From Actinomycetota bacterium (GTDB taxonomy: Bacteria; Actinomycetota; Acidimicrobiia; Acidimicrobiales; CADCSY01): DNA of 64,000 nt. Positions 1 to 64,000 of the stretch are shown piece after piece. Where the stretch lies: assembly GCA_019347915.1 (NCBI GenBank), contig JAHWKL010000001.1, positions 3,612 through 67,611 on the forward strand, written 5' to 3'. The notes under the pieces are model-generated. The model did no database searches. It saw only the letters and a list, made by a program, of their open reading frames with translations, and was not told the DNA's origin. Both the position numbers and the translations under genes were made by a program. How positions within the stretch are numbered: position 1 is the first letter of the stretch; every line of letters starts with the position of its first letter.

Positions 1-3000
1 CGGGCGCGGGCGTGGGAATGACGGTCCGTGTCGGCGGTGGACCACCGCCGAGGGTGTGGAGCAGCGCCCGCCGCGTGCTCACCGATTCGTCGAGCCGGGC
101 GCCTTCGACGGCGAGTAGCAGCGCCAGGCTGCGATCGGTCGCCGCCTGGTCGATGGCCACCGCGGCAAGGGCCCGACCTCTGGCCCGTTCGGCCTGCGCC
201 GCCTGGTCGCGGGCGCGGCCCCGCTGGTTCCATGCCAGCACGCCGAGGACGAGCGCGACGACCAGCGTGACGCCGACTCCCATCAGTGCCCGGCGTAGCC
301 GCCGATTGCTCGCCCGCTGCTGCTCGAAGCGCTGTTGCTCCATCGCCCGCTCGGCATCGCGGGCCGCACGCGACGCCTCGAGGTACTCGCGCTCCGATCC
401 GGACAACCCGTCGGGGTGATCGTCAGCCCACGTCTCGGCCAGCGCCAGGCGGGACCCCCGGTAGAGGTCGCCGTCGTCGCGCTCACCTGCCGTCCATGCC
501 TCGGCTGCGGCGGTGAGTCCGGAGCGGATCTCCAGCCCGCGCCCCTCGGCACGAATCCACTCTCGCAGACGCGGCCAGCTGCGTAGGAGCGTTTCGTGGG
601 CGACCTCCACCGTCTGCTCACGGCTCCCCGGATCGTGGTCGAACGTGAGCAGCCGGGCATCGCCGAAGCGCTCCAGCACGATCCCCGCGATCGCTGCGTC
701 ACCTGGAAGCGACAGCAGCTCCGAGCGAGTGGTGCGCCTCCGCAGGTCGGGCTGGTCGCCATCGACCGTGACGAGCCGGAGGAAGAGCAGGCGGGTCGCC
801 GATTGCTGACTCTCGTCGAGCGACCCGAAGATCAGCTCGGCACGCTCGGCGACCGCACCGCCGATCCCGCCGAGACGCTCGTAGTCGCCGAGCGTGATGC
901 GGTCGGAGCGCCGGTGCTCGAAGAGCTCGGTCAGGCAGAACTGCACGATCGGGAGCGACCCTGGGCGGCCGGCGACCTCGGCGATGATTTGAGCGGCCAC
1001 CGATGGGTCGACGGTGACGTCAACGCGCGCCGCCGGTTCGACGATGGCCTGCTCCAACTCGATCGGCGACATGCCGAGCAGCGGGACCGCCCCGTCGACA
1101 ACGAGCTGGCCCAGCGCGTGGTCGGCGAGCGGTCGGTCGAAGAAGTCGGCCCGCAGTGTGGCCAGGACCCGCACGGACGACGTCGGGTCGCGGCCGAGCT
1201 CGACCAGCTGGTCGATGAACGCGCGACGCGACACCTCGTCGGTCGTCAACGTGAACAGCTCCTCGAACTGGTCGACGACGAGCACCACCACGGCCCCTGC
1301 CGGCAGAACCCGCCGAACTGTCGCGGCAATGCCGTCGCTACGGAGATCGATCGCCGCGGCCGTCGGACCCGACGCCACGTTGGCGAGCGCCTCGGCGCAC
1401 GCATCGAACGGTGAGCGGCCAGGAACCATCGCAACGACGTACCAGCTCTCTGACCCGGCGACCGCGCCGTGCCGCAATCGCGGTAGGAGCCCGGCGCGCA
1501 CGACGCTCGACTTGCCGCTGCCTGACGCCCCAACCACCGTGAGGAACCGGCTCCGCAGGTCGCCCGCCGCGATTGACGAGAGGAGCTGGTCGACGACGCG
1601 GCTACGCCCGAAGAAGTCATCGGCGTCGGCCTCGCCGAACGCTCGCAGGCCCTTGTACGGGTTCGTGGTCGGCCGACGGGCCGGCATCAACGGACCGGCG
1701 GGGCGCCCGACCGCGCCGGCGAAGCTGCTGCCGAATGCCGTCAGGTCGGGGTACCGGTCCGCTGGCGCCGCCGCGCCGGCGCGTGCCAGCACACCGTCGA
1801 GGGCGAGCAGCTCAGGGCGGTGCGCGGACACGAGCGGGAAGCGTTCGACGCGCTGTGTCGTTCCGAACGGAGCGAAGCCCGTCAACGCCTGATACACCAA
1901 CCCGGCGACCGCGTACTGGTCGCGCGCGGCCGGGGACTCGGTGGCACCGAGCGCATCCTGGCCGCTGTCGAGACCCACGATGTCGTCGAGCGCGGCGCAG
2001 ATGCCGATGCCGTCGACGTACGCATTGCCCTCGTCGTCGAACAGGATCTCCCGTTCTGTGAGCGCTCCGTGTGCCAGCCCGGCTCGATGGGCGGAGGCCA
2101 ACGCCACCGAGATTTGCTCGACGACGAGGGCCACCTGGTCGACCGGCGCCGGGCCCTTGGCGAACAGTTCGGTGAGCGACCCTCCGCTGAGCAGGCGCGT
2201 TACCAGGTAGGCGGCGCCCGGCTCCCGCCAGAAGTCCTGCACCTGAACGACGTGAAGGTGCTCCAGCTTGGCTACGTGTTGAACCAAAGCATCGAAGCCG
2301 CGGATGAACTCGGGCGCATCGGCGATGTCGCCGGCGAAGCATCGCAGGACGACCTCGCGCTCGACGCCCGGCTGCACCGCGAGGAGAGCCGTCCCGTGGC
2401 GGCCGTGTCCTAGCTCGCCCACGATCTGATACCCGCGCAGCCGGCGCGCAGCAGGAGGCGGCCGGCGCATCGACGGGTCGTGCATCGCGACCTGCCGAGC
2501 CAGCGCACTGAACTCGGATGACGGTTCGAGGCCGACCTCGCCGGACTGGCCGCGGAACCGCTCGGCTACACGGAGCGCGTCGGCTTGCCGCCCCGATCGG
2601 TACAGCGCCAGCACCCACATCGCCCACGCGGGCTCCCGCAGCTGATGAGCTTCGGCGAGAGACCGCAGGTCGGGGAGAGCCCGCTCGTGCTCGCCCGCCT
2701 CGATCAGAGCCTGCAGACGGAGCTCGCTCGCACTCACCCGCATCTCGTCGAGGCGCAACGCCTCCAACCGAGCCCACTCCTCGTCGGCGAACTCCGCGTA
2801 CGCCGAACCACGCCACAACCCGAGCGCCCACTGCAGACGATCGGCCGCCCCGGCCGGCGCACCGTCGGCGATGTCGCGCCGAGCGTGCGCTAGCTCGGCC
2901 TCGAACACCTGGGCGTCGAGCGTCGACGAGCCCAGCGTGAGTCGGAAGCCCGGCGGCACCGTCTCGATGGCGACGCCCGATCCGTCGTCACCGAGCAGAC

Positions 3001-3181
3001 GCCGGAGCCGCGCCACGTAGCTCCGCAACGTCGTCCCGGCCGCGTCCGTCGGTTGTCCCACGAACACGACGTCGGCGAGACGGTCGCTCGGAACTGTCCG
3101 ATCTGCCTCGACCAGGAGGGCCGCCAGCAGGCGTCGCAGCTGCCGGCCGCCGATTCCCACCGGCGGGTCGGCCTCGACCAT
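1..3181 (-). CDS. BTAD (SARP-type) regulator domain / degenerate Ser-Thr kinase-like domain / STAND P-loop NTPase / TM helix protein; C-terminal part runs off the window
   Basis: Absent from the ORF track because it has no stop inside the window. Hand translation of the minus strand from ATG 3181 stays open to position 1 (1060 codons). N-terminus is MVEADPPVGIGGRQLRRLLAALLV...VPPGFRL plus a BTAD-like helical region. The kinase-like domain has G-loop GELGHGRHG. Walker A is GASGSGKSS and Walker B-like is VVVLVVDQFEELF. A TM helix (GVGVTLVVALVLGVLAW) is followed by ALLLAVEGARLDES, typical of STAND/WD40-type proteins. Confidence 0.8.
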   Translation of the reverse strand, partial: MVEADPPVGIGGRQLRRLLAALLVEADRTVPSDRLADVVFVGQPTDAAGTTLRSYVARLRRLLGDDGSGVAIETVPPGFRLTLGSSTLDAQVFEAELAHARRDIADGAPAGAADRLQWALGLWRGSAYAEFADEEWARLEALRLDEMRVSASELRLQALIEAGEHERALPDLRSLAEAHQLREPAWAMWVLALYRSGRQADALRVAERFRGQSGEVGLEPSSEFSALARQVAMHDPSMRRPPPAARRLRGYQIVGELGHGRHGTALLAVQPGVEREVVLRCFAGDIADAPEFIRGFDALVQHVAKLEHLHVVQVQDFWREPGAAYLVTRLLSGGSLTELFAKGPAPVDQVALVVEQISVALASAHRAGLAHGALTEREILFDDEGNAYVDGIGICAALDDIVGLDSGQDALGATESPAARDQYAVAGLVYQALTGFAPFGTTQRVERFPLVSAHRPELLALDGVLARAGAAAPADRYPDLTAFGSSFAGAVGRPAGPLMPARRPTTNPYKGLRAFGEADADDFFGRSRVVDQLLSSIAAGDLRSRFLTVVGASGSGKSSVVRAGLLPRLRHGAVAGSESWYVVAMVPGRSPFDACAEALANVASGPTAAAIDLRSDGIAATVRRVLPAGAVVVLVVDQFEELFTLTTDEVSRRAFIDQLVELGRDPTSSVRVLATLRADFFDRPLADHALGQLVVDGAVPLLGMSPIELEQAIVEPAARVDVTVDPSVAAQIIAEVAGRPGSLPIVQFCLTELFEHRRSDRITLGDYERLGGIGGAVAERAELIFGSLDESQQSATRLLFLRLVTVDGDQPDLRRRTTRSELLSLPGDAAIAGIVLERFGDARLLTFDHDPGSREQTVEVAHETLLRSWPRLREWIRAEGRGLEIRSGLTAAAEAWTAGERDDGDLYRGSRLALAETWADDHPDGLSGSEREYLEASRAARDAERAMEQQRFEQQRASNRRLRRALMGVGVTLVVALVLGVLAWNQRGRARDQAAQAERARGRALAAVAIDQAATDRSLALLLAVEGARLDESVSTRRALLHTLGGGPPPTRTVIPTPAP

Positions 3182-3450
3182 GAGCGGCCCCAACACCCCG
3201 AACTTCATCGGCGGCCCCTCACATCGATCTCCGGCCCCTCACTGTTCACCACTGGCGTGGCAGTTGCGTGGCACCGAGATCTTGGCCGTGACCAGGGCAA
3301 ACGTGGCCCACCAGCCCACACAGGCTGATGAACCCACGCTCGCATCGGCGACTGCCACGACCCCGCAACCGGGTTCACGCACCCTGGCTTTCCAGATCGC
3401 GATGGTACGCCTACCGACGTCAACCAGCTGGAAGCACCCAAGGAGGAGCC

Positions 3451-4158
3451 ATGACCGCTACATCAATCGACAGCAACAGCGATGAGGTCGCCACGATCGT
3501 CACCACGACCGCGGCGCGCGCAGGTCATCGCAGAGCTCGTCGCCGACGCGCACTGCTGGGCTCGGTTCTCGGTGTCGTGCTGATCGCGCAGGCCTCCGGA
3601 TCGACGCCCACGGCCGGGGCAGCAGCGCACGACGCGGAGCCCGGCCGCAAACCGCTGGTACGCGAGCAGATCGACGAGCGGTTCCTCGAGGAGCCCGACC
3701 AGTTCGCGCTCGACGTGTGCGGGATCGCGGTGCGAGTGGAGGGTCGCGTGCGAGGCCATTTCGTCCTGTACGGCGACATGACGACGAGGCGGCACCTGAA
3801 CATCGAGATCACCTGGTCCGATCTTCAGAGCGGTGACACATTGCTCGTGGAGCGGGACGCGGAGACCTTCTTCGAGGTCCCCATCTCGGAGACCGTCGAC
3901 GAGCAGGCCGGCACACGCATCCTGGTCTTCGAGACGCGCATCACCGGACTGCCGCTCAAGGGCATCGTCCCCGGTGAGGGGATTGTCATCCGCGACGCCG
4001 GGTGGGCCACCGAGCTTGTCACCGTCGTGTTGGACCTTGCCACGGGCGAGGTGATCACGGTTGACGGTCAGTTCCTCGACTTCCGTGGTCCCCACCCCTT
4101 CGCCGCGCTCACGCCCGCCGAGCGCGACGCAGTGTTCTGTCGCGCGCTGGCCGGATGA
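3451..4158 (+). CDS. hypothetical membrane-anchored/secreted protein
   Basis: Internal ATG of ORF 3328..4158, preceded by AAGGAGGAG. Has an Arg-rich N-terminus then hydrophobic LLGSVLGVVLIAQASG. No family recognised. Confidence 0.6.
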   Translation: MTATSIDSNSDEVATIVTTTAARAGHRRARRRRALLGSVLGVVLIAQASGSTPTAGAAAHDAEPGRKPLVREQIDERFLEEPDQFALDVCGIAVRVEGRVRGHFVLYGDMTTRRHLNIEITWSDLQSGDTLLVERDAETFFEVPISETVDEQAGTRILVFETRITGLPLKGIVPGEGIVIRDAGWATELVTVVLDLATGEVITVDGQFLDFRGPHPFAALTPAERDAVFCRALAG

Positions 4159-4410
4159 ACGACGGTCCTGCATCCCCGAGACGCTCGGAGGGTGATCGAT
4201 GGGGTACCAGTCGACGGCGGTCGCCGTCCTCCGCCAGGCTCGAGCTGACGAATTCCCACAACCGAACGGCGACGACCGCCGAGCCGAACGCTCCAGCGAA
4301 CACGTCACAGGGCCACGTCCGTGGTATCCCTCTCATGATGGGAACGCCCTGCGGTGCCTGACTAGGTGGCCACACGTAGGCGCCGCGGGCAGCGAACGGG
4401 AGGTGACAGT

Positions 4411-5128
4411 ATGAGCGAGATGTCCAATACTCATCGGGGAACCGCGCGAGTTGTGACGACAGCCGCTGGTGGGCTGGCCGCCACCTACGTCCTCCTCGGC
4501 ATCATCGCCTTCGCCTTCCTCCTTCCACGTGGTCAAACGTCGTCCGCCGGCCCCGGCGCGCTGAACGCACTCGTCGAGCACGGCACCGGATGGTGGCTGG
4601 CGGCTCGCTGGCTGTTCCTGCTGACGGCGTTGCTCGGCCTGGGTTTCATTGTGGGATTGCGGCGGTTGGCTCCCCCAGGACGAGAGGCCCTGGCCGACTG
4701 GTCAGCCGCCGTGGGAGGGCTCGGTTTCGTCCTCGTGGCTGTCGACCAGGCCAGGCTCATCTCCCACGTGCCTGGACTCGTCCAGGGAATCGCCGCGAGC
4801 CCTGACCGAGCCCGGGAGTTCTCCAACCTGTCCTTTGTCAACCTCACGGACCGGTACGGCCTGCTGGACGTTCGGCGCAGTCGGCCTCTGGCTGCTCGTG
4901 ACATCGCTGGCCTGCCTTCCACCACCCACACCGACCTGGCTGGCAGGCTGCGGAGTCCTTGCCGCTGCCGTCTTCCTCACCGTGGCCCTGTTCGAGGGAT
5001 CCTGGACGTCGGTGCTCGCCGGTGTCGGCGCGCTCACCCTCGCCCCGATCTTTTTCGGTGGACTCGCGGTGCTGGCGCGCAGGTGGACGGAGCCGCCCGG
5101 CGCGACAACCGTCCTCAACGACCACTGA
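4411..5128 (+). pseudogene. multi-pass membrane protein interrupted by a frameshift near 4866-4875
   Basis: ATG 4411 follows GGAGGTG. Hydrophobic helices continue in ORF 4366..5412 up to ...TDRYGLLD, then in the frame of ORF 4649..5128 (FGAVGLWLLVTSLACL...LAPIFFGGLAVLARRW). Two frames are needed for one coherent membrane protein. Confidence 0.5.
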
Positions 5129-5216
5129 GGAGTCGCCGCACCGACGGGAGCCCGTCGCGCTCGGACGATTGCGGGGCTTGGGATGAACGCGCGCCGGGGA
5201 CGCGAGAGCAGCTTCT

Positions 5217-5412
5217 CATGGCGCTCATCGACCGGCTCATCGCCGACCTCGTGGAGTCTTCACAAGCGGCGGCACCGCCCGCGGATCCTGTCGACGTCCT
5301 ACGGCAGCTCATCGAGCTGTCGGTGGACGTGCTCGCCACCCGTCCAGCCGCGTACCGCCGCATCGTGTTGCAACTGACGGCTGCCGCGAGCGGTTCACGT
5401 CCCGTGACGTAG
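5217..5412 (+). pseudogene. possible C-terminal fragment of a TetR-like regulator (no HTH upstream)
   Basis: MALIDRLIADLVESSQAAAPPADPVDVLRQLIELSVDVLATRPAAYRRIVLQL resembles the ligand-domain helices of TetR proteins. No N-terminal HTH is present in any frame. Weak call. Confidence 0.25.
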
Positions 5413-5504
5413 TGTAGGTCGGCGTAGGGATCCACCACTGAGGTTCCCCCGTTCCAGCGGACGGGGTGGTTGTGGTGATCACTGGCCGTCTATCCCTGAA
5501 GTGG

Positions 5505-5652
5505 CGTGTGGGACACCAGATATCGGCCGCCCCGAATGCCGTTAGCCCAGCGTGGCTTGGCACGCCCTAACGCGTCTGGAGCGGGGGCGGCAGGGTCCCG
5601 AAGCCTGCCCCTGGTCGTTACCGGGCGCGAGGTACGTGGCGAAGTAGGGCGG
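5505..5652 (+). repeat. dispersed intergenic repeat, copy B1
   Basis: Aligns by eye with 9890-10047. Shared block: CTGGAGCGGGG(G)CGGCAGG..TCCCGAA.CCTGCCC...(G/A)TTACC..GCGCGAGGTA.GTG.CGAAGT.GGG. Contains the hairpin ggcagg/cctgcc. Confidence 0.6.
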
Positions 5653-5806
5653 ACATCGACGGCTCGGCTGGGGCCACCAAACTGGAGCTCGACTCATCGG
5701 GCATCCCAGATACGGATGCGTGTGGCGCCCGATCGCAACGGAGAGAATTCGTGGACGATCCTTCACAGATTGCCAGTCGGGCCACTGGTCATGCAGGCTG
5801 CGACCG

Positions 5807-6201
5807 TCAGGACCAGAACTCGTCGAAGCTGTAATCGTCCTCGTGATGAGCCAAGCCTCCGTGACCCTGCCGTCTTGGACGTGGTACACCTCCACGCCGT
5901 TCGCACCGTCGAGGGCCTTTCCCTCCCGCTGCGCCGACAACCTGCTCAGTCCGACGGCGTGACCGTCATTGGCGACGATGTCGTGCAGCTCCAGCGAGAA
6001 AGTTCCCCCACCGAGGTCGAAGAGCCTCCCGAAGAACCCAAAAACCTCGTCGACCCCCCGGTAGTCACCGGACAGCGGGTTTCGGCCGGCGACGTGGAAA
6101 ACGACGTCGGGGGAGAACACTTCGTTTCTGATCGTGTCCAGGTCACCTTTGCTGAACGCGTCGTAGCCCTTACGCAGAAGGTCGGCGTTGGGGTGCGGCA
6201 T
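5807..6201 (-). pseudogene. SnoaL-like / NTF2-fold protein with a 1-nt frameshift near its C-terminus
   Basis: MPHPNADLLRKGYDAFSKGDLDTI...HVQDGRVTEAWLI in the frame of ORF 5542..6243. The expected ending HEDDYSFDEFWS-stop lies in the -1 frame (stop at 5807-5809), with the shift around 5843-5852. Confidence 0.6.
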
Positions 6202-6467
6202 TCTCGGTACCTCCGTCGATCTTGACCATCGTTCTCCTCCCATCCTGTACGAAACGGCCCCGTTCCGCTAGAGGGGGGCGCGCCGTGGACGGGGACGCTG
6301 AATAACTGCCATCGCGGAGATAGTTCTCGCCCGAGCCCAGCTCCGGTTCGGCGAGGTGGTACTCCAGTCCTTCTTCAGCGCTCGCCTTGCCGCGCTCGCC
6401 CGTAACGCGCCGGTGCGCGGTCATGCTCGCGTCCATCCTGGCTGGGAAGTTGCCGGGCTGGGGTCAG

Positions 6468-7721
6468 TCAGCCCTCGGCCAGCTCGCGGAACGCCTCCGG
6501 CACCCTGGCCACGTCGGAGAGCGACACCCCGGCGAAGCCCACGGCCTGGCGCCCGAAGCGCTCCCGGACCCGGTCGACGGCCCGGTCGAGGGCCCAGCGC
6601 TCGGGGCTCGGCACCCCGAGCCCGCCGCCGTCGTCGCCCACCTCGAGTGGGAGGGCGAGCTGCAGGGCGGCCTCCGGGGCCAGGTTGGACACCGAGACCG
6701 CCACTAGCGTGATCTCCTTCTCGTCGGGATGGTCGGCGAGGGCGGCCTGGGCCAGCGCAACCGCGACCTCGGTGATGGTGAGGGTTGCGGATGTGGCGGT
6801 GGTGAGCGTGGCCGACCGGGTGATCGACCGCATGGGCGGGAACCGCACGCGCACGGTGATCGTGCGGCCTGCCCTCCCCGCCGCCCGAAGCCGGGTGGCG
6901 ACCCGGTCGGCCAGGTAGCCGAGCGACGACCACAGCAGCTCGGCGCTGACGGCTCGCCGGCCCAGCGCCCCCTGCGCGCCCACGGAACGAGCGCTCCTCC
7001 TTGATTCGACCTGGCGAGGATCGGCGTTGGCCGCCAGCGCCACCAGCTTGCGCCCAACGGCCCGGCCCAGCAGGGCCTCGAGGAGAGAGGGTGAGATCGC
7101 CATCAGGTCTCCCACGGTGTTGATCCCGCGGCCCGCGAGCCGCTCGCGCGTGACCGGTCCGACCCCCCACAGCAGGCCGACCGGGAGCGGCTCGAGGAAA
7201 GCCCGCTCGCTGTCCGCCTCCACGATGACCACCCCATCGGGCTTCGCGACCTGCGACGCCACCTTGGCCAGATGCTTGGTGGTCGCCACGCCTACGGAGA
7301 GGGGCAGCCCGATCTCGTCGCGCACCCGGCGCCGGATCGTCCCCGCGATCTCGCCCGGGGAACCGAAAAGGTGTATCGAGCCGGCCACGTCAAGGAACGC
7401 CTCGTCGATGGAGATGCGCTCTACCAGCGGGGTGAAGTCGCGCAGCACCCCCATGACCCTGTGGCCTAGGTCCTGGTACTGGCGGAACTGGCCGCCAACG
7501 AACTGGAGCTGCGGACAGAGCCGACGAGCGCGGACGCCAGCCATCCCCCCGTGCACCCCATAGGCCCTGGCCTCGTAAGAGGCGGCCAGGACGACGCTAC
7601 CGCCTACCGCGATCGGCCGCCCCCGCAGGCTGGGGTCGAGGAGCTGCTCAACCGAGGCGTAGAACGCGTCGAGGTCGGCATGGAGGATGGCGGCTGGCCG
7701 GGGCGAAGCCATGCCGGCCAT
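6468..7721 (-). CDS. dinB: DNA polymerase IV (Y-family)
   Basis: ILHADLDAFYASVEQLLDPSLRGRPIAVGG, SIDEAFLDV and the little-finger region are a classic DinB/UmuC layout. 417 aa. Confidence 0.9.
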   Translation of the reverse strand: MAGMASPRPAAILHADLDAFYASVEQLLDPSLRGRPIAVGGSVVLAASYEARAYGVHGGMAGVRARRLCPQLQFVGGQFRQYQDLGHRVMGVLRDFTPLVERISIDEAFLDVAGSIHLFGSPGEIAGTIRRRVRDEIGLPLSVGVATTKHLAKVASQVAKPDGVVIVEADSERAFLEPLPVGLLWGVGPVTRERLAGRGINTVGDLMAISPSLLEALLGRAVGRKLVALAANADPRQVESRRSARSVGAQGALGRRAVSAELLWSSLGYLADRVATRLRAAGRAGRTITVRVRFPPMRSITRSATLTTATSATLTITEVAVALAQAALADHPDEKEITLVAVSVSNLAPEAALQLALPLEVGDDGGGLGVPSPERWALDRAVDRVRERFGRQAVGFAGVSLSDVARVPEAFRELAEG

Positions 7722-7969
7722 GTTATCGACCAGGGTACATATGTTCGAGCCCGTGGCGCCGTCAACGTCTCGTCAGTTCCGCGGCCGCCACCGCCTCAAG
7801 CACCCGGACTCTGCGTGAGCTCCCGGGGCAGACGGCACGGTGGGGCCACCGGAGCGTCCATCCGCCCCCGTTGACACTCGGGGTCTTCGACGTGGTCACC
7901 GTCCCGACGCCCCTGTCGGCCGGCGGAAGGACCGTCCGTCCTCATGGGCATCGCTCAATGCGGGCGAGT

Positions 7970-8003
7970 GTTACCTCGCGCTGCCGACGTGCCGAAGTCG
8001 GGG
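7970..8003 (+). repeat. partial copy (D) of the repeat-family 3' module
   Basis: GTTACCTCGCGCTGCCGACGTGCCGAAGTCGGGG matches GTTACCGGGCGCAGCGCTGGTGCCGAAGTCGGGCG of copies A1/A2. Confidence 0.4.
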
Positions 8004-8283
8004 GCGCCGCCTAAGCGCTAAGACGCCAAAGGTCCGTGGGCCATCGCCCCGCCGTCGCACCAGCGCGTGCATGCAGTCGCGGCGGGGGTGTAGCAGTTGC
8101 GGCTCATTTGAATCGGTGGCGGGGACCAGGCCAGCACCGGGATACAAGCCCCAAGACCCGCCCAAGCCGTGCCCCAATTGTGAAGGGTGCCGTTCGTGCT
8201 GGCGAAGCGCTGGGGCCCCTCGCCATTCAAGCACCGCAGTGTTCTCCGGTCACGGAGAGCTGAGGCGGGTAGCGTCCAATCTC

Positions 8284-8427
8284 ATGAGCGACACCGGTGA
8301 CTTGTCCCTGAAGCTCGACAGCATCCGGGACACCCTGCAGATCCTGAGGACTCTCCTGGAGGACGTGACCTCGCGGTTGGCCCGCCTTGAGGACGCCATC
8401 GAGGCGAGGGAGCCGCGTTCCGACTGA
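8284..8427 (+). CDS. small coiled-coil protein (47 aa), speculative
   Basis: MSDTGDLSLKLDSIRDTLQILRTLLEDVTSRLARLEDAIEAREPRSD has a heptad-like pattern. It is the only non-Arg/Pro-rich stretch of ORF 7840..8427. No clear RBS. Confidence 0.25.
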   Translation: MSDTGDLSLKLDSIRDTLQILRTLLEDVTSRLARLEDAIEAREPRSD

Positions 8428-8603
8428 CCTGCGCACAATCCGCACGCCCGGCGGTCAGCGAAAGGCGAGCACCTCGGCACGACATCACTCCGCTTCCCGA
8501 CCGCCAACCGTGATCGACCTCGTCCGTTGAGTCGTGGGCGCCCGAACACCGGCGCAGCTGGCCGGGCTTCCCTCAGGAGTCCGTTCGGTCAGGAGCCTCC
8601 GGA

Positions 8604-8645
8604 GGTTCCCGCGTGTTCTCGTGCGCAGCGCTGGTGCCGAAGTCG
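8604..8645 (+). repeat. partial copy (E) of the repeat-family 3' module
   Basis: GGTTCCCGCGTGTTCTCGTGCGCAGCGCTGGTGCCGAAGTCG aligns with the 3' part of A1/A2. Confidence 0.45.
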
Positions 8646-8654
8646 TGCGCGTGA

Positions 8655-8686
8655 CGGGCCGGAGCTGCAACGGGCCGGAGCTGTAA
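8655..8686 (+). repeat. 16-nt tandem duplication
   Basis: CGGGCCGGAGCTGCAA followed directly by CGGGCCGGAGCTGTAA. Confidence 0.7.
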
Positions 8687-9024
8687 CGGCGCCATGCCCC
8701 CGAATGGCGCGTAAAAAGCAACTCTGTGTGCCCCGGCGGCGTCCTTCACCGCCACGTGACACTGCGTCAGCTCAGCGGTGCTGACGGCGGCTTCCCTCTC
8801 CACCGCCACGTCGAGCAGCTCAGCACCACGCCCCTTCGTGCTCACCGACGGCAGCTCCGAGGCCTTGGCCGGCAAGGGGGGTGCCCTCGCCTGACAACCA
8901 CCGGAGACCAGCTGCTCGCCCACAAGGAATACTGCTGTCCGTGGACGGGAAGATCTTATGTCCGCGCGGGAGGAACTCCTGCCGCCCCGTTGACAGCTTC
9001 GTCGACGGTAGACAAGGAGGACCC

Positions 9025-9495
9025 GTGGCAGAATGTCAGATCCACGTAGACGCACCGCGCGAGGCCGTCTTCGACGTGCTCCTCGACCCGACCAGCTTCG
9101 CGATTTGGGTGGTCGGCTCGAAGCACATCCGCGGCGTGGACGCGGAGTGGCCGCAGCCGGGCTCGAAGCTATACCACATCGTCGGATGGGGGCCGTTCGA
9201 GGATCACGACGACACTGAGGTGCTCGAGGTCGAACCGCCTTACCGGTTTCGAATCGAGGCCCGAGCGTGGCCGTTCGGCACAGCGGAGGTGGACCTCACG
9301 CTGCAGCCGGACGCCGGCGGCACCGAACTCCGCATGCGCGAGACACCCCGGGATGGTCCCGCGGCGCGCTTCCACAACCCCGCAATGGAGCTCGCCCTAC
9401 GCGCCCGTAACATGTGGTCGCTGCGGCGGTTGGCCCGCTGGGCCGAAGAGTGCTACCGCGGCACCCCCGGGCATCTGCCGGAGCCAGCGCGGTGA
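9025..9495 (+). CDS. SRPBCC (polyketide cyclase/dehydrase-like) family protein
   Basis: GTG 9025 follows AAGGAGGA and is in frame with ORF 8881..9495. VAECQIHVDAPREAVFDVLLDP...YRFRIEARAWPFGTAEVDLTLQP is a typical SRPBCC pattern. Confidence 0.75.
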   Translation: MAECQIHVDAPREAVFDVLLDPTSFAIWVVGSKHIRGVDAEWPQPGSKLYHIVGWGPFEDHDDTEVLEVEPPYRFRIEARAWPFGTAEVDLTLQPDAGGTELRMRETPRDGPAARFHNPAMELALRARNMWSLRRLARWAEECYRGTPGHLPEPAR

Positions 9496-9706
9496 CCGAG
9501 CACGCGAGGGCAACCGCCATCGCAAGAACCTGACTTTCCCAGCCTGTCGTCTTAGGGCCGCGAAGCGTGGTTGGCCGCGAAACGAAGTAGTCGCCCTCTT
9601 CGAGGCACGCCGCCGACCCTCCATACCATCGCCGGTCACCCCGTAGTGCGCCAACGTCTTCGGATCTGCGGGAAACCCTCACCTACGTTTCCCGACCGCT
9701 TCCCTG

Positions 9707-9853
9707 TGGGAGCTCCCGGTCCTCGGCGAGATCGCTGCGCCCTCGGCCGTGGTGATCCGACCCGACGGGCACGTCAGCTGGGCAGGAGATCCAACGGACC
9801 CAGAGCTGCCTCGAGCACTTGCCACCTGGTTCGGAGCGGCTACTCCGGCTTGA
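9707..9853 (+). pseudogene. orphan 3' fragment of a Rox-like FAD monooxygenase
   Basis: WELPVLGEIAAPSAVVIRPDGHVSWAGDPTDPELPRALATWFGAATPA-stop is about 88% nt-identical by hand alignment to the last ~150 nt of the intact gene at 39746..41215. Nothing homologous lies upstream of 9707. Confidence 0.75.
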
Positions 9854-9889
9854 GAACCCGGACGGCCGAGCGCCATCACGTCCATCACC

Positions 9890-10047
9890 TGTGTGCCGCA
9901 GTGGGGCACACAGATCAGGCGCCCCATAATTGCGGCGCCCGACACCCCCGAGGCCCGCGATATCGGCGCTTCTGGAGCGGGGCGGCAGGGGCTCCCGAAC
10001 CTGCCCGTCGTCATTACCCCGCGCGAGGTAGGTGCCGAAGTCGGGTG
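9890..10047 (+). repeat. dispersed intergenic repeat, copy B2
   Basis: See B1. Starts with an 8-bp hairpin tgtgtgcc/ggcacaca, has a second hairpin ggcgcc/ggcgcc, and ends with GCGCGAGGTAGGTGCCGAAGTCGGGTG. Confidence 0.6.
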
Positions 10048-10208
10048 TTGCACGACGATGCCGAGCTGCACGACGGTCGCTACAGGTCTTCGTGCGTCGC
10101 ATGGTCTGGAGGGACGTCGTCGCCAGCGGAGGCTGCGGTGAGCCGGGATTCGCCCTCGGTCGGAACCAAGCGTCGACGGGTGCTGACCGTCCCCACGTGG
10201 CCGGGAAC

Positions 10209-10997
10209 CTAGCGGCGAAGGAGGGGCTTCTTGATGTAGTCGACCGAAACCGAGGTAGGGGGTTGGTCGAGATTGGCCTCAGCGCGGCGTCGGCTGACGA
10301 CGCGGACGTAGCCCAGGTAGCGACCGCCATCGGCCTCCAGGGCCTCGATCTCCACGCGGTTGTCGGGGGACGCTGTCCGTTGCCAGTCGAGCCACACGCG
10401 CCAGCCCTCGAACATGGTGTCGGCCACCTCTACGTCCACCGCCCCGCTTCTCGACCAGTGGTGGCGCCACCACTGAGCGGAGTGCAGGCAGCACATGGCC
10501 GGCTCCCACCACTGCTGGAGATGCTCGGGCACCGGCCCGTCGATCTCCTGGGTCAGCCCGGCCCCGGCGATCCCGATTGGACCACCCACCTTGACGAACC
10601 GGGTGAGGTAGCTCAGATAAAGGTCATCTGTCCCGTAGTAGGGGAAGGAGTCGATGCTCACGATGGCGTCGAAGAACCCGGTGGCGAACGGTAGTGAGCG
10701 GGCGTCGACGCACAGCGGGAACACGGCGTCGTCGACACCGGTGTCACGCAGCCGCTGGAGCCTCTCGTCGGCGCTGAACCACAGGTCGGCGGCCCAGACC
10801 TGCACACCGAACTCCCGACGGAGAAAGACCGACGACGCCCCTCGCCCGCATCCGAGATCCAGCACGCGCATGCCGGCCCGCAGTTGCATCGCCTCGGCCA
10901 GCCATTCCGTCAGCCACAGCGAGTTGGCCCCGCCGCTCATGCCGGCCAGCACCCACTCCGGCGCGTACGCCGTCGAGCGCGGGAATCGCTCATTCAT
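10209..10997 (-). CDS. class I SAM-dependent methyltransferase
   Basis: Motif I VLDLGCGRGASS and post-I/II ...FDAIVSIDSFPYYG. 262 aa. Confidence 0.85.
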   Translation of the reverse strand: MNERFPRSTAYAPEWVLAGMSGGANSLWLTEWLAEAMQLRAGMRVLDLGCGRGASSVFLRREFGVQVWAADLWFSADERLQRLRDTGVDDAVFPLCVDARSLPFATGFFDAIVSIDSFPYYGTDDLYLSYLTRFVKVGGPIGIAGAGLTQEIDGPVPEHLQQWWEPAMCCLHSAQWWRHHWSRSGAVDVEVADTMFEGWRVWLDWQRTASPDNRVEIEALEADGGRYLGYVRVVSRRRAEANLDQPPTSVSVDYIKKPLLRR

Positions 10998-11359
10998 TTA
11001 TCAACCGGTCGTCTCGAGTCATCCTGCGCTCCTGTGCCGGCGAGGTGGCGTCGGGCGACCTCAGGTCGCCGGAAGTCTCCCACGGCATCGAGCGACCCTT
11101 ACCGGCATCACATCGGCGACAGGTGCTCACCCGTTGTCGGGCTGCAGTGAGGTTGACTCGGTGGCATGTCGAGGGAGGAACTGCGCAGACGAAACTTGTG
11201 GTCGAGTCACGCCTCACTTGACTCTCAGTGTCACCGGACGGTGTGCCGCCCCCCGGGAGAGCTGGCCCCCGTCCGTTAGCGACCGCCGGCGCGCGCGGAA
11301 GCCGACAACGACACTGCGTGCCACGACCTCCGGCCGTATGCCTTGCGCGAAGGATGGCC

Positions 11360-12835
11360 TCAGGGTACAGGCGGAGCCGGGCCCTCGTGATCAGCTGCGG
11401 ATGCAAGCCAGGCGACTCCGGGATCGGGATCCCCCTTGGGCGCCGACCACCGCGCAACCTCATGGCCGTCGGGCCGGACGAGCACAGCACCCGTGCGGCG
11501 CCCCAAGTCCAGCGCAGCGGCGGCCTGGGGTTCGGTGACTACCACCTCCACCGGAGCTGTAAAGCCAGTCTGTCCCGCCACGTCGGTCCACCGGGCGTCG
11601 TCGGTCGCCGCGAACAAGGTGAGACCGTCGCCGATGAGGTCGAGGGTCGAGACCGGTTGGCCAGAGCGGGCCAGCCAGCAGTGGACGAGGCGGTCGTCAA
11701 GGTCCCAGGGGAGCGCCTCGTCGGTGGTGCGTCGGGCGCCACCGGGCGAGCCGGCTCGGCCCACGTTGTGGAGCCCGATCGGACGCCGCTCATCCTCGTA
11801 GGTGTCCAGTAGCTCGGCAGGTGCCCAGCCCCTGAGCACCCACGCCAGCTTCCATCCGAGGTCGAAGGCGTCCTGGATCCCGGTGTTCATGCCGGTGCCG
11901 CCCCGGTGCGTCATGCGGTGGGCGGCGTCGCCGATCAGGAAGCCGCGGTCCCTGCGGTAACGCTGGGCGATCTGGGCTGCGAAGGTGAAGCTGCTGCGCC
12001 GCTCGACGGTGACGTCGAGTCGAGTTACTCCCACCGCAGTTTCGATCATCGCGATGAGGTCAGCTTCGGAGAGATCGTCCATGCCGGGCTCGTCGGCCGG
12101 CCGCTCCCGAGACAGCCCCCAGCGGTCCTCCCGGCCCCGGCGGGCAAGGACGCTGCCGTCCACATCTGGATGCTTTAGGACGTATAGAGCGTGACGCCGC
12201 TTCCCAACGACAGCGTCCAGTGCAGCAAGGAACTCCACGCGCTCGTAGAGGCCGAGGTCATCGGGGCCTTCCATCGCGACGCCAAGCTCGCGACGCACGG
12301 CGCTGTGTGCGCCGTCGGCGGCGACGACGTACTCCGCCTCCAGCTGCTGCCGCTCGCCGGACGCCCGGTCAACCATAGTGGCTCGGACACCGGCCTCATC
12401 CTGTTCGAGCGCCACCAACTGGGTGTTGAACTGCACGGTGGCCGACGGCAAGCCCTGGAGGCAGGCCAGCAGAAGCGGTTCATGGTGGGACTGCGGCGTC
12501 CATGCGGGTCGAGCCGGACTGACCCTTCTCGCCTCCTTGTCTGACGGGTAGCCGAGCGGCATCACCATGCCCTCGTTCGACGCCAAGGTCGGCGTGGCCA
12601 GCGCGGTGGGCTCGACGTCGGCGGCGCCGGCACGCACCGCCTCCTCGAGTCCGAAGCGGCGCATGAGCTCCATGCCACGGGTGCTGATGACCAGTGCCCG
12701 CGAGAGCGTCGAACCTCCCTCGCGCTGCTCGACGACCACTACGTCGACCCCATACTGGGCCAGGGTGATGCCAGCGACGAGCCCGCAGGGTCCCGCGCCG
12801 ACGACGAGTACGTCCACGTGCTGGCTGTCCTTCAA
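11360..12835 (-). CDS. FAD-dependent aromatic-ring monooxygenase (PheA/TfdB-like)
   Basis: DVLVVGAGPCGL dinucleotide fold, DG.HSAVR and GDAAHRMTHRGGTGMNTGIQDAFDLGWKL motifs. 491 aa. Confidence 0.85.
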   Translation of the reverse strand: MKDSQHVDVLVVGAGPCGLVAGITLAQYGVDVVVVEQREGGSTLSRALVISTRGMELMRRFGLEEAVRAGAADVEPTALATPTLASNEGMVMPLGYPSDKEARRVSPARPAWTPQSHHEPLLLACLQGLPSATVQFNTQLVALEQDEAGVRATMVDRASGERQQLEAEYVVAADGAHSAVRRELGVAMEGPDDLGLYERVEFLAALDAVVGKRRHALYVLKHPDVDGSVLARRGREDRWGLSRERPADEPGMDDLSEADLIAMIETAVGVTRLDVTVERRSSFTFAAQIAQRYRRDRGFLIGDAAHRMTHRGGTGMNTGIQDAFDLGWKLAWVLRGWAPAELLDTYEDERRPIGLHNVGRAGSPGGARRTTDEALPWDLDDRLVHCWLARSGQPVSTLDLIGDGLTLFAATDDARWTDVAGQTGFTAPVEVVVTEPQAAAALDLGRRTGAVLVRPDGHEVARWSAPKGDPDPGVAWLASAADHEGPAPPVP

Positions 12836-12971
12836 GGCTCACATGCTCGCGCATCCTGGCGGCTGCCCACTCCGACTGGAAACTGCATCGGGTGCCGCAA
12901 GGCATCTCAGAACGACCCACCACCGAAAGGGCTGCTGTCGCCCTTGCCGGGTTGTGACGCACCTGCGGGCG

Positions 12972-13079
12972 CCCGGTATCCGGCGGTTGCGTGCGCCTGG
13001 GCCGCACGAGTTCGCTCCCCGGTCGGGTGCCACGGGTTCCGAGGGTTACCGGGCACAGCGCTGGTGCCGAAGTCGGGCG
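12972..13079 (+). repeat. dispersed intergenic repeat, copy A1
   Basis: 108 nt differing at 2 positions from 18356-18463. Contains the hairpin cgtgcg-cctgggc-cgcacg and the 3' module GGTTACCGGGC.CAGCGCTGGTGCCGAAGTCGGGCG. Confidence 0.85.
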
Positions 13080-13262
13080 ATTGCGTCGGGCGGATTGCGT
13101 GCCTGGACACGTCCGGCTCGGCAGGAATTGGATCGCTCGCTAGCCGGCCAGGCGGGTCGACGTCGACTATCTGGCGCTCCTCCACGTTGTCGTCCAAGCT
13201 GTGGCGTCGCCAGCCCGTCGAGGGCAATCTCTGCCCAGAGCTCCCACCGGCCGAGGAGGGGA

Positions 13263-13918
13263 ATGGACTACGTCGACGTGGCAGGCCTGCGCATCGGGTT
13301 CCGGCGCAGAGGCGCCGGGACGCCGCTCGTTCTTCTTCACGGAGCGGTGAGCGACAGCCGGGTCTGGCGCGTCGAGCTCGAGTCTTTCGCCGACGCCTTT
13401 ACGGTGGTGGCCTGGGACGCCCCCGGCTGCGGCGGTTCGGCGGACCCCCCGTCGGACTTCCGGATGGGTGACTTCGCCGACGCTCTGGCGGAACTCCTCG
13501 ATGCGCTCGACTTGGGACCCGCCCACGTTCTCGGCCACTCCTGGGGCTCGACCGCTCGCTCTCGAGTTGTACCTACGGCAATCCGTCGGCGGTGCGCAGT
13601 CTCGTCCTCATGCCTGCGGAGCGGGCGCAGGAGTTGGCTTCCATCATGCGCGACAGCCGTCCCGTCGGCACGCGGACGATGGCCCTGGCCCTCGCCGAGG
13701 CCGATCTGCGCGCCGCTCTGCGGAACATCGGGGTGCCGACTCTCGTGGTATGCGGGGAGGCCGACGAGCGGTCTCCGTTGAGCATCGGCCGCGAACTCCA
13801 CTCAGCGATCCCACGTTCGGCGCTGGCCGTGCTCAAGGGTCTCGGCCACGAGTGCTACATGGAGTCCGCCGACACCTTCGGCGCCGAGGTGCGCCGGTTC
13901 TTGCTCGCACAGTCGTGA
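13263..13918 (+). pseudogene. alpha/beta-fold hydrolase disrupted by frameshift(s) around 13550-13590
   Basis: MDYVDVAGLRIGFRRRGAGTPLVLLHGAVSDSRVW...GHSWGST in one frame, LALELYLRQ in a second, and SAVRSLVLM...VPTLVVCGEADERSPL...LKGLGHECYMESADTFGAEVRRFL in a third (ORF 13592..13918). Nucleophile elbow GHSWG and the C-terminal His region are both present. Confidence 0.65.
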
Positions 13919-14102
13919 GCGGATGACGCCGGACATGTCGCAGGAGCGCCTGGTCGCTACCTCGCTGTCTGCCTAGGGCGACTTCGGCCGCTGAGCGCTC
14001 TTGGCCTGGAAGGTACTCGGCTGGTCGATGGCAGCGATGGTGGAGCGTCGTTTCCACCCGCCGCAACGGTGCCGTAGTGTGCGGGGCTGAGGCGTTCAGC
14101 CC

Positions 14103-15719
14103 TCAGCTCGAACGCCCTCGTCGGCTCATGGCCGCGACCAGTAGGAACGCGCCGAAGACCGCGACCCCGGCGGCCATCCCCAGGGCGACGCGGATCAAGG
14201 AGGAGGTCCCAGCCTCCAGCGTTTCGAACTGTACGGCGGCGCTGTAGACGTCCTGCCCCTCGGTGGTGGCGACCTCGCCCCTGGTGTCGTCCCATCCGAT
14301 CACCGTGTAGGCGTCGGTGGCGACCAAACCCGGAGGCTGGCGGATGTCGGCGTTGCCGTACCAGACGCCGCTTCGACGCTCGATGGACCGGTCGGTGACG
14401 CGGATGTTCCCGGACCAGGTGTCCCCGTTGTCGCTCGAGGACGCCAGGTACACATCGTTGATGAAGCCCCCGACGGTGGCATCGTTGCGAAAGTCCCACC
14501 AGGCCACGTCGACGCGGCCGTGGGGAGCGACGATGAGGTCGGGGTGGTATTGGCCGACGAGAGCGTCGGCCGGGTCGTCGCTGAGCCGCGTGGGCTCGTT
14601 CCAGGTCACCCCGCCGTCGGTCGACCGCTCATGGTAGATGTCGTTGACCCACTGGATGCCCTGGGGTGTCTCGGCTTCGTACACGAGGTGCAACGTGCCC
14701 TGCGGACCACCAGCGGGCGACCACTGCAGAGCTGGGTACCGGTAGGTCTCGGTCGCCGGGCTCAGCTCGACCACCGTGAAGGTTCGGCCGCCGTCCCGGG
14801 AGGTGGAGAGGAACGCGGCCGTGTCGTCCATCTGCGGGCCGGGACCGAACCGGGCGTTCCACACCGCGTACAGCGTGCCGTCCCGGTCGAGCGTCAAGTC
14901 CGGCCAGTAGTAGAGGACCTCACTGGCCGGTGGGACCTCGTCGAGGTCGGCGGCCTCGGCCAGCCGGCGCCGACTGTCGTCGTCCTCGAAGTACCCCGCC
15001 GTGAGGTCTATCGGCTCGGAGAAGGTGACGCCTCCATCCGACGAGGACGCCACGAGCGGCAGTTGCCGACCGTCGCGATAGGTCACCTTCCAACCCACGT
15101 ACACGATGTCGGTCGGGCCTGAGGTTGAGTCGACCACGAGGCTGGATACGGGACGGTTGTTCTCCTGTTCGTCGCCCGGGCGGCCACGGGCGTCCCGGAT
15201 GACCGTCGTCTCCCAGCTGTCACCGAAGTCTGCGGAACGGGCCAACACCGGGCTCACGTTGCCCCGCCACCCGCCACCAGGGCCGATGGGCCACTCGCTC
15301 TGGGTGTCCTGGATGTCCCACCCGGCGTAGGCGTAGTAAAGAGTGCCGTCGCCGCCGAAGGCGGTGACGGCCTGGGTGGGGCCGGTCTCGGTCTGGAAGC
15401 AGAAGGGATAGCCCTCGGCCACGGGGTTGGTGTCGGGGTCTTCCCACGAACGCCCGGCGTCTCGGGACCGAAGCAGGTTGCAGGTCCGAGACCGGATCTC
15501 GGCGACGGCGGCCACGATCCGGTCGGGATCCCTCGGATCCCTCGCCATGACCGGTGAGGAGTAGGTGCGGCTCGGGTTCGGGTCGGCGTCTGTCACATGG
15601 ACGGCGGCCAGCACGCGAGCCTCCTCGGGGGCTCCAAGCGAGGAAGAGCCACCGAGTGACGTGAGGGTGAAGCCGAAAACCAGCGCCGCTCCAGCCTTGA
15701 CGACGCCCTGAGCTCTCAC
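14103..15719 (-). CDS. BNR/Asp-box repeat (sialidase-fold) protein with C-terminal TM anchor
   Basis: Six SxDxGxTW-type boxes: SRDAGRSW, SADFGDSW, SSDGGVTF, SRDGGRTF, STDGGVTW, SSDNGDTW. C-terminal helix is VALGMAAGVAVFGAFLLVAAM. GTG 15719 was chosen because the upstream 200 codons of ORF 14103..16340 are Arg/Pro-rich and overlap a better gene in another frame. GTGA overlaps the upstream stop. Confidence 0.8.
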   Translation of the reverse strand: MRAQGVVKAGAALVFGFTLTSLGGSSSLGAPEEARVLAAVHVTDADPNPSRTYSSPVMARDPRDPDRIVAAVAEIRSRTCNLLRSRDAGRSWEDPDTNPVAEGYPFCFQTETGPTQAVTAFGGDGTLYYAYAGWDIQDTQSEWPIGPGGGWRGNVSPVLARSADFGDSWETTVIRDARGRPGDEQENNRPVSSLVVDSTSGPTDIVYVGWKVTYRDGRQLPLVASSSDGGVTFSEPIDLTAGYFEDDDSRRRLAEAADLDEVPPASEVLYYWPDLTLDRDGTLYAVWNARFGPGPQMDDTAAFLSTSRDGGRTFTVVELSPATETYRYPALQWSPAGGPQGTLHLVYEAETPQGIQWVNDIYHERSTDGGVTWNEPTRLSDDPADALVGQYHPDLIVAPHGRVDVAWWDFRNDATVGGFINDVYLASSSDNGDTWSGNIRVTDRSIERRSGVWYGNADIRQPPGLVATDAYTVIGWDDTRGEVATTEGQDVYSAAVQFETLEAGTSSLIRVALGMAAGVAVFGAFLLVAAMSRRGRSS

Positions 15720-16333
15720 CTCGCCCCCTGCGCGGAAGCTCGGCGGCGACTGGAACTGAGGTAGGCCGTCGTGACCGCGCCGAGGAAGACGGCGGTGGCC
15801 AACGCGACCATCACGGTGATGGCGAGCGAGCCGTCCCCCCGGACGGCGAAGCGACTGGGGCGGGCCTCCACCATGAGAGGTGCCTCCTGGTTCTGGGACA
15901 CGCCCGCGCCCTGGATGGTGAGGGCCGCCCGTCCCGGGAGCCGGGTGGGGGCGCCGTTGGAGTCCTGCTGTACGGCGTAGAGGAGCGTTCGGCCAGGCGG
16001 GGCGTCGGAGGGAATGACCACGTCGCCGCTGATGATGTCTTCGTCGCTCGGCTGGAGCTCCGCCAGGACCGGACCGTCTAGGGCCCCTAGGTGGATGAAG
16101 GCGGTGTCGGTGTAGGAGAACCCCCGAACCGTGACGGAGTCCCCAGGAGAGACTTCGGCGGCACTGACATCGAGGATGGAGAAGTTGTGGCGTGCCTCGG
16201 CTACCGGCGCCGAGACGACAAGGCCAAGCGCCAGACAGAGCGCGGCCACAAGACTGAGTGACGCCTGATGCTTGTGGTGATGTCGTCCGCCCCCTGACTG
16301 CATCGCGGCGCATGGAAGCAGCGGCCTCAGCAC
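15716..16333 (-). CDS. secreted/anchored protein with Ig-like region (start may be the second Met at 16303)
   Basis: Signal-like LSLVAALCLALGLVVSAPVAEA, a beta-rich middle and C-terminal TM AITVMVALATAVFLGAVTTAYL. Translationally coupled to the BNR gene. Confidence 0.65.
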   Translation of the reverse strand: MLRPLLPCAAMQSGGGRHHHKHQASLSLVAALCLALGLVVSAPVAEARHNFSILDVSAAEVSPGDSVTVRGFSYTDTAFIHLGALDGPVLAELQPSDEDIISGDVVIPSDAPPGRTLLYAVQQDSNGAPTRLPGRAALTIQGAGVSQNQEAPLMVEARPSRFAVRGDGSLAITVMVALATAVFLGAVTTAYLSSSRRRASAQGAR

Positions 16334-16714
16334 CTGTCAATAGAGGTTCCCAACACCTACCGGGACGCTAGGAAACCCTCGACTCACCCCCTGGCACCCC
16401 CTCGTTCGTCTACCGCAACGTCGGCGACTTCCCGCTGAGCTGGCACCACTGAGCGCTTCGCCGGGGAGCTGGCCGATGACCCTTGACCCGCAGAGCTTGA
16501 CCGACGTCCTCCCTCCTTCGAGCACGAGCAGGCACCGGGGTGAACCTTGCTTGATAGTGCGAAAGCGCCGACGTTTCCGAACTCTGCCGGCTCATGGAGC
16601 ACGACCGCTCGGTCCCTGTTGCTGTATATGCGCGTTACAGCTATTGAGCCAGCGCGTGACCCCTCGTAACGTCTCAGTCGTAGAGGACAGCGGTGGCAGT
16701 GGGGCGATCGGGCC

Positions 16715-18244
16715 GTGCACCATCGCGAGATGTCGCCGCAAGGGGGGCACGTGGCACTGGGTCTGAAGGCACTGCGACACGAACGGTGGGTTGCGTCCAA
16801 CCAGGAGCGGGGACGAACGCCGCGGAAGAGGAGCGCGCCCGCGGTCGCCTTTGCCGTGGCCCTGATCTCCACCTTGATCACCTTGGCGAGTCCCGCCGAA
16901 GCCAGCCACATCGGTTGCGGAGACGTCATCACCGAGGACACGACCCTCGACAGCGACATCGGGCCCTGCCCCGGCGTTGGAATCATCGTAGGCGCGGACA
17001 ATATTACCGTGAACCTGGGCGGCCACACGGTCATTGGAAATCCGGAGAGTCGCCCTAATCAGGAGATGGTGGGGGAAACCCGCGACCGAGCTGGCGTCCT
17101 GTTGCGCCAGGTCCGTGGCGTTACGGTCACCGACGGCACCGTGTCCGGGTTTGACGCCGGGGTGGCAATCATGGGCGGTGGCGGGAACACCGTCCGCAGG
17201 ATTACCGCACACGACAACGTCAACTACCGACTGGTCACCGGCCAGGAGGCGTCTCCCGACGACGTCGACCGCGACGAGGGGCCCTTCTGTTGGTTCGGTG
17301 ACGGTATCACCCTGTTCAACTCCAGCGGAAACGTTGTCGAGCACAATCGGCTCGTTGCCAACGGACCGTTCTCGGGCGTTTCGCTGGTGGGCGACTCCGA
17401 CGACAACGTTGTCGTTCGCAACGACGTAAGCGACCACGATGTCGTTAACGAAACACCCGACGGTGAGGGCACGATCTGCGGCGGGTTGGGATCGCCCGGT
17501 CAGCCGATGGTCATCGGCCGAACCCTGCAGGACGTCGGCATTCGGATCGAAGGTCCCGGTGCAGGGGACAACTTGGTGGAGGGGAACCGTGTCGTCCGCA
17601 GCGGCCTTGGCGGGGTGTTCGTGCATGGCTACGTGCGCGCTACCGGAGCGAACAACGGCGGCAACGTCATCCGCAAGAACCGTATTTCTGAGACCGGATT
17701 GCGCCACCACGAGGTCGTCGACGTCGTCGACGCTGACCTCGCCTCCGGCATTACCCTGCACCACGCCCAGAGCTCTGCCGTCCACGTGTCGCACGGCAAC
17801 CTGATCGAAGGCAACACCTCTTCGCGGAACTTCGCCGCGGGCATCTACGCAATCGGTCCCTGGCCGAGCGACGCCGTCGACGAGTTCGGCAACACCATCC
17901 GCGACAACGTCACCAACCACAACGCGCTCGGCGGCATCCAGCTCGGGGAGGGCGTTGTCCACACGACGGTGGTCGGCAACCGTGGGCACGGAAACGGCTG
18001 GGACAAGGAGCTGGCTAGGGAGATCACCGAAAACTCTCCGTATGGAAGTTGGGACGCGGTCGACGGGGCCGACAACAACGACGACTGCGGTACCAATGTG
18101 TGGTCACGTAACCGGTTCGGCAGCGTCAATCAAGGCTGCGTGGCAGCCGAGGGCACCGGCTGGGTCGGCGGTCCGGGGAAGTCCGCCGATGCCGAAGGCG
18201 GCGGGGGAGGACCGCTAAGTCGAGGCCTTCCGCAGCGTGACTGA
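16715..18244 (+). CDS. secreted right-handed parallel beta-helix repeat protein (NosD/pectate-lyase-like)
   Basis: Signal AVAFAVALISTLITLASPAEA, then repeated G.N..V.GN.i..N motifs (GNTVRRITAHDN, GNVVEHNRLVANG, DNVVVRNDVSDHD, GNLIEGNTSSRN, GNTIRDNVTNHN). Confidence 0.8.
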   Translation: MHHREMSPQGGHVALGLKALRHERWVASNQERGRTPRKRSAPAVAFAVALISTLITLASPAEASHIGCGDVITEDTTLDSDIGPCPGVGIIVGADNITVNLGGHTVIGNPESRPNQEMVGETRDRAGVLLRQVRGVTVTDGTVSGFDAGVAIMGGGGNTVRRITAHDNVNYRLVTGQEASPDDVDRDEGPFCWFGDGITLFNSSGNVVEHNRLVANGPFSGVSLVGDSDDNVVVRNDVSDHDVVNETPDGEGTICGGLGSPGQPMVIGRTLQDVGIRIEGPGAGDNLVEGNRVVRSGLGGVFVHGYVRATGANNGGNVIRKNRISETGLRHHEVVDVVDADLASGITLHHAQSSAVHVSHGNLIEGNTSSRNFAAGIYAIGPWPSDAVDEFGNTIRDNVTNHNALGGIQLGEGVVHTTVVGNRGHGNGWDKELAREITENSPYGSWDAVDGADNNDDCGTNVWSRNRFGSVNQGCVAAEGTGWVGGPGKSADAEGGGGGPLSRGLPQRD

Positions 18245-18355
18245 TCTTTGACGTCAGCTCAGCTTGGCTAGATGTACAGGACCTCGGCCGAGGGCAGAGA
18301 CTCCTATGACCAGAAGCCGCGAAAGCTGGTCCACTGCGCCACCAGACGGGGTGCA

Positions 18356-18463
18356 CCCGGTAACCGGCGGTTGCGTGCGCCTGGGCCGCACGAGTTCGCT
18401 CCCCGGTCGGGTGCCACGGGTTCCGAGGGTTACCGGGCGCAGCGCTGGTGCCGAAGTCGGGCG
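18356..18463 (+). repeat. dispersed intergenic repeat, copy A2
   Basis: See A1. The 5' arm cccggtaacc (18356-18365) is the exact reverse complement of ggttaccggg (18428-18437). Confidence 0.85.
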
Positions 18464-18636
18464 GTCTTCCGTGTGGCGGGCGTCGCTCCGGCGCACGGGC
18501 GAGTAGCGCGGTCGCGTACAGCAGATCCGGTCAGCCTGGTGCCCCACCTACCCGGCGTACGGAGACAGGCGGGCACCGATCTTTTGGGACGACGTGCTGG
18601 GACAGGGGGCGGCGCAGTTGCCTACCTGAGCCCGCC

Positions 18637-19281
18637 TCAGCGGCTCCTCTTTGAGGAGCCGTCTCGCTCAAGGATGCGGGCGACGGCGGTCCGGCCTCGA
18701 TCGAGCACCTCGGCACTGTGGAACAGGACGAAGTGGTAGTTGGTCAACTCGAGGCACGCGTGGAGCTCAAAGGCGAGTTGTCTCGGGTCGAGGTCTTGGG
18801 CGATCTCACCACGGTGTTGACCTTCGCGCACGAGATCGGCGAACCCCTCCTGCCACGTCCGCTCCAACGATACGACGACGTCGCGGATCGGGCCGGGGCG
18901 GGCGTCTACCTCTGCAAGCAACGACGCGAAGAAGCACCCGCCCGGAAAAACACCGCGCTCGACGTATGAGATGTACGCCTCGCAGATGGCCTCGAGCTGC
19001 GGGAGCCCGGCGGGAGCCCCGAGCGCCGGCCGGACGACCTCTGCTTCGAAGATCGACCGTGCCGACTCGATCATCTCCAGTTGGAGCTGCTCCTTCGACC
19101 CGAAGTGGGCGTAGAGGCCGCTCTTGCTCACCCCGAGCGCGTCGGCGAGACGACCGAGGCTCAACCCGTGGATGCCTTCCACCGACGCCAGCCGAGTGGC
19201 GACGTCCAAGATCGCAGCATGCGCCCTCTCGCCATCGAGGCGGCGCCGGCGCCTCGGCTTCGTTTCGGAACCCGATTCCAC
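18637..19281 (-). CDS. TetR/AcrR family transcriptional regulator
   Basis: GTG 19281 is in frame with ORF 18637..19557. HTH is ILDVATRLASVEGIHGLSLGRLADALGVSKSGLYAHFGSKEQL. Confidence 0.85.
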   Translation of the reverse strand: MESGSETKPRRRRRLDGERAHAAILDVATRLASVEGIHGLSLGRLADALGVSKSGLYAHFGSKEQLQLEMIESARSIFEAEVVRPALGAPAGLPQLEAICEAYISYVERGVFPGGCFFASLLAEVDARPGPIRDVVVSLERTWQEGFADLVREGQHRGEIAQDLDPRQLAFELHACLELTNYHFVLFHSAEVLDRGRTAVARILERDGSSKRSR

Positions 19282-19283
19282 TG

Positions 19284-19313
19284 TTGACAATGTAGCACGA
19301 CCGGTCGTACTCT
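19284..19313 (+). promoter_or_regulatory. candidate promoter (TTGACA-18 nt-TACTCT) overlapping a 12-bp perfect palindrome ACGACCGGTCGT (19297-19308), a likely TetR operator
   Basis: Located in the 61-bp divergent interval between the TetR and GNAT genes. Palindrome read directly. Confidence 0.4.
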
Positions 19314-19342
19314 GGCGCCCATCGGGAGAAGGAGGTAGGCCA

Positions 19343-19945
19343 ATGAGCGCCCCGTTGGTGAGCCCGACGGCGGTACAGGTCCGCAAGGCGACCCGGGACG
19401 ACGTCCCGGAGCTTTCCCAGATCCTGGCGTCGGCCTTTTTCGACGACCCGGTCTCCGTCTGGTCGATACCTGACCCTCGCCGGCGGGCCGAGATCCTGCC
19501 CGGGGCCTTCGAGGCGATCGCCGCGGCGGACCTCGCCCATGATGAGGTATACACCACGGACGACGTCGTCGCCGGAGCGGTCTGGGAACCGCCGGGGGCG
19601 GAGGGCGACGCCGAGCAGATGGCGACTGTGCTCGGAGAGGTTGCTGGTGAGTACGCGCCCAGACTGTTCGAGCTGTTCGAGCTTCTCGGGCAGACTCACC
19701 CCCAGCAGCCGCACTACTACCTGTTCCTGCTCGCCACCAGACCCGAATTGCAGTGCCGGGGAATCGGCTCAGCATTGATGCGATCGGTGCTCGAGACATG
19801 TGATCGAGACCAGATCCCCGCCTACCTCGAGGCCACGAACGAGCGCAATAAGGCCCTATACCTGCGACACGGCTTCGAAGTCACGCGAGAGATCCGGCTT
19901 CCCGACGGGCCGAGTTTGTGGCCGATGTGGCGACGGCCAAGATAG
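19343..19945 (+). CDS. GNAT family N-acetyltransferase
   Basis: ATG follows GGAGAAGGAGG. Acetyl-CoA motif LLATRPELQCRGIGSALM and C-terminal YLRHGFEV. Confidence 0.85.
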   Translation: MSAPLVSPTAVQVRKATRDDVPELSQILASAFFDDPVSVWSIPDPRRRAEILPGAFEAIAAADLAHDEVYTTDDVVAGAVWEPPGAEGDAEQMATVLGEVAGEYAPRLFELFELLGQTHPQQPHYYLFLLATRPELQCRGIGSALMRSVLETCDRDQIPAYLEATNERNKALYLRHGFEVTREIRLPDGPSLWPMWRRPR

Positions 19946-20192
19946 GACGAAGCCCCTCAGCCGATGCACGGTGAGGCGTGACGACCGAAGCACCGCGACG
20001 CTCCGGAATGCTGTCGCCACGGGGCATCACCGGACGGCCGCGCCGTGGCGAGGGAGCACCATCGCCGCATACGCTCTGCCAATTCGCCTGACCAATCGCC
20101 GATACTCGACGTTTGTGTGGCGAACGCGACCGGTATGGCATTGGACCCGGCGGTATGGGCGAGCGCCCGCGCTAGAATCGGGCCGGGGTTAT

Positions 20193-20225
20193 GGGGCGCG
20201 TAGGTACGTGCCGTTACCGGGTGCC
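20193..20225 (+). repeat. short partial copy (F) of the repeat-family 3' module
   Basis: GGGGCGCGTAGGTACGTGCCGTTACCGGGTGCC shares GCGCG.AGGTACGTG.CG and GTTACCGGG with B1. Confidence 0.3.
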
Positions 20226-20340
20226 CCGTCTTTTCGTTCCAAGCGCCGAGTCGTACGCCATGCGTATCCTCAATCGTCAGAGCCGCGTTGGCTCGAATCA
20301 GCGGTCAGGTCAGAACGCGCCGATAGAGCGACTCTGGCTC

Positions 20341-21627
20341 CTATTGGCCAATGCCTGGCGTCACGCTCCGTATGGCTACGAGCAATGCGCCCGCGCTCCA
20401 CGCTTGGAACGGCGTGCCCTGCGGCGAGCCATCACGCCCGTCCAACCACTCGTGAAAGCCCCAGTGATCGCCGTCCCTTGCCTGGCGGTTTGCGTCGATG
20501 AGCCTAACCAGCTGTCGCTTCGCGTCAACTAGAAGCCCAGCTCGAGCGAGGGCCGCGACCAAGAATCCACCAATCATCGGCCACACACCCGCGTTGTGGT
20601 AACGGTAAGGGGCGTTGTGCCAACGAGGGTCCTGGAATACCTCTGCTCCGCGATCCCATAGCGAGCGAGCGTCTTCCCCATTGTCGGGTTCTTCCCATGC
20701 ACGACACGGGTAAGGGCTCATCTCCGCCGCACTCGCCAGGCGGGTCGCGATGGTACTGGCTCTTTCGCCCACGGCAACGCCAAACAGAATCGCCAAGCAG
20801 TTCGCGAGGACGTCGAGTCGATCAACGACGTTTCCATAATCGACGTGCGAAAGATAATGCTGGCGCTCTGGATCAACCGCTGCAGCGAGGGCACGGCGCG
20901 TCGTGACGTGAGGGAACCTTCGAACCCTTCTGCCTGAAGGCAGTTCGTGAGCGAGACAACCGTCGACGGCATGCGCACTCTCAGGCCAGAAGATCGAGTT
21001 GATGCGTTCAACCACGGTGGTCGGGCGTACTGGGCCGAGATCGCCTCCAAGATGCTCTAGTGCACTAAGTGCTTCTGCGTAGAGCACATTTACATAGAAC
21101 ACCTTTCCTCGCCGGTTGAGCGTCGAGTCCATCCACTCGGCCCCAGATGGGGAGTCGATCAAGCCCCAGTTGCTTGCGTCCTGATGGGAAAGCCACGACA
21201 GAGCGCGTTCGGCATGCGGCAGGAGCTCTCCGACGACAGTATCGTCGTGCGTAACGTCCCAGTAATTTCGGAGTGCGATTACGAAGAGAGCAGACGAGTC
21301 AGTAGAACCGTTTTCTCCCCAGTCCCAATGAGATCGGGCCGGCCATACAGTGTTCGGTATCTGACCAAAACGGCCCTGGTGGCGCGCAAGAGTTCGCAGT
21401 GACTCAGCGGCTGCCTGCGTCAGAGACAGATCACGAGCAAGGAGGGCGCCCCAAGAGCTATAGACCGCGTCGCGAGCCCAGACGCCCCCGTAGTGCGAGT
21501 CCCCGCTTGCGGCCGCGAATCCGAACGGCGAAGCGCAGGAGTGCAGCAACGTGCACGCTTGGTCGTAGGCGTCCCTGGTGACCGCATCCAATCGCTGCAC
21601 CTTCATCAGCCTATATCTGTTCAACAA
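20341..21627 (-). CDS. (alpha/alpha)6-barrel glycoside hydrolase (GH100 invertase / glycogen-debranching GDB1-like)
   Basis: PFGFAAASGDSHYGGVWARDAVYSSWGAL, GQIPNTV and C-terminal GFHEWLDGRDGSPQGTPFQAWSAGALL. Lower GC than flanks. Confidence 0.7.
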   Translation of the reverse strand: MLNRYRLMKVQRLDAVTRDAYDQACTLLHSCASPFGFAAASGDSHYGGVWARDAVYSSWGALLARDLSLTQAAAESLRTLARHQGRFGQIPNTVWPARSHWDWGENGSTDSSALFVIALRNYWDVTHDDTVVGELLPHAERALSWLSHQDASNWGLIDSPSGAEWMDSTLNRRGKVFYVNVLYAEALSALEHLGGDLGPVRPTTVVERINSIFWPESAHAVDGCLAHELPSGRRVRRFPHVTTRRALAAAVDPERQHYLSHVDYGNVVDRLDVLANCLAILFGVAVGERASTIATRLASAAEMSPYPCRAWEEPDNGEDARSLWDRGAEVFQDPRWHNAPYRYHNAGVWPMIGGFLVAALARAGLLVDAKRQLVRLIDANRQARDGDHWGFHEWLDGRDGSPQGTPFQAWSAGALLVAIRSVTPGIGQ

Positions 21628-21840
21628 GGACGTTGTCGCCTGCGAACGAGCGGCGAAAGTGCCCCGTTGTCGGAGAGCCGTTCACGGTTACCCCCGCACC
21701 GTGATGTCGTGCACTCCCGAGACCACGGCCGCTCGGATGCCCTTCCACCCCAACTCCGATGGGATGTGGACTTGCGGAGGTCGTGTCTGAGAGACCTTAA
21801 TACTCGTGTCCCTCCACGACGTACTGAGTGAGGTTGACGC

Positions 21841-23013
21841 GTGATCGAGGATGTCCGCTCAGCGTGCCGTTCTGTCTTGAATGCGGCGTGGGTGCCACAC
21901 ATGGGATATTGCGTCCCGAACCCGCGTACCTATCCCCATCTCTGGCTTTGGGATTCATGCTTTCATAGTCTGGCTTGGATGGGTCAGCGGGATCCAAGGT
22001 GTTTGCAGGAACTGAGTGCCATCTTTGTCGCTCAGACCGACTCAGGATTTGTTCCACATATGCGCTACCTTGGTCGTCCGACGTATCGGCGCGGGCCTCG
22101 CCGAGACGCGTCGTCGCTAACGCAGCCGCCGGTCTATGGGCTCGTGATAGAGCGTCTCACGGACGCCGGCTGGGAAGTACCGAAGACTGTTACGGACGCA
22201 GCGCTAAGAGCGATCAGCTACTTATGGCTACGTCGACGCACAGGCGAAGGCTTGCTGGCCCTCTACCACCCTTGGGAGTCGGGAGCCGACGACTCGCCTC
22301 GCTGGGACTCCTGGGTGGGGACCTCAACTTGGAGCCGGTGGCGATTCGCACTTAGCGATCGCTATCTCCTGTATCGGATGGTCTTCGATTCGGAAGAAGC
22401 GGCCTGTGGGTCACGATCGTTTGTTTCGTGCCCTGCAGCGTTCAACGCTATCGCCGGATATACAGCTGGATCGCTTGGCCGTGTCACTGGTGACCCCGTA
22501 GCCACGCGCATCGCAGATCAACTAGGTGAAAGCATCGATGCCGTTCTCTGGAATGAAGATGAGCGACTGTGGGACGACTTGCCTAAAGTCGGCCGCGGGG
22601 AGTCGCAGTCCGCCCCGACACTGGACGGTGTTCTGGGTGCTTTGATCACACGGGATTCTCGGAAGGCGATGAGGGCACTAGATCAGGTTGTAGATCCTGA
22701 TCGTTTTGGTGCTCCATATGGTGTTCGGTACCTTCCGCGAGGGCATCAGTTGTACGAGCCGGACTTGTATTGGAGAGGCCCGGCATGGCCGCAAATGAAT
22801 TATCTATTGTGGCTTGCTGCCTATAGATGGAATCGGGATGACGTTATCGAGGCGGTTCAAGACGCGAGCTGGCGGTCGGCGGCTTCCTCCTCTCTGGCGG
22901 AATACTGGAATCCGGAAACGGGGAATGGCCGAGGCGCGATCCCGCAGACATGGGCTACCTTGGTTACTGCTGTAGCACAGGACTTCGCACCTCCCAGCGA
23001 ATTCTCGCCTTGA
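21841..23013 (+). CDS. GH63-like hydrolase (glucosyl-/mannosylglycerate hydrolase or trehalase-like)
   Basis: YPHLWLWDSCFHSL, LTQPPVYG, HPWESGADDSPRWD, YWRGPAWPQMNYLL, EYWNPETG. Confidence 0.7.
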   Translation: MIEDVRSACRSVLNAAWVPHMGYCVPNPRTYPHLWLWDSCFHSLAWMGQRDPRCLQELSAIFVAQTDSGFVPHMRYLGRPTYRRGPRRDASSLTQPPVYGLVIERLTDAGWEVPKTVTDAALRAISYLWLRRRTGEGLLALYHPWESGADDSPRWDSWVGTSTWSRWRFALSDRYLLYRMVFDSEEAACGSRSFVSCPAAFNAIAGYTAGSLGRVTGDPVATRIADQLGESIDAVLWNEDERLWDDLPKVGRGESQSAPTLDGVLGALITRDSRKAMRALDQVVDPDRFGAPYGVRYLPRGHQLYEPDLYWRGPAWPQMNYLLWLAAYRWNRDDVIEAVQDASWRSAASSSLAEYWNPETGNGRGAIPQTWATLVTAVAQDFAPPSEFSP

Positions 23014-23169
23014 CCTCCGGGTCGTGTCCTGTCGGGATTTGGAAGAAGCGAGGGGCCTCTTTCGTGCGGGTGGCTGAAGACTGAAGTAGTCGTTGCCGTT
23101 ACCCGGGATCTCCGGGACCGGCGCGGCCGCCAGTGGCCCGACCGCCGGTTGCACCGCACCGGCACGGCC

Positions 23170-23347
23170 GCCCGGGAACCGGCGGAGCCGGGCGCTTGCA
23201 AGGCCCAATAACGCCGGTCGACCATCCTGCTGCAGGGCCCACTGTCAGCCCCATCTGCTGTCGGTGGCACGTCTTACCGCCGGTCCATGCGAGCAGTGGC
23301 AAAAGGCCCTTGGCGCACCTCGAAGGTCATGGGGATGAGTTGCTGGA
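23170..23347 (+). repeat. dispersed repeat, copy C1 (preceded at 23098-23165 by further short family fragments)
   Basis: About 80% identical by eye to 32968-33141. Shares the 5' module (G)CCCGG.AACCGGCGG with A1/A2, then a C-specific block ...GTCGACCATCCTGCTGCA.GGCCCACTGTCAGCCC.ATCTGCTGTCGG...TCGAAGGTCATGGG.ATGAG.TGCTGGA. Confidence 0.6.
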
Positions 23348-23528
23348 AAATCGGGGAGCACTGAGGGTGTCCCGTGCCCATCGTGTGCCCGTCCCGTGTT
23401 GGTCCCCGCCCGACCTGGGCTTTTGTGCCCTTCTTCTGACACTCGATCAGGAGGACCGTCGCTGAAGTAGGCGATGTTCCTCGCCACGGGCAACGAGGCG
23501 GAGACAGCCTTCGAGCCACGGCGGTGTC

Positions 23529-23575
23529 GCGGTCTCCAAAACCGACGACCGGAGGTTCGACTCCTTCCGAGCCTG
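23529..23575 (+). pseudogene. tRNA-Trp-like 3' two-thirds (anticodon arm, variable loop, T arm, 3' acceptor strand); no convincing 5' acceptor/D arm
   Basis: cggt-CUCCAAA-accg anticodon arm (CCA), 5-nt variable loop, T arm ggagg-TTCGACT-ccttc, then cgagcct-g. The complementary 5' strand was not found upstream. Confidence 0.35.
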
Positions 23576-23666
23576 CTTCCACGCTCCCGGCAAACAGTCG
23601 GGACGCCAGCACCTTGACAACAGCAGAGACATCGTCGTCGAGGCCAGCGCCACCTGGCTTCGACAT

Positions 23667-23746
23667 GGGTCGGTCGCGCCATGGGGCGCAGCTGGCTGTA
23701 GACCAGCCGTCTTCCGACACAGGGGGTTCGATTCCCTCCCGGCCCA
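23667..23746 (+). tRNA. tRNA-Tyr(GUA)-like, class II, non-canonical D arm and G37
   Basis: Hand fold: acceptor gggtcgg/ccggccc, U8, D stem gcg/cgc with an 8-nt loop containing GG, anticodon arm gctgg-CUGUAGA-ccagc, 14-nt variable arm with gtc/gac stem, T arm ggggg-TTCGATT-ccctc, discriminator A. No encoded CCA. Confidence 0.5.
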
Positions 23747-23750
23747 CCGC

Positions 23751-23827
23751 GCGCGTCACGCCTGACAGGTAGGGCACCGGGCTCTTACCCCGGACAAGAC
23801 TGGGTTCGAGTCCCAGGGCGCGCACCA
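23751..23827 (+). tRNA. tRNA-Lys(CUU)-like with encoded CCA, A8 instead of U8 and C38
   Basis: Hand fold: acceptor gcgcgtc/ggcgcgc, D stem gcct/gggc with loop gacaggta, anticodon arm ccggg-CUCUUAC-cccgg, 6-nt variable loop, T arm ctggg-TTCGAGT-cccag, then A-CCA. Confidence 0.55.
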
Positions 23828-23828
23828 C

Positions 23829-23916
23829 GCCGCCGTAGCTCAGCCGGCCAGTCCGGTGGCGAGGATGTGAAGCACGCCACGCTCGTGATGCCGGTTCGAC
23901 TCCGCCGGCCACACCA
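23829..23916 (+). pseudogene. degenerate tRNA-Thr(CGU)-like element
   Basis: Canonical start gccgccg-ta-gctc, then about 30 nt inserted in the D region (hairpin gccgg/ccggt). It has a CUCGUGA loop but lacks the 3' anticodon-stem strand. T arm gccgg-TTCGACT-ccgcc has one mismatch. Ends ...cacacca. Confidence 0.35.
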
Positions 23917-23945
23917 CCAACCAACACGACGAGGAGGGGGATCAC

Positions 23946-25106
23946 ATGCCCACCAACATCAACGACAAGCTGATCTCCTGGGCGTCGGATATCGACGACC
24001 AGACGATCCGCCAAGCCGAGAAGGCAGCGCGGCTGCCGATCGTCGAGGGCCATGTCGCCCTCATGCCCGACGCTCACGTCGGCATCGGTGCCACCGTGGG
24101 CTCGGTGATCCCCACGAAGAACGCGGTGATCCCGTCGGCGGTCGGCGTGGACATCGGTTGCGGGATGATCGCGGCCGAGCTCGATGTGACCGAGGACCAG
24201 CTGCCGGATGCGCTCGAGCCACTGCTCGGCCGTATCGAGAAGGCCATCCCGGCCGGCGTGGGCCAGGGTCATGACCGGGTGGCCCGCAACGCCGACCGGT
24301 GGCTGGCACAGCACAAGCCGGCGACCGAGCTGGCCGCCGACCGCACGGCAAAGGTGCTCAAGCAGTTCGGCACGCTCGGTTCGGGCAACCACTTCTTCGA
24401 GCTGTGCGTGGACGAGCGCCGGCAGGTGTGGGTGGTGCTGCACTCGGGGTCGCGCGGCATCGGCAACCAGCTCGCGCAGGCGCACATCGCCAAGGCGCGC
24501 AAGCTGGCCAAGGATCTCGAGCTGCGGCTCGAGGACCCGGACCTCGCGTACTTCCTGGAGGGCACGCCGGAGTTCGCCGCCTACATCGGCGACATGCTGT
24601 GGGCCCAGGACTACGCGCTGGCCAACCGCGAGCAGATGATGGACAACGCCATGCGCGAGGTGTTCGCGTTCTTCGGCTTCGGCCGGGAGACGCGGCGCAT
24701 CAACTGCCACCACAACTTCACCCAGCGCGAGGTACACAACGGTAACGAGCTGTGGATCACCCGCAAGGGTGCGATCAAGGCCGCGGTCGGCGACCTCGGC
24801 GTCATCCCCGGCTCGATGGGCACGCGCAGCTACATCGTGGCGGGCAAGGGCAACGAGGCGAGCTGGACGTCGTGCTCGCACGGCGCCGGCCGTCGTCACA
24901 GCCGCACCAAGGCCAAGAAGCTCTTCACCACCGCCGACCTCGCCCAGCAGATGCAGGGCAAGGTGTGGCTCGCCGACCGGGCCGGCGCGCTGGTGGACGA
25001 GATCCCCTCGGCCTACAAGGACATCGATCAGGTCATGGCCGACCAGCTCGATCTCGTCGAGGTCCTGCACACGCTGCACCAGGTCCTCAACTACAAGGGC
25101 ACCTGA
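23946..25106 (+). CDS. rtcB: RNA 3'-phosphate/2',3'-cyclic phosphate ligase RtcB
   Basis: VALMPDAHVGIGATVGSVIPT, VGVDIGCGM, GSGNHFFEL, HSGSRGIGNQ, PGSMGTRSYIV, CSHGAGR. GAGGAGGGGG RBS 5 nt upstream. Confidence 0.95.
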   Translation: MPTNINDKLISWASDIDDQTIRQAEKAARLPIVEGHVALMPDAHVGIGATVGSVIPTKNAVIPSAVGVDIGCGMIAAELDVTEDQLPDALEPLLGRIEKAIPAGVGQGHDRVARNADRWLAQHKPATELAADRTAKVLKQFGTLGSGNHFFELCVDERRQVWVVLHSGSRGIGNQLAQAHIAKARKLAKDLELRLEDPDLAYFLEGTPEFAAYIGDMLWAQDYALANREQMMDNAMREVFAFFGFGRETRRINCHHNFTQREVHNGNELWITRKGAIKAAVGDLGVIPGSMGTRSYIVAGKGNEASWTSCSHGAGRRHSRTKAKKLFTTADLAQQMQGKVWLADRAGALVDEIPSAYKDIDQVMADQLDLVEVLHTLHQVLNYKGT

Positions 25107-25121
25107 GGCAGCAATGAGGAT

Positions 25122-25151
25122 GGCCCCGTCCGGACCGAGCCGGGCGGGGCC
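25122..25151. terminator. 12-bp GC-rich hairpin between convergent rtcB and 25194..25616 (no U-tract)
   Basis: ggccccgtccgg-accgag-ccgggcggggcc. All 12 pairs are Watson-Crick or G-U. Confidence 0.45.
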
Positions 25152-25193
25152 ACTCGTGTAGGCGTGAGGCGCAGAGGCGCGGCAGCGGGCCGT

Positions 25194-25616
25194 CTACCGG
25201 CCGGCCCCGGCGAGGGCCTCCTCGGGACCAAGCCCGATCCATCGCAGCCGGTTGTACATCTCCAGCGCCGCCGGGTCCTCGACTGCGTTCGGTGGAAGGG
25301 GGACGAACACCACGGGCATTGCCGGGTCGTGGCCCAGCGGGAATGTGCTCTCCGACGGCCTCGCCCCAACGTAGATGCAGACCCGGTCTGGGCCTGCGAT
25401 CTCGACCATCTCGCTCAAGGCGAGCAGTCCCTCTCCGGTAGGCGTCTCCGACGCGGCCACGAAGACGTCGAGGCCGGACACCGACGGGTTCTCCTGGGAC
25501 TGCTCACCAAGAAGCTGCGTGAACAGCTCCCGGGTGACGACCACACCCGAAGCGGGACCGCCGTGCATCCGTTCGGCGCCTTTGACCCAGGTTTCGAGGA
25601 TCTCGGTAAGGGTCAT
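25194..25616 (-). CDS. hypothetical protein (140 aa)
   Basis: Internal ATG 25616 (MTLTEILETWVKGAERMHGG...). The composition is normal, unlike the Arg-rich upstream extension. No family recognised. Confidence 0.55.
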   Translation of the reverse strand: MTLTEILETWVKGAERMHGGPASGVVVTRELFTQLLGEQSQENPSVSGLDVFVAASETPTGEGLLALSEMVEIAGPDRVCIYVGARPSESTFPLGHDPAMPVVFVPLPPNAVEDPAALEMYNRLRWIGLGPEEALAGAGR

Positions 25617-25801
25617 GCCGCCGTTTGCTCGAGAGGACTGATTGCTGGCCACCTTCCCTCCCGGCGGCACTCGGGACCACGCCGGACTCCAGTTGCCTCC
25701 CCTGACCGTACGCAAGTGGGAGCGCTGTCCGGTGTGGCGCTGGACTGCCCTCAATGGTCAATCATCGTTCCAAGCCGGGACCAGCAACAGTCGCTCATCA
25801 C

Positions 25802-26187
25802 CTATCCACGATGAGCGGCTTCATACTCGGCCACGATGTGCTGCGGGATGCGACCCCGGTTCCCGAGCTCGGGATAGCCGTTGGCCCTGGCCCACTCACG
25901 AATTGCCCTCAGCCGCTCGCGGTCGGAGGTGGGGCCGCGCTCGGCCTTGGCGCTGACGGAGTGGCACGGCGGGAGCGACGCCCGGCGCCCGTCCGAGTGC
26001 GCTCGCTCGACCACCCGATCATGGTCTGGACGGTGGCATGGAAGTTCTCGGCGTGAGGGGGGCAAAGGTCGAGGGCGTAGCTGTAGCCGTCGTAGGTGAA
26101 GCCGACGCTCTCCTTCACCTCGATATCTTCGCCGGTTTCTGCCCTGCACTGGTCGCAGGTCAGCAGCGTCACCGTCGTCTTGGCCAC
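25802..26187 (-). pseudogene. lsr2: Lsr2-like nucleoid-associated protein, frameshifted around 25950-25975
   Basis: N-terminal domain from GTG 26187 (RBS GAAAGAGGA): VAKTTVTLLTCDQCRAETGEDIEVKESVGFTYDGYSYALDLCPPHAENF. The C-terminal DNA-binding domain lies in another frame (ORF 25802..26149): SAKAERGPTSDRERLRAIREWARANGYPELGNRGRIPQHIVAEYEAAH. Total length of 386 nt is not a multiple of 3. Confidence 0.65.
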
Positions 26188-26556
26188 AGCATCCTCTTTC
26201 TCACGGGTCCTGGAACGGAAACGGTAGACGGTAGTGCTTGCGCGGGCAACATCGACCGTAGTACCCGGCATGGCATCGCTGGAGGACAGTCGCCTCCTTC
26301 GGGCGTAGGGACACCGCCTTGCAGGTTGATAAGCCTCGATCCACCGAACAACCACGGGTGCAGTAGCCGGTCCCGCCCTCGGCGTCACGGATGTCGTCAG
26401 CATCCGCGGACCGTGGGCTTGACTGACTTCGGCAACGCGTTCAAGAGCAATCGGCTGTTCTGAGCGATCCCCAGACTGTGACGACGACCTTACCCTGGGC
26501 GTGGCCACCGCCCGGCCTCCAGGTGCCCCATTGATGAGTGAGCGAGGCGTCACCGC

Positions 26557-27249
26557 CTACGCTGCTGCGTCGAGCTTTCCCACTGCCCTTCTAACGAGCT
26601 CCTCGGTGACGGCGGAGTCGAGCTCGCCGCCGCCGTAGGGTCCGGCGTCCACCGCGACGTGGCTGATGCCGGTGAGGGCGTCCCCGTTGCGCACCAGGAC
26701 GAAGTCGGCAGCAACGGGGAATTCGAGACCGGCGAGCTCGGGGTCGTCAGGTGGCCCAGTCATCGTTCCCTGCAGTCGAGCGGCGAACGTCTCGTCCCCG
26801 AGCTCCGGAAAGTTCACGGGGAAGAGGCCGCCGGCGATGACGGTGCCATCTTCCTGGGTGATCTCGATCTCGCCGCACCCGTCGACCGCCTTCCGCGCAC
26901 GGGCGAGCACGTCCGGCGCCCGACCGTGGTCGAATACGGCGACGAAGTGGGTGGCGAACGGACCCGCCGCGTCTTTCTGGAACTTCGCCTCCGCCGACGC
27001 GTCGGCGTCGACGGCGATCTCGCTGCGGTGGAGTCCGGGGCAGAGGCTCGCCCTCTCGTCGTCGGTGTCGCCTCCTCCTGGCCTCGTCGTCCACCCGGCC
27101 GGCATGTCGTCGAGCGTCAGCACTGCGGCCTCGACGTCAAGGCCTCCCGCCGGCCGCTCATCGCCCTTCCCTGTGGTGTCGCCAGACTCGCCGCCGCACG
27201 CACCGGCGAACAAGGTTAGGAACATCAGGAACAAGACCGACTTCCTCAT
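26557..27249 (-). CDS. lipoprotein, unknown function
   Basis: MRKSVLFLMFLTLFAGAC lipobox at the internal ATG 27249. Confidence 0.7.
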   Translation of the reverse strand: MRKSVLFLMFLTLFAGACGGESGDTTGKGDERPAGGLDVEAAVLTLDDMPAGWTTRPGGGDTDDERASLCPGLHRSEIAVDADASAEAKFQKDAAGPFATHFVAVFDHGRAPDVLARARKAVDGCGEIEITQEDGTVIAGGLFPVNFPELGDETFAARLQGTMTGPPDDPELAGLEFPVAADFVLVRNGDALTGISHVAVDAGPYGGGELDSAVTEELVRRAVGKLDAAA

Positions 27250-27515
27250 CGCACTCCTCTCCGGACGCCTGAGGACAACATCATGGTCGGTCGGCACCGC
27301 CCGAGGCGTTCGGGTGACGGTGCACGTCTCTTCCTGAAATGGCCGTCGAAGTCCTGGACCGTTCACATGAACGCCGGCGCCGCCGGATGTGAGGTGCAAG
27401 GGCCATCGGTGACCGGCGCTGCCATCGCTGTACCGCTGTTTCCCCTCAATCGGACAGGACATAGAGACCGGCCCACCAGCTGGTCATTCGCGCTCCATGG
27501 CGTCAGACTCCACTG

Positions 27516-28202
27516 TCACACGGGGAGACGCTCCGCCATGAGGTTGGCCAGGCGCACACGCTCACCTTCCGGAAAGACCTGACCGCCGGAAGACCAGGTG
27601 AAGAGGAAGGCCATCCCCCGTCCTCGACGCACGATCGTCACGACCACCGTGGAGTTCTGCGTCGAGAGAGGACTGCGGCGCTCGGTGCGAAAGGCGATGG
27701 ACTGGTCGCCGACCGGAGGCTCCCGGACGACCTCGTCGGTCTCCGACTGGTTGAAGGTCTGTGGCCCCCGGTCGCGGATGAGGTTGACCGCTTCAGAGAT
27801 GCACGCGAAGACGTCGGAGTCGCTCAGAGCGTCAAAGGCGACGATGGTGTCCTCTGCCTTCTCGGCTAGCACGACGGTTGCGCCCACCGTCGTGCCATTC
27901 AGGCGGTATGCGGGTGACTGGGCCGCAGCCGTCCTTCCCACGCCGGTGAGACCAAGCAGGGGTTGGCTGGCGAAACACTTGCCGTAGGTCTCGAACGCCA
28001 CCTCCGGCCCTGAGCCGATCGAGGCACCGGGAAGATCTCCCATCGTCACGACAGCTGCTGCCGCTTGGCGCTGGTCGTCCTCCGCGTCCTGGTTCCCCTC
28101 CCCAGTCCCGCCGTTGCGGGCCACCAGCACCCCGCCGGCCGCCGCGAGCAGGACCGCCACCAAGACGGCGATTCCGATCAGGAGCGGGCGGCGTTGGCTC
28201 AC
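27516..28202 (-). CDS. membrane-anchored extracytoplasmic protein, unknown function
   Basis: GTG start, N-terminal anchor PLLIGIAVLVAVLLAAAGGVLVA. Its 4-nt overlap with the upstream gene's stop indicates an operon. Confidence 0.7.
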   Translation of the reverse strand: MSQRRPLLIGIAVLVAVLLAAAGGVLVARNGGTGEGNQDAEDDQRQAAAAVVTMGDLPGASIGSGPEVAFETYGKCFASQPLLGLTGVGRTAAAQSPAYRLNGTTVGATVVLAEKAEDTIVAFDALSDSDVFACISEAVNLIRDRGPQTFNQSETDEVVREPPVGDQSIAFRTERRSPLSTQNSTVVVTIVRRGRGMAFLFTWSSGGQVFPEGERVRLANLMAERLPV

Positions 28203-29494
28203 GACCGCCCCTCCCCCTCAACAAGGGAGCTCAGCAGGCGGATCAACGGCTGGAGGCGCTCGGGCACCGCTCCGTCACTGGCTCGCACTGTGCGGCCGCG
28301 GTAGCTCACCTCGTAGACGATGTCGTCGACGACTGCGGAGCCGCGGTAGGCGGACCTGAGTTCGGGAAACCGTGCGTCCTCGGCCGCCTTCCTGACCGCG
28401 GCCAGCGTCTCGGACGGCACCTCGAAGTCACCCGGCCCGTTGACGGTGGTACCGAGCCTCGCCCGGCCCGACGACAAGTCGACTGTCAGGACATCGGAGA
28501 ATCCGGCGATGCCACCCGACCGGCGGTACTCGACGATGGCCGGTGCCTCCGTGGTCGGCACCGGCTCGTGCCGGGCCAAGGCCTCGGTGCTGGCGGCAAT
28601 ACGCACCAGCGTGCTCGGCGTCCGGCCCAGGACCCACACCGCTCCCTCTCCGGCCGCCACCGCAGCCAACGGAGCGCCCACCTTCACCTGGTCCGTGACC
28701 GTGTTGGTCACGGGGTCGATTCGAGAAACCAGGCCTTGAGCGTCCTCGCCGATAACCCAGACGCCGCCCTCGCCCACGGCAAGGCTCACCGGCCGGTCTG
28801 GCACCTCGATGGTGGTAGCTACCCGATTGGCTCTGGGGTCGTAGCGAGTGATCGTGCCGACGTCGGTGTTGGCGACCCAGACCGATCCCTCTCCCACGGC
28901 CACTCCTCGCGGCCCCACGCCGATTTCCACCCGATCGGTGACGGTATTCGTCATCGGGTCCAGGCGGATCAACTCGCCGGCGACCGGGTCACTCGCCCAC
29001 ACTGAGCCATCTCCGACTGCCAGTCCCCCCACGCGGGGCGCCACAGCCTCCGACGCCACCAGGCGTTTCTCTGTCGTGTTGACTCGGGTGAGCCTGGTGT
29101 CGCCCAGCACCGCCCACACCGACTCCGAATCGGCAGCCACCATCCGAGCGGACGACTCAGCGGGGATCGTGGCGGTGACCATCCCGCTCTGGGGATCGAT
29201 CAGGGACAGGCCCGCGCTGCCGCCCGCCCACACCGCGCCGGCGCCAACCGCCAGTCCGCCGAGGCCGGGGACTTCCACGACGGTGGATTGACCGGTACTC
29301 GGGTCCAGTCGGGTGACAACGCCGTCGCTTCCGACCCACACCGCGCCGTGGCCCACGGCGACCAAGAAGGCGTTGTCCCGAACCGCCACGGTGGCGCTGA
29401 TGGCGGGCGCCTTCTCATCGCCGCCGCACGCGGCGACTGACGACACCAGCACCAGCACCGGCACCAGCAATCCAAGGCCGCTGCGCACTCTCAT
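28199..29494 (-). CDS. beta-propeller repeat lipoprotein
   Basis: Lipobox LVSSVAAC. About 7 repeats of G.G.VWV....G.l.RiDP.TN.V. Has a distinct C-terminal domain. Confidence 0.8.
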   Translation of the reverse strand: MRVRSGLGLLVPVLVLVSSVAACGGDEKAPAISATVAVRDNAFLVAVGHGAVWVGSDGVVTRLDPSTGQSTVVEVPGLGGLAVGAGAVWAGGSAGLSLIDPQSGMVTATIPAESSARMVAADSESVWAVLGDTRLTRVNTTEKRLVASEAVAPRVGGLAVGDGSVWASDPVAGELIRLDPMTNTVTDRVEIGVGPRGVAVGEGSVWVANTDVGTITRYDPRANRVATTIEVPDRPVSLAVGEGGVWVIGEDAQGLVSRIDPVTNTVTDQVKVGAPLAAVAAGEGAVWVLGRTPSTLVRIAASTEALARHEPVPTTEAPAIVEYRRSGGIAGFSDVLTVDLSSGRARLGTTVNGPGDFEVPSETLAAVRKAAEDARFPELRSAYRGSAVVDDIVYEVSYRGRTVRASDGAVPERLQPLIRLLSSLVEGEGRS

Positions 29495-30480
29495 CGCTCG
29501 TCGACCCGGGTGAGGAGCCCCTGCTGCCCCGCCACCCAGACCGCCCCAAACCCCACGGAGACGGCGACCGGAGTTTCCTGGAGCTCGATGGCCCGGGTCG
29601 GCCGATTGGTGTCCGGGTCCACGCGGGTCAGAGTGTTGTCGGCCACGTTCGTGATCCAGGCCGATCCCAAGCCCACGGCCACGCCCGACGGCAAGGGGTT
29701 GTCGGAGAACTCCAATGTCTCAGGGAAGCGCCGGTCCGGATCAGCCCGAGCTGCGAAGTACTCGGCGGCGACCCAGATGCTCCCGGCGCCGATGGCCAAC
29801 GCGCGGGAGTTGGGAGGGAGGCGGCTGATCGTCTGGGTGAACTGCTCTTCGTCCGGGTCCAGGCGCGACACCGTGCCAACCCGGGTATCGCTGACCCAGA
29901 CCCCGCCCTCGCCGACGGCCACCTGCCCGGGTTCTTGGGGCAAGGCGAGATCGTCGTCGGGCATGGGTGGGACCTTGAGTGTGGCGGCGACCTCCATGGT
30001 CTTGGGGTCCACCCGACTGAGCGTGCCGTTGCCGGCCCTGTTGGCGACCCAGACGGAACCGTCTCCGGCAGCGAGGCCTTGGGGTTCACCCAGCTCGACG
30101 GTGCCGGTGACCTCATTGCGGGACGGGTCGATGCGTGAGAGCGCGGAGCCGCCCGTCACCCACACCGCTCCCTCGCCGACGGCCAGGTTCTTCGCCCCGG
30201 AGGGCACGGAGATGCGCCCCGCGATGCTGTTGGTCTCCGGGTCCACCCGGACCACCGTCGACTCGCCGTCGGCCACCCATACGGCCTCCTCGCCCGTGGC
30301 CACTCCTGAGGAGCTCTGTCCGATGTCGATCGCGGCGCTGACCTCCAACCCCTTGGAGCTGGACCCGCCGTGGCCGCAGGCCGACCACACCAGGGCCACC
30401 GCGGTGACCACGACCCGCAGTATGGAGCGACCGCGGCGATTTCCGAACGTCGCCGATCCATCGTTCGTGGTCCAGACCAA
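29491..30480 (-). CDS. beta-propeller repeat lipoprotein (paralogue); start uncertain (TTG 30480)
   Basis: ILRVVVTAVALVWSAC lipobox, and the same repeat type (GEGAVWVTGGSALSRIDPSRNEV etc.). ATGA overlap with the downstream gene. The upstream 168 codons of the ORF are Arg/Pro-rich and judged non-coding. Confidence 0.7.
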   Translation of the reverse strand: MVWTTNDGSATFGNRRGRSILRVVVTAVALVWSACGHGGSSSKGLEVSAAIDIGQSSSGVATGEEAVWVADGESTVVRVDPETNSIAGRISVPSGAKNLAVGEGAVWVTGGSALSRIDPSRNEVTGTVELGEPQGLAAGDGSVWVANRAGNGTLSRVDPKTMEVAATLKVPPMPDDDLALPQEPGQVAVGEGGVWVSDTRVGTVSRLDPDEEQFTQTISRLPPNSRALAIGAGSIWVAAEYFAARADPDRRFPETLEFSDNPLPSGVAVGLGSAWITNVADNTLTRVDPDTNRPTRAIELQETPVAVSVGFGAVWVAGQQGLLTRVDER

Positions 30481-31076
30481 ACGAGCTTTGGTGCCCCGCG
30501 GAGTAGGCGCGTGGCTGCCAGCGCGCCGTGCGCTCCGGTTGCCGCCTTCGCTCACGGAAGCGGACGGGACCGAGACAGGTAGGCGGTCCGCCGAAGGGTG
30601 CCGGACTCCAACACGGGTACCCACACGGCCGCCATCGAACGACGTCGTTCGATACACCGAGCCTCCCAGTTGATCGGACACGCCAGGTTCTCCTGCGGGG
30701 CAAGGCGCCGCTGGACCGAAGAGAGGAAGAGCTGCCGTTGTGGTTCTCGTCACCGAACACGATGAACGACGCGGTGTCCCGGGCGCCAGTGTCAGATGTC
30801 CCGAACAGCACCGGGACTTTTCTGCCCGTTGGGATGGAGGGTCAGATCCAACCCGAGGCGCGGGGCCGGACCGGACTGCTCGGCCACCAGCTCCCCGCTG
30901 GTGCGCGGGTCGTACTAGACGTTCTCGACCGTCACGGGCCGGTGCAGGACCATGGCGGGGAATCGAGCGACGACCACCCGGCAATTCCCCGGGTCGTCAA
31001 GGGAACGTCGCCCGAGTGCGGTAGTCGGGCACGGCGGGTCCGGGTTCAGGGCGTCCGACACCTGGTTACCAAGCGG

Positions 31077-31385
31077 TCATCGCTTCGTCGCGACGTGTTC
31101 GAGCAGCAGCGGCTCAAAGCGCTCGAGCGTTTGTCGAATGGCGGCGAAATGCTTCTGAAAGCCATCCGCCGCTCTCCAGCGAGCTGCGGCTTCCTTGTCC
31201 GGCCACGGCCCGAAGCTGATGAACACGTTCGGCCGCTCGGTGTCCCGCAGGAGCGTTCCGTGGGCACCTGGAAAGGCCCTCACCGTCCAGTCTCCCAGTT
31301 CCTCCCATGCCCGTACGAACTCATCCTCGCGTCCTGGGCTCACCGTCCATGTGCCGTGCGTCCAGATCTCGTGCATTCGCGCCAT
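31077..31385 (-). CDS. antibiotic-biosynthesis-monooxygenase (ABM, ferredoxin-like) domain protein
   Basis: MARMHEIWTHGTWTVSPGREDEFVRAWEEL...FISFGPWPDKEAAARWRAADGFQKHF. Confidence 0.65.
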   Translation of the reverse strand: MARMHEIWTHGTWTVSPGREDEFVRAWEELGDWTVRAFPGAHGTLLRDTERPNVFISFGPWPDKEAAARWRAADGFQKHFAAIRQTLERFEPLLLEHVATKR

Positions 31386-31553
31386 TCTGGACCACGTGAG
31401 CCCCGTCGTGCTCGGGTCACGGACACTGGGGGCTCTGTGGGCTCCGCCGCGCGTTCTGGAGCGCCAAGGCCCCGCCGAAGTCGTCGGGCCTGAAACCAAC
31501 TTCGCGCCAGTAGCGACACGTTGGGCGTGCGGCGCGATGTGGCCGCGGCGTCC

Positions 31554-32330
31554 CTACCGGCCGGTAGGTGTGAGCGGGTTCACCAGGCCATGTGCGATGG
31601 CGAAGCGCGTCGCGTCCGAACGACTCGAGACGGCGCACTTCACGTAGATCCGCTCGATGTGGCTCGACGCGGTCTTCGGCGCGATGCCGAGGACGTAGGC
31701 GACCTGCTTCGCTGATGCGCCGGTCGCGATCAGCACCAGGACCTCGACCTCCCGCGGTGTGAGGCCGGCCGGGCCCGATCGCCGGCCCGGCCGGTGGCCG
31801 ACGGCGCCGAGCACGAGCTCTACCGCACCGGGATCAAGACGGCCAACGCGAGCCTCGGCTCGGAGCTTCTGCGCCGCGCCAGATCGCGAGCAGCGCTTCC
31901 CCGACGCTCGAGGAGCCGTCATCGCGTGGTACGCCTCGCCGGCGTCGATGAGCTGGCTGTACGTCGGGGAGAAGTCGACGATCTCACACGGATCGTCACC
32001 AACCACCCATGCGTCATGCCCCGGCGGGATGACTGCCGCATCTCCCGTGCGCACCTCCAGGGCGGCCCCGTCCTCCATCACCACGTGCAGCCGCCCGGAG
32101 ACGATGAACAGCTGGTGCGACGCCCGACAGAGATCAGTGCCGACGATGGGCTTCACGTCGGTCGACCACTTCCACCCCGGCTCCATCACCTCGCGAGTGA
32201 TCGTCGTGTCGCCCACCGATGCGACCGTCAGCTCTTCCTTTCCGACGCGGCGGGTGTCGGTCGGCGTGTCGAGCGCCTTCGCTTCGAACCGCACCCCCCA
32301 ATGATGCTTCGGCGATGGGTCCGCCGGCAC
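31554..32330 (-). CDS. LuxR-family regulator with N-terminal cupin domain
   Basis: C-terminal LTPREVEVLVLIATGASAKQVAYVLGIAPKTASSHIERIYVK. N-terminal beta-barrel-like HQLFIVSGRLHVVMEDG...AAVIPPGHDAWVVG. Confidence 0.8.
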   Translation of the reverse strand: MPADPSPKHHWGVRFEAKALDTPTDTRRVGKEELTVASVGDTTITREVMEPGWKWSTDVKPIVGTDLCRASHQLFIVSGRLHVVMEDGAALEVRTGDAAVIPPGHDAWVVGDDPCEIVDFSPTYSQLIDAGEAYHAMTAPRASGKRCSRSGAAQKLRAEARVGRLDPGAVELVLGAVGHRPGRRSGPAGLTPREVEVLVLIATGASAKQVAYVLGIAPKTASSHIERIYVKCAVSSRSDATRFAIAHGLVNPLTPTGR

Positions 32331-32424
32331 GCCAGCCGTAGGGAGAACACCCGATGACTTGCCTTCTGCGCCGTCCTACGGTTCAACGGTGAGCTCGTCC
32401 GTGCCGGACCTTGAAGGAGGATGC

Positions 32425-32916
32425 ATGAAAACCGAGACCATCGAGGCGACCATCGAAGCCTGGACGACGGACCCGGAAAAGGCGCTGGGCGCTCCGGTCG
32501 TGACCGCCCGCGCCGACGAGAGCCAGGCGGTGATCCAGGCGGGGCCGTTCACCTGGCGGGCCGACCTGCCGCCGGCGCTGGGTGGCACCAACGAGGCGCC
32601 CAGCCCCACCGCGCTGCTCCTCAGCGCGCTTGCCGGCTGTGCCGTCGTTTTCGTGCGGGACACGCTCGCTCCGCAGCTCGGGGTTCGAGTGGACGCCGTC
32701 GAGGCCGCCGTGCGATGTGAGACCGATGGGCGCGGCCTCCTCGGCATCGACGGAGCAGCGCCGGACCTGCGCAACGTCAGCCTCGACGTCACCGTGCAGT
32801 CGCCTGACGGCGACACGGGTGTCAAAAAGATCGCCGAAGTGTGGCAGCAACGGTGCCCGATCTATCTGGCGCTCGTGAGGCCCACCGACGTGGCCGTGCA
32901 GTTCCGCACCGGCTGA
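32425..32916 (+). CDS. OsmC/Ohr family peroxiredoxin-like protein
   Basis: ATG follows GAAGGAGG. GGTNEAPSPTALLLSALAGCAV and C-terminal QQRCPIYLAL. Confidence 0.85.
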   Translation: MKTETIEATIEAWTTDPEKALGAPVVTARADESQAVIQAGPFTWRADLPPALGGTNEAPSPTALLLSALAGCAVVFVRDTLAPQLGVRVDAVEAAVRCETDGRGLLGIDGAAPDLRNVSLDVTVQSPDGDTGVKKIAEVWQQRCPIYLALVRPTDVAVQFRTG

Positions 32917-32967
32917 GGAGTTCCTACCACGGTCTCGCCCCCGACCGCTTCATGGGCTCTGCGTGCC

Positions 32968-33141
32968 GCCCGGTAACCGGCGGAGCCGGGCGCTGGCAAG
33001 CCCGATACCACCCGTCGACCATCCTGCTGCATGGCCCACTGTCAGCCCGATCTGCTGTCGGCACGTCGTGCCGCCGTTCGAGGCGAGCAGTAGCGAAGGG
33101 CTCTCCGCGCACGTCGAAGGTCATGGGAATGAGCTGGTGGA
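32968..33141 (+). repeat. dispersed repeat, copy C2; an A-type 3' module follows at 33218-33257
   Basis: See C1. GGTTCCCGCGCGTTCTGTCGCACGCGTCGCGGGGCGTCGG at 33218-33257 aligns with copy E and the A 3' part. Confidence 0.6.
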
Positions 33142-33462
33142 CGGAGAGCGACCGGTTCTGGTGTTCTCGCGATCTGCCGGTTCGGCGCGACGGTAGGGCC
33201 CAGGGTGTCGTGTGTGCGGTTCCCGCGCGTTCTGTCGCACGCGTCGCGGGGCGTCGGACGGAGTCCAGCCCTGCCCATCATGCGCCGCCATCGGTCCGCG
33301 GCGGTCCTCGCGCCACTGGCGCATCCGCGCCGCCCGCTCCCGGAGTTCACCCGGATTCGTCTCGGTCGTGCCATCGAACTCCATCCTCCCGCAACGAATA
33401 GAGCCTCCAAGGAACCCGGGGCGGTTCACCGCCCAATCACAGGCCCGGACGAGCACTGAACT

Positions 33463-33693
33463 GGTGGACCGGGTTGGACGTACGATCGGCCGGTCACGCC
33501 CAAGCCTCAGACGATTCAACGCGGCATCGCGGCAGAAGTGGGCGGGAGGGTTCCCGACGAAGCGCGCGTGTGAGCAGGTGCTCAACCCGCGCTGGAGCGG
33601 ATCCGCAAGCGCAAGTACGCGGATGCCATGAAGCTGACGGTCGGCCAGTGTCTCCACCGATGGCTCGACTCGGTGGAGCCCCTCCAGTACTGA
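33463..33693 (+). pseudogene. remnant of a tyrosine-recombinase (phage integrase) N-terminal region
   Basis: Pieces in two frames plus an in-frame TGA: GWTYDRPVTPKPQT.., GGFPTKRACEQVLN, ALERIRKRKYADAMKLTVGQCLHRWLDSVEP. This matches the usual ...GGF.TK.EAE.AL...G.Y....KLTVGE.L..WL arm-binding/SAM-like N-terminus. The catalytic domain is absent. Confidence 0.5.
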
Positions 33694-33882
33694 AGCGAAA
33701 CGGACCTTGACGACTGGCGGCGTCCCCGGCGGTCCCGTGTCCTCTGCCTTCACGAGGCGTTAGTGGAGAGTGAGTGTCCCGCCATCGTGGCGCGCACAGC
33801 TGACATGCCGCGCCCGTCTTACACTCCGCAGTGTGCTCGTGGTTGGATCGGTCGGGGAGGCTCAGCTGGTGAGGAGACGGCC

Positions 33883-36800
33883 ATGATCGAGGTCGCTGGG
33901 CGCGTCACGGTCCGCGGGTCGGGCGTGCCGGTGGGGAACGTGGTGGTCGAGGCGTTCGACGTCGCGAAAGCGCGGCGAGGGTCGAGCGCGCTGACCGGCG
34001 GCGACATCGGATGGGTTGGCGACGCACCGAGCCTGGGCTCGGCGCTGACCGACGCGGACGGTCGCTTCTCGTGGACCACCGGAGAGGGTGAGGACAACCG
34101 CAGCCGCGTCATCGCCGTGGCCGTATTCGCGCCCAGCGGCGGCGGCGGGCGTGCCGGTCGAAGTCTCGAGCTGCTCCACCTCGTGCCCCGGCTGCGGAAG
34201 GCGGGCGACGGCGTGCACCGCTACGCCATCGCGATCGACCCCGAGCGGCTCCGGCGGGCTGCGGCCGACGGGTCGGCGGACGCGGCGACCCCGGGCGGCG
34301 CCGAGGGGCGCGCGGCGGCGGCGCGCACGCGGGTCGCGGCCAGGGTGACCGAGCGGGAGGCGGCGGCCGCGATCCGCCGGCGGGCCTTGGCGCGCGCCCG
34401 CCCGCTGCGCGAGGCGCTCGACGCCGCCGTGCGCGACGCCCTCCGGGAGCGGACGGTCGCACCCGTGCGCCGGGGAAACGGCGACTTGCCCCCCGCCGTC
34501 CTGGCCGTTGGCGAGACCGTACGTGCGCACACCCGGCGGCTGCTCGACGAGGCGCTGCGCAACCGGGCGAGCGTGGCGACAGCGAGGGGGCTCGTCGACC
34601 TCAGCGACGGCGACACCGCCGTCCTGCTGGACGGGTCGGGCGCGCCGGCGAGCGGGCTGACCGACGACGACGTGCGGCGCGTCCTCTTCGGTGTCGAGCA
34701 CGAGACGGGGCCGCCCAGCCGGTACCGGCGGGACCTCCTCTCGATCGCGTGCCGCAACCGCACGCCGCCCTACCAGCGCTGCAGCGACGCTGGGGAAGAC
34801 GAGGACGGGGACGGGGACGGCGACGGGGACGGCGACGGGGACGGCGACGGCGGTGGGGACGGTGATGGCGAGAGCGGCGAGGCGACGGCCGCGCTCATCA
34901 AGCGCATGGTCGCCCGCCTGCTCAAGGACCTCGCCGAGTTCCCGGTGGTGGCGGGCGTTGAATCGGCCCGGGCGACGGCCGCGGGCATCGGCCGGCAGCT
35001 GCGCGACCTCACCATCGAAGGCGGACCGGCCGACGCCGTCGCCCTCTTCGAGTTCGAACGCCTGTTCCTCGCGTCCGACCTGCTCGTGTCGCCCCGGCCC
35101 GATCCGGGTCTGATCAGTGACCTGATCGACTCGGGCCGCAAGCTGTCCGCCCTCGGAGGCGACCTCGACGGGGCGTCACGAGGAGGCGACGTCATCGACG
35201 CCATCGCCGCGGAGAGCTCCCTCCTCGCGGCTGAGGACCCGCTCCGGAGCGGGGCGGGATCCGGCTCCAGCAGCGCCCGCTCGCCGGTCTTCTTCGGGCT
35301 TCCCAACCCTTTCGACATCCTCGACGACATCGCCGACGCGATCAGCGACGCGCTCACGCCGCGCGACCGGTTCGTTCAGCTGCGAGCGTTCCTCGACGAC
35401 CTTCGCCGGCTGCGGCGCAGCGACTATCCGTTCACGCCGTTTGCGACCGACGACACCGGTCGCTCGGTCAGCGCCGGCCTCCTCGTGGGCTACCAGCAGC
35501 GGTGGGAGCCGCGTGGCTACCAGGCGGGTGAGCTGGTGAAGACTATCCCGCTCGCGCCCAAGGCTTCGATCCGCTACTCAGCCCGGCGCAAGTCCGCCAA
35601 GACCTATACCGACCGGCGGGCGGAGGCGTCGGAGTCGCGCTACAGCAGCGAGGCGGCCGACGTGCAGCGGGACGTGGCGAAGATCGTGCGCGACACCAAG
35701 CTGTCGACGTCGTTCACGCTGTCGAAGGAGGCAGGGGCCGGGGTGCCGGGCGTCGGGTCGGGCACGACGACGAGCGTGTGGACCGCGGGGGCCGAGCGCA
35801 CGTCGTCCTCCACAAAGGAGGCGTTTCGGGAGGCGACGCGCAAGCGGGCCGAGGAGCACAAGCGCAGCTCGACCATGGAGGTCACCGTGTCGAGCACCGA
35901 CGAGGTCGAGGTGACCGAGGCGAGCGAGATCGGCAACCCCAACGAGGAGCTGGTCGTCACGTACCTGTTCTACGAGCTGCAGCGCCGGTTCCTCGTGTCC
36001 GAGCGACTGCAGCGGGTGACGCCCGTCGCCGTCGTGGCCCACGAGCTGCCGGCACCCAGCGAGCTCGACGAGTCGTGGGTCGCCCGGCACGACTGGATCC
36101 TCCGGCGGGTGCTGCTCGACCCCTCCTTCCAGCCCGCCATCGAGTACGCGGTCTCGGGCAAGCTCGTCGCTGACCTCGGCAAGGCGGAGGAGCTCGAGTC
36201 GGCCGTCGACCGCCAGGCCGCGCTCGTCGAGTCGCTCAAGCGCGAGCTGGCCGCCCTGCGCTCCGAGGATCTGCTGCCCGACCCGCGGAACATCTTCGAG
36301 CTGTTCAAGGTGCGGATCTACGACGAGAAGTACCCGGGGTGGCGCGAGGACGAGCAGCGCGTGGGAGAGGTTTTCGGGGAGGACGTCGCCAACCGGCTGG
36401 CCGAGCGGCGACGGGCCATCGAGCGTGTCGAGGGCGAGATCGGCAAGCAGGCGACCGAGCTGGAACGGACCACGGCTGCGTTCAACGAGGCCTTCATGAC
36501 GTACGCCACCGAAGCAGTCCAGGTGGAGCGCTTCCTGCTCCACCTGAAGGACAACATCCTCCACTACCAGCACGCGATCTGGGACCACGAGACCAAGGAC
36601 CAGCGCTACCTCCGGTTGCGCCACGCGCCGGTGCCGGCGGTCGCGGGCTCGGTTGCGTACACGCTCGAGCCGTCGGGGCTCCCGCCCCGTCCGCCCACGT
36701 GGCGCGCACCATTGAAGGTGACGGCCCGGGCGAGCCTGCGGGTCGACGACGAGGGGGAGCTGGGCGACGTGGCCGACGTGGCCAACCTGCTCGGCTACGT

Positions 36801-37341
36801 CGGCAACGCCATGGTGTTCCCGATGATGCGGTGGGACCCCCTGATCGAGTTCCTCATGGCGCCGTTCGCGTCGGCCATCACGGGGGTCGTCGATCCCGAC
36901 GATACGGCCAACGCGACGATGTCCGAGCTGGAGGAGCTCGTGTGCTGCCTGCAGGAGCGGCTGTCCAACGCCGAGTTCGAGGCGCTCAAGCCTGCCATCG
37001 ACGCGGCGTGGGAGGGCCGCATCAAGGACCCGCGTCCTGACGCGCAGGATCTCGTCATCCCGACCGGCTCGCTCTTCATCGAGGCGCTGCCCGGCGGTCA
37101 TCCCGTGCTCGAGGACTTCAAGCTGCTGCACCGCTCCCTCGACGTGCAGCAGGTGGCGAGTGAGCTCGTGTCGGAGCGGCTCGAGCAGCTGCGGTACGCA
37201 TCGCGGCTCCTGCAAGACGTGCTCGACGACCCTGATGCCGACCGCCAGATCGTCGTGCGGGGCGACATCGCCGGGCTGCTGGTCGACCCAGACGGAGACG
37301 GGGACGGCGGCGACGGTGGTGGCGGTGGTGGCGGTGGGTAG
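33883..37341 (+). CDS. large (1152 aa) protein of unknown function: N-terminal transthyretin/CarboxypepD_reg-like beta-sandwich, poly(Asp-Gly) tracts, beta-rich central region, coiled coil
   Basis: ATG 33883 follows GAGGAG. N-terminus IEVAGRVTVRGSGVPVGNVVVEAFD...TDADGRFSW. No Walker A, signal peptide or TM helix seen. Normal codon/aa composition outside the low-complexity tracts. Confidence 0.8.
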   Translation: MIEVAGRVTVRGSGVPVGNVVVEAFDVAKARRGSSALTGGDIGWVGDAPSLGSALTDADGRFSWTTGEGEDNRSRVIAVAVFAPSGGGGRAGRSLELLHLVPRLRKAGDGVHRYAIAIDPERLRRAAADGSADAATPGGAEGRAAAARTRVAARVTEREAAAAIRRRALARARPLREALDAAVRDALRERTVAPVRRGNGDLPPAVLAVGETVRAHTRRLLDEALRNRASVATARGLVDLSDGDTAVLLDGSGAPASGLTDDDVRRVLFGVEHETGPPSRYRRDLLSIACRNRTPPYQRCSDAGEDEDGDGDGDGDGDGDGDGGGDGDGESGEATAALIKRMVARLLKDLAEFPVVAGVESARATAAGIGRQLRDLTIEGGPADAVALFEFERLFLASDLLVSPRPDPGLISDLIDSGRKLSALGGDLDGASRGGDVIDAIAAESSLLAAEDPLRSGAGSGSSSARSPVFFGLPNPFDILDDIADAISDALTPRDRFVQLRAFLDDLRRLRRSDYPFTPFATDDTGRSVSAGLLVGYQQRWEPRGYQAGELVKTIPLAPKASIRYSARRKSAKTYTDRRAEASESRYSSEAADVQRDVAKIVRDTKLSTSFTLSKEAGAGVPGVGSGTTTSVWTAGAERTSSSTKEAFREATRKRAEEHKRSSTMEVTVSSTDEVEVTEASEIGNPNEELVVTYLFYELQRRFLVSERLQRVTPVAVVAHELPAPSELDESWVARHDWILRRVLLDPSFQPAIEYAVSGKLVADLGKAEELESAVDRQAALVESLKRELAALRSEDLLPDPRNIFELFKVRIYDEKYPGWREDEQRVGEVFGEDVANRLAERRRAIERVEGEIGKQATELERTTAAFNEAFMTYATEAVQVERFLLHLKDNILHYQHAIWDHETKDQRYLRLRHAPVPAVAGSVAYTLEPSGLPPRPPTWRAPLKVTARASLRVDDEGELGDVADVANLLGYVGNAMVFPMMRWDPLIEFLMAPFASAITGVVDPDDTANATMSELEELVCCLQERLSNAEFEALKPAIDAAWEGRIKDPRPDAQDLVIPTGSLFIEALPGGHPVLEDFKLLHRSLDVQQVASELVSERLEQLRYASRLLQDVLDDPDADRQIVVRGDIAGLLVDPDGDGDGGDGGGGGGGG
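34795..34872 (+). repeat. in-frame hexanucleotide (GAY-GGN) tandem repeat encoding EDEDGDGDGDGDGDGDGDGGGDGDGE
   Basis: Read directly. A second tract at 37288-37338 encodes the C-terminal DPDGDGDGGDGGGGGGGG. Confidence 0.85.
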
Positions 37342-37365
37342 CGGGTAGCGGCCCCGTTCGCACCA

Positions 37366-39060
37366 ATGGCCCCGAAGCCACCGCGGGTCCCCGTCACCCG
37401 CATCGATCCCGAGACGCAGCGGGCGCTCGAGGAGGCGCGCCGCACCACGGACCGAGCCAACGATCCCGACGACGGCTTGACCCGGGCGGGCGCGACCACC
37501 AAGCACAAGGAGGCGGTGGCCGAGTACCACGCTCGCCAACACCTCCGGCAGACGTTCGGCGAGGACCTCGGCGAGGAGATTGTCCTCCCCCGGCGGGGCG
37601 CTCGCCGGCGCCGGCAGGGCGAGGGCCCGCCGATCCTGGACGCCGCGTACGAGCTGCGGGACGGCCGCGTGCTCGTGGTCGAGGTGAAGTACGGCAAGTC
37701 GAAGCTGGGCCGCACCCGGCGTGAGGTCTTCGCTGCGAGCGAGGAAGGCGACGTCGCGCGGCGCGTGACCCGGCGGGGCACGAGGCAGTTCTCGCCCGAC
37801 TGGTTCCGCGACCGCCTGAACGAGCTGGCGAGCAAGGGCGGCGACTCGACCCGGATCGCCAACCGGATGCGCGCGGCGTGGACGGAGGGACGCATCGTGG
37901 CCCAGGTGATCTACGTCGACCGGGCCGGCAACGTGGAGGTCGACGACCGCACCGAGCAGTGGCGGCGGGCCGGCATGGTGCGGCGGCCATCGCATCCGGC
38001 TGGCACGGCCGCACCAGCGGGGCGCGGCACCACGACGGGCAGGGGTGCGCCGGTACCGACGGCGCGCGGCACGACGGCCGGGGGCACGGCCGCACCGATG
38101 GGACCCGGCACGACGACGGGCGGGGGCTCGCCCGCACCGCAGCGAGCCCGGTCGGGCTCGGTGGGCGACCGGGCCACGTCGGCGCGCGTCGCCACGCCGG
38201 CCGACCCCGCTTCGGTTCCTCGGACAGCGGCCGGCGGTGGCGGCCCCGCGCCGGCGTCGCAGGCCGGACCACGGCTGCGGGCGGGCGGCCTAGGCGGCGC
38301 GCGCGGCGCCGGCGGGGTGGCGGACTTGTTGCACACCGCGGCGCGAATGGGGGTGGCCGCGAGTGAAGCGCGCCGGGCGGAGAAGGCGTTCCACGCGATG
38401 CTACCCGCGGTCGAGCGCTACCGGAGCGAGGGTTATTGGGTGGCGCTGACGCTCGTCGTCGAGCGGCCGATCCGGACGGACCTGACCGGGTTCGACAACC
38501 GCCTGCGGTTCACGTGCTGGCAGCTAGAGTACGGCCGGACCGAGGCCGCGGCCCGCGGGAACAAGCCGGCGACGATCGGTCCAGCGCCGAGCCGCGAAGA
38601 GACGAGAGGTCGGCGGTCGAACCCGTGCCAGCCGTCGCGCGCGGACTGGGAGCTCGTGTCGCTCGCACCGATCGTGTTCCCGCCGTACGAGGAGTTCGCG
38701 CGCGCCGAAGGGTTTGGCGCGGGCGGGACGTACGAGGTGGTGTCGACTGACTTCGGAGGCGTGCCTGAGCCCGCGATCGTGCGGGCCCGGCGGCTCACGA
38801 TCATCCGAATCGACCAGGACGCGCCTCCGCGCCTCACTATCCTCGACCTGTCCAGCGGCGAGCGCCTCGGCACCTACGTCATCCGCCAGACCGACCGCAT
38901 CATCACGGTGCTCATCGGGTCGCCTCGGCGGAGAGCGTCGTCGGAGAGCACCTTCATGCGGCTGGCCTCACCGTCGGGCGACAACCTCGTGCTCGAGATG
39001 TTCCGCGGACCGCACACCGGTGGCCGGGCTGGGATCGTGCTGTGGCGCGCCATCCGATGA
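37366..39060 (+). CDS. 564-aa protein: N-terminal PD-(D/E)xK nuclease-like domain, Gly/Thr/Ala/Pro-rich repetitive linker, C-terminal domain of unknown function
   Basis: Starts 24 nt after the preceding stop. The E...D...ExK pattern is HKEAVAEYHARQ ... PPILDAAYELRDGRVLVVEVKYGKSKL. The linker has GTT(T/A)G-type repeats. Confidence 0.7.
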   Translation: MAPKPPRVPVTRIDPETQRALEEARRTTDRANDPDDGLTRAGATTKHKEAVAEYHARQHLRQTFGEDLGEEIVLPRRGARRRRQGEGPPILDAAYELRDGRVLVVEVKYGKSKLGRTRREVFAASEEGDVARRVTRRGTRQFSPDWFRDRLNELASKGGDSTRIANRMRAAWTEGRIVAQVIYVDRAGNVEVDDRTEQWRRAGMVRRPSHPAGTAAPAGRGTTTGRGAPVPTARGTTAGGTAAPMGPGTTTGGGSPAPQRARSGSVGDRATSARVATPADPASVPRTAAGGGGPAPASQAGPRLRAGGLGGARGAGGVADLLHTAARMGVAASEARRAEKAFHAMLPAVERYRSEGYWVALTLVVERPIRTDLTGFDNRLRFTCWQLEYGRTEAAARGNKPATIGPAPSREETRGRRSNPCQPSRADWELVSLAPIVFPPYEEFARAEGFGAGGTYEVVSTDFGGVPEPAIVRARRLTIIRIDQDAPPRLTILDLSSGERLGTYVIRQTDRIITVLIGSPRRRASSESTFMRLASPSGDNLVLEMFRGPHTGGRAGIVLWRAIR

Positions 39061-39502
39061 CTAGCCGCGTCCTCGACCGGTTCCGTCGACCTCCCGCCGC
39101 TCGAGGTCGACGTCACGTAGCGATCCACCGGCGGAGACCCGAACGACGGTTCGGGCCGTCGAGGAGGCGGCACGAACCGCTCCATAACACCCGCCGCGAA
39201 TGCGGCACCGACACGGGCCGGAGCCGCACGAGGTGAGATGCCGCTCGGGACGCCAGTGCGGACGCGGGACTATGCCGCTCGTCGGTCGCCAAGAGCACCT
39301 ATCTCGGAGATTGCCACCGTGGTTGCGTACGGCCACCTCTGCATGGCCGTTCTCGAGGGCCGTGGAGGGGGGATTCAGCCTGTTCGAATATCTACTCCCT
39401 GCCGGTCGCCGCGTCGCTCGGCAGTCCGACGTAGGGACCGATCAGCTCGCCCGCATCCTCGAGCGTTGAACCCCGCCGTCATCAACAACATAACGCGAGG
39501 GA

Positions 39503-39524
39503 GGGGTCTTGCCGCAAGCGACCC
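39503..39524. promoter_or_regulatory. imperfect inverted repeat GGGGTCTTGC-C-GCAAGCGACCC, possible rifamycin-associated element (RAE)
   Basis: Lies 222 nt upstream of the Rox-like gene. The opposite strand reads GGGTCGCTTGCGGCAAGACCCC. From memory this resembles the RAE palindrome found upstream of actinobacterial rox/rph/arr/helR genes. The consensus was not verified. Confidence 0.35.
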
Positions 39525-39745
39525 AAACGTGCTGATCATGAGTCGTCCGCTGAGCCGATGACGACCAGAACGTCCGAAGCCAGGAGTTGTGGAATGCGTG
39601 TGTTGCCTTCGGCAGATGGGTCGGCCGGGGGCGCTGAACCGGTCGTGGAGTTGGCGGGGGGGATTCCGGCGAGCGGCGCTGGCGCGCCCCGGCGCAGGGC
39701 GAGGTGGCTGTCCCCGTCCGGTGCATCGTTCGCCGGGGAGCGGCG

Positions 39746-41215
39746 ATGACCGAACATGCGGTGGTGATCGCAGGAGGCGGCCCGACGGGGCTGATGTTGG
39801 CGGGCGAGCTGGCGTTGGCGAGGATCGACGTCGTCGTCGTCGAACCACGCACCAGTCAGCATCTCGACGGATCACGAGCCGGGGGCCTTCACTCCCGCAC
39901 CATCGAGGTGCTCGATCAGCGTGGCATCGCGGAACGATTCCTCTCGGCGGGTAAGACGATGCAGGTCCAGGGTTTCTCCGGCATCCCCTTGGACATCAGC
40001 GACTTCCCCACCCGCCACAACTACGGACTGGCACTCTGGCAGAGCCACTTCGAGCCCATCCTGGCTGACTGGGTCGATGAGCTCGGCGTTCCGATCCTGC
40101 GCGGCTGCGAGGTCGTGGGCTTCGCACAGGATGACAGCGGCGTCGATGTCGAGCTGTCCGGGGACACCTCCCTCCGAGCGGAGTATCTCGTCGGCTGCGA
40201 CGGAGGACGCAGCCTGGTCCGCAAGGGAGCCGGCATCGACTTCCGCGGGTTGGATCCCTCGACGAGCTGGATGATCGCCGAGGTCGAGATGGACGAGGAG
40301 CCGGAGTTCGGCTTCCGTCGCGACAGCGTCGGCACCCACGCCCTGGGTCAGAGGGAAGACGGGAAGTCGGTTCGGGTCGTCCTCACCGAACGACACCTCG
40401 ACCACACCGGCGACCCCAGCATGGAGGAGCTTCGCGACGCACTGGTCTCCGTGTACGGGACGGACTACGGGCTTCGGCGCGCCAACTGGATCTCCAGGTT
40501 CACCGACATGACGCGGCAGGCAGCCTCCTACCGCCGAGGCCGCGTCCTGCTGGCCGGGGACGCCGCACACCTGCATCCGCCCCACGGCGGCCAGGGCCTC
40601 AACACCGGCGTGCAGGATGCCGTGAACCTGGGCTGGAAACTGGCCCAGGTCGTCAACAAGACATCACCCGAGAGCCTCCTGGACACCTACCATGCCGAAC
40701 GGCATCCGGTCGGTGCCCGGGTGCTGCACAACACCATGGCGCAAGTCGCGCTCAGCAGTCCCGACGACCGTCACCAGGCCCTCCGCGACACCATGACGGA
40801 ACTGCTGGGCATGGATCAGCCGCGCCGGCGCATCGCCGCCATGCTCTCCGGTCTCGACATCCACTACGACCTCGGAGAGGGACACCCGCTGCTCGGGCGG
40901 CGCATGCCCGACCTCGACGTGCACACCGCCGACGGTCCCACACGCGTGTTCAGCCTGCTGCACGACGCCCGGCCCGTGCTCCTCAACCTCGGTGAACCCG
41001 GCAGCTTCGACATCTCTCCCTGGGCGGATCGAGTCCGGTTGGTCGACGCCAGGCACGATGGTGTGTGGGAGCTCCCGGTCCTGGGCGAGGTCACTGCGCC
41101 CCCGGCCGTGGTGATCCGACCCGACGGGCATGTCGCCTGGGCAGGAGAGCTCGCGGACCCAGAGCTGCCCCGAGCACTTGCGACCTGGTTCGGAGAGGCC
41201 ACTCCGGCTCAGTAG
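39746..41215 (+). CDS. FAD-dependent monooxygenase, rifampin monooxygenase (Rox/RIFMO)-like
   Basis: AVVIAGGGPTGLMLAGELAL, GCDGGRSLVRK, LAGDAAHLHPPHGGQGLNTGVQDAVNLGWKL, LLDTYHAERHPVGARVLHNTMAQVAL, GLDIHYDLGEGHPLLGRRMPDLD. Confidence 0.8.
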   Translation: MTEHAVVIAGGGPTGLMLAGELALARIDVVVVEPRTSQHLDGSRAGGLHSRTIEVLDQRGIAERFLSAGKTMQVQGFSGIPLDISDFPTRHNYGLALWQSHFEPILADWVDELGVPILRGCEVVGFAQDDSGVDVELSGDTSLRAEYLVGCDGGRSLVRKGAGIDFRGLDPSTSWMIAEVEMDEEPEFGFRRDSVGTHALGQREDGKSVRVVLTERHLDHTGDPSMEELRDALVSVYGTDYGLRRANWISRFTDMTRQAASYRRGRVLLAGDAAHLHPPHGGQGLNTGVQDAVNLGWKLAQVVNKTSPESLLDTYHAERHPVGARVLHNTMAQVALSSPDDRHQALRDTMTELLGMDQPRRRIAAMLSGLDIHYDLGEGHPLLGRRMPDLDVHTADGPTRVFSLLHDARPVLLNLGEPGSFDISPWADRVRLVDARHDGVWELPVLGEVTAPPAVVIRPDGHVAWAGELADPELPRALATWFGEATPAQ

Positions 41216-41259
41216 TCGGCGCCCTCGCCTCGCGGCGTCGCCAACCGCCGGGGGGTCCG

Positions 41260-42063
41260 TCAGGTCAGGTCCCAGAGGAGCCGGTAGTACGAGGTTCGCT
41301 CTTCGTCGCCGGCGCCGATCCCGTAGGCGTCGAGCAGGCGACCTTGCCAACCGGAGCCGTAGTTCCAGTCGGCGGACCAGGTGGCGATGGCGAGGTCGGC
41401 CCAGCGGTCGGCAACACCGAGCGACCCAAGGTCGACATGTCCGGCGCAGGAGCCGTCGGCGGCGACGAGTGTGTTCGGCGAGCAGGCGTCGCCGTGGCAC
41501 ACCACGAGCCGATCGACAGGAGGTGGCTCGGCCAGCACGCGAAGCGCCTCGTCCGGGGACAGGTGCTGATGCTCGGCATGCCAGCGGTGCGGTTCCTGGT
41601 GCCCGGCGGCGGTCCGCCGCTGGGCCTCGGCGACACGAACCTCGACAGACCAGCTGAAGGGGCACTGCTCGACTGGCAGCGCCTCGTGGAAGGAGCGTAG
41701 ACCTTCGCCGATTGCTGTCACGGCGACCGCTGGGCGGTCACTCCACGACGGGTCCACAGCCGACTCTCCGTCGAGCGCGGCGGTTACGAGCCAGTCGCCA
41801 GCACCGCTCGAGCCGAAGTCGAGTACCCGTGGAACCGGCGTCCACCGCGCCGCCCACCTGAGACGTGCCGCATCGTCAGCGAGTCGAAGGCCCGAACCGG
41901 CCGGCGCCCATTTCACGAACACGGCGTCGGCAGCGCCGCCACATCGGAATGTCAGGCCGTGGAGCTCGTTCTGCCAGACGACCTCGATGCGGCGAGAGCC
42001 AGCGACTGTTCTCACCTCGTCGGGGAGGCTCACCTGCCCCGATGGCCGACCCACAAGGCTCAC
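41260..42063 (-). CDS. aminoglycoside O-phosphotransferase (APH(3')/APH(3'')-like)
   Basis: VVCHGDACSPNTLV catalytic loop, HVDLGSLGVADRWADLA and C-terminal YYRLLWDL. Confidence 0.85.
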   Translation of the reverse strand: MSLVGRPSGQVSLPDEVRTVAGSRRIEVVWQNELHGLTFRCGGAADAVFVKWAPAGSGLRLADDAARLRWAARWTPVPRVLDFGSSGAGDWLVTAALDGESAVDPSWSDRPAVAVTAIGEGLRSFHEALPVEQCPFSWSVEVRVAEAQRRTAAGHQEPHRWHAEHQHLSPDEALRVLAEPPPVDRLVVCHGDACSPNTLVAADGSCAGHVDLGSLGVADRWADLAIATWSADWNYGSGWQGRLLDAYGIGAGDEERTSYYRLLWDLT

Positions 42064-42147
42064 TCGTCGAGCGTGTCACAGCCGGCACGCCTTCGCCCCC
42101 ACCGCCGGCGCGGATGGGACGACTGAGGCACGGGTAGGGCGCTCGCC

Positions 42148-42498
42148 ATGCCGAAGTACAAGGTCAACGATGACGGCGTGGCTCACGCTCGGAAGCTGAT
42201 CGATGGGGGGGACGTCGACACCTCGACCGAGTGGTCCGATGCCGCGCCCTCCACCGATGAGGAGAACCGGCAGATCGACAAGCAGGGATACGACGGCTAT
42301 GGCCAGTGGCACCTCGCTATCGACACCGAGGCCTCGGAGGAGACGAAGAGCCGCTACGGCTTTCCGTATGGCGACTTCTCCAAGGTGAACCGCGCTGCCC
42401 TCATCCACGCCAAGCAGCGAGCCGCTCAGAACGATCACGACGACGTGGAGGCGGCGGCCGACGACCTTCTCCAACGTGTCGACGAGCGGGGCAACTGA
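42148..42498 (+). CDS. conserved hypothetical acidic protein (116 aa)
   Basis: Normal composition (MPKYKVNDDGVAHARKLIDGG...). No family recognised. Confidence 0.6.
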   Translation: MPKYKVNDDGVAHARKLIDGGDVDTSTEWSDAAPSTDEENRQIDKQGYDGYGQWHLAIDTEASEETKSRYGFPYGDFSKVNRAALIHAKQRAAQNDHDDVEAAADDLLQRVDERGN

Positions 42499-42533
42499 CC
42501 GTTCGCGACGAGACCGGCTGAATCAGCGGCAGC

Positions 42534-43874
42534 TCAGCAGGAGCTGAACACCTTCCAGGCGCCGGCGTGGGCGACTTGGCGGAAGCCGGCGGGGACCGCC
42601 GGCGCCGGCCGGTCCTCCGGCGTCAGCCGGGAGCGCAGGACGACGCCGGGAGCCTGCGGCACCCGGTCGGGCTCCACCACGTGCTTGGGGACACCGAGGC
42701 GGTAGGCGGCGAGCGGACCGCGCAGCGGTCCCACGTACGCAACGCCGCAGCCGAGCACCGGCCCGGCCCCGCCGGCCTCGTCGAGCGCCCGGGCCAGGTC
42801 AGCCTGGAGCGCCCACTGGTGGGCCTGGGCCCTCCGCAGGTCGGCGAGAGAGGCGACGCGCGGCACCGCCGCCGTCACAATGAAGAAGGACATGGCGGCG
42901 AGAGCAGCGCCACGCCACCGCGGCAGTCGCCGCCCGGCGACGACGAGCCCGACGGCCCCGCTGGACGCCACCAGGGCGGCACCGGGAAGCGCGTAGCGGG
43001 GCTCGCCCGAGAATCCGGCCTGGGCCATGGCGGCAACCAGGGAGATCCACGCCACTCCCACGGCGGCGGGGACCAGGGCGGCCCGCGCCGCCTCTTCCCG
43101 GCGGACCGACGCTGCCCACGTCAGCACGCCCACCCCCGTCCAGAAGGGCCACAGCGGTAGCGCCACCCCGGCCCGCAAGGACGCCAGCACGGGGACGTCG
43201 GCGAGCGCCGGCTGGCCGGGGTTGGGTACCCGGGCCCGGCCCGCCGAGCGCAGGATCTCGCCGGAGCCGATCAGCTCCGGCACGAACCAGGCGGCGGGCA
43301 CGACGAAGGCGACGGTGGCGAGCAGCCACCGGTCCTGGGGGCGCCGCCGCCAGGTGACGGCCGCGGCCACGGCCAGGAAGGGCCACGTCTCCACCCGCAG
43401 CAGGGCACAGCCCACTGCGGCAGCCAGCGCCCACCGGGGGCGGCCCGCCCTCCATGCCCCGCCGGCGGCGAGGGCCAAGGCCAGCAGCATCCCTTCGGCC
43501 ACGCCTTGCGAGGCGTACGCCAGGTATCCGCCACACAGCAGGACGCCGGCGGCGGCCAGCCCTCCGGCGATCGCCGAACCGCCGGCCAGACGGCGCGCCA
43601 GCCGGAACGCCAGCCACGCTCCCACCGCGGCGGCGGCCCTGGCGATGAACACCCACGCCCAGGGGCCGGCAGCACCCAAGCCGGCCAGGAGGGTGGACGC
43701 CGCCACGGGCAGCGGCTTGAACGCCGGGCCCTCCGACGTCGACAGTTCGCCGGACAACGCCTCGGCGCCCCACAGCAGCCACGCCCACGCGTCGTACGAG
43801 GCCGCCGGCAGGACGAGGAACATCGACGCTCCGGCCAAGACGAGGCAGAGGACCAGGGGCAGGGGCGGCCGCAC
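42534..43874 (-). CDS. polytopic membrane protein, probable GT-C-type glycosyltransferase
   Basis: About 11 hydrophobic segments with an extracytoplasmic loop near the N-terminus (SYDAWAWLLWG). 446 aa. Confidence 0.65.
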   Translation of the reverse strand: MRPPLPLVLCLVLAGASMFLVLPAASYDAWAWLLWGAEALSGELSTSEGPAFKPLPVAASTLLAGLGAAGPWAWVFIARAAAAVGAWLAFRLARRLAGGSAIAGGLAAAGVLLCGGYLAYASQGVAEGMLLALALAAGGAWRAGRPRWALAAAVGCALLRVETWPFLAVAAAVTWRRRPQDRWLLATVAFVVPAAWFVPELIGSGEILRSAGRARVPNPGQPALADVPVLASLRAGVALPLWPFWTGVGVLTWAASVRREEAARAALVPAAVGVAWISLVAAMAQAGFSGEPRYALPGAALVASSGAVGLVVAGRRLPRWRGAALAAMSFFIVTAAVPRVASLADLRRAQAHQWALQADLARALDEAGGAGPVLGCGVAYVGPLRGPLAAYRLGVPKHVVEPDRVPQAPGVVLRSRLTPEDRPAPAVPAGFRQVAHAGAWKVFSSC

Positions 43875-43915
43875 GAGGAGACGAGGGTAGCAACCGCGTA
43901 TTAGGCTGACCTACT

Positions 43916-45088
43916 GTGCGCCGTTCAGAACGCTTGCTGCTGACACCCGTCCTGGGCGTGCTGGCGGCCGTGGCCCTGGCCGGCTGCGGTCGCACCCAGC
44001 TGGTCACCTCGACCCTGCCCGACGGCGCACCCACCGTCCAGTCGGCGCACCACTTCGACGTCGTGCGCATCACCAGCGGGCTGGACCGACCCACGTACGT
44101 CGGAGCCGCGCCGGGAGATCCGCATGCCCTGTGGGCACTCGAACAGCCCGGACGCGTCGTACGCCTGGAGGGCGACGAGCACGTCGTCGCCCTGGACATC
44201 TCCGACCACGTCAGCGCCGGCACGGAAACGGGGCTCCTCGGGGTCGCCTTCCATCCGGGGTTCGCCACCAACGGGCGCCTGTTCCTGCACTGGTCCGATC
44301 TCGCCGGTGACACCCGGGTCGCCGAGTTCGCGGCCCATCCCGACCGGAGGTCGTTCCGCCCGAGCCCGGTGCGGGAGCTGTTGTTCGTCGACCAGCCCGA
44401 GGCCAACCACAACGGCGGCCAGCTCGCCTTCGGCCCCGACGGAAGGCTCCACCTCGGCCTCGGTGACGGCGGTGGCGCGTTCGATCCCAACCGCACCGCC
44501 CAGGACGCCGCCCAGCACCTGGGAAAGATCCTGGCCGCCGACGTCGACGCCGAGGTGCCCATCTGGGAGCCCGTGGTCGTCGGGCTCCGCAACCCGTGGC
44601 GCTTCTGGATCGATCCCGCCCTCGAGGAACTGTGGGTGGCCGACGTCGGCCAGGACCAGGTCGAGGAGGTCAACCGGGTCCGCCTCGAACCGGACGAGCC
44701 ACCGAAGAACCTCGGGTGGAGCGCCTACGAGGGCACCACGCGCATCACCGACCAGGAGCTCGACCCGGGAGGCGAGCTGGTGCACCCGGTGGCCACCTAC
44801 GGTCACGACGAGGGCTGCGCGATCATCGGCGGTGTCGTCTACGGCGGGACGCAGTTCCCTGAGCTGGTGCGGCGCTACATCTACGGCGACTTCTGCGCCG
44901 GCACCCTGTGGTCGTTGCGGGGCACCCCCGACGGAGGAGGCACCGACGTACGCCCGGAGGTGGCCAAGGTGCCGCAGCTCACCCACATCGGCGAGGACGC
45001 CGACGGCGAGCTGGTCTTCGCCTCGGCCAACGGCTCCATCTACCGCGCCGTCCCGGTCGCCGCCGAGCCGCACCGGAGCCCGGGGTGA
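43916..45088 (+). CDS. PQQ-dependent sugar dehydrogenase (soluble glucose/sorbosone dehydrogenase family) lipoprotein
   Basis: Lipobox VALAGCG. GLLGVAFHP, HNGGQLAFGPDG.L..GLGDGG, GLRNPWRF, WVADVGQD..EEVN, IIGG.VY.G. Confidence 0.85.
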   Translation: MRRSERLLLTPVLGVLAAVALAGCGRTQLVTSTLPDGAPTVQSAHHFDVVRITSGLDRPTYVGAAPGDPHALWALEQPGRVVRLEGDEHVVALDISDHVSAGTETGLLGVAFHPGFATNGRLFLHWSDLAGDTRVAEFAAHPDRRSFRPSPVRELLFVDQPEANHNGGQLAFGPDGRLHLGLGDGGGAFDPNRTAQDAAQHLGKILAADVDAEVPIWEPVVVGLRNPWRFWIDPALEELWVADVGQDQVEEVNRVRLEPDEPPKNLGWSAYEGTTRITDQELDPGGELVHPVATYGHDEGCAIIGGVVYGGTQFPELVRRYIYGDFCAGTLWSLRGTPDGGGTDVRPEVAKVPQLTHIGEDADGELVFASANGSIYRAVPVAAEPHRSPG

Positions 45089-45113
45089 TCCCGGCCCCCG
45101 GGCGTTGCTGCGC

Positions 45114-45596
45114 ATGACCGAGGCGCTCCATCCCAACGTCCGCCGAGTGGTGGCGGCCGGGGCCGAGCTCGGATTCGAGGTCCGGCCCCGGGCGTTCGTC
45201 GAGCACACCCGCACGGCCGAGGACGCCGCCCGTGCCATCGGGGTGCAGGTGGCCCAGATCGTGAAGTCGCTCGTCTTCCTGGCCGACGGCTCGCCGGTCG
45301 TCGCCCTCGTCGGGGGCGACCGCCGGCTCGACGAGCCCAAGCTGGCCACGGCGGCCGGCGCCTCGGACGCCCGGCGGGCCACCGCCGAGCAGGTTCGGGA
45401 GTCCACCGGGTACCCCATCGGAGGCATCCCCCCCTTCGGCCATGCCTGCCCCCTGGCGACGTTCGTCGACCAGGAGCTGTTGGCCCACCGCGAGCTGTGG
45501 GCGGCGGCCGGGACGCCGAACGTGAACTTCGCCATCGCCCCGGACGAGCTGGTCCGGGTCACCGGGGGGCTCGTGTGCGACCTGGCCCGCCGCTGA
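45114..45596 (+). CDS. YbaK/EbsC-type aminoacyl-tRNA deacylase domain protein
   Basis: AQIVKSLVFLADGSPVVALVGGDRRLD..KLA, TGYPIGGIPPFGH. Confidence 0.85.
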   Translation: MTEALHPNVRRVVAAGAELGFEVRPRAFVEHTRTAEDAARAIGVQVAQIVKSLVFLADGSPVVALVGGDRRLDEPKLATAAGASDARRATAEQVRESTGYPIGGIPPFGHACPLATFVDQELLAHRELWAAAGTPNVNFAIAPDELVRVTGGLVCDLARR

Positions 45597-45640
45597 CCGC
45601 CCGCTCTCGCCGCCCGGTCGAGCACATCTAACCTGGCGCC

Positions 45641-45733
45641 ATGTACCGGTGGCGTCGGACGATCGTGATCGTCCTGATGGTCGCGCTGGTGTCGCTGGTG
45701 CTGGCCGACGTCATCGTCGGCCTGGCCCGCTAG
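45641..45733 (+). CDS. possible 30-aa membrane peptide
   Basis: MYRWRRTIVIVLMVALVSLVLADVIVGLAR. Below the ORF-track size cutoff. No RBS evident. Confidence 0.2.
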   Translation: MYRWRRTIVIVLMVALVSLVLADVIVGLAR

Positions 45734-45843
45734 GACCTCGCCCGCGGAGGAACACGGCCCGCGGTGCGTGCCCCCGGCATGGACAGCGGCGGTGAGGGGA
45801 ACGCACTACCCGGCCGCGAGACCGCGAGACAAGGAGCTGTGCC

Positions 45844-46017
45844 ATGAGCGGAGGAGACGAGTCCACCGGGCCCGACGCCGGGCCCGACCGCCCGCCCACC
45901 GAGGGCGGGAGCGGTACCCACGAGGTCGGCATCACCGAGGAGCTGGCCGACGAGGAGCAGGACAAGGAGGAAGAGGGGTACGCCCAGGGCGGGAAGGGGC
46001 CAGGCGGACTGGCCTGA
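45844..46017 (+). CDS. possible 57-aa acidic protein
   Basis: ATG follows AAGGAG with a 7-nt spacer: MSGGDESTGPDAGPDRPPTEGGSGTHEVGITEELADEEQDKEEEGYAQGGKGPGGLA. Confidence 0.35.
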   Translation: MSGGDESTGPDAGPDRPPTEGGSGTHEVGITEELADEEQDKEEEGYAQGGKGPGGLA

Positions 46018-46081
46018 CCCCTCACCGAGCAGGCCGCTCCGCCGGCGACCAGGCGGCGTCGCCGGTGAGGCGGCCCATGGC

Positions 46082-46651
46082 TCACTCGGGGGTCGACGTC
46101 TCCTCGGACGCTTCCTCAGCGAGGCGGCTACGGCGCAGGACGAGGATGGCGATGGTCAGGCCGATGACCACGCCGGCCAGGCCGCCCACGGTCACCATGG
46201 CGTCGGTGACCGACTGATCGTGGAGGCGGAACGTCGACAGCGACACCATCTCCTTGATGGCGGCCAGGATGCCGACGACGAGGAACGGCTCGGCGACGAG
46301 CTGGCGCTCGGTGATGATGGTGCGGACGGCGCTCAGCAGCTCGACGAGGATGAACACGATGAGCAGTGAGCTGACCGAGGACTCGACCGCGGGGATGACG
46401 CCGTCGGCAACGCTGGTGGCGAACTTGTAGGCGGCGTGCACCACCACGACCAACGCCCCGCCCACCAGGAGCAGGCCGGTGAGGGCGTAGATGACGTCCT
46501 CGGCGACGTGAAGGCCCCGGTCGGTGATCTGGGCGACCACGTCGTGGCGCTGCTCGGCGGCCTCGGCGGCCACCTCGGTGCGTTCCTCGCGGTCCTCGGT
46601 GCGGTCGCGACGTTCCTGCGTAGGGTCCTGCGTCTCCCCGGCCATGGTCAT
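46082..46651 (-). CDS. four-helix membrane protein (PsiE-like)
   Basis: Acidic N-terminus then four TM segments (IYALTGLLLVGGALVVVV, SSLLIVFILVELL, FLVVGILAAI, GLAGVVIGLTIAILVL). Confidence 0.55.
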   Translation of the reverse strand: MTMAGETQDPTQERRDRTEDREERTEVAAEAAEQRHDVVAQITDRGLHVAEDVIYALTGLLLVGGALVVVVHAAYKFATSVADGVIPAVESSVSSLLIVFILVELLSAVRTIITERQLVAEPFLVVGILAAIKEMVSLSTFRLHDQSVTDAMVTVGGLAGVVIGLTIAILVLRRSRLAEEASEETSTPE

Positions 46652-46742
46652 GCCCCAGTCTCGCCGCGCCGGCCCGAAAACCACCTCATCGCGGCCTCGT
46701 TCAGTTCTCCGGCGGCGTTTGGGGAACGCGGGCCAGCCGGGC

Positions 46743-46892
46743 TCAGCGCTTCCGGGCGGAGCTGGCCACGACGGCAGCCACGACGGCGAGCACGAGCGCC
46801 ACGATGAGCAGCCACCGAACCGCCCGCAGGACCAGCCCGGCCACGCTCAGGGCGACGATGATGGCGAGCAGGACTCCGACGATGCGCCACAT
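46743..46892 (-). CDS. small two-helix membrane protein (49 aa)
   Basis: MWRIVGVLLAIIVALSVAGLVLRAVRWLLIVALVLAVVAAVVASSARKR. Confidence 0.4.
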   Translation of the reverse strand: MWRIVGVLLAIIVALSVAGLVLRAVRWLLIVALVLAVVAAVVASSARKR

Positions 46893-46975
46893 GTGGGCTC
46901 CTTTCCCGGAGGTGCATACTGCCTGCTCGTCGTGCACCCCGCAGACGCGCCGGCGGGCACTCCGGTCGCCGGCCT

Positions 46976-47944
46976 CTAGCCGCGGTAGGGCATGAGGGCG
47001 CCGGGGGGCACGACGCCCAGCCGGCCTGCCTGGAAGTCCTCCACCGCCTGGGCCAGCTCGGCGCGGGTGTTCATCACGAAGGGCCCGTAGGTGGCCACGG
47101 GCTCACGCAGAGGCTGCCCGCCGAGCACCAGGACCTCGAGGTCGAGGTGACGGCTGTCCTGGCGGGCGTCGGCGTCGACCGTGAGGTGGTCCCCAGGACC
47201 GAACACAGCCAGCTGCCCGGAGCTCACCGGCCGGCCCTCCGCCCCCACCCGGCCCGAGCCGCGCAGGACGTAGACCAGCGCGTTGAAGTCGCGGCGCCAC
47301 GGCAGGACGAGACGGCCGCCCGGCGACACGGTGGCGTGCACGAGCGTGATCGGCGTGTGGGTCGAGCCCGGCCCGGCGTGGCCGCCGACGTCGCCGGCGA
47401 TGACGCGGACCAGGGCGCCACCGTCGTCCGAGGCCAGCAGCGTGACCTGGTCGCCCTCGAGGTTCTGGTAGCGGGGGGGGACCATCTTGTCCCTGGCCGG
47501 CAGATTGACCCACAGCTGGATGCCGTGGAACTTGCCGCCACTGACCACCAGCGCCTCGGGCGGTGTCTCGATGTGAAGGATGCCCCGCCCCGCCGTCATC
47601 CACTGGGTGGCGCCGTCGGTGATGATCCCGCCGCCACCGTGGGAGTCCTGGTGCTGGAAGGTGCCGTCGATCATGTAGGTCACTGTCTCGAAGCCGCGGT
47701 GCGGGTGCCACGACGTTCCCCGGGGCTCGTGGGGGCCGTAGTCGACCTCGCCCATCTGGTCCATGTGGACGAACGGGTCGAGATCGGCCCGGTCCACACC
47801 GGCGAAGGCCCTGCGCACGGGGAAGCCCTCGCCCTCGTAGCCGCGGGGCGCGGTGGTCACCGAGCGGACGGGCCGGTCGAGGTGGTCCGCGCCGGGCCGG
47901 GCCAGGCGCGGCAACTGCAGGGTGTCAGCGGTCACAGCGGGCAT
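46976..47944 (-). CDS. pirin family protein
   Basis: GFPVRRAF, HPHRGFETVTYMIDG...H.DS.G..G....G..QWMTAG.GI.H.E, FHGIQLWVNLP. Confidence 0.9.
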   Translation of the reverse strand: MPAVTADTLQLPRLARPGADHLDRPVRSVTTAPRGYEGEGFPVRRAFAGVDRADLDPFVHMDQMGEVDYGPHEPRGTSWHPHRGFETVTYMIDGTFQHQDSHGGGGIITDGATQWMTAGRGILHIETPPEALVVSGGKFHGIQLWVNLPARDKMVPPRYQNLEGDQVTLLASDDGGALVRVIAGDVGGHAGPGSTHTPITLVHATVSPGGRLVLPWRRDFNALVYVLRGSGRVGAEGRPVSSGQLAVFGPGDHLTVDADARQDSRHLDLEVLVLGGQPLREPVATYGPFVMNTRAELAQAVEDFQAGRLGVVPPGALMPYRG

Positions 47945-48107
47945 GGGGACCTCCGTCAGGCAAATGGTTGCACGTGCAACTACCCCCTGTCCAACGCCTC
48001 CCCCCCTCGATCTGTTCCCGCCGCCGAGGACGGGCTCGTCGGCACGGCGTGAAGGGAAGCGGAGCCGCGGGTAGAGGGGCTCCCGTGGCGGCGCAGGGAG
48101 ACAGGGC

Positions 48108-49253
48108 GTGAACGAATCCGTACGGCTGGGTCGTATCGCCGGGGTCGACGTCGGCGTGAACTGGACCGTGTTCGTGATCTTCCTGCTGATCACCTTCGGC
48201 CTCGCCGCCGGCCGCTTCCCGCAGCAGCACCCCGGTCTCGAGCCCGCCGCCTACGTGGTCGCCGGCGTGGCCGCCGGGCTGGTGTTCCTGGCCTCGATCC
48301 TGGCCCACGAGGTCTCCCATGCCCTGGTGGCGCAGCGCAACGGCGTGGAGGTCGACGGGATCGTGCTGTGGCTCTTCGGCGGCGTGGCCCGGCTCCGGGG
48401 CGAGCCCGGCGAGCCTGGCGCCGAGATCCGGGTGGCGGGTGTGGGCCCGCTGGTCAGCGTGGGGCTCGGCGCCGCCTTCGGCGCCATCGCTGTGATGCTC
48501 GACGGGCTCGGGGCCCCGGGCATCACCGTGGGCGTGTTCGGCTGGCTCGCCGTCATCAACGTCGTGCTCGCCGTGTTCAACCTCGTGCCGGCGGCACCGC
48601 TCGACGGGGGGCGGATCCTGCGGGGGCTGCTGTGGAAGCGCCGCGGTGACCGCCTCGGCGCCTCGCTCACCGCCGCCCGCGCCGGGCGGGCCTTCGGCTG
48701 GCTCCTGGTCGTCGTGGGGTTGATCGACTTCGTGGGGGGCGCCGGCGGGGGCGGCCTGTGGCTGGTCCTGATCGGCTGGTTCCTCACCAACGCCGCCGGC
48801 GCCGAAGAGCACCACGCCCAGGTTCGCCACGCCCTCGGCGACGTCCGAGTCGCCCAGGTCATGACCTCCAACCCCGTGGTGGTGCCATCCGACCTCCCCG
48901 TCTCCCGGCTCATCGACGACCACGTCTTCTCCAGCCGCTACTCGAGCTTCCCGCTGGTCGACCGCACGGGCAGGCCTGCCGGGTTGGTCACCCTGAACCG
49001 GGTCAAGCAGCTGCCAGCCGACCGGCGGTCCACCACCACCGTGGCCGACATCGCCTGCCCGCTCGACGAGGTCGCCGTCGCCCGGCCCGACGAGTCGCTG
49101 GCCGACCTGCTCCCCCGCCTGGCCGGTGGCTCCGACGGGCGGGCCCTGGTGCTCGACGGCGAGCGCCTGCTCGGCATCGTCTCGCCCTCCGACGTGGCCC
49201 ACCAGCTCGAGGTGGCTGACCTCCGGGACGCTCGTCGGCCCGAGCACGTCTGA
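48108..49253 (+). CDS. site-2 protease family (M50) zinc metalloprotease with C-terminal CBS pair
   Basis: HEVSHALVA zinc motif, NLVPAAPLDGGRIL, then two CBS-like modules. Confidence 0.85.
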   Translation: MNESVRLGRIAGVDVGVNWTVFVIFLLITFGLAAGRFPQQHPGLEPAAYVVAGVAAGLVFLASILAHEVSHALVAQRNGVEVDGIVLWLFGGVARLRGEPGEPGAEIRVAGVGPLVSVGLGAAFGAIAVMLDGLGAPGITVGVFGWLAVINVVLAVFNLVPAAPLDGGRILRGLLWKRRGDRLGASLTAARAGRAFGWLLVVVGLIDFVGGAGGGGLWLVLIGWFLTNAAGAEEHHAQVRHALGDVRVAQVMTSNPVVVPSDLPVSRLIDDHVFSSRYSSFPLVDRTGRPAGLVTLNRVKQLPADRRSTTTVADIACPLDEVAVARPDESLADLLPRLAGGSDGRALVLDGERLLGIVSPSDVAHQLEVADLRDARRPEHV

Positions 49254-49283
49254 CGACCCGGGTCCTGGCCGCCCGCCTGTCGG

Positions 49284-50081
49284 CTACCCCGTCGCAGTGA
49301 CGGGACGCAGGTCGACCGGCTCCCCCGCTCCTGGGTTGCCCAGCCGTCGAGCGGCGCTCCCTCCCCGGAGGAGGAGCTCGTAGAAGCGCAGCTCTCCCCC
49401 CTCGGACCGTCGCCAGCCGCTGCTACCCGGTGCGAAGGACATGTCACCGTGGCGCACGGCGAAGGTGCCGTCGGTGACCGTGGCGACGGCGCACGAGCCG
49501 CCCACGCACACCTGCACCTGCTGGCCCACGGCGTACGGCGCCTCGGACCAGGTGGTCTTGAGGTTCCCGTACCCGTCGACGTAGGCCACGGCCCGCTCCG
49601 GCGGCGGGGGGATGAGCTCCGGGCGCACCCCGTCGCCCAGGCACTGGCGGTCGCCCCTGGCCAGGGCGGCCACCACCGCAGGGAACAGGTCCCGCGAGCG
49701 AAACTGCGAACCGGCGTCGGGGACCGCGACCTCACGAAGCTCGCAGCCCTCCTGCCGCAGGAACGAGAAACAGTGTTGGGCGTTGACCCCGACGACCACC
49801 GCGCCGGTGCCGGGCAGGGCAGCGATCAACTGCTCGCCCTGGTTGCCGGGGCGGGGGTCGGGCTGGTCGGCCCGAGGGGCGACGTTGGTGTACACGAGGC
49901 GGTCCTCCGGCCCGTCGGTCAACGCCAGTTGGGCGGCGCAGAACCCCGCACTCACCGTGTCGAAGGCGGGCACCGGGGTGACGAAGACCTCGGCCTCGGG
50001 GACGAGGCGGGCCAGCCGCTGGCGGACCTCGGCGAACGCCAGGTCCCCGTGGCCATAGTCGGCGATGAGGTGGATCAGCAC
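49284..50081 (-). CDS. SAM hydroxide adenosyltransferase family (DUF62) protein
   Basis: N-terminal LIADYGHGDLAFAEV, RSRDLFPAVVAAL, VAYVDGYGNLKTT. Confidence 0.7.
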   Translation of the reverse strand: MLIHLIADYGHGDLAFAEVRQRLARLVPEAEVFVTPVPAFDTVSAGFCAAQLALTDGPEDRLVYTNVAPRADQPDPRPGNQGEQLIAALPGTGAVVVGVNAQHCFSFLRQEGCELREVAVPDAGSQFRSRDLFPAVVAALARGDRQCLGDGVRPELIPPPPERAVAYVDGYGNLKTTWSEAPYAVGQQVQVCVGGSCAVATVTDGTFAVRHGDMSFAPGSSGWRRSEGGELRFYELLLRGGSAARRLGNPGAGEPVDLRPVTATG

Positions 50082-50165
50082 CAGGTCATTGTCGCCCCTG
50101 CGCGACCGAACCCGCGTTTTGGGATCGATCGCACCGAAATGACCATCATCCCTTGTGAATGGCTA

Positions 50166-50192
50166 GTTTGTAGCAGTACAGTTAGTACAAAC
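50166..50192. promoter_or_regulatory. inverted repeat GTTTGTA-N13-TACAAAC in an AT-richer stretch, candidate GntR operator/promoter region
   Basis: Read directly. Lies 25 nt upstream of the membrane-protein/GntR operon start. Internal TGTA/TACA elements. Confidence 0.4.
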
Positions 50193-50216
50193 AACGGCCG
50201 GGTCCTGGAGGCGCTC

Positions 50217-51086
50217 GTGGAGACCGACGTCACTGCCATCGTGGTGTTCAGTCTCGTGCACCTGGTGCTGCCCAGTTCGCTGGTGCTCCTCCGGGTCTTC
50301 CGCTTCCCTCGTGAAGCCCAGCTCGCCCAGTGGGCTCGCACCTACGCACTGGAGCTGACCGACGACAACCGCCCCGTCGTCATCGGCTACCTGCGCACGA
50401 CGCGCCGCTTTCGTGCCGTCGGTGGCGCCGGCGGTTGGCTCATCGGTGGACTCCCACTGCTCAGCGGTCAGCCGCTGCCGCCCGGTATCGACGGCTTCGC
50501 CCTGGCGTTGGCCGGTTACTTCGGAGGTGCGGCCCTGGCCGAGCTCCTCTTCAGCCGCCAGCGGACCGGGCCCACTCCCCGACGGGCGAGTCTCGTGCCC
50601 CGGGAGATGGACGACTACCTGGCGCCGTGGGTGTGGCGGATGTCGTGGGCGGCGCTGGCGCTCACCGTCGCGCTCCTGGGCGCGTACGCCGGGCTCGACC
50701 GGATCGGCCCAGGCCCACGATCGGCCTCCGACCTCTTGCCGGGCGTGCTCGGTGCGGCGATGGTGGTCGTGGTGGCCACGTGGGCCCAACGGCGGTTGGT
50801 GCACCGCCCGCAGCCACTGTCGGCCCCCGACCTGGTGGCTGCCGACGACGCCCTGCGTGCCGCCTCGATGTCCACGGCGGCCGGCGCCGGCATCATCACC
50901 GCCCTCCTGGCGCTGTCCAGCGTGCTCTGGAACATTCTGCTGGCGACGGACGCCCCGCCGGTGCGCTGGCTCCTCTACCTGGCCCAGCTGCCCATCTGGT
51001 TGCTGATTGTGGCCAGCCTCTTCTCGGTCTTCCACCCGGAGCCCTGGTGGTTCGGGCGGCGCCATTCCGAGCGGACGGCGGCATGA
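50217..51086 (+). CDS. polytopic membrane protein, unknown function
   Basis: GTG 50217 is in frame with ORF 49449..51086. Several TM helices. ATGA overlap with the downstream GntR gene. Confidence 0.6.
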   Translation: METDVTAIVVFSLVHLVLPSSLVLLRVFRFPREAQLAQWARTYALELTDDNRPVVIGYLRTTRRFRAVGGAGGWLIGGLPLLSGQPLPPGIDGFALALAGYFGGAALAELLFSRQRTGPTPRRASLVPREMDDYLAPWVWRMSWAALALTVALLGAYAGLDRIGPGPRSASDLLPGVLGAAMVVVVATWAQRRLVHRPQPLSAPDLVAADDALRAASMSTAAGAGIITALLALSSVLWNILLATDAPPVRWLLYLAQLPIWLLIVASLFSVFHPEPWWFGRRHSERTAA

Positions 51087-51472
51087 TCGTCGAGATCGAC
51101 CTCGAGTCCCAGGTGCCCCCTTACCGTCAGGTTCGCGACCGGCTGGTCGCCCTGGTGGCCGGCGGCGAGCTCCCCGAGGGCTTCCGCCTCCCACCGGTGC
51201 GCCAGCTGGCCGCCGACCTCGGTTTGGCGGCAAACACCGTCGCCCGGGCCTACCGTGAGCTCGAGCAGGAAGGCGTCATCGTCACCCGGGGACGGAGGGG
51301 GACCTTCGTACGGGCGTCACCCACCGACGTGCGGCCCGATCCCGGCCCCCGGCTCCACGCCGCCGCCGCCGCCTTCGCCGACCAGGCGCGCATCCTGGGC
51401 GTGGACACCCCCACCGCCCTCCGGGCGGCGAGCCACGCCCTGGCCGGACGCCGCCGAGGCGTGGCCACCTGA
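51083..51472 (+). CDS. GntR family (short, YtrA-like) transcriptional regulator
   Basis: PPYRQVRDRLVALVAGGELPEGFRLPPVRQLAADLGLAANTVARAYRELEQEGVIVTRGRRGTFV. Confidence 0.85.
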   Translation: MIVEIDLESQVPPYRQVRDRLVALVAGGELPEGFRLPPVRQLAADLGLAANTVARAYRELEQEGVIVTRGRRGTFVRASPTDVRPDPGPRLHAAAAAFADQARILGVDTPTALRAASHALAGRRRGVAT

Positions 51473-51482
51473 CACAGCGGCC

Positions 51483-51731
51483 TCAGGCGGCCAGCCGCCG
51501 TTGCGCCGGCCGGTCACGCACGCCGCGGGCGCCGGCCAGGCTGGCCACGTCCGCTGCGGTGGGTGAGGACTCGGCGTGGGCCCGCTGGTCCCGCAACCGG
51601 TACCACGGGTCGAGCACCTTGCGGCAATAGCCCCAGGCCATGGCCACGACGGCCGTGACGCCCGTCGCCACGAGGACGGGCGCCATCCAGTACGTCCACG
51701 ACCTCGTCACAGCAAGCACAACCATGTCCAT
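51483..51731 (-). CDS. small membrane protein (82 aa)
   Basis: ATG follows AAGGAGGGAG. MDMVVLAVTRSWTYWMAPVLVATGVTAVVAMAWGY. Confidence 0.5.
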   Translation of the reverse strand: MDMVVLAVTRSWTYWMAPVLVATGVTAVVAMAWGYCRKVLDPWYRLRDQRAHAESSPTAADVASLAGARGVRDRPAQRRLAA

Positions 51732-51853
51732 CGCTCCCTCCTTAGTCTTCCTCCTTTCTCTGTCGCTCGTCGGGAAGCGGTCGGCCACCGCGGCCGGCGG
51801 GACGGCCGAGCACTTCGGCTCGCCGGCCCGCCGCTCGCCCCACAAGGGATCGG

Positions 51854-52297
51854 TCAGACGGCGGTGCTGGAGGCCTCGATGGCCTCGCCGCGGCCGCCAC
51901 CGCTGGAGATGGCCACCTTGCGGGGCTTGGCCTGCTCGGCCACGGGGACGACGACAGTCAGCACGCCGTTGTCGTAGCCCGCCTCGATGTGCTCCGCGTC
52001 GAGGCCCTCCCCGAGGAGGAGTTGGCGGGTGAAGCTGCCCTGCGGCCGCTCGGAGACCAGCACCTCGTCGCCCTCGTGGCGCTGCCAGCGTCGCTCGGCA
52101 CGCACGCTCAGGACGGCCTTCTCGACGGTCAGCTCCAGCGAGTCGGAGTCGATCCCGGGTACGTCGAAGTGGACCACGAAGCGGTCACCCCGGCGGTAGG
52201 CGTCGATGGGCATGACCGACGACCGGTTGCCCGCCCACGGCTGGGCGAGGCGATCGAGGTCCCGGAAGGGGTCGAACCGCACCAACATGATCATCAC
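51854..52297 (-). CDS. Hsp20/alpha-crystallin family small heat-shock protein
   Basis: FDPFRDLDRL, FVVHFDVPGIDSDSLELTVE, GSFTRQLLLG..LD...I.A.Y.NGVLTVVVP. Confidence 0.9.
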   Translation of the reverse strand: MMIMLVRFDPFRDLDRLAQPWAGNRSSVMPIDAYRRGDRFVVHFDVPGIDSDSLELTVEKAVLSVRAERRWQRHEGDEVLVSERPQGSFTRQLLLGEGLDAEHIEAGYDNGVLTVVVPVAEQAKPRKVAISSGGGRGEAIEASSTAV

Positions 52298-52369
52298 CTC
52301 CTGTCGAGCACGTGACTCGGAACGGTGTCGATACCCTGGCGCCGGGGAATGTTCCCCGACGCAGACAAG

Positions 52370-52389
52370 TTGACACTCCCAGACTCAAG
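52370..52389 (+). promoter_or_regulatory. TTGACA -35-like hexamer followed by a half-degenerate HAIR-like (HspR) element; weak call
   Basis: gTTGAca-ctcccag-ACTCAAG compared with HAIR CTTGAGT-N7-ACTCAAG. The right half is exact and the left half matches 4/7. Sits in the hsp20/clpB divergent interval. A nearby palindrome GGGGAA-TG-TTCCCC lies at 52344-52357. Confidence 0.25.
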
Positions 52390-52547
52390 GTTTGTTTTCG
52401 GTGCGGGAAGGGCGCCGGCGCCCGAGCTCAGGATCAGGAGAAGGTGCGCATGGCAGTCCACGCCAACCCCGGCGACGCGAGTGCCGAGGCCGTGGTCCCC
52501 CTGGCGCCCGACAACGCGGCATGCTCGTACGAGGAGGTCTGAACGAG

Positions 52548-55046
<2,499 letters not shown>

Positions 55047-55114
55047 CGTCACCGCCTCGCCGGCGGCCGTGCCCGGTCCGGCCGGGTCCACGGCCGCCGG
55101 TAGCCTCCGCCGCG

Positions 55115-55840
55115 GTGAGCGCACGGCGACGGAGCGGGCTTCTCGCCGTGGTCCTCGCCGTGGTCGTGCTGGTGGCGGGAGGGTGCCGGATCGAGGTCGA
55201 CGTCGGTGTGGACGTCGACGAGGACGGCTCCGGCGCGGTGCGGGTGGCGGTGGCCTTCGACGAGGAGGCGCTCCGGCGGGTCGAGGACCTGTCGGAACAG
55301 CTCGTCCTCGACGACCTGGAGGCGGCGGGATGGACCGTGGAGCCACCTACCGAGCAGCCTGACGGCGGAACGGTGGTGGCGGCCGAGAAGCCCTTCACCA
55401 CCGCCACCGAGCTGGCTCAGGTGATGGAGGAGCTGGCGGGTGCCGGCGGGCCGTTCCGCAACTTCACCGTCGCCCGAGAGACCGGCGTCCTCACCACCAC
55501 CTACACCCTCGAGGGGGAGGTCGACCTCACCGCCGGCGTCGAGGGGTTCGGCGACGATGACCTGCACCAGCGCCTGCAGGGCAGCGGCTTCGGCCTCGAC
55601 CGCGCCTCACTGGAGCGGGAGACGGGCACTCCCCTGGAACAGCTCTTCGACGTGCGGATGATAGCGGACCTGCCGGGCGGCGGCGCCGAGTTCCGGGCGC
55701 CGGTGGGCGAGCGCACCGTCGTGGAGGCCACCTCCCGCCAGCTGCACGCCGAGCGTGTCGCCTGGTTCTCGGTGGCGGCGGTCGCCACCCTCGCCCTGGT
55801 GGTGATCGTCGCCCGCCGAGCCCTCGCCCGGCGGGCGTGA
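55115..55840 (+). CDS. lipoprotein with C-terminal TM helix, unknown function
   Basis: GTG start. LAVVLAVVVLVAGGC lipobox. C-terminal WFSVAAVATLALVVIVA. Confidence 0.65.
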   Translation: MSARRRSGLLAVVLAVVVLVAGGCRIEVDVGVDVDEDGSGAVRVAVAFDEEALRRVEDLSEQLVLDDLEAAGWTVEPPTEQPDGGTVVAAEKPFTTATELAQVMEELAGAGGPFRNFTVARETGVLTTTYTLEGEVDLTAGVEGFGDDDLHQRLQGSGFGLDRASLERETGTPLEQLFDVRMIADLPGGGAEFRAPVGERTVVEATSRQLHAERVAWFSVAAVATLALVVIVARRALARRA

Positions 55841-55893
55841 ACGCCGGCGGATCATCGCCGGCGATGTCATAGAGCCTTCGTAGCATCGCCGGC

Positions 55894-57255
55894 ATGGCCA
55901 AGACGAAGCTCGTCCACCGCTGCGCCGACTGCGGGGGATCGAGTCCCACGTGGCTGGGGCGCTGCCCGGGGTGTGGAGCGTGGAACACGCTGGTGGAGGA
56001 GATGGCCGAGGACCTGGCCCGCCCATGGGGCCCGCCGGCCCACCGGCCGTCCACCGCCGTACCCATCGCCGAGGTCGACCTCGATCAAGGGCGGGTGCGA
56101 CCCACGGGGATCGGTGAGCTCGACCGGGTCCTCGGCGGCGGCCTGGTCCCCGGCTCGGTCACCCTGCTCGGAGGCGAGCCCGGGATCGGCAAGTCGAGCC
56201 TGTTGCTGCAGGCCCTGGGCGCCACCCCCGCCGGCACCCGGTCGCTGCTGGTCACCGCCGAGGAGTCACCCCAGCAGGTCCGGCTCCGGGCCGAGCGTCT
56301 CGGTGCCCTCGCTCCCGGGCTCCACCTGGTGGCCGACCCGGCGGTCCCTTCCATCGTCGCCCACATGGTCGAGCTGAGGCCGGAGATCGTCGTGGTCGAC
56401 TCCATCCAGACCATCTTCGACCCCCAGCTGGGGTCGCCTCCCGGCTCGGTCACCCAGGTCCGAGAATGTGCCCACCGCCTGGTCGGCGCGGCCAAGGAGC
56501 ACGGGATCAGCGTGGTGCTGGTCGGCCACGTCACCAAGGACGGCGCGCTGGCCGGTCCCCGCGCCCTCGAGCACGTGGTCGACACCGTCCTCAGCTTCGA
56601 GGGCGATCGCCACCATGCCCTGCGGCTCCTCCGGGCGGTCAAGCACCGCTTCGGGTCCACCCAGGAGCTGGGCCTGTTCGAGATGACCGACCGGGGACTG
56701 GTCGGCGTTCCCGACCCCAGCGGGTTGTTCCTGTCCGACCGGGCCTCGGGCATCGCCGGCTCGGTGGTCGTGCCCACCGTCGAGGGGCACCGGCCGCTGC
56801 TGGTGGAGGTGCAGGCCCTGGTGTCGCCCACCAAGCTGCCGCAGCCCCGGCGGTCGGCACAGGGCCTCGACGCCGGGCGGTTGTCCCTGCTGCTGGCGGT
56901 GCTCGAGCGCCGGCTGCAGCTGCCCCTCAGCCAGTCCGACGTGCACGCCTCGGCGGTCGGTGGCGTCCGGGTGGTCGAGCCGGCAGCCGACCTGGCCCTG
57001 GCCCTGGCCCTGGTGTCCTCGCGGGGCGACCGACCGGCGCCCGACGACATGGTCGCCTGCGGCGAGGTGGGGCTCGGCGGCGAGCTGCGCCAGGTGGCCC
57101 AGACCGGGCGCCGGCTGGCCGAGGCCGCCCGCCTCGGGTTCCGCCTCGCCGTGGTCCCGGCCTCGGCCCCCGACCCGCCGCCGGGCATCCGGCTGCTGCG
57201 GGCCTCCACGCTCGCCGAGGCCATCCAGGTCGCGCTGGTCGACACCAGTCGGTGA
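55894..57255 (+). CDS. radA: DNA repair protein RadA/Sms
   Basis: N-terminal zinc ribbon CADCG..C..C..W, Walker A GGEPGIGKSS, KNRFG-type motif VKHRFG, Lon-like C-terminus. Confidence 0.95.
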   Translation: MAKTKLVHRCADCGGSSPTWLGRCPGCGAWNTLVEEMAEDLARPWGPPAHRPSTAVPIAEVDLDQGRVRPTGIGELDRVLGGGLVPGSVTLLGGEPGIGKSSLLLQALGATPAGTRSLLVTAEESPQQVRLRAERLGALAPGLHLVADPAVPSIVAHMVELRPEIVVVDSIQTIFDPQLGSPPGSVTQVRECAHRLVGAAKEHGISVVLVGHVTKDGALAGPRALEHVVDTVLSFEGDRHHALRLLRAVKHRFGSTQELGLFEMTDRGLVGVPDPSGLFLSDRASGIAGSVVVPTVEGHRPLLVEVQALVSPTKLPQPRRSAQGLDAGRLSLLLAVLERRLQLPLSQSDVHASAVGGVRVVEPAADLALALALVSSRGDRPAPDDMVACGEVGLGGELRQVAQTGRRLAEAARLGFRLAVVPASAPDPPPGIRLLRASTLAEAIQVALVDTSR

Positions 57256-57277
57256 GCGTGCCGAACGTTCCGGGGGG

Positions 57278-58786
57278 TCAGCCGGCCGAGGGCCCCGCCC
57301 GCGACGGGAGCACGGGTGCATCGCGGCCGGTTGACGCACCGGCGGCATCGGCGATCTCGTGGTAGGCCCCCTCCACGTTGACCTTCCAGATGTCGTGGGA
57401 GGCGCCGAGGATGTTCTCCACGGTGAGCATGGCCGTGTACATCGAGTGGTCCTGGTTGTTGTACTTGTGCATCCCGTTGCGCCCCACCGGGTGCACGTTG
57501 GGCACGTTGGCGTCGAGCCACCGGCGCAGGACCTCGACATTGGCCTTGTAGGTGTCGTCGTAGACCGGGTACGCCTTGGGCATGCGGACGACGTAGCCCT
57601 CCTGCACCACGGCGGGGTCGACGAGACCCAAGGTGGCCAGCTCGGCCTTGCCCAGCTCGACCAGGGCCTCGTCGGGCATCTCCCACAGGTCGTCGCCCTC
57701 GAAAACGAAGTACTCCAGGCCCAGGCAGGTGCGCCCGTCCTTGACCAGGTACGGCGACCACGATCCGAAGTTCTGGATGCGCCCGAGGCGGACACCGGGC
57801 TCATGGACGTAGATCCAGTTGTCGGGGAAACCCGCCGACTCCGGCACGACCAGGGCCACGGTGAGAAAGTCCCGGTGGTGCAGGTCGGCCGCGGCCTGGC
57901 GCACCTCGTCCGGCACGGGGGGGTCCATGGCGGCGAGGAGCGACCCGATGGGCATCGACGAGATGAGGTGTGAGACGGGGTACTCGCTCTCACCACCGTC
58001 GGTCCGAGCCACCACCGAGACCGCCTTCCCGGCATGGTGGCGCACCTTGGTCACCTTGGTGTTCATGAGCACCTTGGTGCCGCCGGCCTCGACCTCGTCC
58101 CGGGCCCGCTGCCACATCATGCCCGGGCCATACTTGGGATACTGGAACTCCTCGATCAGGCTGGCGATCTCCTTCTGGTTCCGCTTGGGCAGCACGGCGT
58201 TGAGCACGGCTTTCGACAACGAGAGGTTCTTGATCCGCTGCGCTGCCCAGTCGGCGGAGATCTCGGTGGCGGGAACGCCCCACACCTTCTCGGTGTAGGT
58301 CTTGAAGAAGATGCCGTAGAGGCGCCAACCGAAGCGGGCGGCCACCCATCCCTCGAAGTTGCTCTGGTCGGCGGGAGGCCGTACCCGGGCCCAGGCGTAG
58401 GAGGCGACGCAGCGCACCGACTCCAACAGGCCGAGGTTGCGCAAGGCGTTGCTGGCCTTGAGGGGATAGTCGAAGAACTTGCCGTCGTAGAAGATCCGGC
58501 TCATCCTCGGCCGCAGCAGGAAGTCGCCCTCGTCGAGGATCTCGTGCCACAGGTCCTCGACGGCAGGGACCTTGGTGAAGAAGCGGTGGCCGCCGATGTC
58601 GAAACGCCAGCCGTCGGCCTCCACGGTGCGACTGATGCCACCCACCACGCTGTCGCTCTCGAGGACGGTCGAGCGGGCCCCGTGCCGGAGCAGCTCGTAG
58701 GCGGAGGTGAGACCGGCAGGGCCGGCGCCGACAATGACGATGTCGTCGAGCTCCGCTTCGGAGCTCTTCTGCTGTGTCGGCTCCAC
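57278..58786 (-). CDS. NAD(P)/FAD-dependent oxidoreductase (amine-oxidase/UDP-galactopyranose-mutase-like fold)
   Basis: GTG 58786 is in frame with ORF 57278..59266. DIVIVGAGPAGLTSAYEL..........VLES....GG, FDIGGHRFF, C-terminal GRNGMHKYNNQDHSM. Confidence 0.8.
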   Translation of the reverse strand: MEPTQQKSSEAELDDIVIVGAGPAGLTSAYELLRHGARSTVLESDSVVGGISRTVEADGWRFDIGGHRFFTKVPAVEDLWHEILDEGDFLLRPRMSRIFYDGKFFDYPLKASNALRNLGLLESVRCVASYAWARVRPPADQSNFEGWVAARFGWRLYGIFFKTYTEKVWGVPATEISADWAAQRIKNLSLSKAVLNAVLPKRNQKEIASLIEEFQYPKYGPGMMWQRARDEVEAGGTKVLMNTKVTKVRHHAGKAVSVVARTDGGESEYPVSHLISSMPIGSLLAAMDPPVPDEVRQAAADLHHRDFLTVALVVPESAGFPDNWIYVHEPGVRLGRIQNFGSWSPYLVKDGRTCLGLEYFVFEGDDLWEMPDEALVELGKAELATLGLVDPAVVQEGYVVRMPKAYPVYDDTYKANVEVLRRWLDANVPNVHPVGRNGMHKYNNQDHSMYTAMLTVENILGASHDIWKVNVEGAYHEIADAAGASTGRDAPVLPSRAGPSAG

Positions 58787-58922
58787 GCCCCGGTCCCACC
58801 CCTTCCGACGTCGGCAACCACCTGCGCCAGTGGAATTCAGGGTAGGTGACGCGCCCTGTCTCCGTGAACTGCGGAGGAATGTGGTCGTGGCCAGCGCCAG
58901 ATCGGGGCAGACTGGGCAGACG

Positions 58923-60029
58923 ATGCGGGACCGGGTCAGCACTAGGATTTCCGACGTGGCACTCCGCCGCAGCAGCATGCTCCTCGAGGCGCTGGCCTCG
59001 GTGGCGCCCGGGAAGCCGCTGCGTGAGGGCCTCGATCGCATCCTCCAAGCCGAGATGGGCGCCCTGATCGTGGTCGGGGACGATCCCGAGGTGCTCAACA
59101 TCTGCTCTGGAGGCTTCCTGCTCGACGCCGCCTTCAGCCCCCAGCGGCTGTCCGAGCTGGCCAAGATGGACGGCGCCATCATCCTCGCCTCCGACGCCAG
59201 CCGCATCGCCCGGGCCAACGTCCATCTCGTGCCCAACCCCAACGTGGCCACCTCCGAGACCGGCACCCGTCACCGCACCGCCGAGCGGGTGGCCCGCTCC
59301 ATCGCCGTCCCGGTGATCTCGGTGTCCGAGGACCAGTCGGTCATCGCCGTCTACGTGGGCAACGAGAAGCACCCCCTCGAACCCATTCCCCGGTTGCTGG
59401 CCCGGGCCAACCAGGCCCTGTCCACGCTCGAGCGGTACAAGAACCGCCTCGACACGGTGTCGGCCTCGCTGTCGGCGCTCGAGATCGAGGACCTGGTCAC
59501 CCTGCGCGACGTCGTCACCGTGCTCCAGCGAATGGAGATGGTGCGCCGCATCGCCGAGGAGATCGAGCGTCACATCATCGAGCTCGGCGTCGACGGCCGG
59601 CTGGTGCGGCTCCAGCTCGAGGAGCTCATGGGGGGCGTCGAGGACGATCGCCGCCTGCTGATCCGCGACTACTTCCACGAGGATGCCGGATGGCACCTGT
59701 CCGAGGTGCTCGACGGCTTGGCCAACCTGGGCACGGAGGACCTCCTCGATCTCAAGACGGTGGCCGCCATGCTGCACCTGCCCGGAGGCACGCCGGATCT
59801 CGACCTGAGCCTCTCGCCGCGGGGCTTCCGGCTCCTCTCCAAGGTGCCCCGGCTGCCCCCGCCGGTCATCGAGCTCATCGTCGAGCGGTTCGGGAGCCTG
59901 CAGAAGATCATGCGGGCGACCATCGCCGACCTCGACGACGTCAAGGAGGTGGGCGAGGCCCGGGCCCGCAGCATCAAGGAGGGCCTGTCCCGGCTGGCCG
60001 AGACCAGCATCCTCGACCGCTACAACTGA
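58923..60029 (+). CDS. disA: DNA integrity scanning protein DisA (diadenylate cyclase)
   Basis: DAC domain GALIVVGD...DGAIIL...RIARANVHL.P......ETGTRHRTAERVA, linker, C-terminal HhH (KIMRATIADLDDVKEVGEARARSIKEGL). The start could also be ATG 58977. Confidence 0.9.
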   Translation: MRDRVSTRISDVALRRSSMLLEALASVAPGKPLREGLDRILQAEMGALIVVGDDPEVLNICSGGFLLDAAFSPQRLSELAKMDGAIILASDASRIARANVHLVPNPNVATSETGTRHRTAERVARSIAVPVISVSEDQSVIAVYVGNEKHPLEPIPRLLARANQALSTLERYKNRLDTVSASLSALEIEDLVTLRDVVTVLQRMEMVRRIAEEIERHIIELGVDGRLVRLQLEELMGGVEDDRRLLIRDYFHEDAGWHLSEVLDGLANLGTEDLLDLKTVAAMLHLPGGTPDLDLSLSPRGFRLLSKVPRLPPPVIELIVERFGSLQKIMRATIADLDDVKEVGEARARSIKEGLSRLAETSILDRYN

Positions 60030-60081
60030 GGACTGGCCTCGCCGGCCGGCGACATCCGCGGCCGGCTCGCCCGCTCGTACA

Positions 60082-60741
60082 GTGACCGGCGTGGCAGGGG
60101 TGTGGACGGTGGTCGTGGCCGCGGGCCGGGGCACGCGCTTCGGCGGCGCCAAGCAGTACGAGGTGGTGGCCGGCCGGCGCGTTCTCGACTGGGCGTTGGC
60201 GGCAGCCCGGACGGTGAGCGACGGGCTGGTGACGGTGGTGAGTGCCGAGCATGCCGGCCAGCCCGAGCCCCTCGCCGACCGGGTGGTGGCCGGTGGGGCG
60301 ACCCGCTCTGCGTCCGTGCGGGCCGGGCTCACCGCCGTCCCCGAGGACGCCGACGTGGTCGTGGTCCACGACGCCGCCCGGCCGTGCGCCACCCCCGACC
60401 TGTTCGCCGCGGTGGTCGCGGCCGTGCGTGCCGGGGCCGCCGCCGCCGTCCCCGGCCTCCCCGTCGTCGACACGGTCAAGCGCGTCGACGCCGGCGGCGT
60501 GGTGATGGAGACCCTCGACCGGACGGGGCTGGTGACGGTGCAGACCCCGCAAGCGTTCGCCGCCTCCGCCCTGCGAAGCGCCCATGGCGGAGACCCCGAG
60601 GCCACCGACGACGCCGCCCTGGTGGAGCGGGCCGGCGGTCGGGTCGTGGTAGTCCCCGGCGAGCCGGCCAATGCCAAGGTGACCGGGCCCGCCGACCTGG
60701 TCGCCGTCGACAAGGCGCTGACGGCGACGGTGGACCGGTGA
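60082..60741 (+). CDS. ispD: 2-C-methyl-D-erythritol 4-phosphate cytidylyltransferase
   Basis: VVVAAGRGTRFGG.KQY, VVHDAARPC, VDTVK, QTPQAF. Confidence 0.9.
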   Translation: MTGVAGVWTVVVAAGRGTRFGGAKQYEVVAGRRVLDWALAAARTVSDGLVTVVSAEHAGQPEPLADRVVAGGATRSASVRAGLTAVPEDADVVVVHDAARPCATPDLFAAVVAAVRAGAAAAVPGLPVVDTVKRVDAGGVVMETLDRTGLVTVQTPQAFAASALRSAHGGDPEATDDAALVERAGGRVVVVPGEPANAKVTGPADLVAVDKALTATVDR

Positions 60742-61232
60742 GCGTCGCCGCCTCCACCCGGGTGGGCTTGGGCTTCGACGTCCACCCTTACAGTGACGAC
60801 CCGGGCCGCTCCCTGGTGCTGGGTGGTGTGGTGTTCGCCGGTGAACGTGGCCTTGCCGGCCACAGCGACGCCGACGTGGTGGGCCACGCCGCCGCCGACG
60901 CCCTCCTGGGCGCCGGCCGGCTCGGCGACCTGGGCAGTCACTTCCCCGACACCGATCCTGCCTGGGAGGGCGCCGACAGCCTGGAGCTGCTGGCCGCCGT
61001 GCGACAGCGGTTGGACGAGGCGGGATGGGAGCCGGTCAACGTGGACTGCGCCGTGGTGCTCGACGTTCCCCGCCTGGCACCCCGGCGGGAGGAGATGGAG
61101 GCAGCCCTCAGCCGGGCGGCCGGGGCCGAGGTGAGCGTGAAGGGGCGCCGGACCGAGGGTCTCGGAGCCCTGGGCCGGGGTGAGGGCATCGCCTGTTGGG
61201 CGGTGGCACTGGTGCAGCGGCGGGACCGGTGA
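60738..61232 (+). CDS. ispF: 2-C-methyl-D-erythritol 2,4-cyclodiphosphate synthase
   Basis: GTGA overlap with ispD. GLGFDVH, GHSDADV..HA..DALLGA...GD.G..FPDTDP...GADS. Confidence 0.9.
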   Translation: MSVAASTRVGLGFDVHPYSDDPGRSLVLGGVVFAGERGLAGHSDADVVGHAAADALLGAGRLGDLGSHFPDTDPAWEGADSLELLAAVRQRLDEAGWEPVNVDCAVVLDVPRLAPRREEMEAALSRAAGAEVSVKGRRTEGLGALGRGEGIACWAVALVQRRDR

Positions 61233-62122
61233 GCGCCGGCCGCCGTGGCTCGCAGCGCCCCGGGCCGCCCCGGGGTCCCGGCCGCGGCCCCGCTCCACGG
61301 GGCCGGGGGCGCCCTGCGTCGTCGAGCGGGCGCCCCCGCCAGCCCGGGCGGCCGGCGAGGTCGTCGGGGCCCCGGGGCCTCGGCGGCGAGCAGGTGGAGG
61401 GCCGCCACGCCGTCAGGGAACTGCTGGTGGCCGGCCGGCGCCGGGTGCGGGACGTGTGGCTGGCCGACGACGTGGGCGACGCCCCCATCCTCGGCGACAT
61501 CGTCCAGCTGGCCGAGGAGGCCCGGGTGCGGGTCAGGCGGGTGCCGGCGGGGGCGCTGCGCGACGAAGCCCGCTCGGAGGCTCCCCAGGGCGTGCTGGCC
61601 CATGCCGACCCCCTGCCCGAGGCCGACCTGGACGAGCTGCTCACCCGAGGACGAGGCGACGAGGCCCCCTTCGTGGCGTGCCTCGACGGCATCACCGATC
61701 CTCAGAACCTGGGCGCCCTGCTGCGGTCGGCCGAGTGCGCCGGCGTGTCGGGCGTGGTCCTTCCTCGCCACCGGGCGGCCCATGTGACCCCGACGGTGGC
61801 CAAGGCGGCCGCCGGCGCCGTCGAGCACCTGCCCATCGCCGTGGTCCCGGGATTGCCCGCCGCCCTCGCCCGGGCGCGGGAGCTGGGCGTGTGGGCCGTG
61901 GGGCTGGACATGGCCGGGAGCACGAGCCTGTTCGAGCTGACCCTCGCCGGCGAGCCGCTGGCGCTGGTGCTCGGCGCCGAGGGCCGGGGGCTCAGCCGCC
62001 TGGTGCGGGACCGCTGCGACGTACTCGCCTCCATCCCGCTCAGAGGAGCGTTGCCGTCACTCAACGTGGCCAGCGCTGGTGCGCTGGCGTTCTTCGAGGT
62101 AGCCCGCCGGCGCCTCGGCTGA
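61229..62122 (+). CDS. rlmB: 23S rRNA (guanosine-2'-O)-methyltransferase, SpoU/TrmH family (RlmB-like)
   Basis: GTGA overlap with ispF. VEGRHAVRELL, DGITDPQNLGALLRSAECAGV, LVLGAEGRGLSRLV...CD....IP....SLNVASAGAL. Confidence 0.85.
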   Translation: MSAGRRGSQRPGPPRGPGRGPAPRGRGRPASSSGRPRQPGRPARSSGPRGLGGEQVEGRHAVRELLVAGRRRVRDVWLADDVGDAPILGDIVQLAEEARVRVRRVPAGALRDEARSEAPQGVLAHADPLPEADLDELLTRGRGDEAPFVACLDGITDPQNLGALLRSAECAGVSGVVLPRHRAAHVTPTVAKAAAGAVEHLPIAVVPGLPAALARARELGVWAVGLDMAGSTSLFELTLAGEPLALVLGAEGRGLSRLVRDRCDVLASIPLRGALPSLNVASAGALAFFEVARRRLG

Positions 62123-62310
62123 GCCGGGCACTGACCCGGGCGCGGAGCCCAGGAACCGATAATTCGTCACGGTCTTGTCACAGGGCTGCCCTTGGACCTG
62201 CCGGCCAGGGCAATTACTCTCGGCATCTATTGTCGCGGCCTCTAGGCCGATAGTGGGTAGGTCGATAAGAGACGGACACATCTCGCATCACACCAATATC
62301 GGGAGCCCCA

Positions 62311-62967
62311 TTGTCTCCTCATCTTGCAACGGCTGCGCTGCACGAACTCAGCGACGACGATCTGGTCGTCCTTGCCCGGCACGGGGACGACCTGGCACAG
62401 CAGGCGCTGATCCAGCGCTATCGCCGCTTCGCCTGCTCAAAGGGTCGGGGCTACTTCATCGCCGGTGGCGACGACGACGACATCACCCAGGAAGCGCTGA
62501 TCGGCCTGTACAAAGCCGTTCGCGACTACCGGCTCGACCGGCCGGCGTCGTTCCGAGCCTTCGCCGAGCTGTGCATCACCCGCCAGCTCCTCACCGCCAT
62601 CAAGGTCGCCCGCCGCCAGAAGCACTGGCCCCTCAACCAGTACGTCTCCATCTCGGCGGACCACGACGACGAGCCCGGCGACCCGGCGATCGAGCAGATG
62701 CTCACCGACGCCGGCGCCGTCGATCCTGCCGAGCACGTGGTGGGCGACGAGAACGCCCAGGCCACCGGCCGGGCGGTGGCGGCCATGCTGTCGGGTCTCG
62801 AGGTCGAAGTGCTCAGGTTGTTCGTCGAGGGCAAGAGCTACGAGGAGATCGGGGCCCAGGTCGGCCGGCGGGCCAAGTCGGTCGACAACGCCCTCCGGCG
62901 CATCAAGCGCAAGGTCCAGGGCCGGCGGCCCGAGCAACTGGCCGAGCACCGGGTGGCGGTGCCCTGA
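62311..62967 (+). CDS. sigma-70 family RNA polymerase sigma factor (Bacillus SigH-like position and architecture)
   Basis: TTG start. Region 2 is DDDDITQEALIGLYKAVRDYR......FRAFAELCITRQLLTAIK. Region 4 is LSGLEVEVLRLFVEGKSYEEIGAQVGRRAKSVDNALRRIKRK. Confidence 0.85.
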   Translation: MSPHLATAALHELSDDDLVVLARHGDDLAQQALIQRYRRFACSKGRGYFIAGGDDDDITQEALIGLYKAVRDYRLDRPASFRAFAELCITRQLLTAIKVARRQKHWPLNQYVSISADHDDEPGDPAIEQMLTDAGAVDPAEHVVGDENAQATGRAVAAMLSGLEVEVLRLFVEGKSYEEIGAQVGRRAKSVDNALRRIKRKVQGRRPEQLAEHRVAVP

Positions 62968-63003
62968 CCTGCCGCCGGCCGGATGGCGGCCGACGACGAA
63001 CGG

Positions 63004-63645
63004 CTACTTCTTGGCCGGCTCGTAGTAGGGATTGGCGCCGCTGGCGTGGTCGGTCACGTCGACGACGCTGGTGATCTCGGGAACCGACTCACGGATGGCG
63101 ACCTCGATGCCCTGGCTGAGGGTCACGGTGGCCATGCCGCAGCCCTGGCAGCCGCCCGACAGGCGCAGGTAGGCGGTGGTGTCCTCCACCGCCACCAACT
63201 CGGCCTGGCCGCCGTGGCTGGCGATGCTGGGGTTGATCTGGGCGTCGAGCACCTGCATCACCCGCTGGGCCACGTCGCCGCTCAGGTCGGCCGGGGGCCG
63301 GGCACTGATGGCCGGGCTGGCCGGAGCCGGCGGGACGTTCGGGTTGGTGATGGTCATGCCCGGGTTCAGCAGATCGCGGCTGACGCCCAGCGTGGCCCCG
63401 CGCAGCCGGTCGACGCTGGCGGCGGGCACGACGACGGGCAGGTCGTCGTGGCGCTGGACGACGTCGTCGTCGCCGGCCTTGTCGAGCGTGTCGAAGTACA
63501 TGTCGTAGGTGAACTGCGCTCCTGCAGCGCCGGTCACCTCCACCCACAGGGCCAGCTGGTCGGCGTTGGGCTCGCCCTCGCGCAGCGTCAGCACCTTCTT
63601 GCGGGCCTGGTCGGTCACGGTGAGCACGGGTTGCTGGTCGGCCAT
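63004..63645 (-). CDS. Fe-S cluster biogenesis protein, HesB/IscA-like N-domain fused to NifU C-terminal domain (NfuA-like)
   Basis: C-terminal INPSIASHGGQAELVAVEDTTAYLRLSGGCQGCGMATVTL. Confidence 0.85.
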   Translation of the reverse strand: MADQQPVLTVTDQARKKVLTLREGEPNADQLALWVEVTGAAGAQFTYDMYFDTLDKAGDDDVVQRHDDLPVVVPAASVDRLRGATLGVSRDLLNPGMTITNPNVPPAPASPAISARPPADLSGDVAQRVMQVLDAQINPSIASHGGQAELVAVEDTTAYLRLSGGCQGCGMATVTLSQGIEVAIRESVPEITSVVDVTDHASGANPYYEPAKK

Positions 63646-63662
63646 GCCTCCATGATAGGAGC

Positions 63663-64000
63663 GTGCCCCGAGTCGTCCTGCTGCTCCCCACGGGGACGTA
63701 CCGCGCCCCTGACTTCGTGGCGGCCGCCTCGGCCCTGGGCATCGAGGTGGTGGTGGCGTCCGAGCACCGCCAGGCCATGGCCCGGGCCATGGAGCACCGG
63801 GCCCTGGTGGTGGCCCTCGACCGTCCGGAGGCCGCCGCCGGCGCCATCGTCGAGCTGGCCCGCCGCACGCCGGTGGACGGCGTCGTGGCCGTCGACGAGC
63901 AGGGCGTCCTGGCCGCCGCCCTGGCCAGCCAGCGGCTGGGCCTGGCCCACAATCCTCCGGAGGCAGTGGCGGCCACCCGTGACAAGGTCGCCCTGCGCGG
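63663..64000 (+). CDS. ATP-grasp family enzyme, N-terminal part (runs off window)
   Basis: Hand translation from GTG 63663: VPRVVLLLPTGTYRAPDFVAAASALGIEVVVASE...VDGVVAVDEQGVLAAALASQRLGLAHNPPEAVAATRDKVALR is a typical pre-ATP-grasp region. Open to the window end. Confidence 0.5.
   Translation, partial: MPRVVLLLPTGTYRAPDFVAAASALGIEVVVASEHRQAMARAMEHRALVVALDRPEAAAGAIVELARRTPVDGVVAVDEQGVLAAALASQRLGLAHNPPEAVAATRDKVALR

What the first reader, a model, noticed from the sequence alone, without database searches (positions are those of the whole stretch)
12972..13079. Two nearly identical 108-nt intergenic elements 5.4 kb apart (12972-13079 and 18356-18463)
The two copies differ at 2 of 108 positions, while their flanks are unrelated.

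Each contains these structures:
- A 10-nt 5' arm, cccggtaacc (one mismatch in A1), that is the exact reverse complement of ggttaccggg about 62 nt downstream.
- An internal 6-bp hairpin, cgtgcg-cctgggc-cgcacg.
- The 8-bp palindrome CAGCGCTG.
- A conserved tail, GGTGCCGAAGTCGGGCG.

Such identity in non-coding DNA implies recent copying or strong selection. This would fit a MITE-like mobile element, a small structured RNA gene family or a protein-binding site cluster. I could not match it to any RNA family I know.
Basis: seen in the sequence. Interest (0 to 1): 0.6.

Follow-up and report, generated by a model that had tools for sequence, protein, structure and literature searches.

The report
Recombination sites of integron-like cassette array
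The two near-identical 108-nt repeats are the freshest pair in a row of same-direction recombination sites that separate swappable gene units, an integron-like gene-capture array tied to a Xer-like integrase in Acidimicrobiales, a phylum reported to have no complete integrons.

Summary
The repeat pair is real: 106/108 identical with unrelated flanks.

- **Not a MITE:** it is not a dispersed element.
- **RNA reading unsupported:** nothing found here supports a structured RNA.

**What it is**
- A and B belong to a family of at least six co-oriented sites in window 5.6-18.5 kb.
- I listed 90 sites in 11 Acidimicrobiales/Actinomycetota MAGs. All 37 neighbouring pairs are co-oriented, with a median spacing of 1.6 kb.
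- The universal part is GTTACCgGGCGC, a hypervariable 6-nt spacer, then sGTGCCGwAsTCGGGCGG.

**Evidence for recombination**
- Units shared between arrays or genomes lose identity exactly at the invariant GTGCCG (four junctions).
- The sites co-occur with, and lie beside, one family of Xer-like tyrosine recombinases. It has no IntI-specific region and sits on the opposite strand. Its 3' end overlaps a related site.
- The array region is absent from two same-genus genomes that are about 90% identical elsewhere.
- In this genome only integrase remnants were found, so the array is probably frozen, like a CALIN.

**Limits and context**
- This scan has noted integron-like arrays with non-IntI recombinases in other lineages. 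Those had different sites and enzymes.

The parts
12969..13080 (+). Site A, full-length type I. The 5' module GCGCCCGGTATCCGGCGG is at 12969-12986. The variable middle carries CACGAGTTCG at 13005-13014. The left arm GTTACCGGGCAC is at 13045-13056, the spacer AGCGCT at 13057-13062 and the right arm GGTGCCGAAGTCGGGCG at 13063-13079. The mapped exchange point GTGCCG is at 13064-13069.
   Evidence: (R1 43.3 bits).
18353..18464 (+). Site B, with the same architecture as A. The 5' module is at 18353-18370, the left arm at 18429-18440, the spacer at 18441-18446, the right arm at 18447-18463 and GTGCCG at 18448-18453.
   Evidence: (R1 47.2 bits).
5505..5652 (+). Site E0, a diverged member of the GAGGTA-spacer subfamily. 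Its 3' module is at 5612-5652.
   Evidence: 84% to T3; 36.7 bits.
7880..8005 (+). Site T1. Its 3' module is at 7965-8005 and the upstream part is degenerate.
   Evidence: 35.9 bits.
8540..8651 (+). Site T2, a diverged full-length copy. Its 3' module is at 8609-8651.
   Evidence: 36.2 bits.
9890..10048 (+). Site T3. Its 3' module is at 10010-10048. It lies 37 nt after an orphan gene 3' fragment.
   Evidence: (32.5 bits).
14047..14079 (+). A weak, degenerate site between A and B. It would split the 5.4-kb interval into a unit of about 1 kb (alpha/beta-hydrolase) and one of about 4.3 kb (BNR protein and beta-helix protein).
   Evidence: (17.1 bits, E 3.5e-4).
9705..9853 (+). Orphan 3' fragment of a monooxygenase gene, 90% identical to 41064-41209. 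It looks like the truncated cargo of the unit that ends with T3.
13081..18352 (.). Cargo between A and B: an alpha/beta-hydrolase on the + strand (about 13.25-13.9 kb), a BNR-repeat protein on the - strand (14103-16340) and a beta-helix/NosD-like protein on the + strand (16715-18244).
8652..9889 (.). Unit between T2 and T3: an SRPBCC (Polyketide_cyc2) gene at 8881-9495 on the + strand, plus the orphan fragment.
10049..12968 (.). Unit between T3 and A: a methyltransferase at 10209-10997 on the - strand and a FAD-dependent aromatic hydroxylase at 11360-12835 on the - strand.

Best explanation
A and B are two recombination sites of an integron-like array of gene units. I infer that a dedicated Xer-like ("simple") tyrosine recombinase acts on them.

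**Site architecture (shown)**
- Each site has a core made of a left arm (GTTACCgGGCGC), a 6-nt hypervariable spacer and a right arm (sGTGCCGwAsTCGGGCGG).
- The A/B-type subfamily adds, about 75 nt upstream, an inverted copy of the left arm (GCGCCCGGTAAC, followed by CGGCGG) and a variable middle containing CACGAGTTCG.

**Array behaviour (shown)**
- The sites form strictly co-oriented arrays.
- Units are exchanged with a break at the invariant GTGCCG, so the right arm travels with the downstream unit. The spacer, the left arm and the upstream part travel with the upstream unit.
- The sites co-occur with and sit beside one integrase family, which lies on the opposite strand.
- That integrase gene's last ~20 codons overlap a related site.
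- The locus is accessory.

**Inferred, not shown**
- This integrase catalyses excision and insertion of circular units at these sites.
- Exchange is by one fixed strand exchange resolved by replication. That would explain how the variable spacers are tolerated.
- In this genome the array is now inert, because only integrase remnants are assembled (C21:1813-1962 and C111:1319-1420).

A and B are so alike because they are the same site subtype, copied recently. Their identical right arms are simply the family consensus.
For: **Family and arrangement**
- The window holds six strong sites and one weak one, all on the + strand. Two more sites lie on C21.
- I listed 90 sites in 11 genomes. All 37 neighbouring pairs within 12 kb are co-oriented.
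- The well-assembled genome G061 has arrays of 11-13 and 6-7 sites.

**Exchange point**
- A 673-nt unit is 98.7% identical between the two G061 arrays, and both of its ends fall inside sites. Only 0.4% of bases lie that close to a site anchor.
- In that pair, identity starts and stops at GTGCCG.
- The same break is seen in G000:C21 versus G063:C137 (109/110 identical upstream, then random) and in G062 a/b.

**Integrase link**
- Close homologues (at least 49% identical) occur in 4 of the 5 other site-carrying family genomes (G024, with one weak site, has none) and in all five named carriers. G000 keeps remnants.
- They also occur in 2 of the 27 family genomes without sites (G011, G009) and in none of the other 25.
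- The integrase lies inside or beside the arrays on the opposite strand in G061 C7 and C4, G063 C161 and C289, and G000 C21. In G063 its 5' end faces the first site.
- Its 3' end overlaps a type I site carrying the A/B 5' module and a hairpin with compensatory changes.

**Enzyme class**
- The best NCBIfam hits are XerC/XerD/XerA at 125-134 bits, well below their cut-offs. The IntI models match only the catalytic C-terminus.
- The best solved-structure matches are XerD and XerA.

**Accessory status**
- Window 3.2-23.1 kb is absent from same-genus G001 and G002.
- Window 44-64 kb is about 90% identical and collinear with them.

**Cargo**
- Units carry one or a few small accessory genes.
Against: - No recombination product (a circle or an empty site) was observed.
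- No intact integrase is assembled in this genome, which is 86% complete.
- Cargo genes lie on both strands, and some units are 3-5 kb. This is unlike classical integron cassettes.
- Only one long unit with both ends on sites was found. The other junction evidence is one-sided.
- Two genomes (G011, G009) have the integrase but no detected site, and G024 has one weak site but no integrase.
- The genome searches scored only 150 candidates per genome, so the site counts are lower bounds.
- Almost all the data come from MAGs, where misassembly at repeats is possible.
Confidence: 0.72

Rival explanations
1. A and B are attL/attR-type direct repeats left by ordinary integrative islands that piled up one after another at a single attachment site. 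On this view there is no cassette-capture platform.
For: - Direct repeats flank multi-kb segments that carry several genes on both strands.
- Integrase remnants and a second repeat type with embedded integrase tails occur in the genome (C33).
- The locus lies in an accessory segment of at least 40 kb.
Against: - Many units are only about 600-800 bp, too small to be autonomous.
- One integrase serves arrays of up to about 13 sites.
- A single 673-nt unit has moved on its own between the two G061 arrays.
- Mechanistically this rival overlaps the main reading, since both involve the same enzyme and sites.
Confidence: 0.12
2. The elements are genes or leaders for a family of small structured RNAs, such as an sRNA or a riboswitch-like cis-regulator.
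For: - The location is intergenic, stems are predictable, and blocks are conserved across genera.
- The hairpin in the integrase-proximal copies shows compensatory changes.
Against: - Rfam gives no match.
- Fold energies are no better than shuffles.
- There is no consensus fold and no covariation.
- The copies sit in divergent, convergent and tandem gene contexts alike.
- The most conserved part (arm, spacer, arm) is unpaired.
- Strict co-orientation regardless of gene direction, together with unit boundaries inside the element, is not expected for RNA genes.
Confidence: 0.05
3. The elements are MITE- or REP-like selfish repeats, or ends of an IS or rolling-circle element, spread by a transposase.
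For: - The element contains inverted repeats.
- A and B are near-identical.
- Orphan gene fragments abut several copies.
Against: - Strong matches to the 3' module are confined to one locus plus the small contig C21. Only weak matches occur elsewhere.
- No target-site duplications were seen.
- No transposase co-occurs. The consistent partner is a tyrosine recombinase.
- All 37 neighbouring pairs are co-oriented.
Confidence: 0.04
4. The elements are decayed 3'-terminal fragments of a minus-strand protein gene (the integrase tail), with no present function.
For: - The minus-strand reading P[DE][FY]GT-x2-A-x-GN varies conservatively or synonymously.
- It resembles the integrase C-terminal codons LD(R)HATY[IL]V at about 75% nucleotide identity.
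Against: - No copy has an upstream ORF, and several copies carry stop codons.
- The arms are conserved across at least 11 genomes while the spacer and flanks are free to vary.
- Units are exchanged exactly at GTGCCG.
- Origin from the integrase-proximal site is compatible with the main reading.
Confidence: 0.07

Closest known systems
Sedentary chromosomal integrons and CALINs (IntI, attI, attC; Cury et al. 2016, PMC4889954; IntegronFinder 2.0, PMC9024848)
   Same: - Co-oriented arrays of structured sites, similar within an array, separate small accessory units.
- The recombinase is on the opposite strand at or inside the array.
- Exchange happens at one fixed point inside a conserved motif, so each site is a hybrid of two units.
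- Arrays without an integrase occur.
- A/B resemble the homogeneous attC repeats (for example VCRs) of large chromosomal integrons.
   Different: - The recombinase lacks the IntI-specific region and scores 69 bits against a cut-off of 265.
- The exchange point lies outside the palindrome, in a separate arm-spacer-arm core. In integrons it lies at G|TT of R'.
- Many sites have no palindrome at all.
- Cargo lies on both strands.
- The integrase 3' end overlaps a site.
- The host phylum is reported to lack complete integrons.
Xer-dependent modules and IMEXs (pdif modules of Acinetobacter plasmids; CTX/TLC-type elements at dif)
   Same: - The enzyme is Xer-like.
- The core is an arm, a 6-nt spacer and an arm.
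- Repeated sites flank small gene modules.
- One-strand exchange resolved by replication is known for some IMEXs.
   Different: - Here the recombinase is dedicated and array-linked. It is distinct from the housekeeping XerC/D (about 35% identical).
- The sites are strictly co-oriented, not alternating.
- The sites are unrelated to dif in sequence.
Simple, arm-less integrases such as mycobacteriophage Brujita Int (PDB 5vfz; the IntBrujita subgroup of Smyshlyaev et al. 2021, PMC8138268)
   Same: - It is a small tyrosine recombinase of about 300 aa with only core-binding and catalytic domains.
- Its host is an actinobacterium.
- The attachment site overlaps a gene's 3' end.
   Different: - The sequence match is weak (50.9 bits).
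- No phage genes are present.
- There are many sites per locus, not a single attP/attB pair.
Recombinase-in-trio (RIT) elements (Van Houdt et al. 2012, PMC3414803)
   Same: A 3.3-kb trio of tyrosine recombinases lies next to both G061 arrays. RIT-like ORFs abut the integrase remnants in this genome.
   Different: The trio is a separate mobile element, present as identical copies and inverted between them. Its proteins are only about 26-28% identical to the array integrase. It is a neighbour or a disruptor, not the array's enzyme.

Membership tests
Integron (IntI/attI/attC) | An integron integrase with the IntI-specific additional domain (NCBIfam TIGR02249 or PRK15417 above cut-off). | tested here: not met
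   - The array integrase scores 69.2 bits against a cut-off of 265, and 54.9 against 435. It matches only model positions 237-297.
- No hit above cut-off exists in G000 or G061.
Integron (IntI/attI/attC) | attC sites: imperfect palindromes R''-L''...L'-R', with the crossover at G|TT of R'. | tested here: not met
   - The A/B-type sites do have AAC...GTT inverted ends.
- However, the mapped break is at GTGCCG, 18 nt beyond the GTT.
- Most sites lack the 5' half altogether.
- The IntegronFinder attC model itself could not be run.
Integron (IntI/attI/attC) | A co-oriented array of sites separating promoterless, mostly co-oriented single-gene cassettes. | tested here: inconclusive
   - Co-orientation of the sites is met: 37 of 37 pairs.
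- Unit sizes often fit, at about 650-800 bp.
- However, cargo genes lie on both strands and some units hold 2-3 genes.
CALIN (cluster of attC sites lacking an integrase) | At least two attC sites, with no integron integrase nearby. | tested here: inconclusive
   - The window has at least six sites and no intact recombinase within reach.
- The sites are not canonical attC, so this is a functional analogy only.
Rfam RNA families | A match to a curated covariance model. | tested here: not met
   At the gathering threshold, the only hits in the window are two tRNAs elsewhere. A permissive scan of 12800-13300 gives only chance-level hits.
MITE | Dispersed copies, terminal inverted repeats at the element ends and target-site duplications. 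| tested here: not met
   - All strong copies lie in one locus plus contig C21, on the same strand.
- The inverted repeat is internal, not terminal, because the right arm lies outside it.
- No target-site duplication is seen at A or B.
XerC/XerD (chromosome dimer resolution) | An equivalog-level match, with one copy per genome acting at dif. | tested here: not met
   - The scores are 133.7 and 132.9 bits against cut-offs of 335 and 330.
- The housekeeping Xer proteins are separate genes, about 35% identical.

The most novel reading that the evidence does not exclude
This is a previously undescribed gene-capture platform of Acidimicrobiales, with three features:
- A Xer-like integrase without the IntI insertion recombines arm-spacer-arm sites by a single fixed strand exchange at GTGCCG.
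- The integrase gene itself spans a site.
- Each insertion at that site therefore replaces the enzyme's C-terminal tail with the one encoded on the minus strand of the incoming site.

The third feature would explain the peptide-like conservation P[DE][FY]GT..A.GN of the right arm.
Probability: 0.15. Interest if true: 0.85.

Novelty: new variant of a known kind. Interest (0 to 1): 0.68.

Why it matters
Integrons are the textbook gene-capture system. Surveys report no complete integron in Actinobacteria and call the reason unclear (PMC4889954, PMC9024848).

If these arrays work as inferred, a widespread aquatic and soil actinobacterial order has an analogous platform. It would be built from a different Xer-like enzyme and a different kind of site, and tools tuned to IntI and attC cannot be expected to recognise it as an integron.

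- It would add an independent case of how cassette systems arise from Xer-type recombinases.
- It gives a defined 35-nt core and a roughly 300-aa enzyme that can be tested directly.
- It provides a marker for finding accessory genes in Acidimicrobiales MAGs.

Tried and rejected
- **Rfam:** I ran it at gathering and permissive thresholds and found nothing.
- **Single-sequence folds:** both strands are no better than shuffles.
- **Consensus fold:** RNAalifold on 15 A/B-type members gave no consensus fold.
the explicit count is in register but shows no covariation.
- **15-mer scan:** a scan of public genomes with a 15-mer returned almost only chance hits. A two-block pattern worked.
- **dinB as the integrase:** I suspected the gene upstream of T1 was the integrase, but it is a DinB-type polymerase.
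- **Canonical integron integrase:** none is present.
- **Minus-strand gene:** the peptide-like signal is real, but no copy has an upstream ORF.
- **Diversity-generating retroelement (template/variable repeat pair):** considered and dropped. The two A/B differences are not adenine-specific in either direction, and the family has many diverged copies (from the sequence).
- **Orphan monooxygenase fragment:** I checked whether its left edge carries a site remnant. It does not.
- **Typing error:** a hand-typed alignment (A4) had one error in a row. I discarded it and rebuilt it from coordinates (A5).

Full report
**Observation**

The two copies (12972-13079 and 18356-18463) are 106/108 identical without gaps, and their flanks are unrelated.

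Copy A lies between divergent genes: a FAD-dependent hydroxylase at 11360-12835 on the - strand and an alpha/beta-hydrolase on the + strand. Copy B lies between convergent genes: a beta-helix protein at 16715-18244 on the + strand and a TetR regulator on the - strand. The element therefore has no fixed relation to neighbouring genes.

**The pair is part of a local, co-oriented family**

- The 17-nt tail occurs seven times in the window with up to 3 mismatches, always on the + strand, against 1.2 expected.
- The five best matches in the whole 2.7-Mb, 244-contig assembly all lie within 10.5 kb of this contig.
- T2 and T3 are diverged full-length copies.
- A profile of the shared 3' part (model R1, from alignment A5 of 22 copies) finds six strong sites in the window: 5612, 7965, 8609, 10010, 13039 and 18423. 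It also finds one weak site at 14047. All are on the + strand.
- R1 finds one strong site on contig C21. A second, diverged copy on C21 was found by its 5' module.
- This arrangement rules out a dispersed MITE.

**Anatomy**

- The universal part is a left arm cGTTACCgGGCGC, a hypervariable 6-nt spacer and a right arm sGTGCCGwAsTCGGGCGG.
The palindrome CAGCGCTG is the last base of the left arm, the spacer AGCGCT and the first base of the right arm.
- The A/B-type subfamily has 15 members in 9 genomes. It adds an upstream inverted copy of the left arm (GCGCCCGGTAAC followed by CGGCGG) and a variable middle with the near-invariant CACGAGTTCG.
- Most other sites have only the 3' module.

**Not an RNA, as far as can be tested**

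- Rfam gives nothing.
- Folding energies are ordinary for the base composition (z = +0.4 to -1.2).
- RNAalifold finds no consensus fold (-5.2 kcal/mol, covariation term +0.2).
That is no better than column shuffles (62%; 69 of 500 reach it), and only 3 pairs show double changes.
- The two arms are therefore sequence-conserved inverted copies, as expected for protein-binding boxes. They are not a stem kept by compensation.

**Relatives**

- BLAST and pattern scans found true members only in Acidimicrobiales/Actinomycetota MAGs. The record titles place the window's genus in Acidimicrobiales.
- R1 finds sites in 6 of the 33 genomes of the family, in two genera.
- It also finds sites in five further named carriers, G061-G065.
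- In total I listed 90 sites. All 37 neighbouring pairs within 12 kb on one contig are co-oriented. The median spacing is 1.6 kb, with a cluster at 600-800 bp.
- The best-assembled carrier, G061, has arrays of 11-13 sites (C7:244.6-269.6 kb) and 6-7 sites (C4:446.8-474.1 kb), plus smaller same-strand pairs.

**The partner enzyme**

- In G061 each large array contains a tyrosine recombinase on the strand opposite the sites. The C7 copy is intact, at about 290-300 aa. The C4 copy is split by an inserted segment.
- The same protein, 82-84% identical, lies beside sites in G063 with its 5' end a few hundred bp from the first site. This is an integron-like geometry.
- Close homologues (at least 49% identical, E no higher than 1e-50) are present in G002, G015, G030, G031 and G061-G065. 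G000 has only remnants, at C21:1813-1962 (90% over 50 aa) and C111:1319-1420.
- Among the 27 family genomes without sites, only G011 and G009 have this integrase.
- G024 has one weak site and no integrase.
- Related genomes are not independent samples, so I give no P value.
- The protein is Xer-like. The best NCBIfam models are XerC, XerD and XerA at 125-134 bits, far below their cut-offs. The integron-integrase models match only the catalytic C-terminus, at 69 and 55 bits against cut-offs of 265 and 435. The best solved relatives are XerD and XerA.
- It fits the "simple" tyrosine recombinases of Smyshlyaev et al. (PMC8138268) and lacks the insertion that paper describes as essential for integron function.

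**The integrase gene ends inside a site**

- In G061 (both arrays) and on G000:C21, the last ~20 codons (…RYDRGRGSLDRHATY[IL]V.TFLAGASR*) lie on the opposite strand of an element.
- That element carries the A/B-type 5' module (GGCGCCCGGTAWCCGGCGG) and a long hairpin.
- The hairpin stem differs by compensatory changes: GGCTCGGGCG/CGCCCGAGCC versus GGTGCGGGCG/CGCCCGCACC.
- Where array sites have their core, this element has AACGTCGaCAC-GAkGTA-GGTGGCGTGGCGATCGAGG. That is the same layout with diverged arms.
- In G031, G030 and G002 a second type of element occupies this place. It is the same sequence that forms a 218-nt, 94%-identical direct-repeat pair 6.6 kb apart on G000:C33.

**Peptide-like signal in the core**

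Read on the minus strand, the array core gives P[DE][FY]GT-x2-A-x-GN, with conservative or synonymous variation. It is about 75% identical, with one codon indel, to the integrase codons LD(R)HATY[IL]V. No array copy has an ORF upstream. I therefore read this as common origin with the integrase-proximal site, not as present coding. This is an inference.

**Units move, and the exchange point can be mapped**

- A 673-nt unit is 98.7% identical between the two G061 arrays, and its neighbours differ on both sides.
- At its upstream site the two loci differ in left arm and spacer, and identity begins at GTGCCG.
- At its downstream site identity runs through the left arm, the spacer and GGTGCCG, then stops inside the right arm.
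- In a comparison of all the larger loci I held, this was the only shared segment not explained by the integrase, the recombinase trio or the type II repeat. Both its ends lie within 12 nt of a site anchor, where only 0.4% of bases lie.
- The same break recurs in two further pairs:
  - G000:C21 site X1 and a G063 site share 109/110 nt upstream, including a truncated HTH gene fragment. The match then drops to 8/11 in the right arm and 3/17 beyond.
  - The two G062 sites share 40/40 nt up to GTGCCG, then 8/11 and 11/34.
- In all four mapped junctions the spacer stays with the left arm.
- For A and B, identity runs to the end of the right arm only because both right arms equal the family consensus.

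**The locus is accessory**

- Window 3.2-23.1 kb has essentially no counterpart in the two same-genus genomes. Only the sites themselves and short gene pieces match.
- Window 44-64 kb is about 90% identical and collinear with both genomes.
- Collinearity with G002 begins at about 42.5 kb.
- Cargo in the window and in G061 is miscellaneous. It includes SRPBCC, a methyltransferase, a FAD hydroxylase, an alpha/beta-hydrolase, BNR and beta-helix proteins, DUF4395, a GT2 glycosyltransferase, an F420H2-dependent quinone reductase and many unknowns, on either strand.
- An orphan 3' fragment of a monooxygenase gene (9705-9853, 90% identical to 41064-41209) sits 37 nt before T3.

**Mechanism proposed**

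- Shown: the site architecture, co-orientation, the integrase linkage and geometry, a unit exchange that breaks at GTGCCG, and accessory status.
- Inferred: the Xer-like integrase binds the arms (and, in A/B-type sites, the inverted upstream arm) and exchanges strands next to GTGCCG, so that units excise as circles carrying one hybrid site and re-insert at another site.
- Classical two-strand exchange needs matching spacers. These spacers differ between sites, and all four mapped junctions sit on the same side of the spacer. I therefore suggest one fixed strand exchange resolved by replication, as known for integrons (PMC3458562) and some Xer-exploiting elements. This is untested.
- In G000 the integrase is represented only by remnants next to RIT-like recombinase ORFs, so the array here is probably inert, like a CALIN. 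The assembly is only 86% complete, so an intact copy elsewhere cannot be excluded.

**Comparison and novelty**

It works like a sedentary chromosomal integron or CALIN, but it fails the membership tests I could run. The enzyme has no IntI-specific region, the crossover is not at G|TT of an attC, and most sites are not palindromes.

IntegronFinder surveys report that Actinobacteria lack complete integrons and have only a few CALINs (PMC4889954, PMC9024848). My literature searches found no description of such arrays in Acidimicrobiia. Subscription journals were not searched.

Earlier notes of this scan describe integron-like arrays with non-IntI recombinases in other lineages, with different sites. 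I did not test those. I class this as a new variant of a known kind.

**Limits**

- Almost all the data are MAGs.
- Genome searches scored only 150 candidates per genome.
- Only one long unit has both ends on sites.

Noticed in passing
window 23167-23347 and 32965-33141: A second repeat pair (85% identical) begins with the same 5' module GCCCGG.AACCGGCGG as A/B but continues differently and has no R1-type core. The 44 nt after the second copy (33140-33183) match, at 93%, the DNA just past the stop of a tyrosine recombinase on contig C42.
   Followed up: partly
G000 contig C33, about 17.7 kb and 24.4 kb (locus L193 2718-2935 and 9363-9577): A pair of 218-nt direct repeats, 94% identical and 6.6 kb apart, each embeds an integrase-tail remnant RAR(Q/*)SLDGHATYIVA. 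The same sequence lies just past the array integrase's stop in G031, G030 and G002. I call it a "type II" site.
   Followed up: partly
G061 C7:272.9-275.6 kb and C4:476.6-479.2 kb (loci L195, L197): Identical 3.3-kb trios of tyrosine recombinases (RIT-like; 409, 417 and 671 aa) lie about 3 kb past the end of both arrays. They are inverted relative to shared flanks, with overlaps of about 88 nt that look like inverted repeats. In G000, RIT-like ORFs abut the integrase remnants: C21:524-1765, and a recombinase ORF starting near C111:185.
   Followed up: partly
G061 integrase genes (L194 6563-7426; L196 14220-14581): Both copies read out of frame for the last ~20 codons at the same place. Orthologues in G065, G031, G030, G011, G063 and G015 are in frame. 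This could be an assembly error or a shared frameshift.
   Followed up: no
window 31530-32992: An islet 92% identical to G002 contig C31 sits inside the otherwise strain-specific segment. It ends at the 5' module of the repeat copy at 32965.
   Followed up: no
window 13005-13014 and 18389-18398: The internal motif CACGAGTTCG is conserved in 13 of 15 A/B-type sites across nine genomes. It has no pairing partner, and I cannot assign it a role.
   Followed up: partly
window 13250-13926: The alpha/beta-hydrolase after site A is split over overlapping + strand ORFs (12567-13781, 13468-13926). It may be frameshifted or decayed.
   Followed up: no
window 8655-8686: A near-perfect 16-nt tandem duplication (gggccggagctg.aac) lies immediately after site T2.
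   Followed up: no
G000 contig C21 6919-7010 (locus L192): A truncated helix-turn-helix gene fragment (…NIAARLGCHPTTVGKWL) runs straight into site X1. The same fragment plus site is 99% identical in G063 contig C137.
   Followed up: yes

What the first reader, a model, noticed from the sequence alone, without database searches (positions are those of the whole stretch)
23529..25106. Array of four tRNA-like elements packed directly upstream of, and co-oriented with, the RNA ligase gene rtcB
Four tRNA-like elements lie within about 390 nt on the rtcB strand, and the last ends 29 nt before the rtcB ATG.

**Two fold by hand into full cloverleaves:**
- 23667-23746 is Tyr-like. Its anticodon loop is CUGUAGA and it has a class-II variable arm.
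- 23751-23827 is Lys-like. Its anticodon loop is CUCUUAC and it has an encoded CCA.

**Two are incomplete:**
- 23529-23575 is Trp-like. It has a CUCCAAA arm, T arm and 3' acceptor strand but no 5' half.
- 23829-23916 is Thr-like. It has a canonical 5' start and a CUCGUGA loop, a ~30-nt insertion in the D region, and lacks the 3' anticodon-stem strand.

The last three are spaced only 4 and 1 nt apart. All four keep TTCGA(N)T T-loops. They deviate at normally conserved positions: A8 in the Lys-like element, G37 in the Tyr- and Thr-like loops, and C38 in the Lys-like loop.

RtcB reseals RNAs ending in 2',3'-cyclic phosphate, including tRNAs cut by anticodon nucleases. Phage tRNA arrays with anticodon-loop substitutions have been reported to escape such nucleases, and bacterial Y-RNA-like YrlA RNAs with a tRNA-like module are often encoded next to rtcB/rsr.

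The locus could therefore be any of these:
1. A co-transcribed tRNA replacement/repair module, possibly of prophage origin.
2. tRNA-mimic regulatory or decoy RNAs for RtcB.
3. A decayed tRNA cluster at an old integration hotspot. A repeat copy and a lower-GC island sit immediately upstream.
Basis: partly seen in the sequence, partly recalled or inferred. Interest (0 to 1): 0.8.

Follow-up and report, generated by a model that had tools for sequence, protein, structure and literature searches.

The report
Decayed tRNA array around rtcB
The four tRNA-like elements upstream of the RNA ligase gene rtcB are the eroded remains of a long tRNA gene array that surrounds rtcB in related bacteria; two tRNAs (Tyr, Lys) and rtcB are still intact, and the other two elements are broken leftovers.

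Summary
rtcB (23946-25106) is intact. tRNA-Tyr(GTA) (23667-23748) and tRNA-Lys(CTT) (23751-27) pass both ARAGORN and the Rfam tRNA threshold.

The "Trp-like" element is a non-canonical Trp-type tRNA-like gene that is conserved in relatives. Here it has lost its first ~4 nt at a rearrangement breakpoint at 23510/23511.

The "Thr-like" element is not Thr. It is a deletion chimera: the first 23 nt of tRNA-Asp fused to the last ~62 nt of a tRNA-Gly. About 865 bp that hold six tRNA genes in the closest relative are missing.

In related Acidimicrobiia, rtcB sits inside a co-oriented tRNA array with 9-11 genes upstream and 7-9 downstream, in the same order (Trp, Tyr, Lys, Asp...). In two loci the array is followed by rsr (Ro60). 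The window keeps only 23511-25151 of this module. It lacks the conserved upstream inverted repeat and every downstream tRNA.

Horizontally spread long tRNA arrays linked to rtcB are already described in cyanobacteria. The annotated genome of mycobacteriophage Bongo shows the same layout.

Verdict: a decayed new member of a known kind, of modest interest. The family-level features are more interesting: 31% of the array tRNAs have C33, and some arrays are linked to rsr.

The parts
23511..23576 (+). 5'-truncated Trp(CCA)-type tRNA-like pseudogene (ARAGORN call 23506-23576). In relatives it is the first member of the array.
   Evidence: - ARAGORN calls it. Rfam tRNA is below threshold.
- Homology to L001, L027, L004 and L006 starts at 23511.
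- Only the window copy has acceptor pairs 3:69 and 4:68 broken.
- It carries 4 private substitutions at columns that are invariant in relatives.
23577..23666 (+). Trp-Tyr spacer with two stable hairpins (about 23583-23606 and 23637-23664) and a conserved motif, CCTTGACAAC-GCAGAGACATCGTCGT.
   Evidence: - Fold z = -3.87.
- The motif columns are invariant across relatives in alignment A2.
- Its function is unknown.
23667..23748 (+). Intact tRNA-Tyr(GTA): class II variable arm, A73, G37, a 6-nt D loop, and an encoded CCA mutated to CCG.
   Evidence: - ARAGORN. Rfam 43.2 bits.
- 79/80 identical to L001, with no private change at conserved columns.
23751..23827 (+). Intact tRNA-Lys(CTT): A8/G14, C38, A73 and an encoded CCA.
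   Evidence: - ARAGORN. Rfam 46.6 bits.
- 73/74 identical to L001 and L003, with no private change.
23829..23851 (+). 5' fragment (nt 1-23) of tRNA-Asp(GTC), the left arm of the deletion chimera.
   Evidence: - 23/23 identical to L001 1287-1309.
- The same start is seen in the Asp genes of L027, L006 and L003.
23852..23913 (+). 3' fragment (from about nt 11) of the Gly(GCC/ACC) tRNA that precedes rtcB in relatives. Relic anticodon loop ACGCCAC at 23874-23880; T loop at 23895-23901.
   Evidence: - 85.7% identical to L001 2181-2261 and aligned in A1.
- There is a 1-nt insertion in the anticodon stem and a 1-nt deletion in the T stem.
- No tool calls it a tRNA at default settings. Relaxed ARAGORN gives only a nonsense call.
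23931..23940 (+). Shine-Dalgarno-like GAGGAGGGGG, 5-6 nt before the rtcB ATG.
   Evidence: Read from the sequence. It is conserved in L001, L003, L004 and L006.
23946..25106 (+). rtcB, a 3'-phosphate/5'-OH RNA ligase of 386 aa.
   Evidence: - Pfam RtcB 4.1e-114. Catalytic Asp/Cys/His and the GMP-binding His are conserved.
- dN/dS is 0.13-0.30 against five relatives. GC3 is 0.94.
25121..25152 (+). 13-bp G+C-rich hairpin just after the rtcB stop codon. It is the last segment homologous to relatives; the right breakpoint follows it.
   Evidence: - Fold z = -4.35.
- Window 25104-25151 matches L027 at 82.7%. The hairpin is conserved in L027 and L004.
- There are no tRNAs downstream in the window.

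Best explanation
**What it is.** The locus is a truncated copy of a composite operon in which rtcB is embedded in a long array of co-oriented tRNA genes. This is an 'L-array'-type accessory tRNA set.

**The intact form.** Related Acidimicrobiia show:
- a conserved inverted repeat, followed by Trp*-Tyr-Lys-Asp-Arg-Arg-Thr-Glu-Asn-Cys-Gly;
- then rtcB and a hairpin;
- then Thr-Phe-Ile-Val-His-Ala-Leu-Pro-Gln;
- in two loci, the Ro60 gene rsr after that.

**Three rearrangements in this genome.**
1. A left breakpoint inside the 5' acceptor strand of the Trp element (23510/11). It removed the conserved upstream control region.
2. An internal deletion of about 865 bp. It fused nt 23 of tRNA-Asp to nt 11 of the Gly tRNA (23851/52). 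It removed the rest of Asp, the first 10 nt of Gly, and Arg, Arg, Thr, Glu, Asn and Cys.
3. Loss of everything beyond the post-rtcB hairpin (about 25152).

**What survives (shown).** tRNA-Tyr, tRNA-Lys and rtcB are intact and under purifying selection.

**How it most likely works (inferred).**
- The surviving parts are packed 4, 1 and 29 nt apart, with no room for a terminator, so they are most likely made as one transcript.
- RNase P and 3' processing would release Tyr and Lys and leave the rtcB mRNA.
- By analogy with the Anabaena trn operon/rtcB regulon and with phage tRNA+RtcB sets, the ancestral module would supply spare tRNAs plus a ligase that reseals tRNAs cut to 2',3'-cyclic-phosphate/5'-OH ends during translational stress or nuclease attack.
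- Here that capacity is reduced to two accessory tRNAs and the ligase.
- The Trp and Asp/Gly elements are most likely non-functional relics.
For: **Homology and synteny**
- Window 23511-23851 matches L001 969-1309 at 92.7% identity, and L027 at 85%. Window 23858-23940 matches L001 2181-2261, so L001 1310-2174 is missing.
- Gene order in relatives:
  - L027 has 11 tRNAs, then rtcB, then 9 tRNAs.
  - L001 has 10+7, L004 has 9+9 and L015 has 6+8.
  - The distant loci L032 (5+24) and L053 (27 upstream) are also array-linked.
- The tRNA genes in these arrays are co-oriented with rtcB.
- Most array members pass the Rfam tRNA threshold at 40-66 bits.

**Independent decay in other lineages**
- L003 keeps only Lys and Asp, plus an internally deleted Trp.
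- L004 lacks Tyr. In L006 the Lys gene is degenerate and the Tyr anticodon is mutated. L009 keeps only Trp.
- An RtcB neighbour-joining tree places array-less loci among array-bearing ones.

**Selection**
- rtcB against L001 has dS 0.40 and dN/dS 0.20.
- Tyr is 79/80 and Lys 73/74 identical to L001, against 76/88 in the spacer and about 69% identity at rtcB synonymous sites.
- Tyr and Lys have no private changes at conserved columns. Trp has four, plus two broken acceptor pairs.

**Identity elements (read from the sequence, judged against established bacterial tRNA identity rules)**
- A73 in Tyr and Lys, G73 in the Trp family, and a class II arm in Tyr.

**Boundaries**
- The conserved upstream inverted repeat CGCGCA-N8-TGCGCG is present in five relatives and absent from the window.
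- The hairpin after rtcB is conserved, and homology ends at 25151.

**Known counterparts**
- rtcB is linked to or embedded in cyanobacterial L-arrays, and in Anabaena it is co-induced with the trn operon (PMC8421152).
- TrcR represses both the trn operon and rtcB (PMC10272220).
- In Mycobacterium phage Bongo, an array of about 20 tRNAs ends 174 nt upstream of a co-oriented RtcB gene.
- About 9 of 80 viral RtcB loci carry arrays of at least 12 tRNAs.
Against: - There are no expression data, so co-transcription, processing and aminoacylation are all inferred.
- No sigma-70-like promoter was found in 22900-25400. The native upstream region is gone, so how the remnant is transcribed is unknown.
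- Only 64 kb of the genome is available. I could not test whether Tyr and Lys here are supernumerary or are the only genes of their kind.
- The direction of evolution (ancestral array with repeated loss, versus repeated gain by transfer) rests on a rough neighbour-joining tree and shared gene order.
- The flanks are not syntenic with any of the 80 loci. Transfer of an already truncated copy therefore cannot be excluded.
- The deletion junction was not found in any other assembly.
Confidence: 0.82

Rival explanations
1. An ordinary housekeeping tRNA-Tyr/tRNA-Lys pair, plus two old pseudogenes, happens to lie next to rtcB. There is no functional link.
For: - Tyr and Lys pass the tRNA thresholds and carry the correct discriminator bases.
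- The genome-wide tRNA set cannot be inspected.
Against: - The elements are orthologous, in the same order, to members of 17-20-gene arrays that enclose rtcB in relatives.
- 15 of 80 genomic and 26 of 80 viral RtcB loci have neighbouring tRNAs.
- Their Rfam scores (43-47 bits) and oddities (A8/G14, a 6-nt D loop, G37) contrast with 64-72 bits for the Gly/Cys/Val genes next to rtcB in L031 and L040.
- A close relative, L002 (RtcB 88% identical), has rtcB with no tRNA within 6 kb.
Confidence: 0.05
2. The elements are tRNA-mimic regulatory or decoy RNAs (YrlA/Y-RNA-like) that work with RtcB or Ro60.
For: - The full module is followed by rsr (TROVE) in L027 and L015.
- The YrlA model gives weak hits inside related arrays, including 40.2 bits in L001.
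Against: - There is no YrlA or Y RNA hit in window 23300-24000 at E<=10, and no TROVE gene in the window.
- The YrlA hits in relatives span the T arm of one tRNA and the D arm of the next. Chen et al. 2014 warn about exactly this false positive (PMC4201824).
- The two incomplete elements are fully explained as a truncation and a deletion fusion.
Confidence: 0.03
3. The module sits on a prophage or other mobile element and serves the element, countering host anticodon nucleases.
For: - RtcB-like ligases occur in 701 phage records, 221 of them from Mycobacterium phages.
- tRNA arrays lie directly upstream of RtcB in cluster M phages and in several viral contigs.
- Pope et al. 2011 proposed this role for phage RtcB plus tRNAs (PMC3203893).
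- A lower-GC island (about 20350-23050) and a 180-nt direct repeat (23166-23347 and 32966-33141) lie nearby.
Against: - None of the ORFs scanned between about 3 and 63 kb is an integrase, transposase or phage structural gene. The context is core chromosome: DinB, ClpB/C-type ATPase, RadA, IspD, Hsp20.
- The best viral RtcB is 69% identical, against 78-90% for cellular Acidimicrobiia.
- rtcB has a GC3 of 0.94, like the host core genes on the right side of the window.
- The low-GC island encodes glycoside hydrolases.
Confidence: 0.06
4. The Asp/Gly chimera, and perhaps the Trp relic, has been put to a new use as a tRNA-like processing or stability element in the rtcB 5' leader. RNase P would cut at its T-arm/acceptor minihelix and define the rtcB mRNA 5' end.
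For: - The chimera keeps a TTCGACT T loop, a T stem that is still largely base-paired and 5 of 7 acceptor pairs, and ends 29 nt before the ATG.
- The leader between it and rtcB is conserved with L001.
- Two of the window-private changes in Trp form a compensatory pair.
Against: - The chimera does not fold better than shuffled sequence, and its lowest-energy fold is not a cloverleaf.
- The junction is unique to this window, so there is no comparative support.
- The indels fall in stems.
Confidence: 0.08

Closest known systems
Long horizontally transferred tRNA gene arrays ('L-arrays', 'tRNA array units'), e.g. the Anabaena sp. PCC 7120 trn operon (Santamaria-Gomez et al. 2021, PMC8421152) and Mycobacterium arrays (Morgado & Vicente 2018, PMC5966550)
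   Same: - Relatives carry dense, co-oriented arrays of about 17-29 tRNA genes covering most amino acids.
- The arrays have a patchy distribution and sit in varying genomic contexts.
- Protein genes are embedded in them, and rtcB is among the genes linked to cyanobacterial L-arrays.
- In Anabaena, rtcB is co-regulated with the array under translational stress.
   Different: - The window itself holds only two intact tRNAs and two relics, so it is no longer a long array.
- In the Acidimicrobiia version rtcB sits in the middle of the array.
- No HNH endonuclease was seen in the few flanking genes I scanned.
- The literature search returned no paper that combines 'tRNA array' with Acidimicrobiia.
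Actinobacteriophage tRNA array + RtcB sets (cluster M mycobacteriophages such as Bongo; subcluster K1 phages, Pope et al. 2011, PMC3203893)
   Same: - A co-oriented tRNA array lies immediately upstream of an RtcB-like ligase. In Bongo it ends 174 nt before gp115.
- The RtcB is about 51-52% identical to the window protein.
- The proposed role is tRNA supply plus repair against tRNA cleavage.
   Different: - The window locus lies in core chromosomal context with no phage genes.
- The tRNA order and sequences are not those of the phage arrays.
- The window array is decayed.
rsr-yrlBA-rtcBA RNA repair operon of Salmonella (Ro60, tRNA-like Y RNAs, RtcB; Chen et al. 2014, PMC4201824)
   Same: rtcB is linked to tRNA-shaped RNAs and, in relatives L027 and L015, to a TROVE/Ro60 gene in the same orientation.
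   Different: - The window has no rsr, no rtcA and no YrlA match.
- The linked RNAs are true tRNA genes with anticodons and identity elements, not Y RNAs.
Phage T4 tRNA repair (Pnkp + Rnl1) against the PrrC anticodon nuclease, and nuclease-insensitive phage tRNAs (van den Berg et al. 2023, PMC10264068)
   Same: The logic is the same: replace or reseal tRNAs cut in the anticodon loop. Many array tRNAs in relatives carry unusual anticodon loops.
   Different: - The ligase chemistry differs: RtcB joins 3'-P/2',3'-cP to 5'-OH directly.
- No nuclease partner was identified here.
- Nothing about cleavage resistance was tested.

Membership tests
tRNA (Rfam RF00005 / ARAGORN cloverleaf) | Element 23667-23748 (Tyr): cloverleaf scoring above the family threshold, with an anticodon and a matching discriminator base | tested here: met
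   Rfam 43.2 bits against a threshold of 29. ARAGORN calls Tyr(GTA) with a class II arm and A73.
tRNA (Rfam RF00005 / ARAGORN cloverleaf) | Element 23751-23827 (Lys): cloverleaf scoring above the family threshold | tested here: met
   Rfam 46.6 bits. ARAGORN calls Lys(CTT) with A73 and CCA. The L001 orthologue scores 41.3 bits.
tRNA (Rfam RF00005 / ARAGORN cloverleaf) | Element 23506-23576 (Trp-like): cloverleaf scoring above the family threshold, with an intact acceptor stem | tested here: not met
   - The best clan hit is 20.7 bits to tRNA-Sec, E=0.19.
- Orthologues score 21.8-23.2 bits against the tRNA model.
- Two acceptor pairs are broken in the window copy only.
- ARAGORN alone calls it.
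tRNA (Rfam RF00005 / ARAGORN cloverleaf) | Element 23829-23916 ('Thr-like'): cloverleaf with an anticodon arm | tested here: not met
   - No tRNA-family hit at E<=10 and no default ARAGORN call.
- It is an Asp 5' / Gly 3' fusion.
- Fold z = -0.63.
Long tRNA array (L-array / tRNA array unit) | Many (roughly 10 or more, up to 43) closely spaced, co-oriented tRNA genes | tested here: not met
   The window has 2 intact genes plus 2 relics. Orthologous loci do meet the criterion: L027 has 20, L004 18, L001 17 and L032 29.
Long tRNA array (L-array / tRNA array unit) | Sequence homology and shared gene order with bona fide arrays | tested here: met
   92.7% identity to L001 and 85% to L027 over Trp-Tyr-Lys-Asp(5'), and 85.7% over Gly(3') and the leader.
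Long tRNA array (L-array / tRNA array unit) | Patchy phylogenetic distribution and variable genomic context | tested here: met
   Array-bearing and array-less RtcB loci are interleaved in the tree. None of the 80 loci shares the window's flanking genes.
Long tRNA array (L-array / tRNA array unit) | The genes are supernumerary to a housekeeping tRNA set, and are silent or stress-induced | not testable with these tools
   Only 64 kb of the genome is available, and there are no expression data.
RtcB RNA ligase | RtcB fold with the metal-binding Asp/Cys/His residues and the guanylylated His | tested here: met
   - Pfam PF01139 at 4.1e-114 over residues 23-385.
- The motifs D-x-x-C, GNHF, HSGSRG, HHN and SHGAGR align with RtcB of P. 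horikoshii and T. thermophilus.
- dN/dS is 0.13-0.30.
Rsr/Y-RNA/RtcB repair operon | A TROVE (Ro60) gene and a YrlA-type RNA adjacent to rtcB | tested here: not met
   There is no TROVE match in the window by tblastn or by Pfam on the neighbouring ORFs. There is no YrlA hit at E<=10.
E. coli-type rtcBA/rtcR operon | An adjacent rtcA cyclase and a sigma-54 activator, RtcR | tested here: not met
   Pfam scans of the ORFs flanking rtcB (about 14-33 kb) show glycoside hydrolases, TetR, beta-propeller proteins, LuxR and OsmC. There is no RTC cyclase and no RtcR.
Prophage-borne tRNA/RtcB module | Phage structural, replication or integrase genes around the module | tested here: not met
   None was found among about 40 ORFs scanned with Pfam. 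PHROGs was not run.

The most novel reading that the evidence does not exclude
The intact Acidimicrobiia module (tRNA array, rtcB, tRNA array and, in two loci, rsr) is a chromosomal operon for tRNA back-up and repair. The idea has three parts.

- **Nuclease evasion.** Its tRNAs carry conserved non-canonical anticodon loops. 26 of 85 have C33 in place of the near-universal U33. The same C33 recurs in orthologous Glu, Gly, Thr and His genes of diverged arrays. These loops would be selected to escape anticodon-loop nucleases, while RtcB reseals whatever is cut.
- **A retained core here.** In this genome, selection would have kept a minimal working unit of Tyr + Lys + RtcB. That would explain the near-identity of these two genes to L001 despite a dS of about 0.4.
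- **Origin of YrlA.** Tandem tRNA junctions next to rsr could be the raw material from which YrlA-type Y RNAs arose.
Probability: 0.18. Interest if true: 0.7.

Novelty: new member of a known kind. Interest (0 to 1): 0.35.

Why it matters
**For this window.** The result is mainly a correction.
- The 'array of four tRNA-like elements' is two live tRNA genes and two mapped wrecks.
- Annotators should not call a tRNA-Trp or a tRNA-Thr here.

**More broadly.**
- The locus is a dated snapshot of how accessory tRNA arrays erode. Deletions occur between tRNA genes with almost no microhomology, while the embedded ligase gene is kept under purifying selection.
- The comparison brought up a lineage of Acidimicrobiia arrays with rtcB in the centre and, in two loci, rsr at the end. 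An unusually high share of their tRNAs have C33.
- If those tRNAs are expressed and charged, they would give a cellular, non-phage system for testing the idea that spare tRNAs with altered anticodon loops, together with RtcB, protect translation from tRNA-cleaving toxins.

Tried and rejected
- **YrlA / Y RNA.** There was no hit in the window. Hits in relatives, including L001 4173-4235 at 40.2 bits, turned out to be junctions of tandem tRNAs, which is a documented false positive.
- **Prophage or mobile element.** Pfam scans of about 40 ORFs found no integrase, transposase or phage genes. tblastn of the flanking proteins against the 80 loci found no synteny.
- **Promoter.** The sigma-70 scan of 22900-25400 found nothing. 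The conserved TTGACA in the Trp-Tyr spacer has no -10 partner at 16-18 nt, so I did not call it a promoter.
- **Independent copies of the deletion junction.** A 30-mer and a 23-mer across 23851/52 have no exact match in the metagenome collection. The exact RtcB protein is not on record.
- **Apparent absence of tRNA-Lys in relatives by Rfam.** This was a filter artefact. Searched alone, the L001 Lys gene scores 41.3 bits.
- **The 180-nt direct repeats (23166-23347 and 32966-33141) as att sites.** They are 82-90% identical and bracket rtcB, but no element genes lie between them. The window also holds other dispersed repeat families. The question is left open.
- **Selective retention of Tyr and Lys because they are common nuclease targets.** Other lineages keep different subsets: L003 keeps Lys and Asp, and L006 keeps Asp, Arg and Asn. 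The pattern is better explained by where the deletions fell.

Full report
**1. What is in the window**

The region lies in a high-GC (about 68-70%) chromosome.
- The ORF at 23946-25106 (+) is an RtcB RNA ligase. It matches Pfam PF01139 at 4.1e-114 over residues 23-385.
- Aligned to solved RtcB structures, it keeps the D-x-x-C, GNHF, H-S-G-S-R-G, H-H-N and S-H-G-A-G-R motifs. These carry the metal ligands and the guanylylated histidine.
- A GGAGG-type ribosome-binding site lies at 23931-23940.

ARAGORN finds only three tRNA genes in the whole 64 kb, all directly upstream of rtcB and on its strand:
- Trp(CCA) at 23506-23576;
- Tyr(GTA) at 23667-23748;
- Lys(CTT) at 23751-23827.

Rfam supports only two of them. 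Lys scores 46.6 bits and Tyr 43.2 bits against a threshold of 29. The Trp element reaches 20.7 bits, and only against the tRNA-Sec model (E=0.19). The fourth element (23829-23916) matches no tRNA-clan family at E<=10. Neither of these two folds better than shuffled sequence (z = -0.23 and -0.63).

**2. Relatives show what this once was**

A scan of one genome per species for relatives of this RtcB returned 80 loci. The closest are Acidimicrobiia/Acidimicrobiales MAGs at 78-90% protein identity. In several of them rtcB is embedded in a long array of co-oriented tRNA genes:

| Locus | Arrangement |
|---|---|
| L027 | Trp, Tyr, Lys, Asp, Arg, Arg, Thr, Glu, Asn, Cys, Gly; rtcB; Thr, Phe, Ile, Val, His, Ala, Leu, Pro, Gln |
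| L001 | 10 upstream, 7 downstream (contig ends) |
| L004 | 9 upstream, 9 downstream |
| L015 | 6 upstream, 8 downstream |
| L036 | 9 downstream |
| L032 (Dehalococcoidia) | 5 upstream, 24 downstream |
| L053 (Elusimicrobia) | 27 upstream |

- In all, 15 of 80 loci have a co-oriented tRNA gene within 300 nt of rtcB.
- Most array members pass the Rfam tRNA threshold at 40-66 bits.
- The anticodons match high-GC codon usage in the high-GC hosts (CTT, CTC, CCG, CAG, CGG, CTG).
- In the 63%-GC locus L015 they shift to U34 forms.
- I take this as a sign that the arrays serve translation rather than acting as decoys. This is an inference.

**3. The window is a truncated copy of that module**

- Window 23511-23851 aligns to L001 969-1309 at 92.7% identity, to L027 at 85% and to L006 at 79%. 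The aligned block runs through Trp, the spacer, Tyr, Lys and the first 23 nt of tRNA-Asp.
- Window 23858-23940 aligns to L001 2181-2261 at 85.7%. That is the 3' two-thirds of the Gly tRNA that precedes rtcB, plus the rtcB leader.
- A global alignment places the junction between Asp nt 23 and Gly nt 11, with a single shared G.
- The window therefore lacks the equivalent of L001 1310-2174, about 865 bp. That stretch holds the rest of Asp, then Arg(ACG), Arg(CCG), Thr(GGT), Glu(CTC), Asn(GTT) and Cys(GCA), and the start of Gly.
- So the 'Thr-like' element is an Asp/Gly deletion chimera:
  - 'CUCGUGA' is the 3' anticodon-stem strand plus variable region of Gly.
  - The relic anticodon loop is ACGCCAC (23874-23880).
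  - The '30-nt insertion in the D region' is the fusion of two D loops.
  - The Gly part also carries a 1-nt insertion in the anticodon stem and a 1-nt deletion in the T stem.

**4. Left and right boundaries**

*Left.* In L001, L027, L004, L006 and L003, an inverted repeat CGCGCA-N8-TGCGCG lies about 12-20 nt upstream of the Trp element. A second conserved block (GCGCTGGTAA) lies further up. The window has neither. Its homology begins at 23511 (TCGAGCCA), inside the 5' acceptor strand.

The Trp-type element itself is real in relatives.
- On a six-sequence alignment, my hand-drawn structure has a 7-bp acceptor, a 3-bp D-arm substitute, an 8-bp anticodon stem with a bulged A, and a T arm.
- It pairs in 95.7% of cells, against 51% or less for slid controls. 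Three pairs change on both sides.
- The discriminator is G73, as expected for bacterial tRNA-Trp (established knowledge).
- The only acceptor mismatches (3:69 and 4:68) are in the window copy.
- The window copy also has four private substitutions at otherwise invariant columns.
- Two of those (23525 T and 23548 A) are a compensatory pair. The element was therefore still constrained for part of this lineage's history.

*Right.* Homology continues through a 13-bp G+C-rich hairpin at 25121-25152 (z = -4.35), which is conserved in L027 and L004. Homology stops at about 25151. No tRNA follows.

**5. What is still under selection**

- rtcB shows dS 0.34-0.62 and dN/dS 0.13-0.30 against five relatives.
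- Against L001 (dS 0.40, about 69% identity at synonymous sites), identities are:

| Segment | Identical to L001 |
|---|---|
| Tyr | 79/80 |
| Lys | 73/74 |
| Trp-Tyr spacer | 76/88 |
| Trp | 58/66 |

- Tyr and Lys have no private change at columns conserved in relatives.
- Tyr has A73 and a class II variable arm; Lys has A73. These are the expected bacterial identity features (judged against established knowledge).
- The only blemish is that the encoded CCA of Tyr reads CCG. A CCA-adding enzyme could repair this, which is an inference.
- I conclude that Tyr, Lys and rtcB are functional genes and that the other two elements are relics.

**6. The same erosion elsewhere**

- L003 keeps only Lys and Asp, plus a Trp element with an internal deletion.
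- L004 has lost Tyr through a deletion of about 49 nt.
- L006 has a degenerate Lys and a Tyr homologue whose anticodon now reads GGA.
- L009 keeps only Trp, and L016 and L023 keep one or two tRNAs.
- L002, L007, L010, L011 and L013 have no tRNA at all.
- A rough neighbour-joining tree of RtcB interleaves array-bearing and array-less loci. L015 (6+8) lies near the base of the clade, and L004 and L001 lie within it. That favours an ancestral array with repeated loss, though transfer is not excluded.
- None of the window's flanking genes is syntenic with any of the 80 loci.

**7. Context in the window**

- Upstream there is a lower-GC island (about 20350-23050, 57-63% GC) with two glycoside-hydrolase-like genes.
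- Between that island and the Trp relic is a 180-nt sequence (23166-23347) that recurs at 32966-33141 with 82-90% identity.
- Downstream are genes of unknown function, beta-propeller proteins, a LuxR-type regulator and OsmC.
- The rest of the window is core chromosome: DinB, a ClpB/C-type ATPase, RadA, IspD, Hsp20 and an ECF sigma factor.
- The ORFs scanned include no rsr, rtcA, RtcR, archease, PrrC/RloC, VapC or HEPN gene, and no integrase, transposase or phage gene.

**8. How it most likely works**

*Shown:*
- the anatomy of the locus;
- its homology to intact arrays;
- the three breakpoints;
- the intactness and conservation of Tyr, Lys and rtcB.

*Inferred:*
- The surviving parts are 4, 1 and 29 nt apart with no terminator between them, so they are probably transcribed together. 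RNase P and 3' processing would release the tRNAs and leave the rtcB mRNA.
- The promoter is unknown. The native upstream region is gone, and no sigma-70-type promoter was detected.
- The function is inferred from known systems:
  - In Anabaena, the accessory trn array and rtcB are repressed by TrcR and induced together when translation is impaired, and the array aids survival (PMC8421152, PMC10272220).
  - For mycobacteriophages that encode both tRNAs and RtcB, protection against host tRNA cleavage was proposed (PMC3203893).
- RtcB chemistry (joining 2',3'-cyclic-phosphate or 3'-phosphate ends to 5'-OH ends) is established knowledge.

**9. Comparison with what is known, and novelty**

- Long, horizontally spread tRNA arrays are documented in seven phyla, including Actinobacteria (PMC8421152; PMC5966550).
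- rtcB is one of the genes linked to cyanobacterial arrays.
- The annotated genome of Mycobacterium phage Bongo shows an array of about 20 tRNAs ending 174 nt upstream of a co-oriented RtcB gene.
- About 9 of 80 viral RtcB loci show arrays of at least 12 tRNAs.
- The kind is therefore known, and the window holds a decayed member.
- I found no paper that mentions tRNA arrays in Acidimicrobiia.
- Three family-level features may be new:
  - rtcB sits in the centre of the array.
  - In L027 and L015 the array is followed by a TROVE/Ro60 gene.
  - 26 of 85 array tRNAs carry C33 instead of U33, against 9 of 121 in phage arrays. The same C33 recurs in orthologous Glu, Gly, Thr and His genes.
- These features lie outside the window and are untested.

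**10. Verdict**

'Decayed cluster' describes the present state. 'Replacement/repair module' describes the ancestry and possibly a residual function. 'Mimic or decoy' is not supported.
- Novelty: a new member of a known kind. Interest: about 0.35.

Noticed in passing
L027 8327-9910; L015 8144-9388: A TROVE/Ro60 (Rsr)-like gene follows the downstream tRNA array in the same orientation as rtcB. The full layout is therefore array, rtcB, array, rsr. The 257-nt gap before rsr in L027 holds a T-arm-like GCCGTTCGAATCGGC but gives no YrlA hit.
   Followed up: partly
L053 3088-3413: A bacterial RNase P RNA (RF00010, 103 bits against a threshold of 100) lies inside a 27-tRNA array upstream of rtcB in an Elusimicrobia MAG.
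   Followed up: no
L001, L004, L027, L036, L015, L006, L003 (arrays): 26 of 85 array tRNAs have C33 instead of the near-universal U33. This is conserved between orthologous Glu(CTC), Gly(GCC), Thr(CGT) and His(GTG) genes of diverged arrays. The share is 7-14% in the phage, Dehalococcoidia and Elusimicrobia arrays.
   Followed up: partly
L001 965-1036, L027 4853-4923, L004 2476-2546, L006 5115-5184, L009 5886-5957; window 23511-23576: The first array member is a conserved non-canonical Trp(CCA)-type tRNA-like RNA. It has a 3-bp D-arm substitute, an 8-bp anticodon stem with a bulged A, and G73, and shows compensatory changes. In most of these loci an inverted repeat CGCGCA-N8-TGCGCG precedes it and a hairpin follows it. 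It may be a leader or regulatory unit rather than an ordinary tRNA.
   Followed up: partly
L003 1369-2799: An HTH + WYL-domain regulator gene ends about 30 nt before the conserved inverted repeat of a decayed array + rtcB locus. It is a candidate regulator, but only one locus shows it.
   Followed up: no
window 23166-23347 and 32966-33141: Two direct copies of a sequence of about 180 nt (82-90% identical) lie 9.8 kb apart. They bracket the array remnant, rtcB and eight downstream genes. No mobile-element genes lie between them.
   Followed up: partly
window 20350-23050: A lower-GC island (57-63% against about 68%) holds two divergently oriented MGH1/GH63-like glycoside hydrolase genes. It ends about 460 nt before the left breakpoint of the array remnant.
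   Followed up: partly
L027 ~6302-6309; L048 ~6474-6479; L017 ~535-542: rtcB carries a frameshift in three relatives, including L027, whose tRNA arrays are the most complete. This is either pseudogenisation or assembly error.
   Followed up: partly
L031 3082-5527; L040 5827-8092: rtcB sits between a high-scoring tRNA-Gly(GCC) (71.8 bits) and tRNA-Cys/tRNA-Val genes. This looks like an insertion into a Gly-Cys-Val tRNA cluster of housekeeping quality. It is a different kind of rtcB-tRNA linkage.
   Followed up: no
window 9705-9850 / 41064-41209; 12969-13079 / 18353-18463; 8604-8649: The window holds other dispersed direct-repeat families (90-97% identical, 46-146 nt). Their nature is unknown.
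   Followed up: no
window 33763-39060: Two large co-oriented ORFs (1192 and 564 aa, GC3 about 0.9) have no Pfam match. The first contains Gly/Asp-rich repeats.
   Followed up: no
L001 1209-1285 and orthologues: Method note. The Rfam searches of whole loci silently missed the Lys(CTT) genes of relatives. When the 106-nt stretch was searched alone the gene scored 41.3 bits, so this was a speed-filter artefact.
   Followed up: yes

What the first reader, a model, noticed from the sequence alone, without database searches (positions are those of the whole stretch)
33883..39060. Two-gene cassette of unknown function beside a decayed integrase: giant Asp-Gly-tract protein plus PD-(D/E)xK nuclease-domain protein
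Two genes follow directly after a repeat copy (C2) and an integrase remnant.

**The 1152-aa gene:**
- It has an N-terminal transthyretin/CarboxypepD_reg-like beta-sandwich (IEVAGRVTVRGSGVPVGNVVVEAFD...DADGRFSW).
- It has a 26-residue (D/E/G) tract and a beta-strand-rich Ser/Thr-rich centre (TIPLAPKASIRYSARRKS...VTVSSTDEVEVTEASEIGNPNEELVVTYLFYELQRRFLV).
- It has a long coiled coil, a conserved-looking HLKDNILHYQHAIW segment and a poly-Gly/Asp tail.
- I see no NTPase, protease, signal-peptide or TM motif.

**The 564-aa gene:**
- It starts 24 nt later.
- Its N-terminus has the E...D...ExK signature of the restriction-endonuclease fold (ILDAAYELRDGRVLVVEVKYGK).
- This is followed by a repetitive G/T/A/P linker and an unassigned C-terminal domain.

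The pairing of a large scaffold with a nuclease effector, the island-like context and the lack of recognisable families are compatible with three readings: an uncharacterised defence or abortive-infection module, a toxin cassette, or a prophage structural remnant.
Basis: partly seen in the sequence, partly recalled or inferred. Interest (0 to 1): 0.7.

Follow-up and report, generated by a model that had tools for sequence, protein, structure and literature searches.

The report
Giant conserved partner plus swappable toxin
The two genes are real and form a mobile pair seen across many bacterial phyla and some archaea: a large, conserved, unannotated protein always followed by an interchangeable toxin-like protein, which looks like an undescribed kind of polymorphic-toxin (microbial warfare) system rather than a phage remnant or a known anti-phage defence.

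Summary
Both ORFs exist as described: A at 33883-37341 (1152 aa) and B at 37366-39060 (564 aa), 24 nt apart.

**Gene A.** It matches no Pfam, NCBIfam, PHROGs, PADLOC or PDB entry. An exhaustive HMMER search still finds a large unannotated family: 1,676 cluster representatives, mostly 1,100-1,300 aa. Members occur in at least nine bacterial phyla and four archaeal lineages.

**The pairing.**
- In 64 of 80 genome loci, a same-strand ORF follows A, starting within about 100 nt of A's stop in most of them.
- That partner is the only conserved neighbour.
- It is hypervariable: 38 unrelated clusters among 64. A cores that are 84-86% identical can carry unrelated partners.
- Partners are mosaics with swapped C-termini.
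- Some carry polymorphic-toxin modules: PT-TG, WHH/colicin DNase and CdiA_C.

**Gene B.** Its N-domain keeps an invariant E…D…ExK signature in 10 sequences, at either the N- or the C-terminus. No profile or fold match confirms a nuclease.

**A new motif.** About 45% of partners start with one to three copies of a short RG[T/I/V/L] motif.

**Readings tested.** Prophage remnant is rejected, and no integrase remnant was found. The Asp-Gly tracts are lineage-specific.

**Best reading (about 0.5):** a new polymorphic-toxin system with A as the conserved carrier. A sensor-plus-effector defence system is the main rival (about 0.25).

The parts
32965..33145 (.). Copy of a ~180-nt repeat (the other copy is at 23165-23350, about 85% identical) in the 960-nt non-coding gap upstream of gene A. 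It is context only and is not shown to belong to the cassette.
33872..33877 (+). Shine-Dalgarno-like GAGGAG, 5 nt before the ATG of gene A
   Evidence: sequence read directly
33883..37341 (+). Gene A: a 1152-aa member of a large, unannotated family of ~1,100-1,300-aa proteins. This is the conserved partner of the cassette.
33883..34236 (+). A residues 1-118: N-terminal transthyretin / CarboxypepD_reg / CnaB-like beta-sandwich
   Evidence: AF2. Foldseek against PDB. PF13620 in one family member.
34792..34872 (+). A residues 304-330: a D/E/G low-complexity tract in a variable, disordered linker. It is lineage-specific and not a family feature.
35380..37242 (+). A residues ~500-1120: the conserved family core. 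It contains YQAGELVKTIPLAPK, NPNEELVVTYLFYELQRRF, HLKDNILHYQHAIW, GYVGNAMVFP and LFIEALPG..LEDFKLLHR. It has long beta-hairpins plus a 70-residue helix and no detectable PDB fold relative.
37291..37338 (+). A residues 1137-1152: poly-Gly/Asp tail, disordered and not conserved
37366..39060 (+). Gene B: the 564-aa variable partner, starting 24 nt after A's stop. NCBI annotated it from V102 (463 aa), which cuts off E53 and D92.
37453..38001 (+). B residues 30-212: a conserved domain with an E53…D92…E106-x-K108 signature, a putative PD-(D/E)xK-type nuclease/toxin module. The same domain sits at the C-terminus of other partners (L037, L058, L146, P0156).
   Evidence: No profile or fold confirmation.
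37978..38310 (+). B residues ~205-315: a repetitive G/A/P/T/R-rich disordered linker. It contains an 81-nt-spaced direct repeat and two RGT tripeptides.
   Evidence: (D7)
38311..39057 (+). B residues 316-564: a C-terminal domain with one long helix followed by a ~8-stranded beta domain. It is shared only with L002_B. There is a weak, low-confidence lipocalin/avidin-like barrel resemblance.

Best explanation
The cassette is one member of a widespread, previously unannotated two-gene conflict module.

**Components**
- Gene A encodes a conserved ~1,150-1,300-aa protein with three parts:
  - a surface-binding-type N-terminal beta-sandwich;
  - variable linkers;
  - a conserved ~600-aa core of unknown fold.
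- Gene B, in the tightly coupled downstream slot, is a recombinationally exchangeable, polymorphic-toxin-like protein.

**What is shown**
- A is conserved.
- B is hypervariable and mosaic.
- Some B proteins carry bona fide polymorphic-toxin modules.
- The pair moves as a unit.
- The family is absent from phages.

**What is inferred**
- A acts as the constant carrier, presentation or translocation component for the variable toxin. This is analogous in logic to MafA/MafB, VgrG-effector pairs or binary toxins.
- Many B proteins dock to A through an N-terminal leader carrying one to three RG[T/I/V/L] motifs.
- In this window, B's toxic module is the N-terminal E…D…ExK domain, which is probably a metal-dependent nuclease of the restriction-endonuclease fold.

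**What is unknown**
- How the complex leaves the producer and enters a target. Neither protein has a Sec/Tat signal, and no secretion genes are linked.
For: **Family size and spread**
- 1,676 representatives at E<=1e-3 and 607 at E<=1e-30.
- 199 loci in GTDB species genomes, covering Actinomycetota, Bacteroidota, Myxococcota, Planctomycetota, Pseudomonadota, Acidobacteriota, Cyanobacteriota, Chloroflexota and Gemmatimonadota.
- Archaeal members in Methanophagaceae, Nitrososphaera and Methanococcoides and in a haloarchaeal plasmid.

**Constant A-plus-partner architecture**
- 64 of 80 loci have a same-strand ORF following A. The gap is at most 60 nt in 51 of them and at most about 100 nt in 57.
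- 46 of 67 usable loci in an independent metagenome set show the same arrangement.
- All-versus-all clustering of neighbourhood ORFs finds nothing else conserved.

**Hypervariable partners**
- 37 BLAST clusters or 38 phmmer clusters among 64 partners.
- A cores 84-86% identical carry unrelated partners.
- Mosaics share N-regions and swap C-termini: L030/L073/L082, L001/L033, L058/L078 and L047/L069/L070.

**Polymorphic-toxin modules in partners**
- PT-TG in 3 partners, plus WHH, Colicin-DNase, CdiA_C and Peptidase_M10.
- WHH plus Colicin-DNase at residues 605-704 of 715 in Amycolatopsis L033_B.
- RefSeq annotates the partner in Salinirubellus as a 'pre-toxin TG domain-containing protein'; PT-TG maps to residues 185-249 of 553.

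**The window's B domain**
- It recurs at the C-terminal (toxin) position in L037, L058, L146 and P0156, with E/D/ExK invariant in 10 of 10 sequences.

**N-terminal RG[TIV] leader**
- Present in 28 of 64 partners and 23 of 38 clusters, against 7% of other neighbourhood ORFs.
- 0 of 2000 shuffles reach the observed count.
- Widening the motif to RG[TIVL] gives 29 of 64.
- The widened motif is seen again in 13 of 46 independent partners.

**Other support**
- Several +2 genes encode lipoprotein-like proteins, which is typical of periplasmic immunity proteins.
- The flanks of the window cassette are not syntenic with those of its closest relatives.
- One A member carries extracellular glycan-binding-type modules, CHB_HEX_C_1 and Fn3_assoc.
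- MafA/MafB is a precedent for a conserved upstream gene that exports a polymorphic downstream toxin (PMC7738311).
Against: - A and B have no signal peptide, TM segment or recognised trafficking domain. No secretion-system genes are linked.
- An immunity gene is not consistently detectable. 41 of 60 loci have a same-strand ORF of at least 60 aa after B, which is not clearly above chance in GC-rich DNA. The WHH-nuclease locus L033 has none, and the window and L002 share none.
- Only about 15% of partners have any Pfam hit.
- In this window the toxin-like domain is N-terminal, the reverse of the classical layout.
- The window's own B has only a degenerate leader (DDGLTRAGATT). Its two RGT tripeptides sit in the linker.
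- The nuclease assignment has no profile or structural support. Pfam and PDB gave nothing. The AF2 model has pLDDT 42. Foldseek gave no nuclease hit.
- The RG motif is absent from about 55% of partners and does not track A lineages overall.
- A's role is inferred purely from genomic logic.
Confidence: 0.5

Rival explanations
1. An intracellular anti-phage or abortive-infection system. A is a large conserved sensor or scaffold. B is a swappable effector (nuclease, peptidase or membrane-active protein) that A holds inactive until infection. The logic resembles Lamassu (an SMC-like LmuB plus a variable LmuA effector) or Avs/CBASS effector swapping.
For: - Neither protein has an export signal or TM segment.
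- No secretion genes are linked.
- No consistent immunity gene is present.
- The distribution across bacteria and archaea is patchy and HGT-like, with several copies per genome.
- The cassette is mobile.
- A has long helices and weak Foldseek resemblance to SMC, Rad50 and RecN heads (E 3e-3 to 5e-2; similar weak hits in BFVD).
- Effector-domain swapping on a constant partner is typical of defence systems.
Against: - No PADLOC hit for A or B at E<=1.
- Only two marginal PADLOC hits among 61 partners.
- No conserved Walker A motif in the family: 3 of 40 members match, at non-homologous positions.
- The SMC-like matches have TM 0.04-0.2 and rmsd above 20 Å, so they are probably coiled-coil artefacts.
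- The recognisable partner domains (PT-TG, CdiA_C, colicin DNase, WHH, matrixin, Extensin-like_C) are hallmarks of exported inter-microbial toxins (PMC3482391).
- A's N-terminal beta-sandwich, and the CHB_HEX_C/Fn3_assoc modules in one member, are typical of extracellular binding.
- Some +2 genes are lipoprotein-like.
- No recurrent defence genes appear in the neighbourhoods.
Confidence: 0.25
2. A self/non-self recognition or surface-display module, or another non-toxic function. A would be a cell-surface or structural protein, and the variable partner a diversifying surface or adhesion factor, as proposed for the VARTIG modules of Thermococcales. Toxin domains would be present in only a minority of partners.
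For: - About 85% of partners have no recognisable domain.
- Hypervariability on a constant large upstream protein parallels VARTIG (PMC8416519).
- A has a beta-sandwich N-terminus.
Against: - No signal peptides or anchors are present.
- The partner domains that are recognisable are toxins.
- The window's own partner keeps a catalytic-looking E…D…ExK signature.
Confidence: 0.1
3. A prophage or phage-tail structural remnant next to a decayed integrase.
For: - The protein is large and rich in beta-strands, with a CarboxypepD_reg-like N-domain that Foldseek also finds in phage 'Baseplate J-like' proteins (E about 0.05-0.07, N-domain only).
- A repeat copy lies upstream.
Against: - No PHROGs hit.
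- No tblastn match in 50,697 phage genomes.
- No relative in 2.9 million IMG/VR contigs.
- No phage genes nearby.
- No integrase signal upstream.
Confidence: 0.02

Closest known systems
Polymorphic toxin systems (Zhang, de Souza, Anantharaman, Iyer & Aravind 2012, PMC3482391)
   Same: - The toxin proteins are multi-domain and hypervariable, and their C-terminal toxin modules are exchanged by recombination.
- Partners contain PT-TG, WHH, colicin-DNase and CdiA_C modules.
- Some genomes hold several loci.
- The phyletic distribution is sporadic and driven by horizontal transfer.
   Different: - No known trafficking domain (signal peptide, TPS, PAAR/VgrG, LXG/WXG, RHS, PVC-metallopeptidase, MuF) is present.
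- The constant element is instead a separate ~1,200-aa protein of unknown fold encoded immediately upstream.
- An immunity gene is not consistently detectable.
- Archaea, where classical systems are rare, carry the module.
- In this window the toxin-like domain is N-terminal.
MafA/MafB of Neisseria (PMC7738311) and T6SS binary effector or adaptor modules (PMC8728615)
   Same: A conserved gene immediately upstream of a polymorphic toxin gene is needed for, or travels with, the toxin. The operon is two tightly coupled genes.
   Different: - MafA is a small outer-membrane lipoprotein restricted to Gram-negative bacteria, and T6SS modules depend on a linked T6SS.
- A is about 1,200 aa and has no signal peptide.
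- A occurs in monoderm bacteria, diderm bacteria and archaea.
- No sequence or fold similarity was detected.
Lamassu and other defence systems with a constant large subunit and swappable effectors
   Same: A constant large, coiled-coil-containing protein is paired with an effector whose enzymatic domain varies (nuclease, peptidase and others). Neither has an export signal.
   Different: - No PADLOC match was found.
- A has no Walker A or other ATPase motif.
- The partners share no constant A-binding domain.
- The recognisable effector domains are of the exported-toxin type.
PD-(D/E)xK (restriction-endonuclease-fold) toxin domains, such as the Tox-REase families
   Same: The window's B domain has a conserved helix-1 Glu, then D…(13 residues)…ExK on two predicted adjacent beta-strands. 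The domain occupies the C-terminal toxin slot in other partners.
   Different: - No profile match to any Pfam or PDB PD-(D/E)xK family.
- The fold is not confirmed, because the AF2 model has low confidence.
- Relatives are few: 10 sequences were found.
VARTIG modules of Thermococcales (PMC8416519)
   Same: A large upstream protein is followed by hypervariable downstream genes. The organisation resembles polymorphic toxin systems, and the function is unknown.
   Different: - VARTIG is built on Ig domains.
- It is restricted to Thermococcales.
- Its variability lies in the large protein's own C-terminus.
- Here the large protein is conserved and the downstream gene varies.

Membership tests
Polymorphic toxin systems | Toxin protein with a conserved N-terminal or central region and a recombinationally variable C-terminal toxin domain | tested here: met
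   This holds at the family level.
- Partners are mosaics with swapped C-termini.
- L033_B has a C-terminal WHH/Colicin-DNase module.
- L083_B has PT-TG followed by a C-terminal module.
- The window-type domain sits at the C-terminus in L037, L058, L146 and P0156.

For the window's own B the domain is N-terminal, which is atypical.
Polymorphic toxin systems | Recognised N-terminal trafficking domain or secretion signal, or linked secretion-system genes | tested here: not met
   - No Pfam or NCBIfam hit for A or B.
- No signal-peptide-like or TM segment in the window's A or B. 38 of 40 A-family members have no hydrophobic 19-mer. 18 of 64 partners have one, but only L042_B's lies near the N-terminus.
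- No conserved neighbour other than the partner.
Polymorphic toxin systems | Cognate immunity gene immediately downstream of the toxin gene | tested here: inconclusive
   - 41 of 60 loci have a same-strand ORF of at least 60 aa within 150 nt after B.
- Some of these are lipoprotein-like.
- None is present in L033.
- None is shared between the window and L002.
- None was matched to a known Imm family.
Polymorphic toxin systems | Pre-toxin (PT) domain preceding the toxin | tested here: met
   PT-TG occurs in 3 of 61 partners and in L083_B at residues 185-249. It is absent from the window's B.
PD-(D/E)xK nuclease superfamily (B residues 30-212) | Conserved catalytic D…(D/E)xK, with a helix-1 acidic residue | tested here: met
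   E53, D92, E106 and K108 are invariant in the 5-sequence alignment and in all 10 HMM-collected instances.
PD-(D/E)xK nuclease superfamily (B residues 30-212) | Alpha-beta-beta-beta-alpha-beta core fold | tested here: inconclusive
   - The AF2 secondary structure (H40-67, E94-97, E102-109, H144-173, E177-184, E190-194) is compatible with the fold, but mean pLDDT is 42 and the domain averages about 45 (10-residue block means 22-66).
- Foldseek found no nuclease.
PD-(D/E)xK nuclease superfamily (B residues 30-212) | Sequence-profile match to a known family of the superfamily | tested here: not met
   - Pfam at E<=1: none.
- PDB phmmer and profile searches: none.
- hhalign against the D…EVK module of L083_B: probability 1%.
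Known anti-phage defence systems (PADLOC-DB v2) | Match of either protein, or of the partners, to a defence-system model | tested here: not met
   - A and B have 0 families at E<=1.
- Among 61 partners only PbeC (1e-4) and DndD (2.5e-4) appear, each in one member.
SMC/Rad50-like ATPases (for example Lamassu LmuB) | Walker A/B and signature motifs flanking an antiparallel coiled coil | tested here: not met
   - No conserved Walker A: 3 of 40 members match, at non-homologous positions.
- Foldseek hits have TM 0.04-0.2 and rmsd 22-29 Å.
Phage structural proteins / prophage | Homologs in phage genomes or viral contigs, or phage genes alongside | tested here: not met
   - PHROGs: none.
- INPHARED tblastn: none.
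- IMG/VR: none.
- The neighbours are metabolic or regulatory genes.
Transthyretin-like / CarboxypepD_reg beta-sandwich (A residues 1-118) | Seven- to eight-stranded beta-sandwich of that topology | tested here: met
   - Foldseek matches HIU hydrolases, transthyretin-related protein, CnaB and pilins with probability 0.95-1.0, E 2e-3 to 5e-2 and TMt up to 0.57.
- PF13620 matches one family member at E = 0.007.

This is fold-level similarity only.
Tyrosine/serine integrase (upstream 'remnant') | Detectable similarity of any frame of 32917-33882 to a recombinase | tested here: not met
   - Pfam gave nothing for the two longest ORFs.
- The six-frame scan shows only an isolated 'HDLRR'.
- tblastn against phages gave no match at E<=1.
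- PDB gave none.

The most novel reading that the evidence does not exclude
Family A is a self-contained toxin-delivery machine that needs no dedicated secretion system.

- It would be a conserved carrier/translocator that recognises a short N-terminal RG[T/I/V/L] leader on otherwise unrelated toxins.
- It would bind target cells through its N-terminal beta-sandwich.
- It would carry the cargo across the target envelope, in the manner of a binary toxin or Tc toxin.
- It would work in monoderm bacteria, diderm bacteria and archaea alike.

That would make it a new trafficking class of polymorphic toxins with a programmable loading signal.
Probability: 0.2. Interest if true: 0.9.

Novelty: new variant of a known kind. 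Interest (0 to 1): 0.7.

Why it matters
- **A large blind spot in annotation.** At least 1,676 clusters (at 50% identity) of ~1,200-aa proteins have no Pfam, NCBIfam, PHROGs, PADLOC or PDB relative, and every source that names them calls them 'hypothetical'.
- **A strict, simple genomic rule.** The family is always followed by a swappable partner that sometimes carries known toxin modules. That makes it a tractable candidate for a new polymorphic-toxin delivery route or a new immune system.
- **Reach into archaea.** Such systems are thought to be rare there.
- **A reservoir of unknown proteins.** About 85% of the partners have no recognisable domain, so they are candidate toxin or effector folds.
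- **A possible loading signal.** The short RG[T/I/V/L] leader, if it is a loading signal, would be a handle for cargo engineering.
- **Consequence for the window.** It turns an 'orphan' pair into a member of a definable system and corrects the public annotation of gene B's start.

Tried and rejected
1. **Indexed protein searches with full-length A and B.** They returned 1-2 hits. The exhaustive HMMER search showed the family is large.
2. **Indexed search with the B N-domain alignment.** Only three fragments were found.
3. **AF2 of B with a 2-sequence alignment.**
   - pLDDT was 42, so the model is unusable for fold assignment.
   - Its Foldseek run gave only weak lipocalin-like hits for the C-domain.
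4. **Foldseek of the A model against PDB and BFVD.**
   - Only the N-terminal sandwich matched.
   - The SMC/Rad50-like and Yasminevirus hits have very low TM-scores and were not accepted.
5. **Beta-pore-forming hairpin idea for A residues 606-640.**
   - The segment is a conserved, alternating hairpin.
   - Its period-2 amphipathicity ranks only 4th among A's own strands, so it is not diagnostic.
   - The idea is kept only as speculation.
6. **Apparent A-B fusions in L032 and L063.** They were wrong-frame, Arg-rich ORFs picked by my script and were discarded.
7. **Homology between the window's B domain and the D…EVK C-terminus of the archaeal L083_B.** hhalign probability was 1%, so it was rejected.
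8. **Co-variation of the RG leader with A lineage.** One clade is 7 of 8 positive, but there is no overall concordance.
9. **Integrase remnant upstream.** No support.
10. **Literature.**
    - PMC3482391 and PMC13483458 do not mention a conserved ~1,200-aa upstream partner.
    - Makarova et al. 2019 (mBio) is not held in the library.

Full report
**1. The observation**

Both ORFs are present as described.
- Gene A runs 33883-37341 on the + strand and encodes 1152 aa. An in-frame GTG lies at 33763.
- A GAGGAG Shine-Dalgarno sequence at 33872-33877 and the aligned N-termini of homologs support the ATG at 33883.
- Gene B runs 37366-39060 and encodes 564 aa. It starts 24 nt after A's TAG.
- The window comes from an Actinobacteria MAG. 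NCBI annotated B from V102 as a 463-aa protein. The 535-aa homolog P0003 aligns from residue 1, so the long form is correct. The short form removes E53 and D92.

- D/E/G run at A residues 304-330.
- G/D tail at A residues 1137-1152.
- G/A/P/T/R linker in B.

The Asp/Gly tracts occur in only 1 of 40 family members. They sit in regions that are variable and predicted disordered. They are incidental.

The 'decayed integrase' could not be reproduced.
- Pfam found nothing in the two longest ORFs of the 32917-33882 gap.
- A six-frame reading shows only an isolated HDLRR pentapeptide.
- tblastn against phage genomes gave no match.
- PDB phmmer gave nothing.

The repeat copy is real: 32965-33145 is about 85% identical to 23165-23350.

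**2. Gene A belongs to a large, unannotated family**

- Pfam, PADLOC, NCBIfam and PHROGs gave no hit for A or B, even at E<=1.
- PDB phmmer also gave nothing.
- The indexed protein search returned one homolog of A and two of B.
- An exhaustive hmmsearch with the A+P0001 profile found 1,676 representatives at E<=1e-3 and 607 at E<=1e-30. Most are 1,100-1,300 aa and match along the whole length or over the C-terminal ~650 residues.
- Ten members looked up were unnamed or 'hypothetical protein'.
- A 40-member alignment has 35 invariant columns concentrated in residues ~380-400 and 515-1110.
- That profile hits nothing meaningful in PDB. The members carry no shared Pfam domain.
- A scan of one genome per GTDB species found 199 loci. 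They span Actinomycetota, Bacteroidota, Myxococcota, Planctomycetota, Alpha-, Beta- and Gammaproteobacteria, Acidobacteriota, Cyanobacteriota, Chloroflexota and Gemmatimonadota.
- The archaeal members are in Methanophagaceae, Nitrososphaera and Methanococcoides.
- Some genomes have two copies, for example Rhizocola hellebori and two Kofleriaceae/Myxococcales MAGs.

**3. Structure of A**

AF2 with the 40-sequence alignment gave pLDDT 73 and pTM 0.62. The model shows these regions:

| Residues | Prediction |
|---|---|
| 2-118 | Beta-sandwich |
| 138-195 | Long helix |
| ~213-290, ~336-450 | Small alpha/beta modules |
| 293-335, 452-493 | Disordered linkers |
| 529-571, 692-719 | Very long beta-hairpin strands |
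| 571-640 | Low-confidence Ser/Thr/Gly-rich segment between them |
| 760-794, 821-890 | Helices |
| 916-1110 | C-terminal alpha/beta region, pLDDT around 90 |

- Foldseek against PDB matched only the N-terminal sandwich, to transthyretin-like HIU hydrolases, CnaB and pilins.
- The remaining hits are to SMC, Rad50 and RecN heads. They have TM 0.04-0.2 and rmsd above 20 Å, and I attribute them to the coiled coil.
- No conserved Walker A motif exists in the family.
- BFVD gave nothing convincing.
- 38 of 40 members have no TM or signal-like segment, and most N-termini begin directly with the sandwich.
- The 606-640 segment is a conserved, alternating beta-hairpin. Its amphipathicity is not exceptional within the protein, ranking 4th. 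A pore-forming role is therefore only speculation.

**4. The partner gene is the key**

- In 64 of 80 genome loci a same-strand ORF of 140-1148 aa follows A. The gap is at most 60 nt in 51 of them and at most about 100 nt in 57.
- In an independent set of 80 metagenome loci, 46 of 67 with enough downstream sequence show the same arrangement.
- Clustering all neighbourhood ORFs shows that A and this +1 gene are the only conserved elements.
- The partners are extraordinarily diverse: 37 BLAST clusters or 38 phmmer clusters among 64.
- The closest full-length A homolog is P0001, at 52-55% identity. It is followed by an unrelated 776-aa protein.
- The A fragment in L002, at 68% identity, is followed by a true homolog of B at 49% identity.
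- A cores 84-86% identical can have unrelated partners (L025/L034, L036/L068). Related partners are rare in every identity bin below 80%.
- Partners are mosaics that share N-terminal or central regions but differ at their C-termini: L030/L073/L082, L001/L033, L058/L078 and L047/L069/L070.

Only a minority of partners have any Pfam match, and those matches are hallmarks of polymorphic toxins.
- PT-TG in 3 partners, plus WHH, Colicin-DNase, CdiA_C, Peptidase_M10 and Extensin-like_C.
- In Amycolatopsis (L033) the WHH/colicin-DNase module is at residues 605-704 of 715.
- On a Salinirubellus (haloarchaeon) plasmid, RefSeq annotates the gene after the A homolog as a 'pre-toxin TG domain-containing protein'.
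- Its PT-TG domain is at residues 185-249 of 553 and is followed by a further C-terminal region.
- PADLOC found essentially nothing in 61 partners.

**5. The window's own partner**

- B residues 30-212 form a domain found in 10 sequences from 7 lineages.
- A helix-1 Glu (E53), D92 and E106-x-K108 are invariant. So are a PRRG…G..ILD lead-in and a QFSP.WF helix.
- The domain is N-terminal in the window, L002, L036 and L031. It is C-terminal, the toxin slot, in L037, L058, L146 and P0156.
- The fold is not confirmed.
  - No Pfam or PDB profile match.
  - The AF2 model is poor, with pLDDT 42.
  - Foldseek found no nuclease.
- B's C-terminal domain (316-564) is shared only with L002_B. It is predicted as a helix plus an eight-stranded beta domain with a weak lipocalin-like resemblance.

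**6. A new short motif**

- Many unrelated partners begin with one to three copies of [N/D/S/E/A/Q]-R-G-[T/I/V], spaced 5 or 7 residues apart, within the first ~40 residues.
- Examples: NRGTANRAIHNRGT, ERGTIDRGTGGESRGV, QRGTFSRGTMSRGT and ARGTGDRGT.
- The motif occurs in 28 of 64 partners and 23 of 38 clusters, against 7% of other neighbourhood ORFs. 0 of 2000 shuffles reach the observed count.
- It is present in low-GC Bacteroidota and in archaeal loci as well.
- With Leu also allowed at the last position, it recurs in 13 of 46 independent metagenome partners.
- The haloarchaeal partner starts with …DDRGL….
- It is not universal. A second partner class has a different conserved N-terminus, ITPxQEEFVSRFKAYM.
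- Motif presence is only partly clade-linked.
- The window's B has only a degenerate DDGLTRAGATT at residues 35-45. It has two RGT tripeptides in its linker.
- I interpret the motif as a candidate docking or loading signal. This is inference.

**7. Context**

- The window's neighbours are ordinary genes. Upstream are NHL-type beta-propellers, ABM, cupin-LuxR and OsmC. Downstream are an FAD monooxygenase and an APH.
- None of these flank the closest relatives of the cassette, so the pair moves as a unit.
- L002 has an IS3-type transposase right after B.
- The family is absent from 50,697 phage genomes and 2.9 million viral contigs. In PLSDB it is found on four very large replicons of 0.56-2.1 Mb, one of them predicted conjugative.
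- A same-strand ORF of at least 60 aa follows the partner in 41 of 60 loci. Some are lipoprotein-like, including FGE-sulfatase-domain lipoproteins in Kofleriaceae.
- L033 has none, and the window and L002 share none. The immunity criterion is therefore inconclusive.

**8. Interpretation**

The evidence best fits a new class of polymorphic-toxin-like conflict module. A is the constant component and the +1 gene is the exchangeable toxin.

The closest logical precedents are:
- MafA/MafB (PMC7738311);
- T6SS binary modules (PMC8728615);
- polymorphic toxin systems in general (PMC3482391).

The main rival is a sensor-plus-effector anti-phage system. It is favoured by the absence of export signals and of a consistent immunity gene. 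It is disfavoured by the exported-toxin character of the recognisable partner domains and by the lack of any PADLOC signal.

The prophage reading is rejected.

The two papers on polymorphic toxins and PT-TG context that I could read do not describe this upstream family. Absence from Pfam (2025) and NCBIfam (2026) also suggests it is undescribed. I could not read Makarova et al. 2019.

**9. Verdict**

- The finding is real and more interesting than an orphan pair.
- The 'nuclease' remains a motif-level inference.
- The 'integrase' and the 'Asp-Gly' emphasis should be dropped.

Noticed in passing
window 37366-37669 (B residues 1-101): The public NCBI annotation starts gene B at V102 (463 aa). 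That removes E53 and D92 of the conserved signature. The homolog P0003 aligns from residue 1, so the long form is correct.
   Followed up: yes
window 23506-25106: A cluster of three tRNA genes (Trp-CCA, Tyr-GTA, Lys-CTT) lies immediately upstream of an RtcB RNA ligase gene (23946-25106). It follows a low-GC stretch (0.59-0.62 at 20-23 kb) that holds two GH63/MGH1-like glycosidase genes. Rfam confirmed only the Tyr and Lys tRNAs at gathering score.
   Followed up: partly
window 23165-23350 and 32965-33145: A ~180-nt direct repeat, about 85% identical, with copies 9.8 kb apart. One copy is upstream of the tRNA cluster and the other upstream of gene A. Its nature is unknown, and no Rfam family matches it.
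   Followed up: partly
window 9705-9850 and 41064-41209: A 146-nt direct repeat, 90% identical. The second copy is the 3' end of the FAD-monooxygenase gene (39704-41215), which suggests a paralog or gene fragment near 9.7 kb.
   Followed up: no
window 12969-13079, 18353-18463 and 8604-8649: A 111-nt repeat at 97% identity, with a third partial copy. It was not examined.
   Followed up: no
window 28199-30984 (- strand): Two adjacent paralogous NHL/DUF6923-type beta-propeller genes contain a 46-nt periodic repeat family, D1.
   Followed up: no
window 38002-38139 (B linker): The G/A/P/T linker of B contains an 81-nt-spaced direct repeat and two RGT tripeptides (GRGTTT, ARGTTA). These resemble the N-terminal leader motif of other partners, but could be chance given the composition.
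   Followed up: partly
L005 8001-11336: The A homolog in this Actinomycetes MAG (55-66% identity) is split over several reading frames. It is either a pseudogene or carries long-read assembly indels.
   Followed up: no
L020 12310-13041, L025 9799-10533, L059 11395-12135: In Kofleriaceae/Myxococcales loci the gene after the partner encodes a lipoprotein-like protein with an FGE-sulfatase (SUMF1-like) domain. This could be an immunity protein or simply a lineage-expanded family.
   Followed up: partly
L001 15408-17369 and L083 15014-15911: A MoxR-type AAA_5 + VWA protein (L001) and a VWA protein (L083) lie a few genes downstream on the opposite strand in two distant loci. The arrangement is not conserved family-wide.
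   Followed up: no
L030, L111, L143, L158, L163, L164 (partner N-termini): A second class of ~1,100-aa partners lacks the RG leader and shares a different conserved N-terminus (M.ITP.Q.EFVSRFKAYM…L..YIKGL). This may be an alternative docking module.
   Followed up: no
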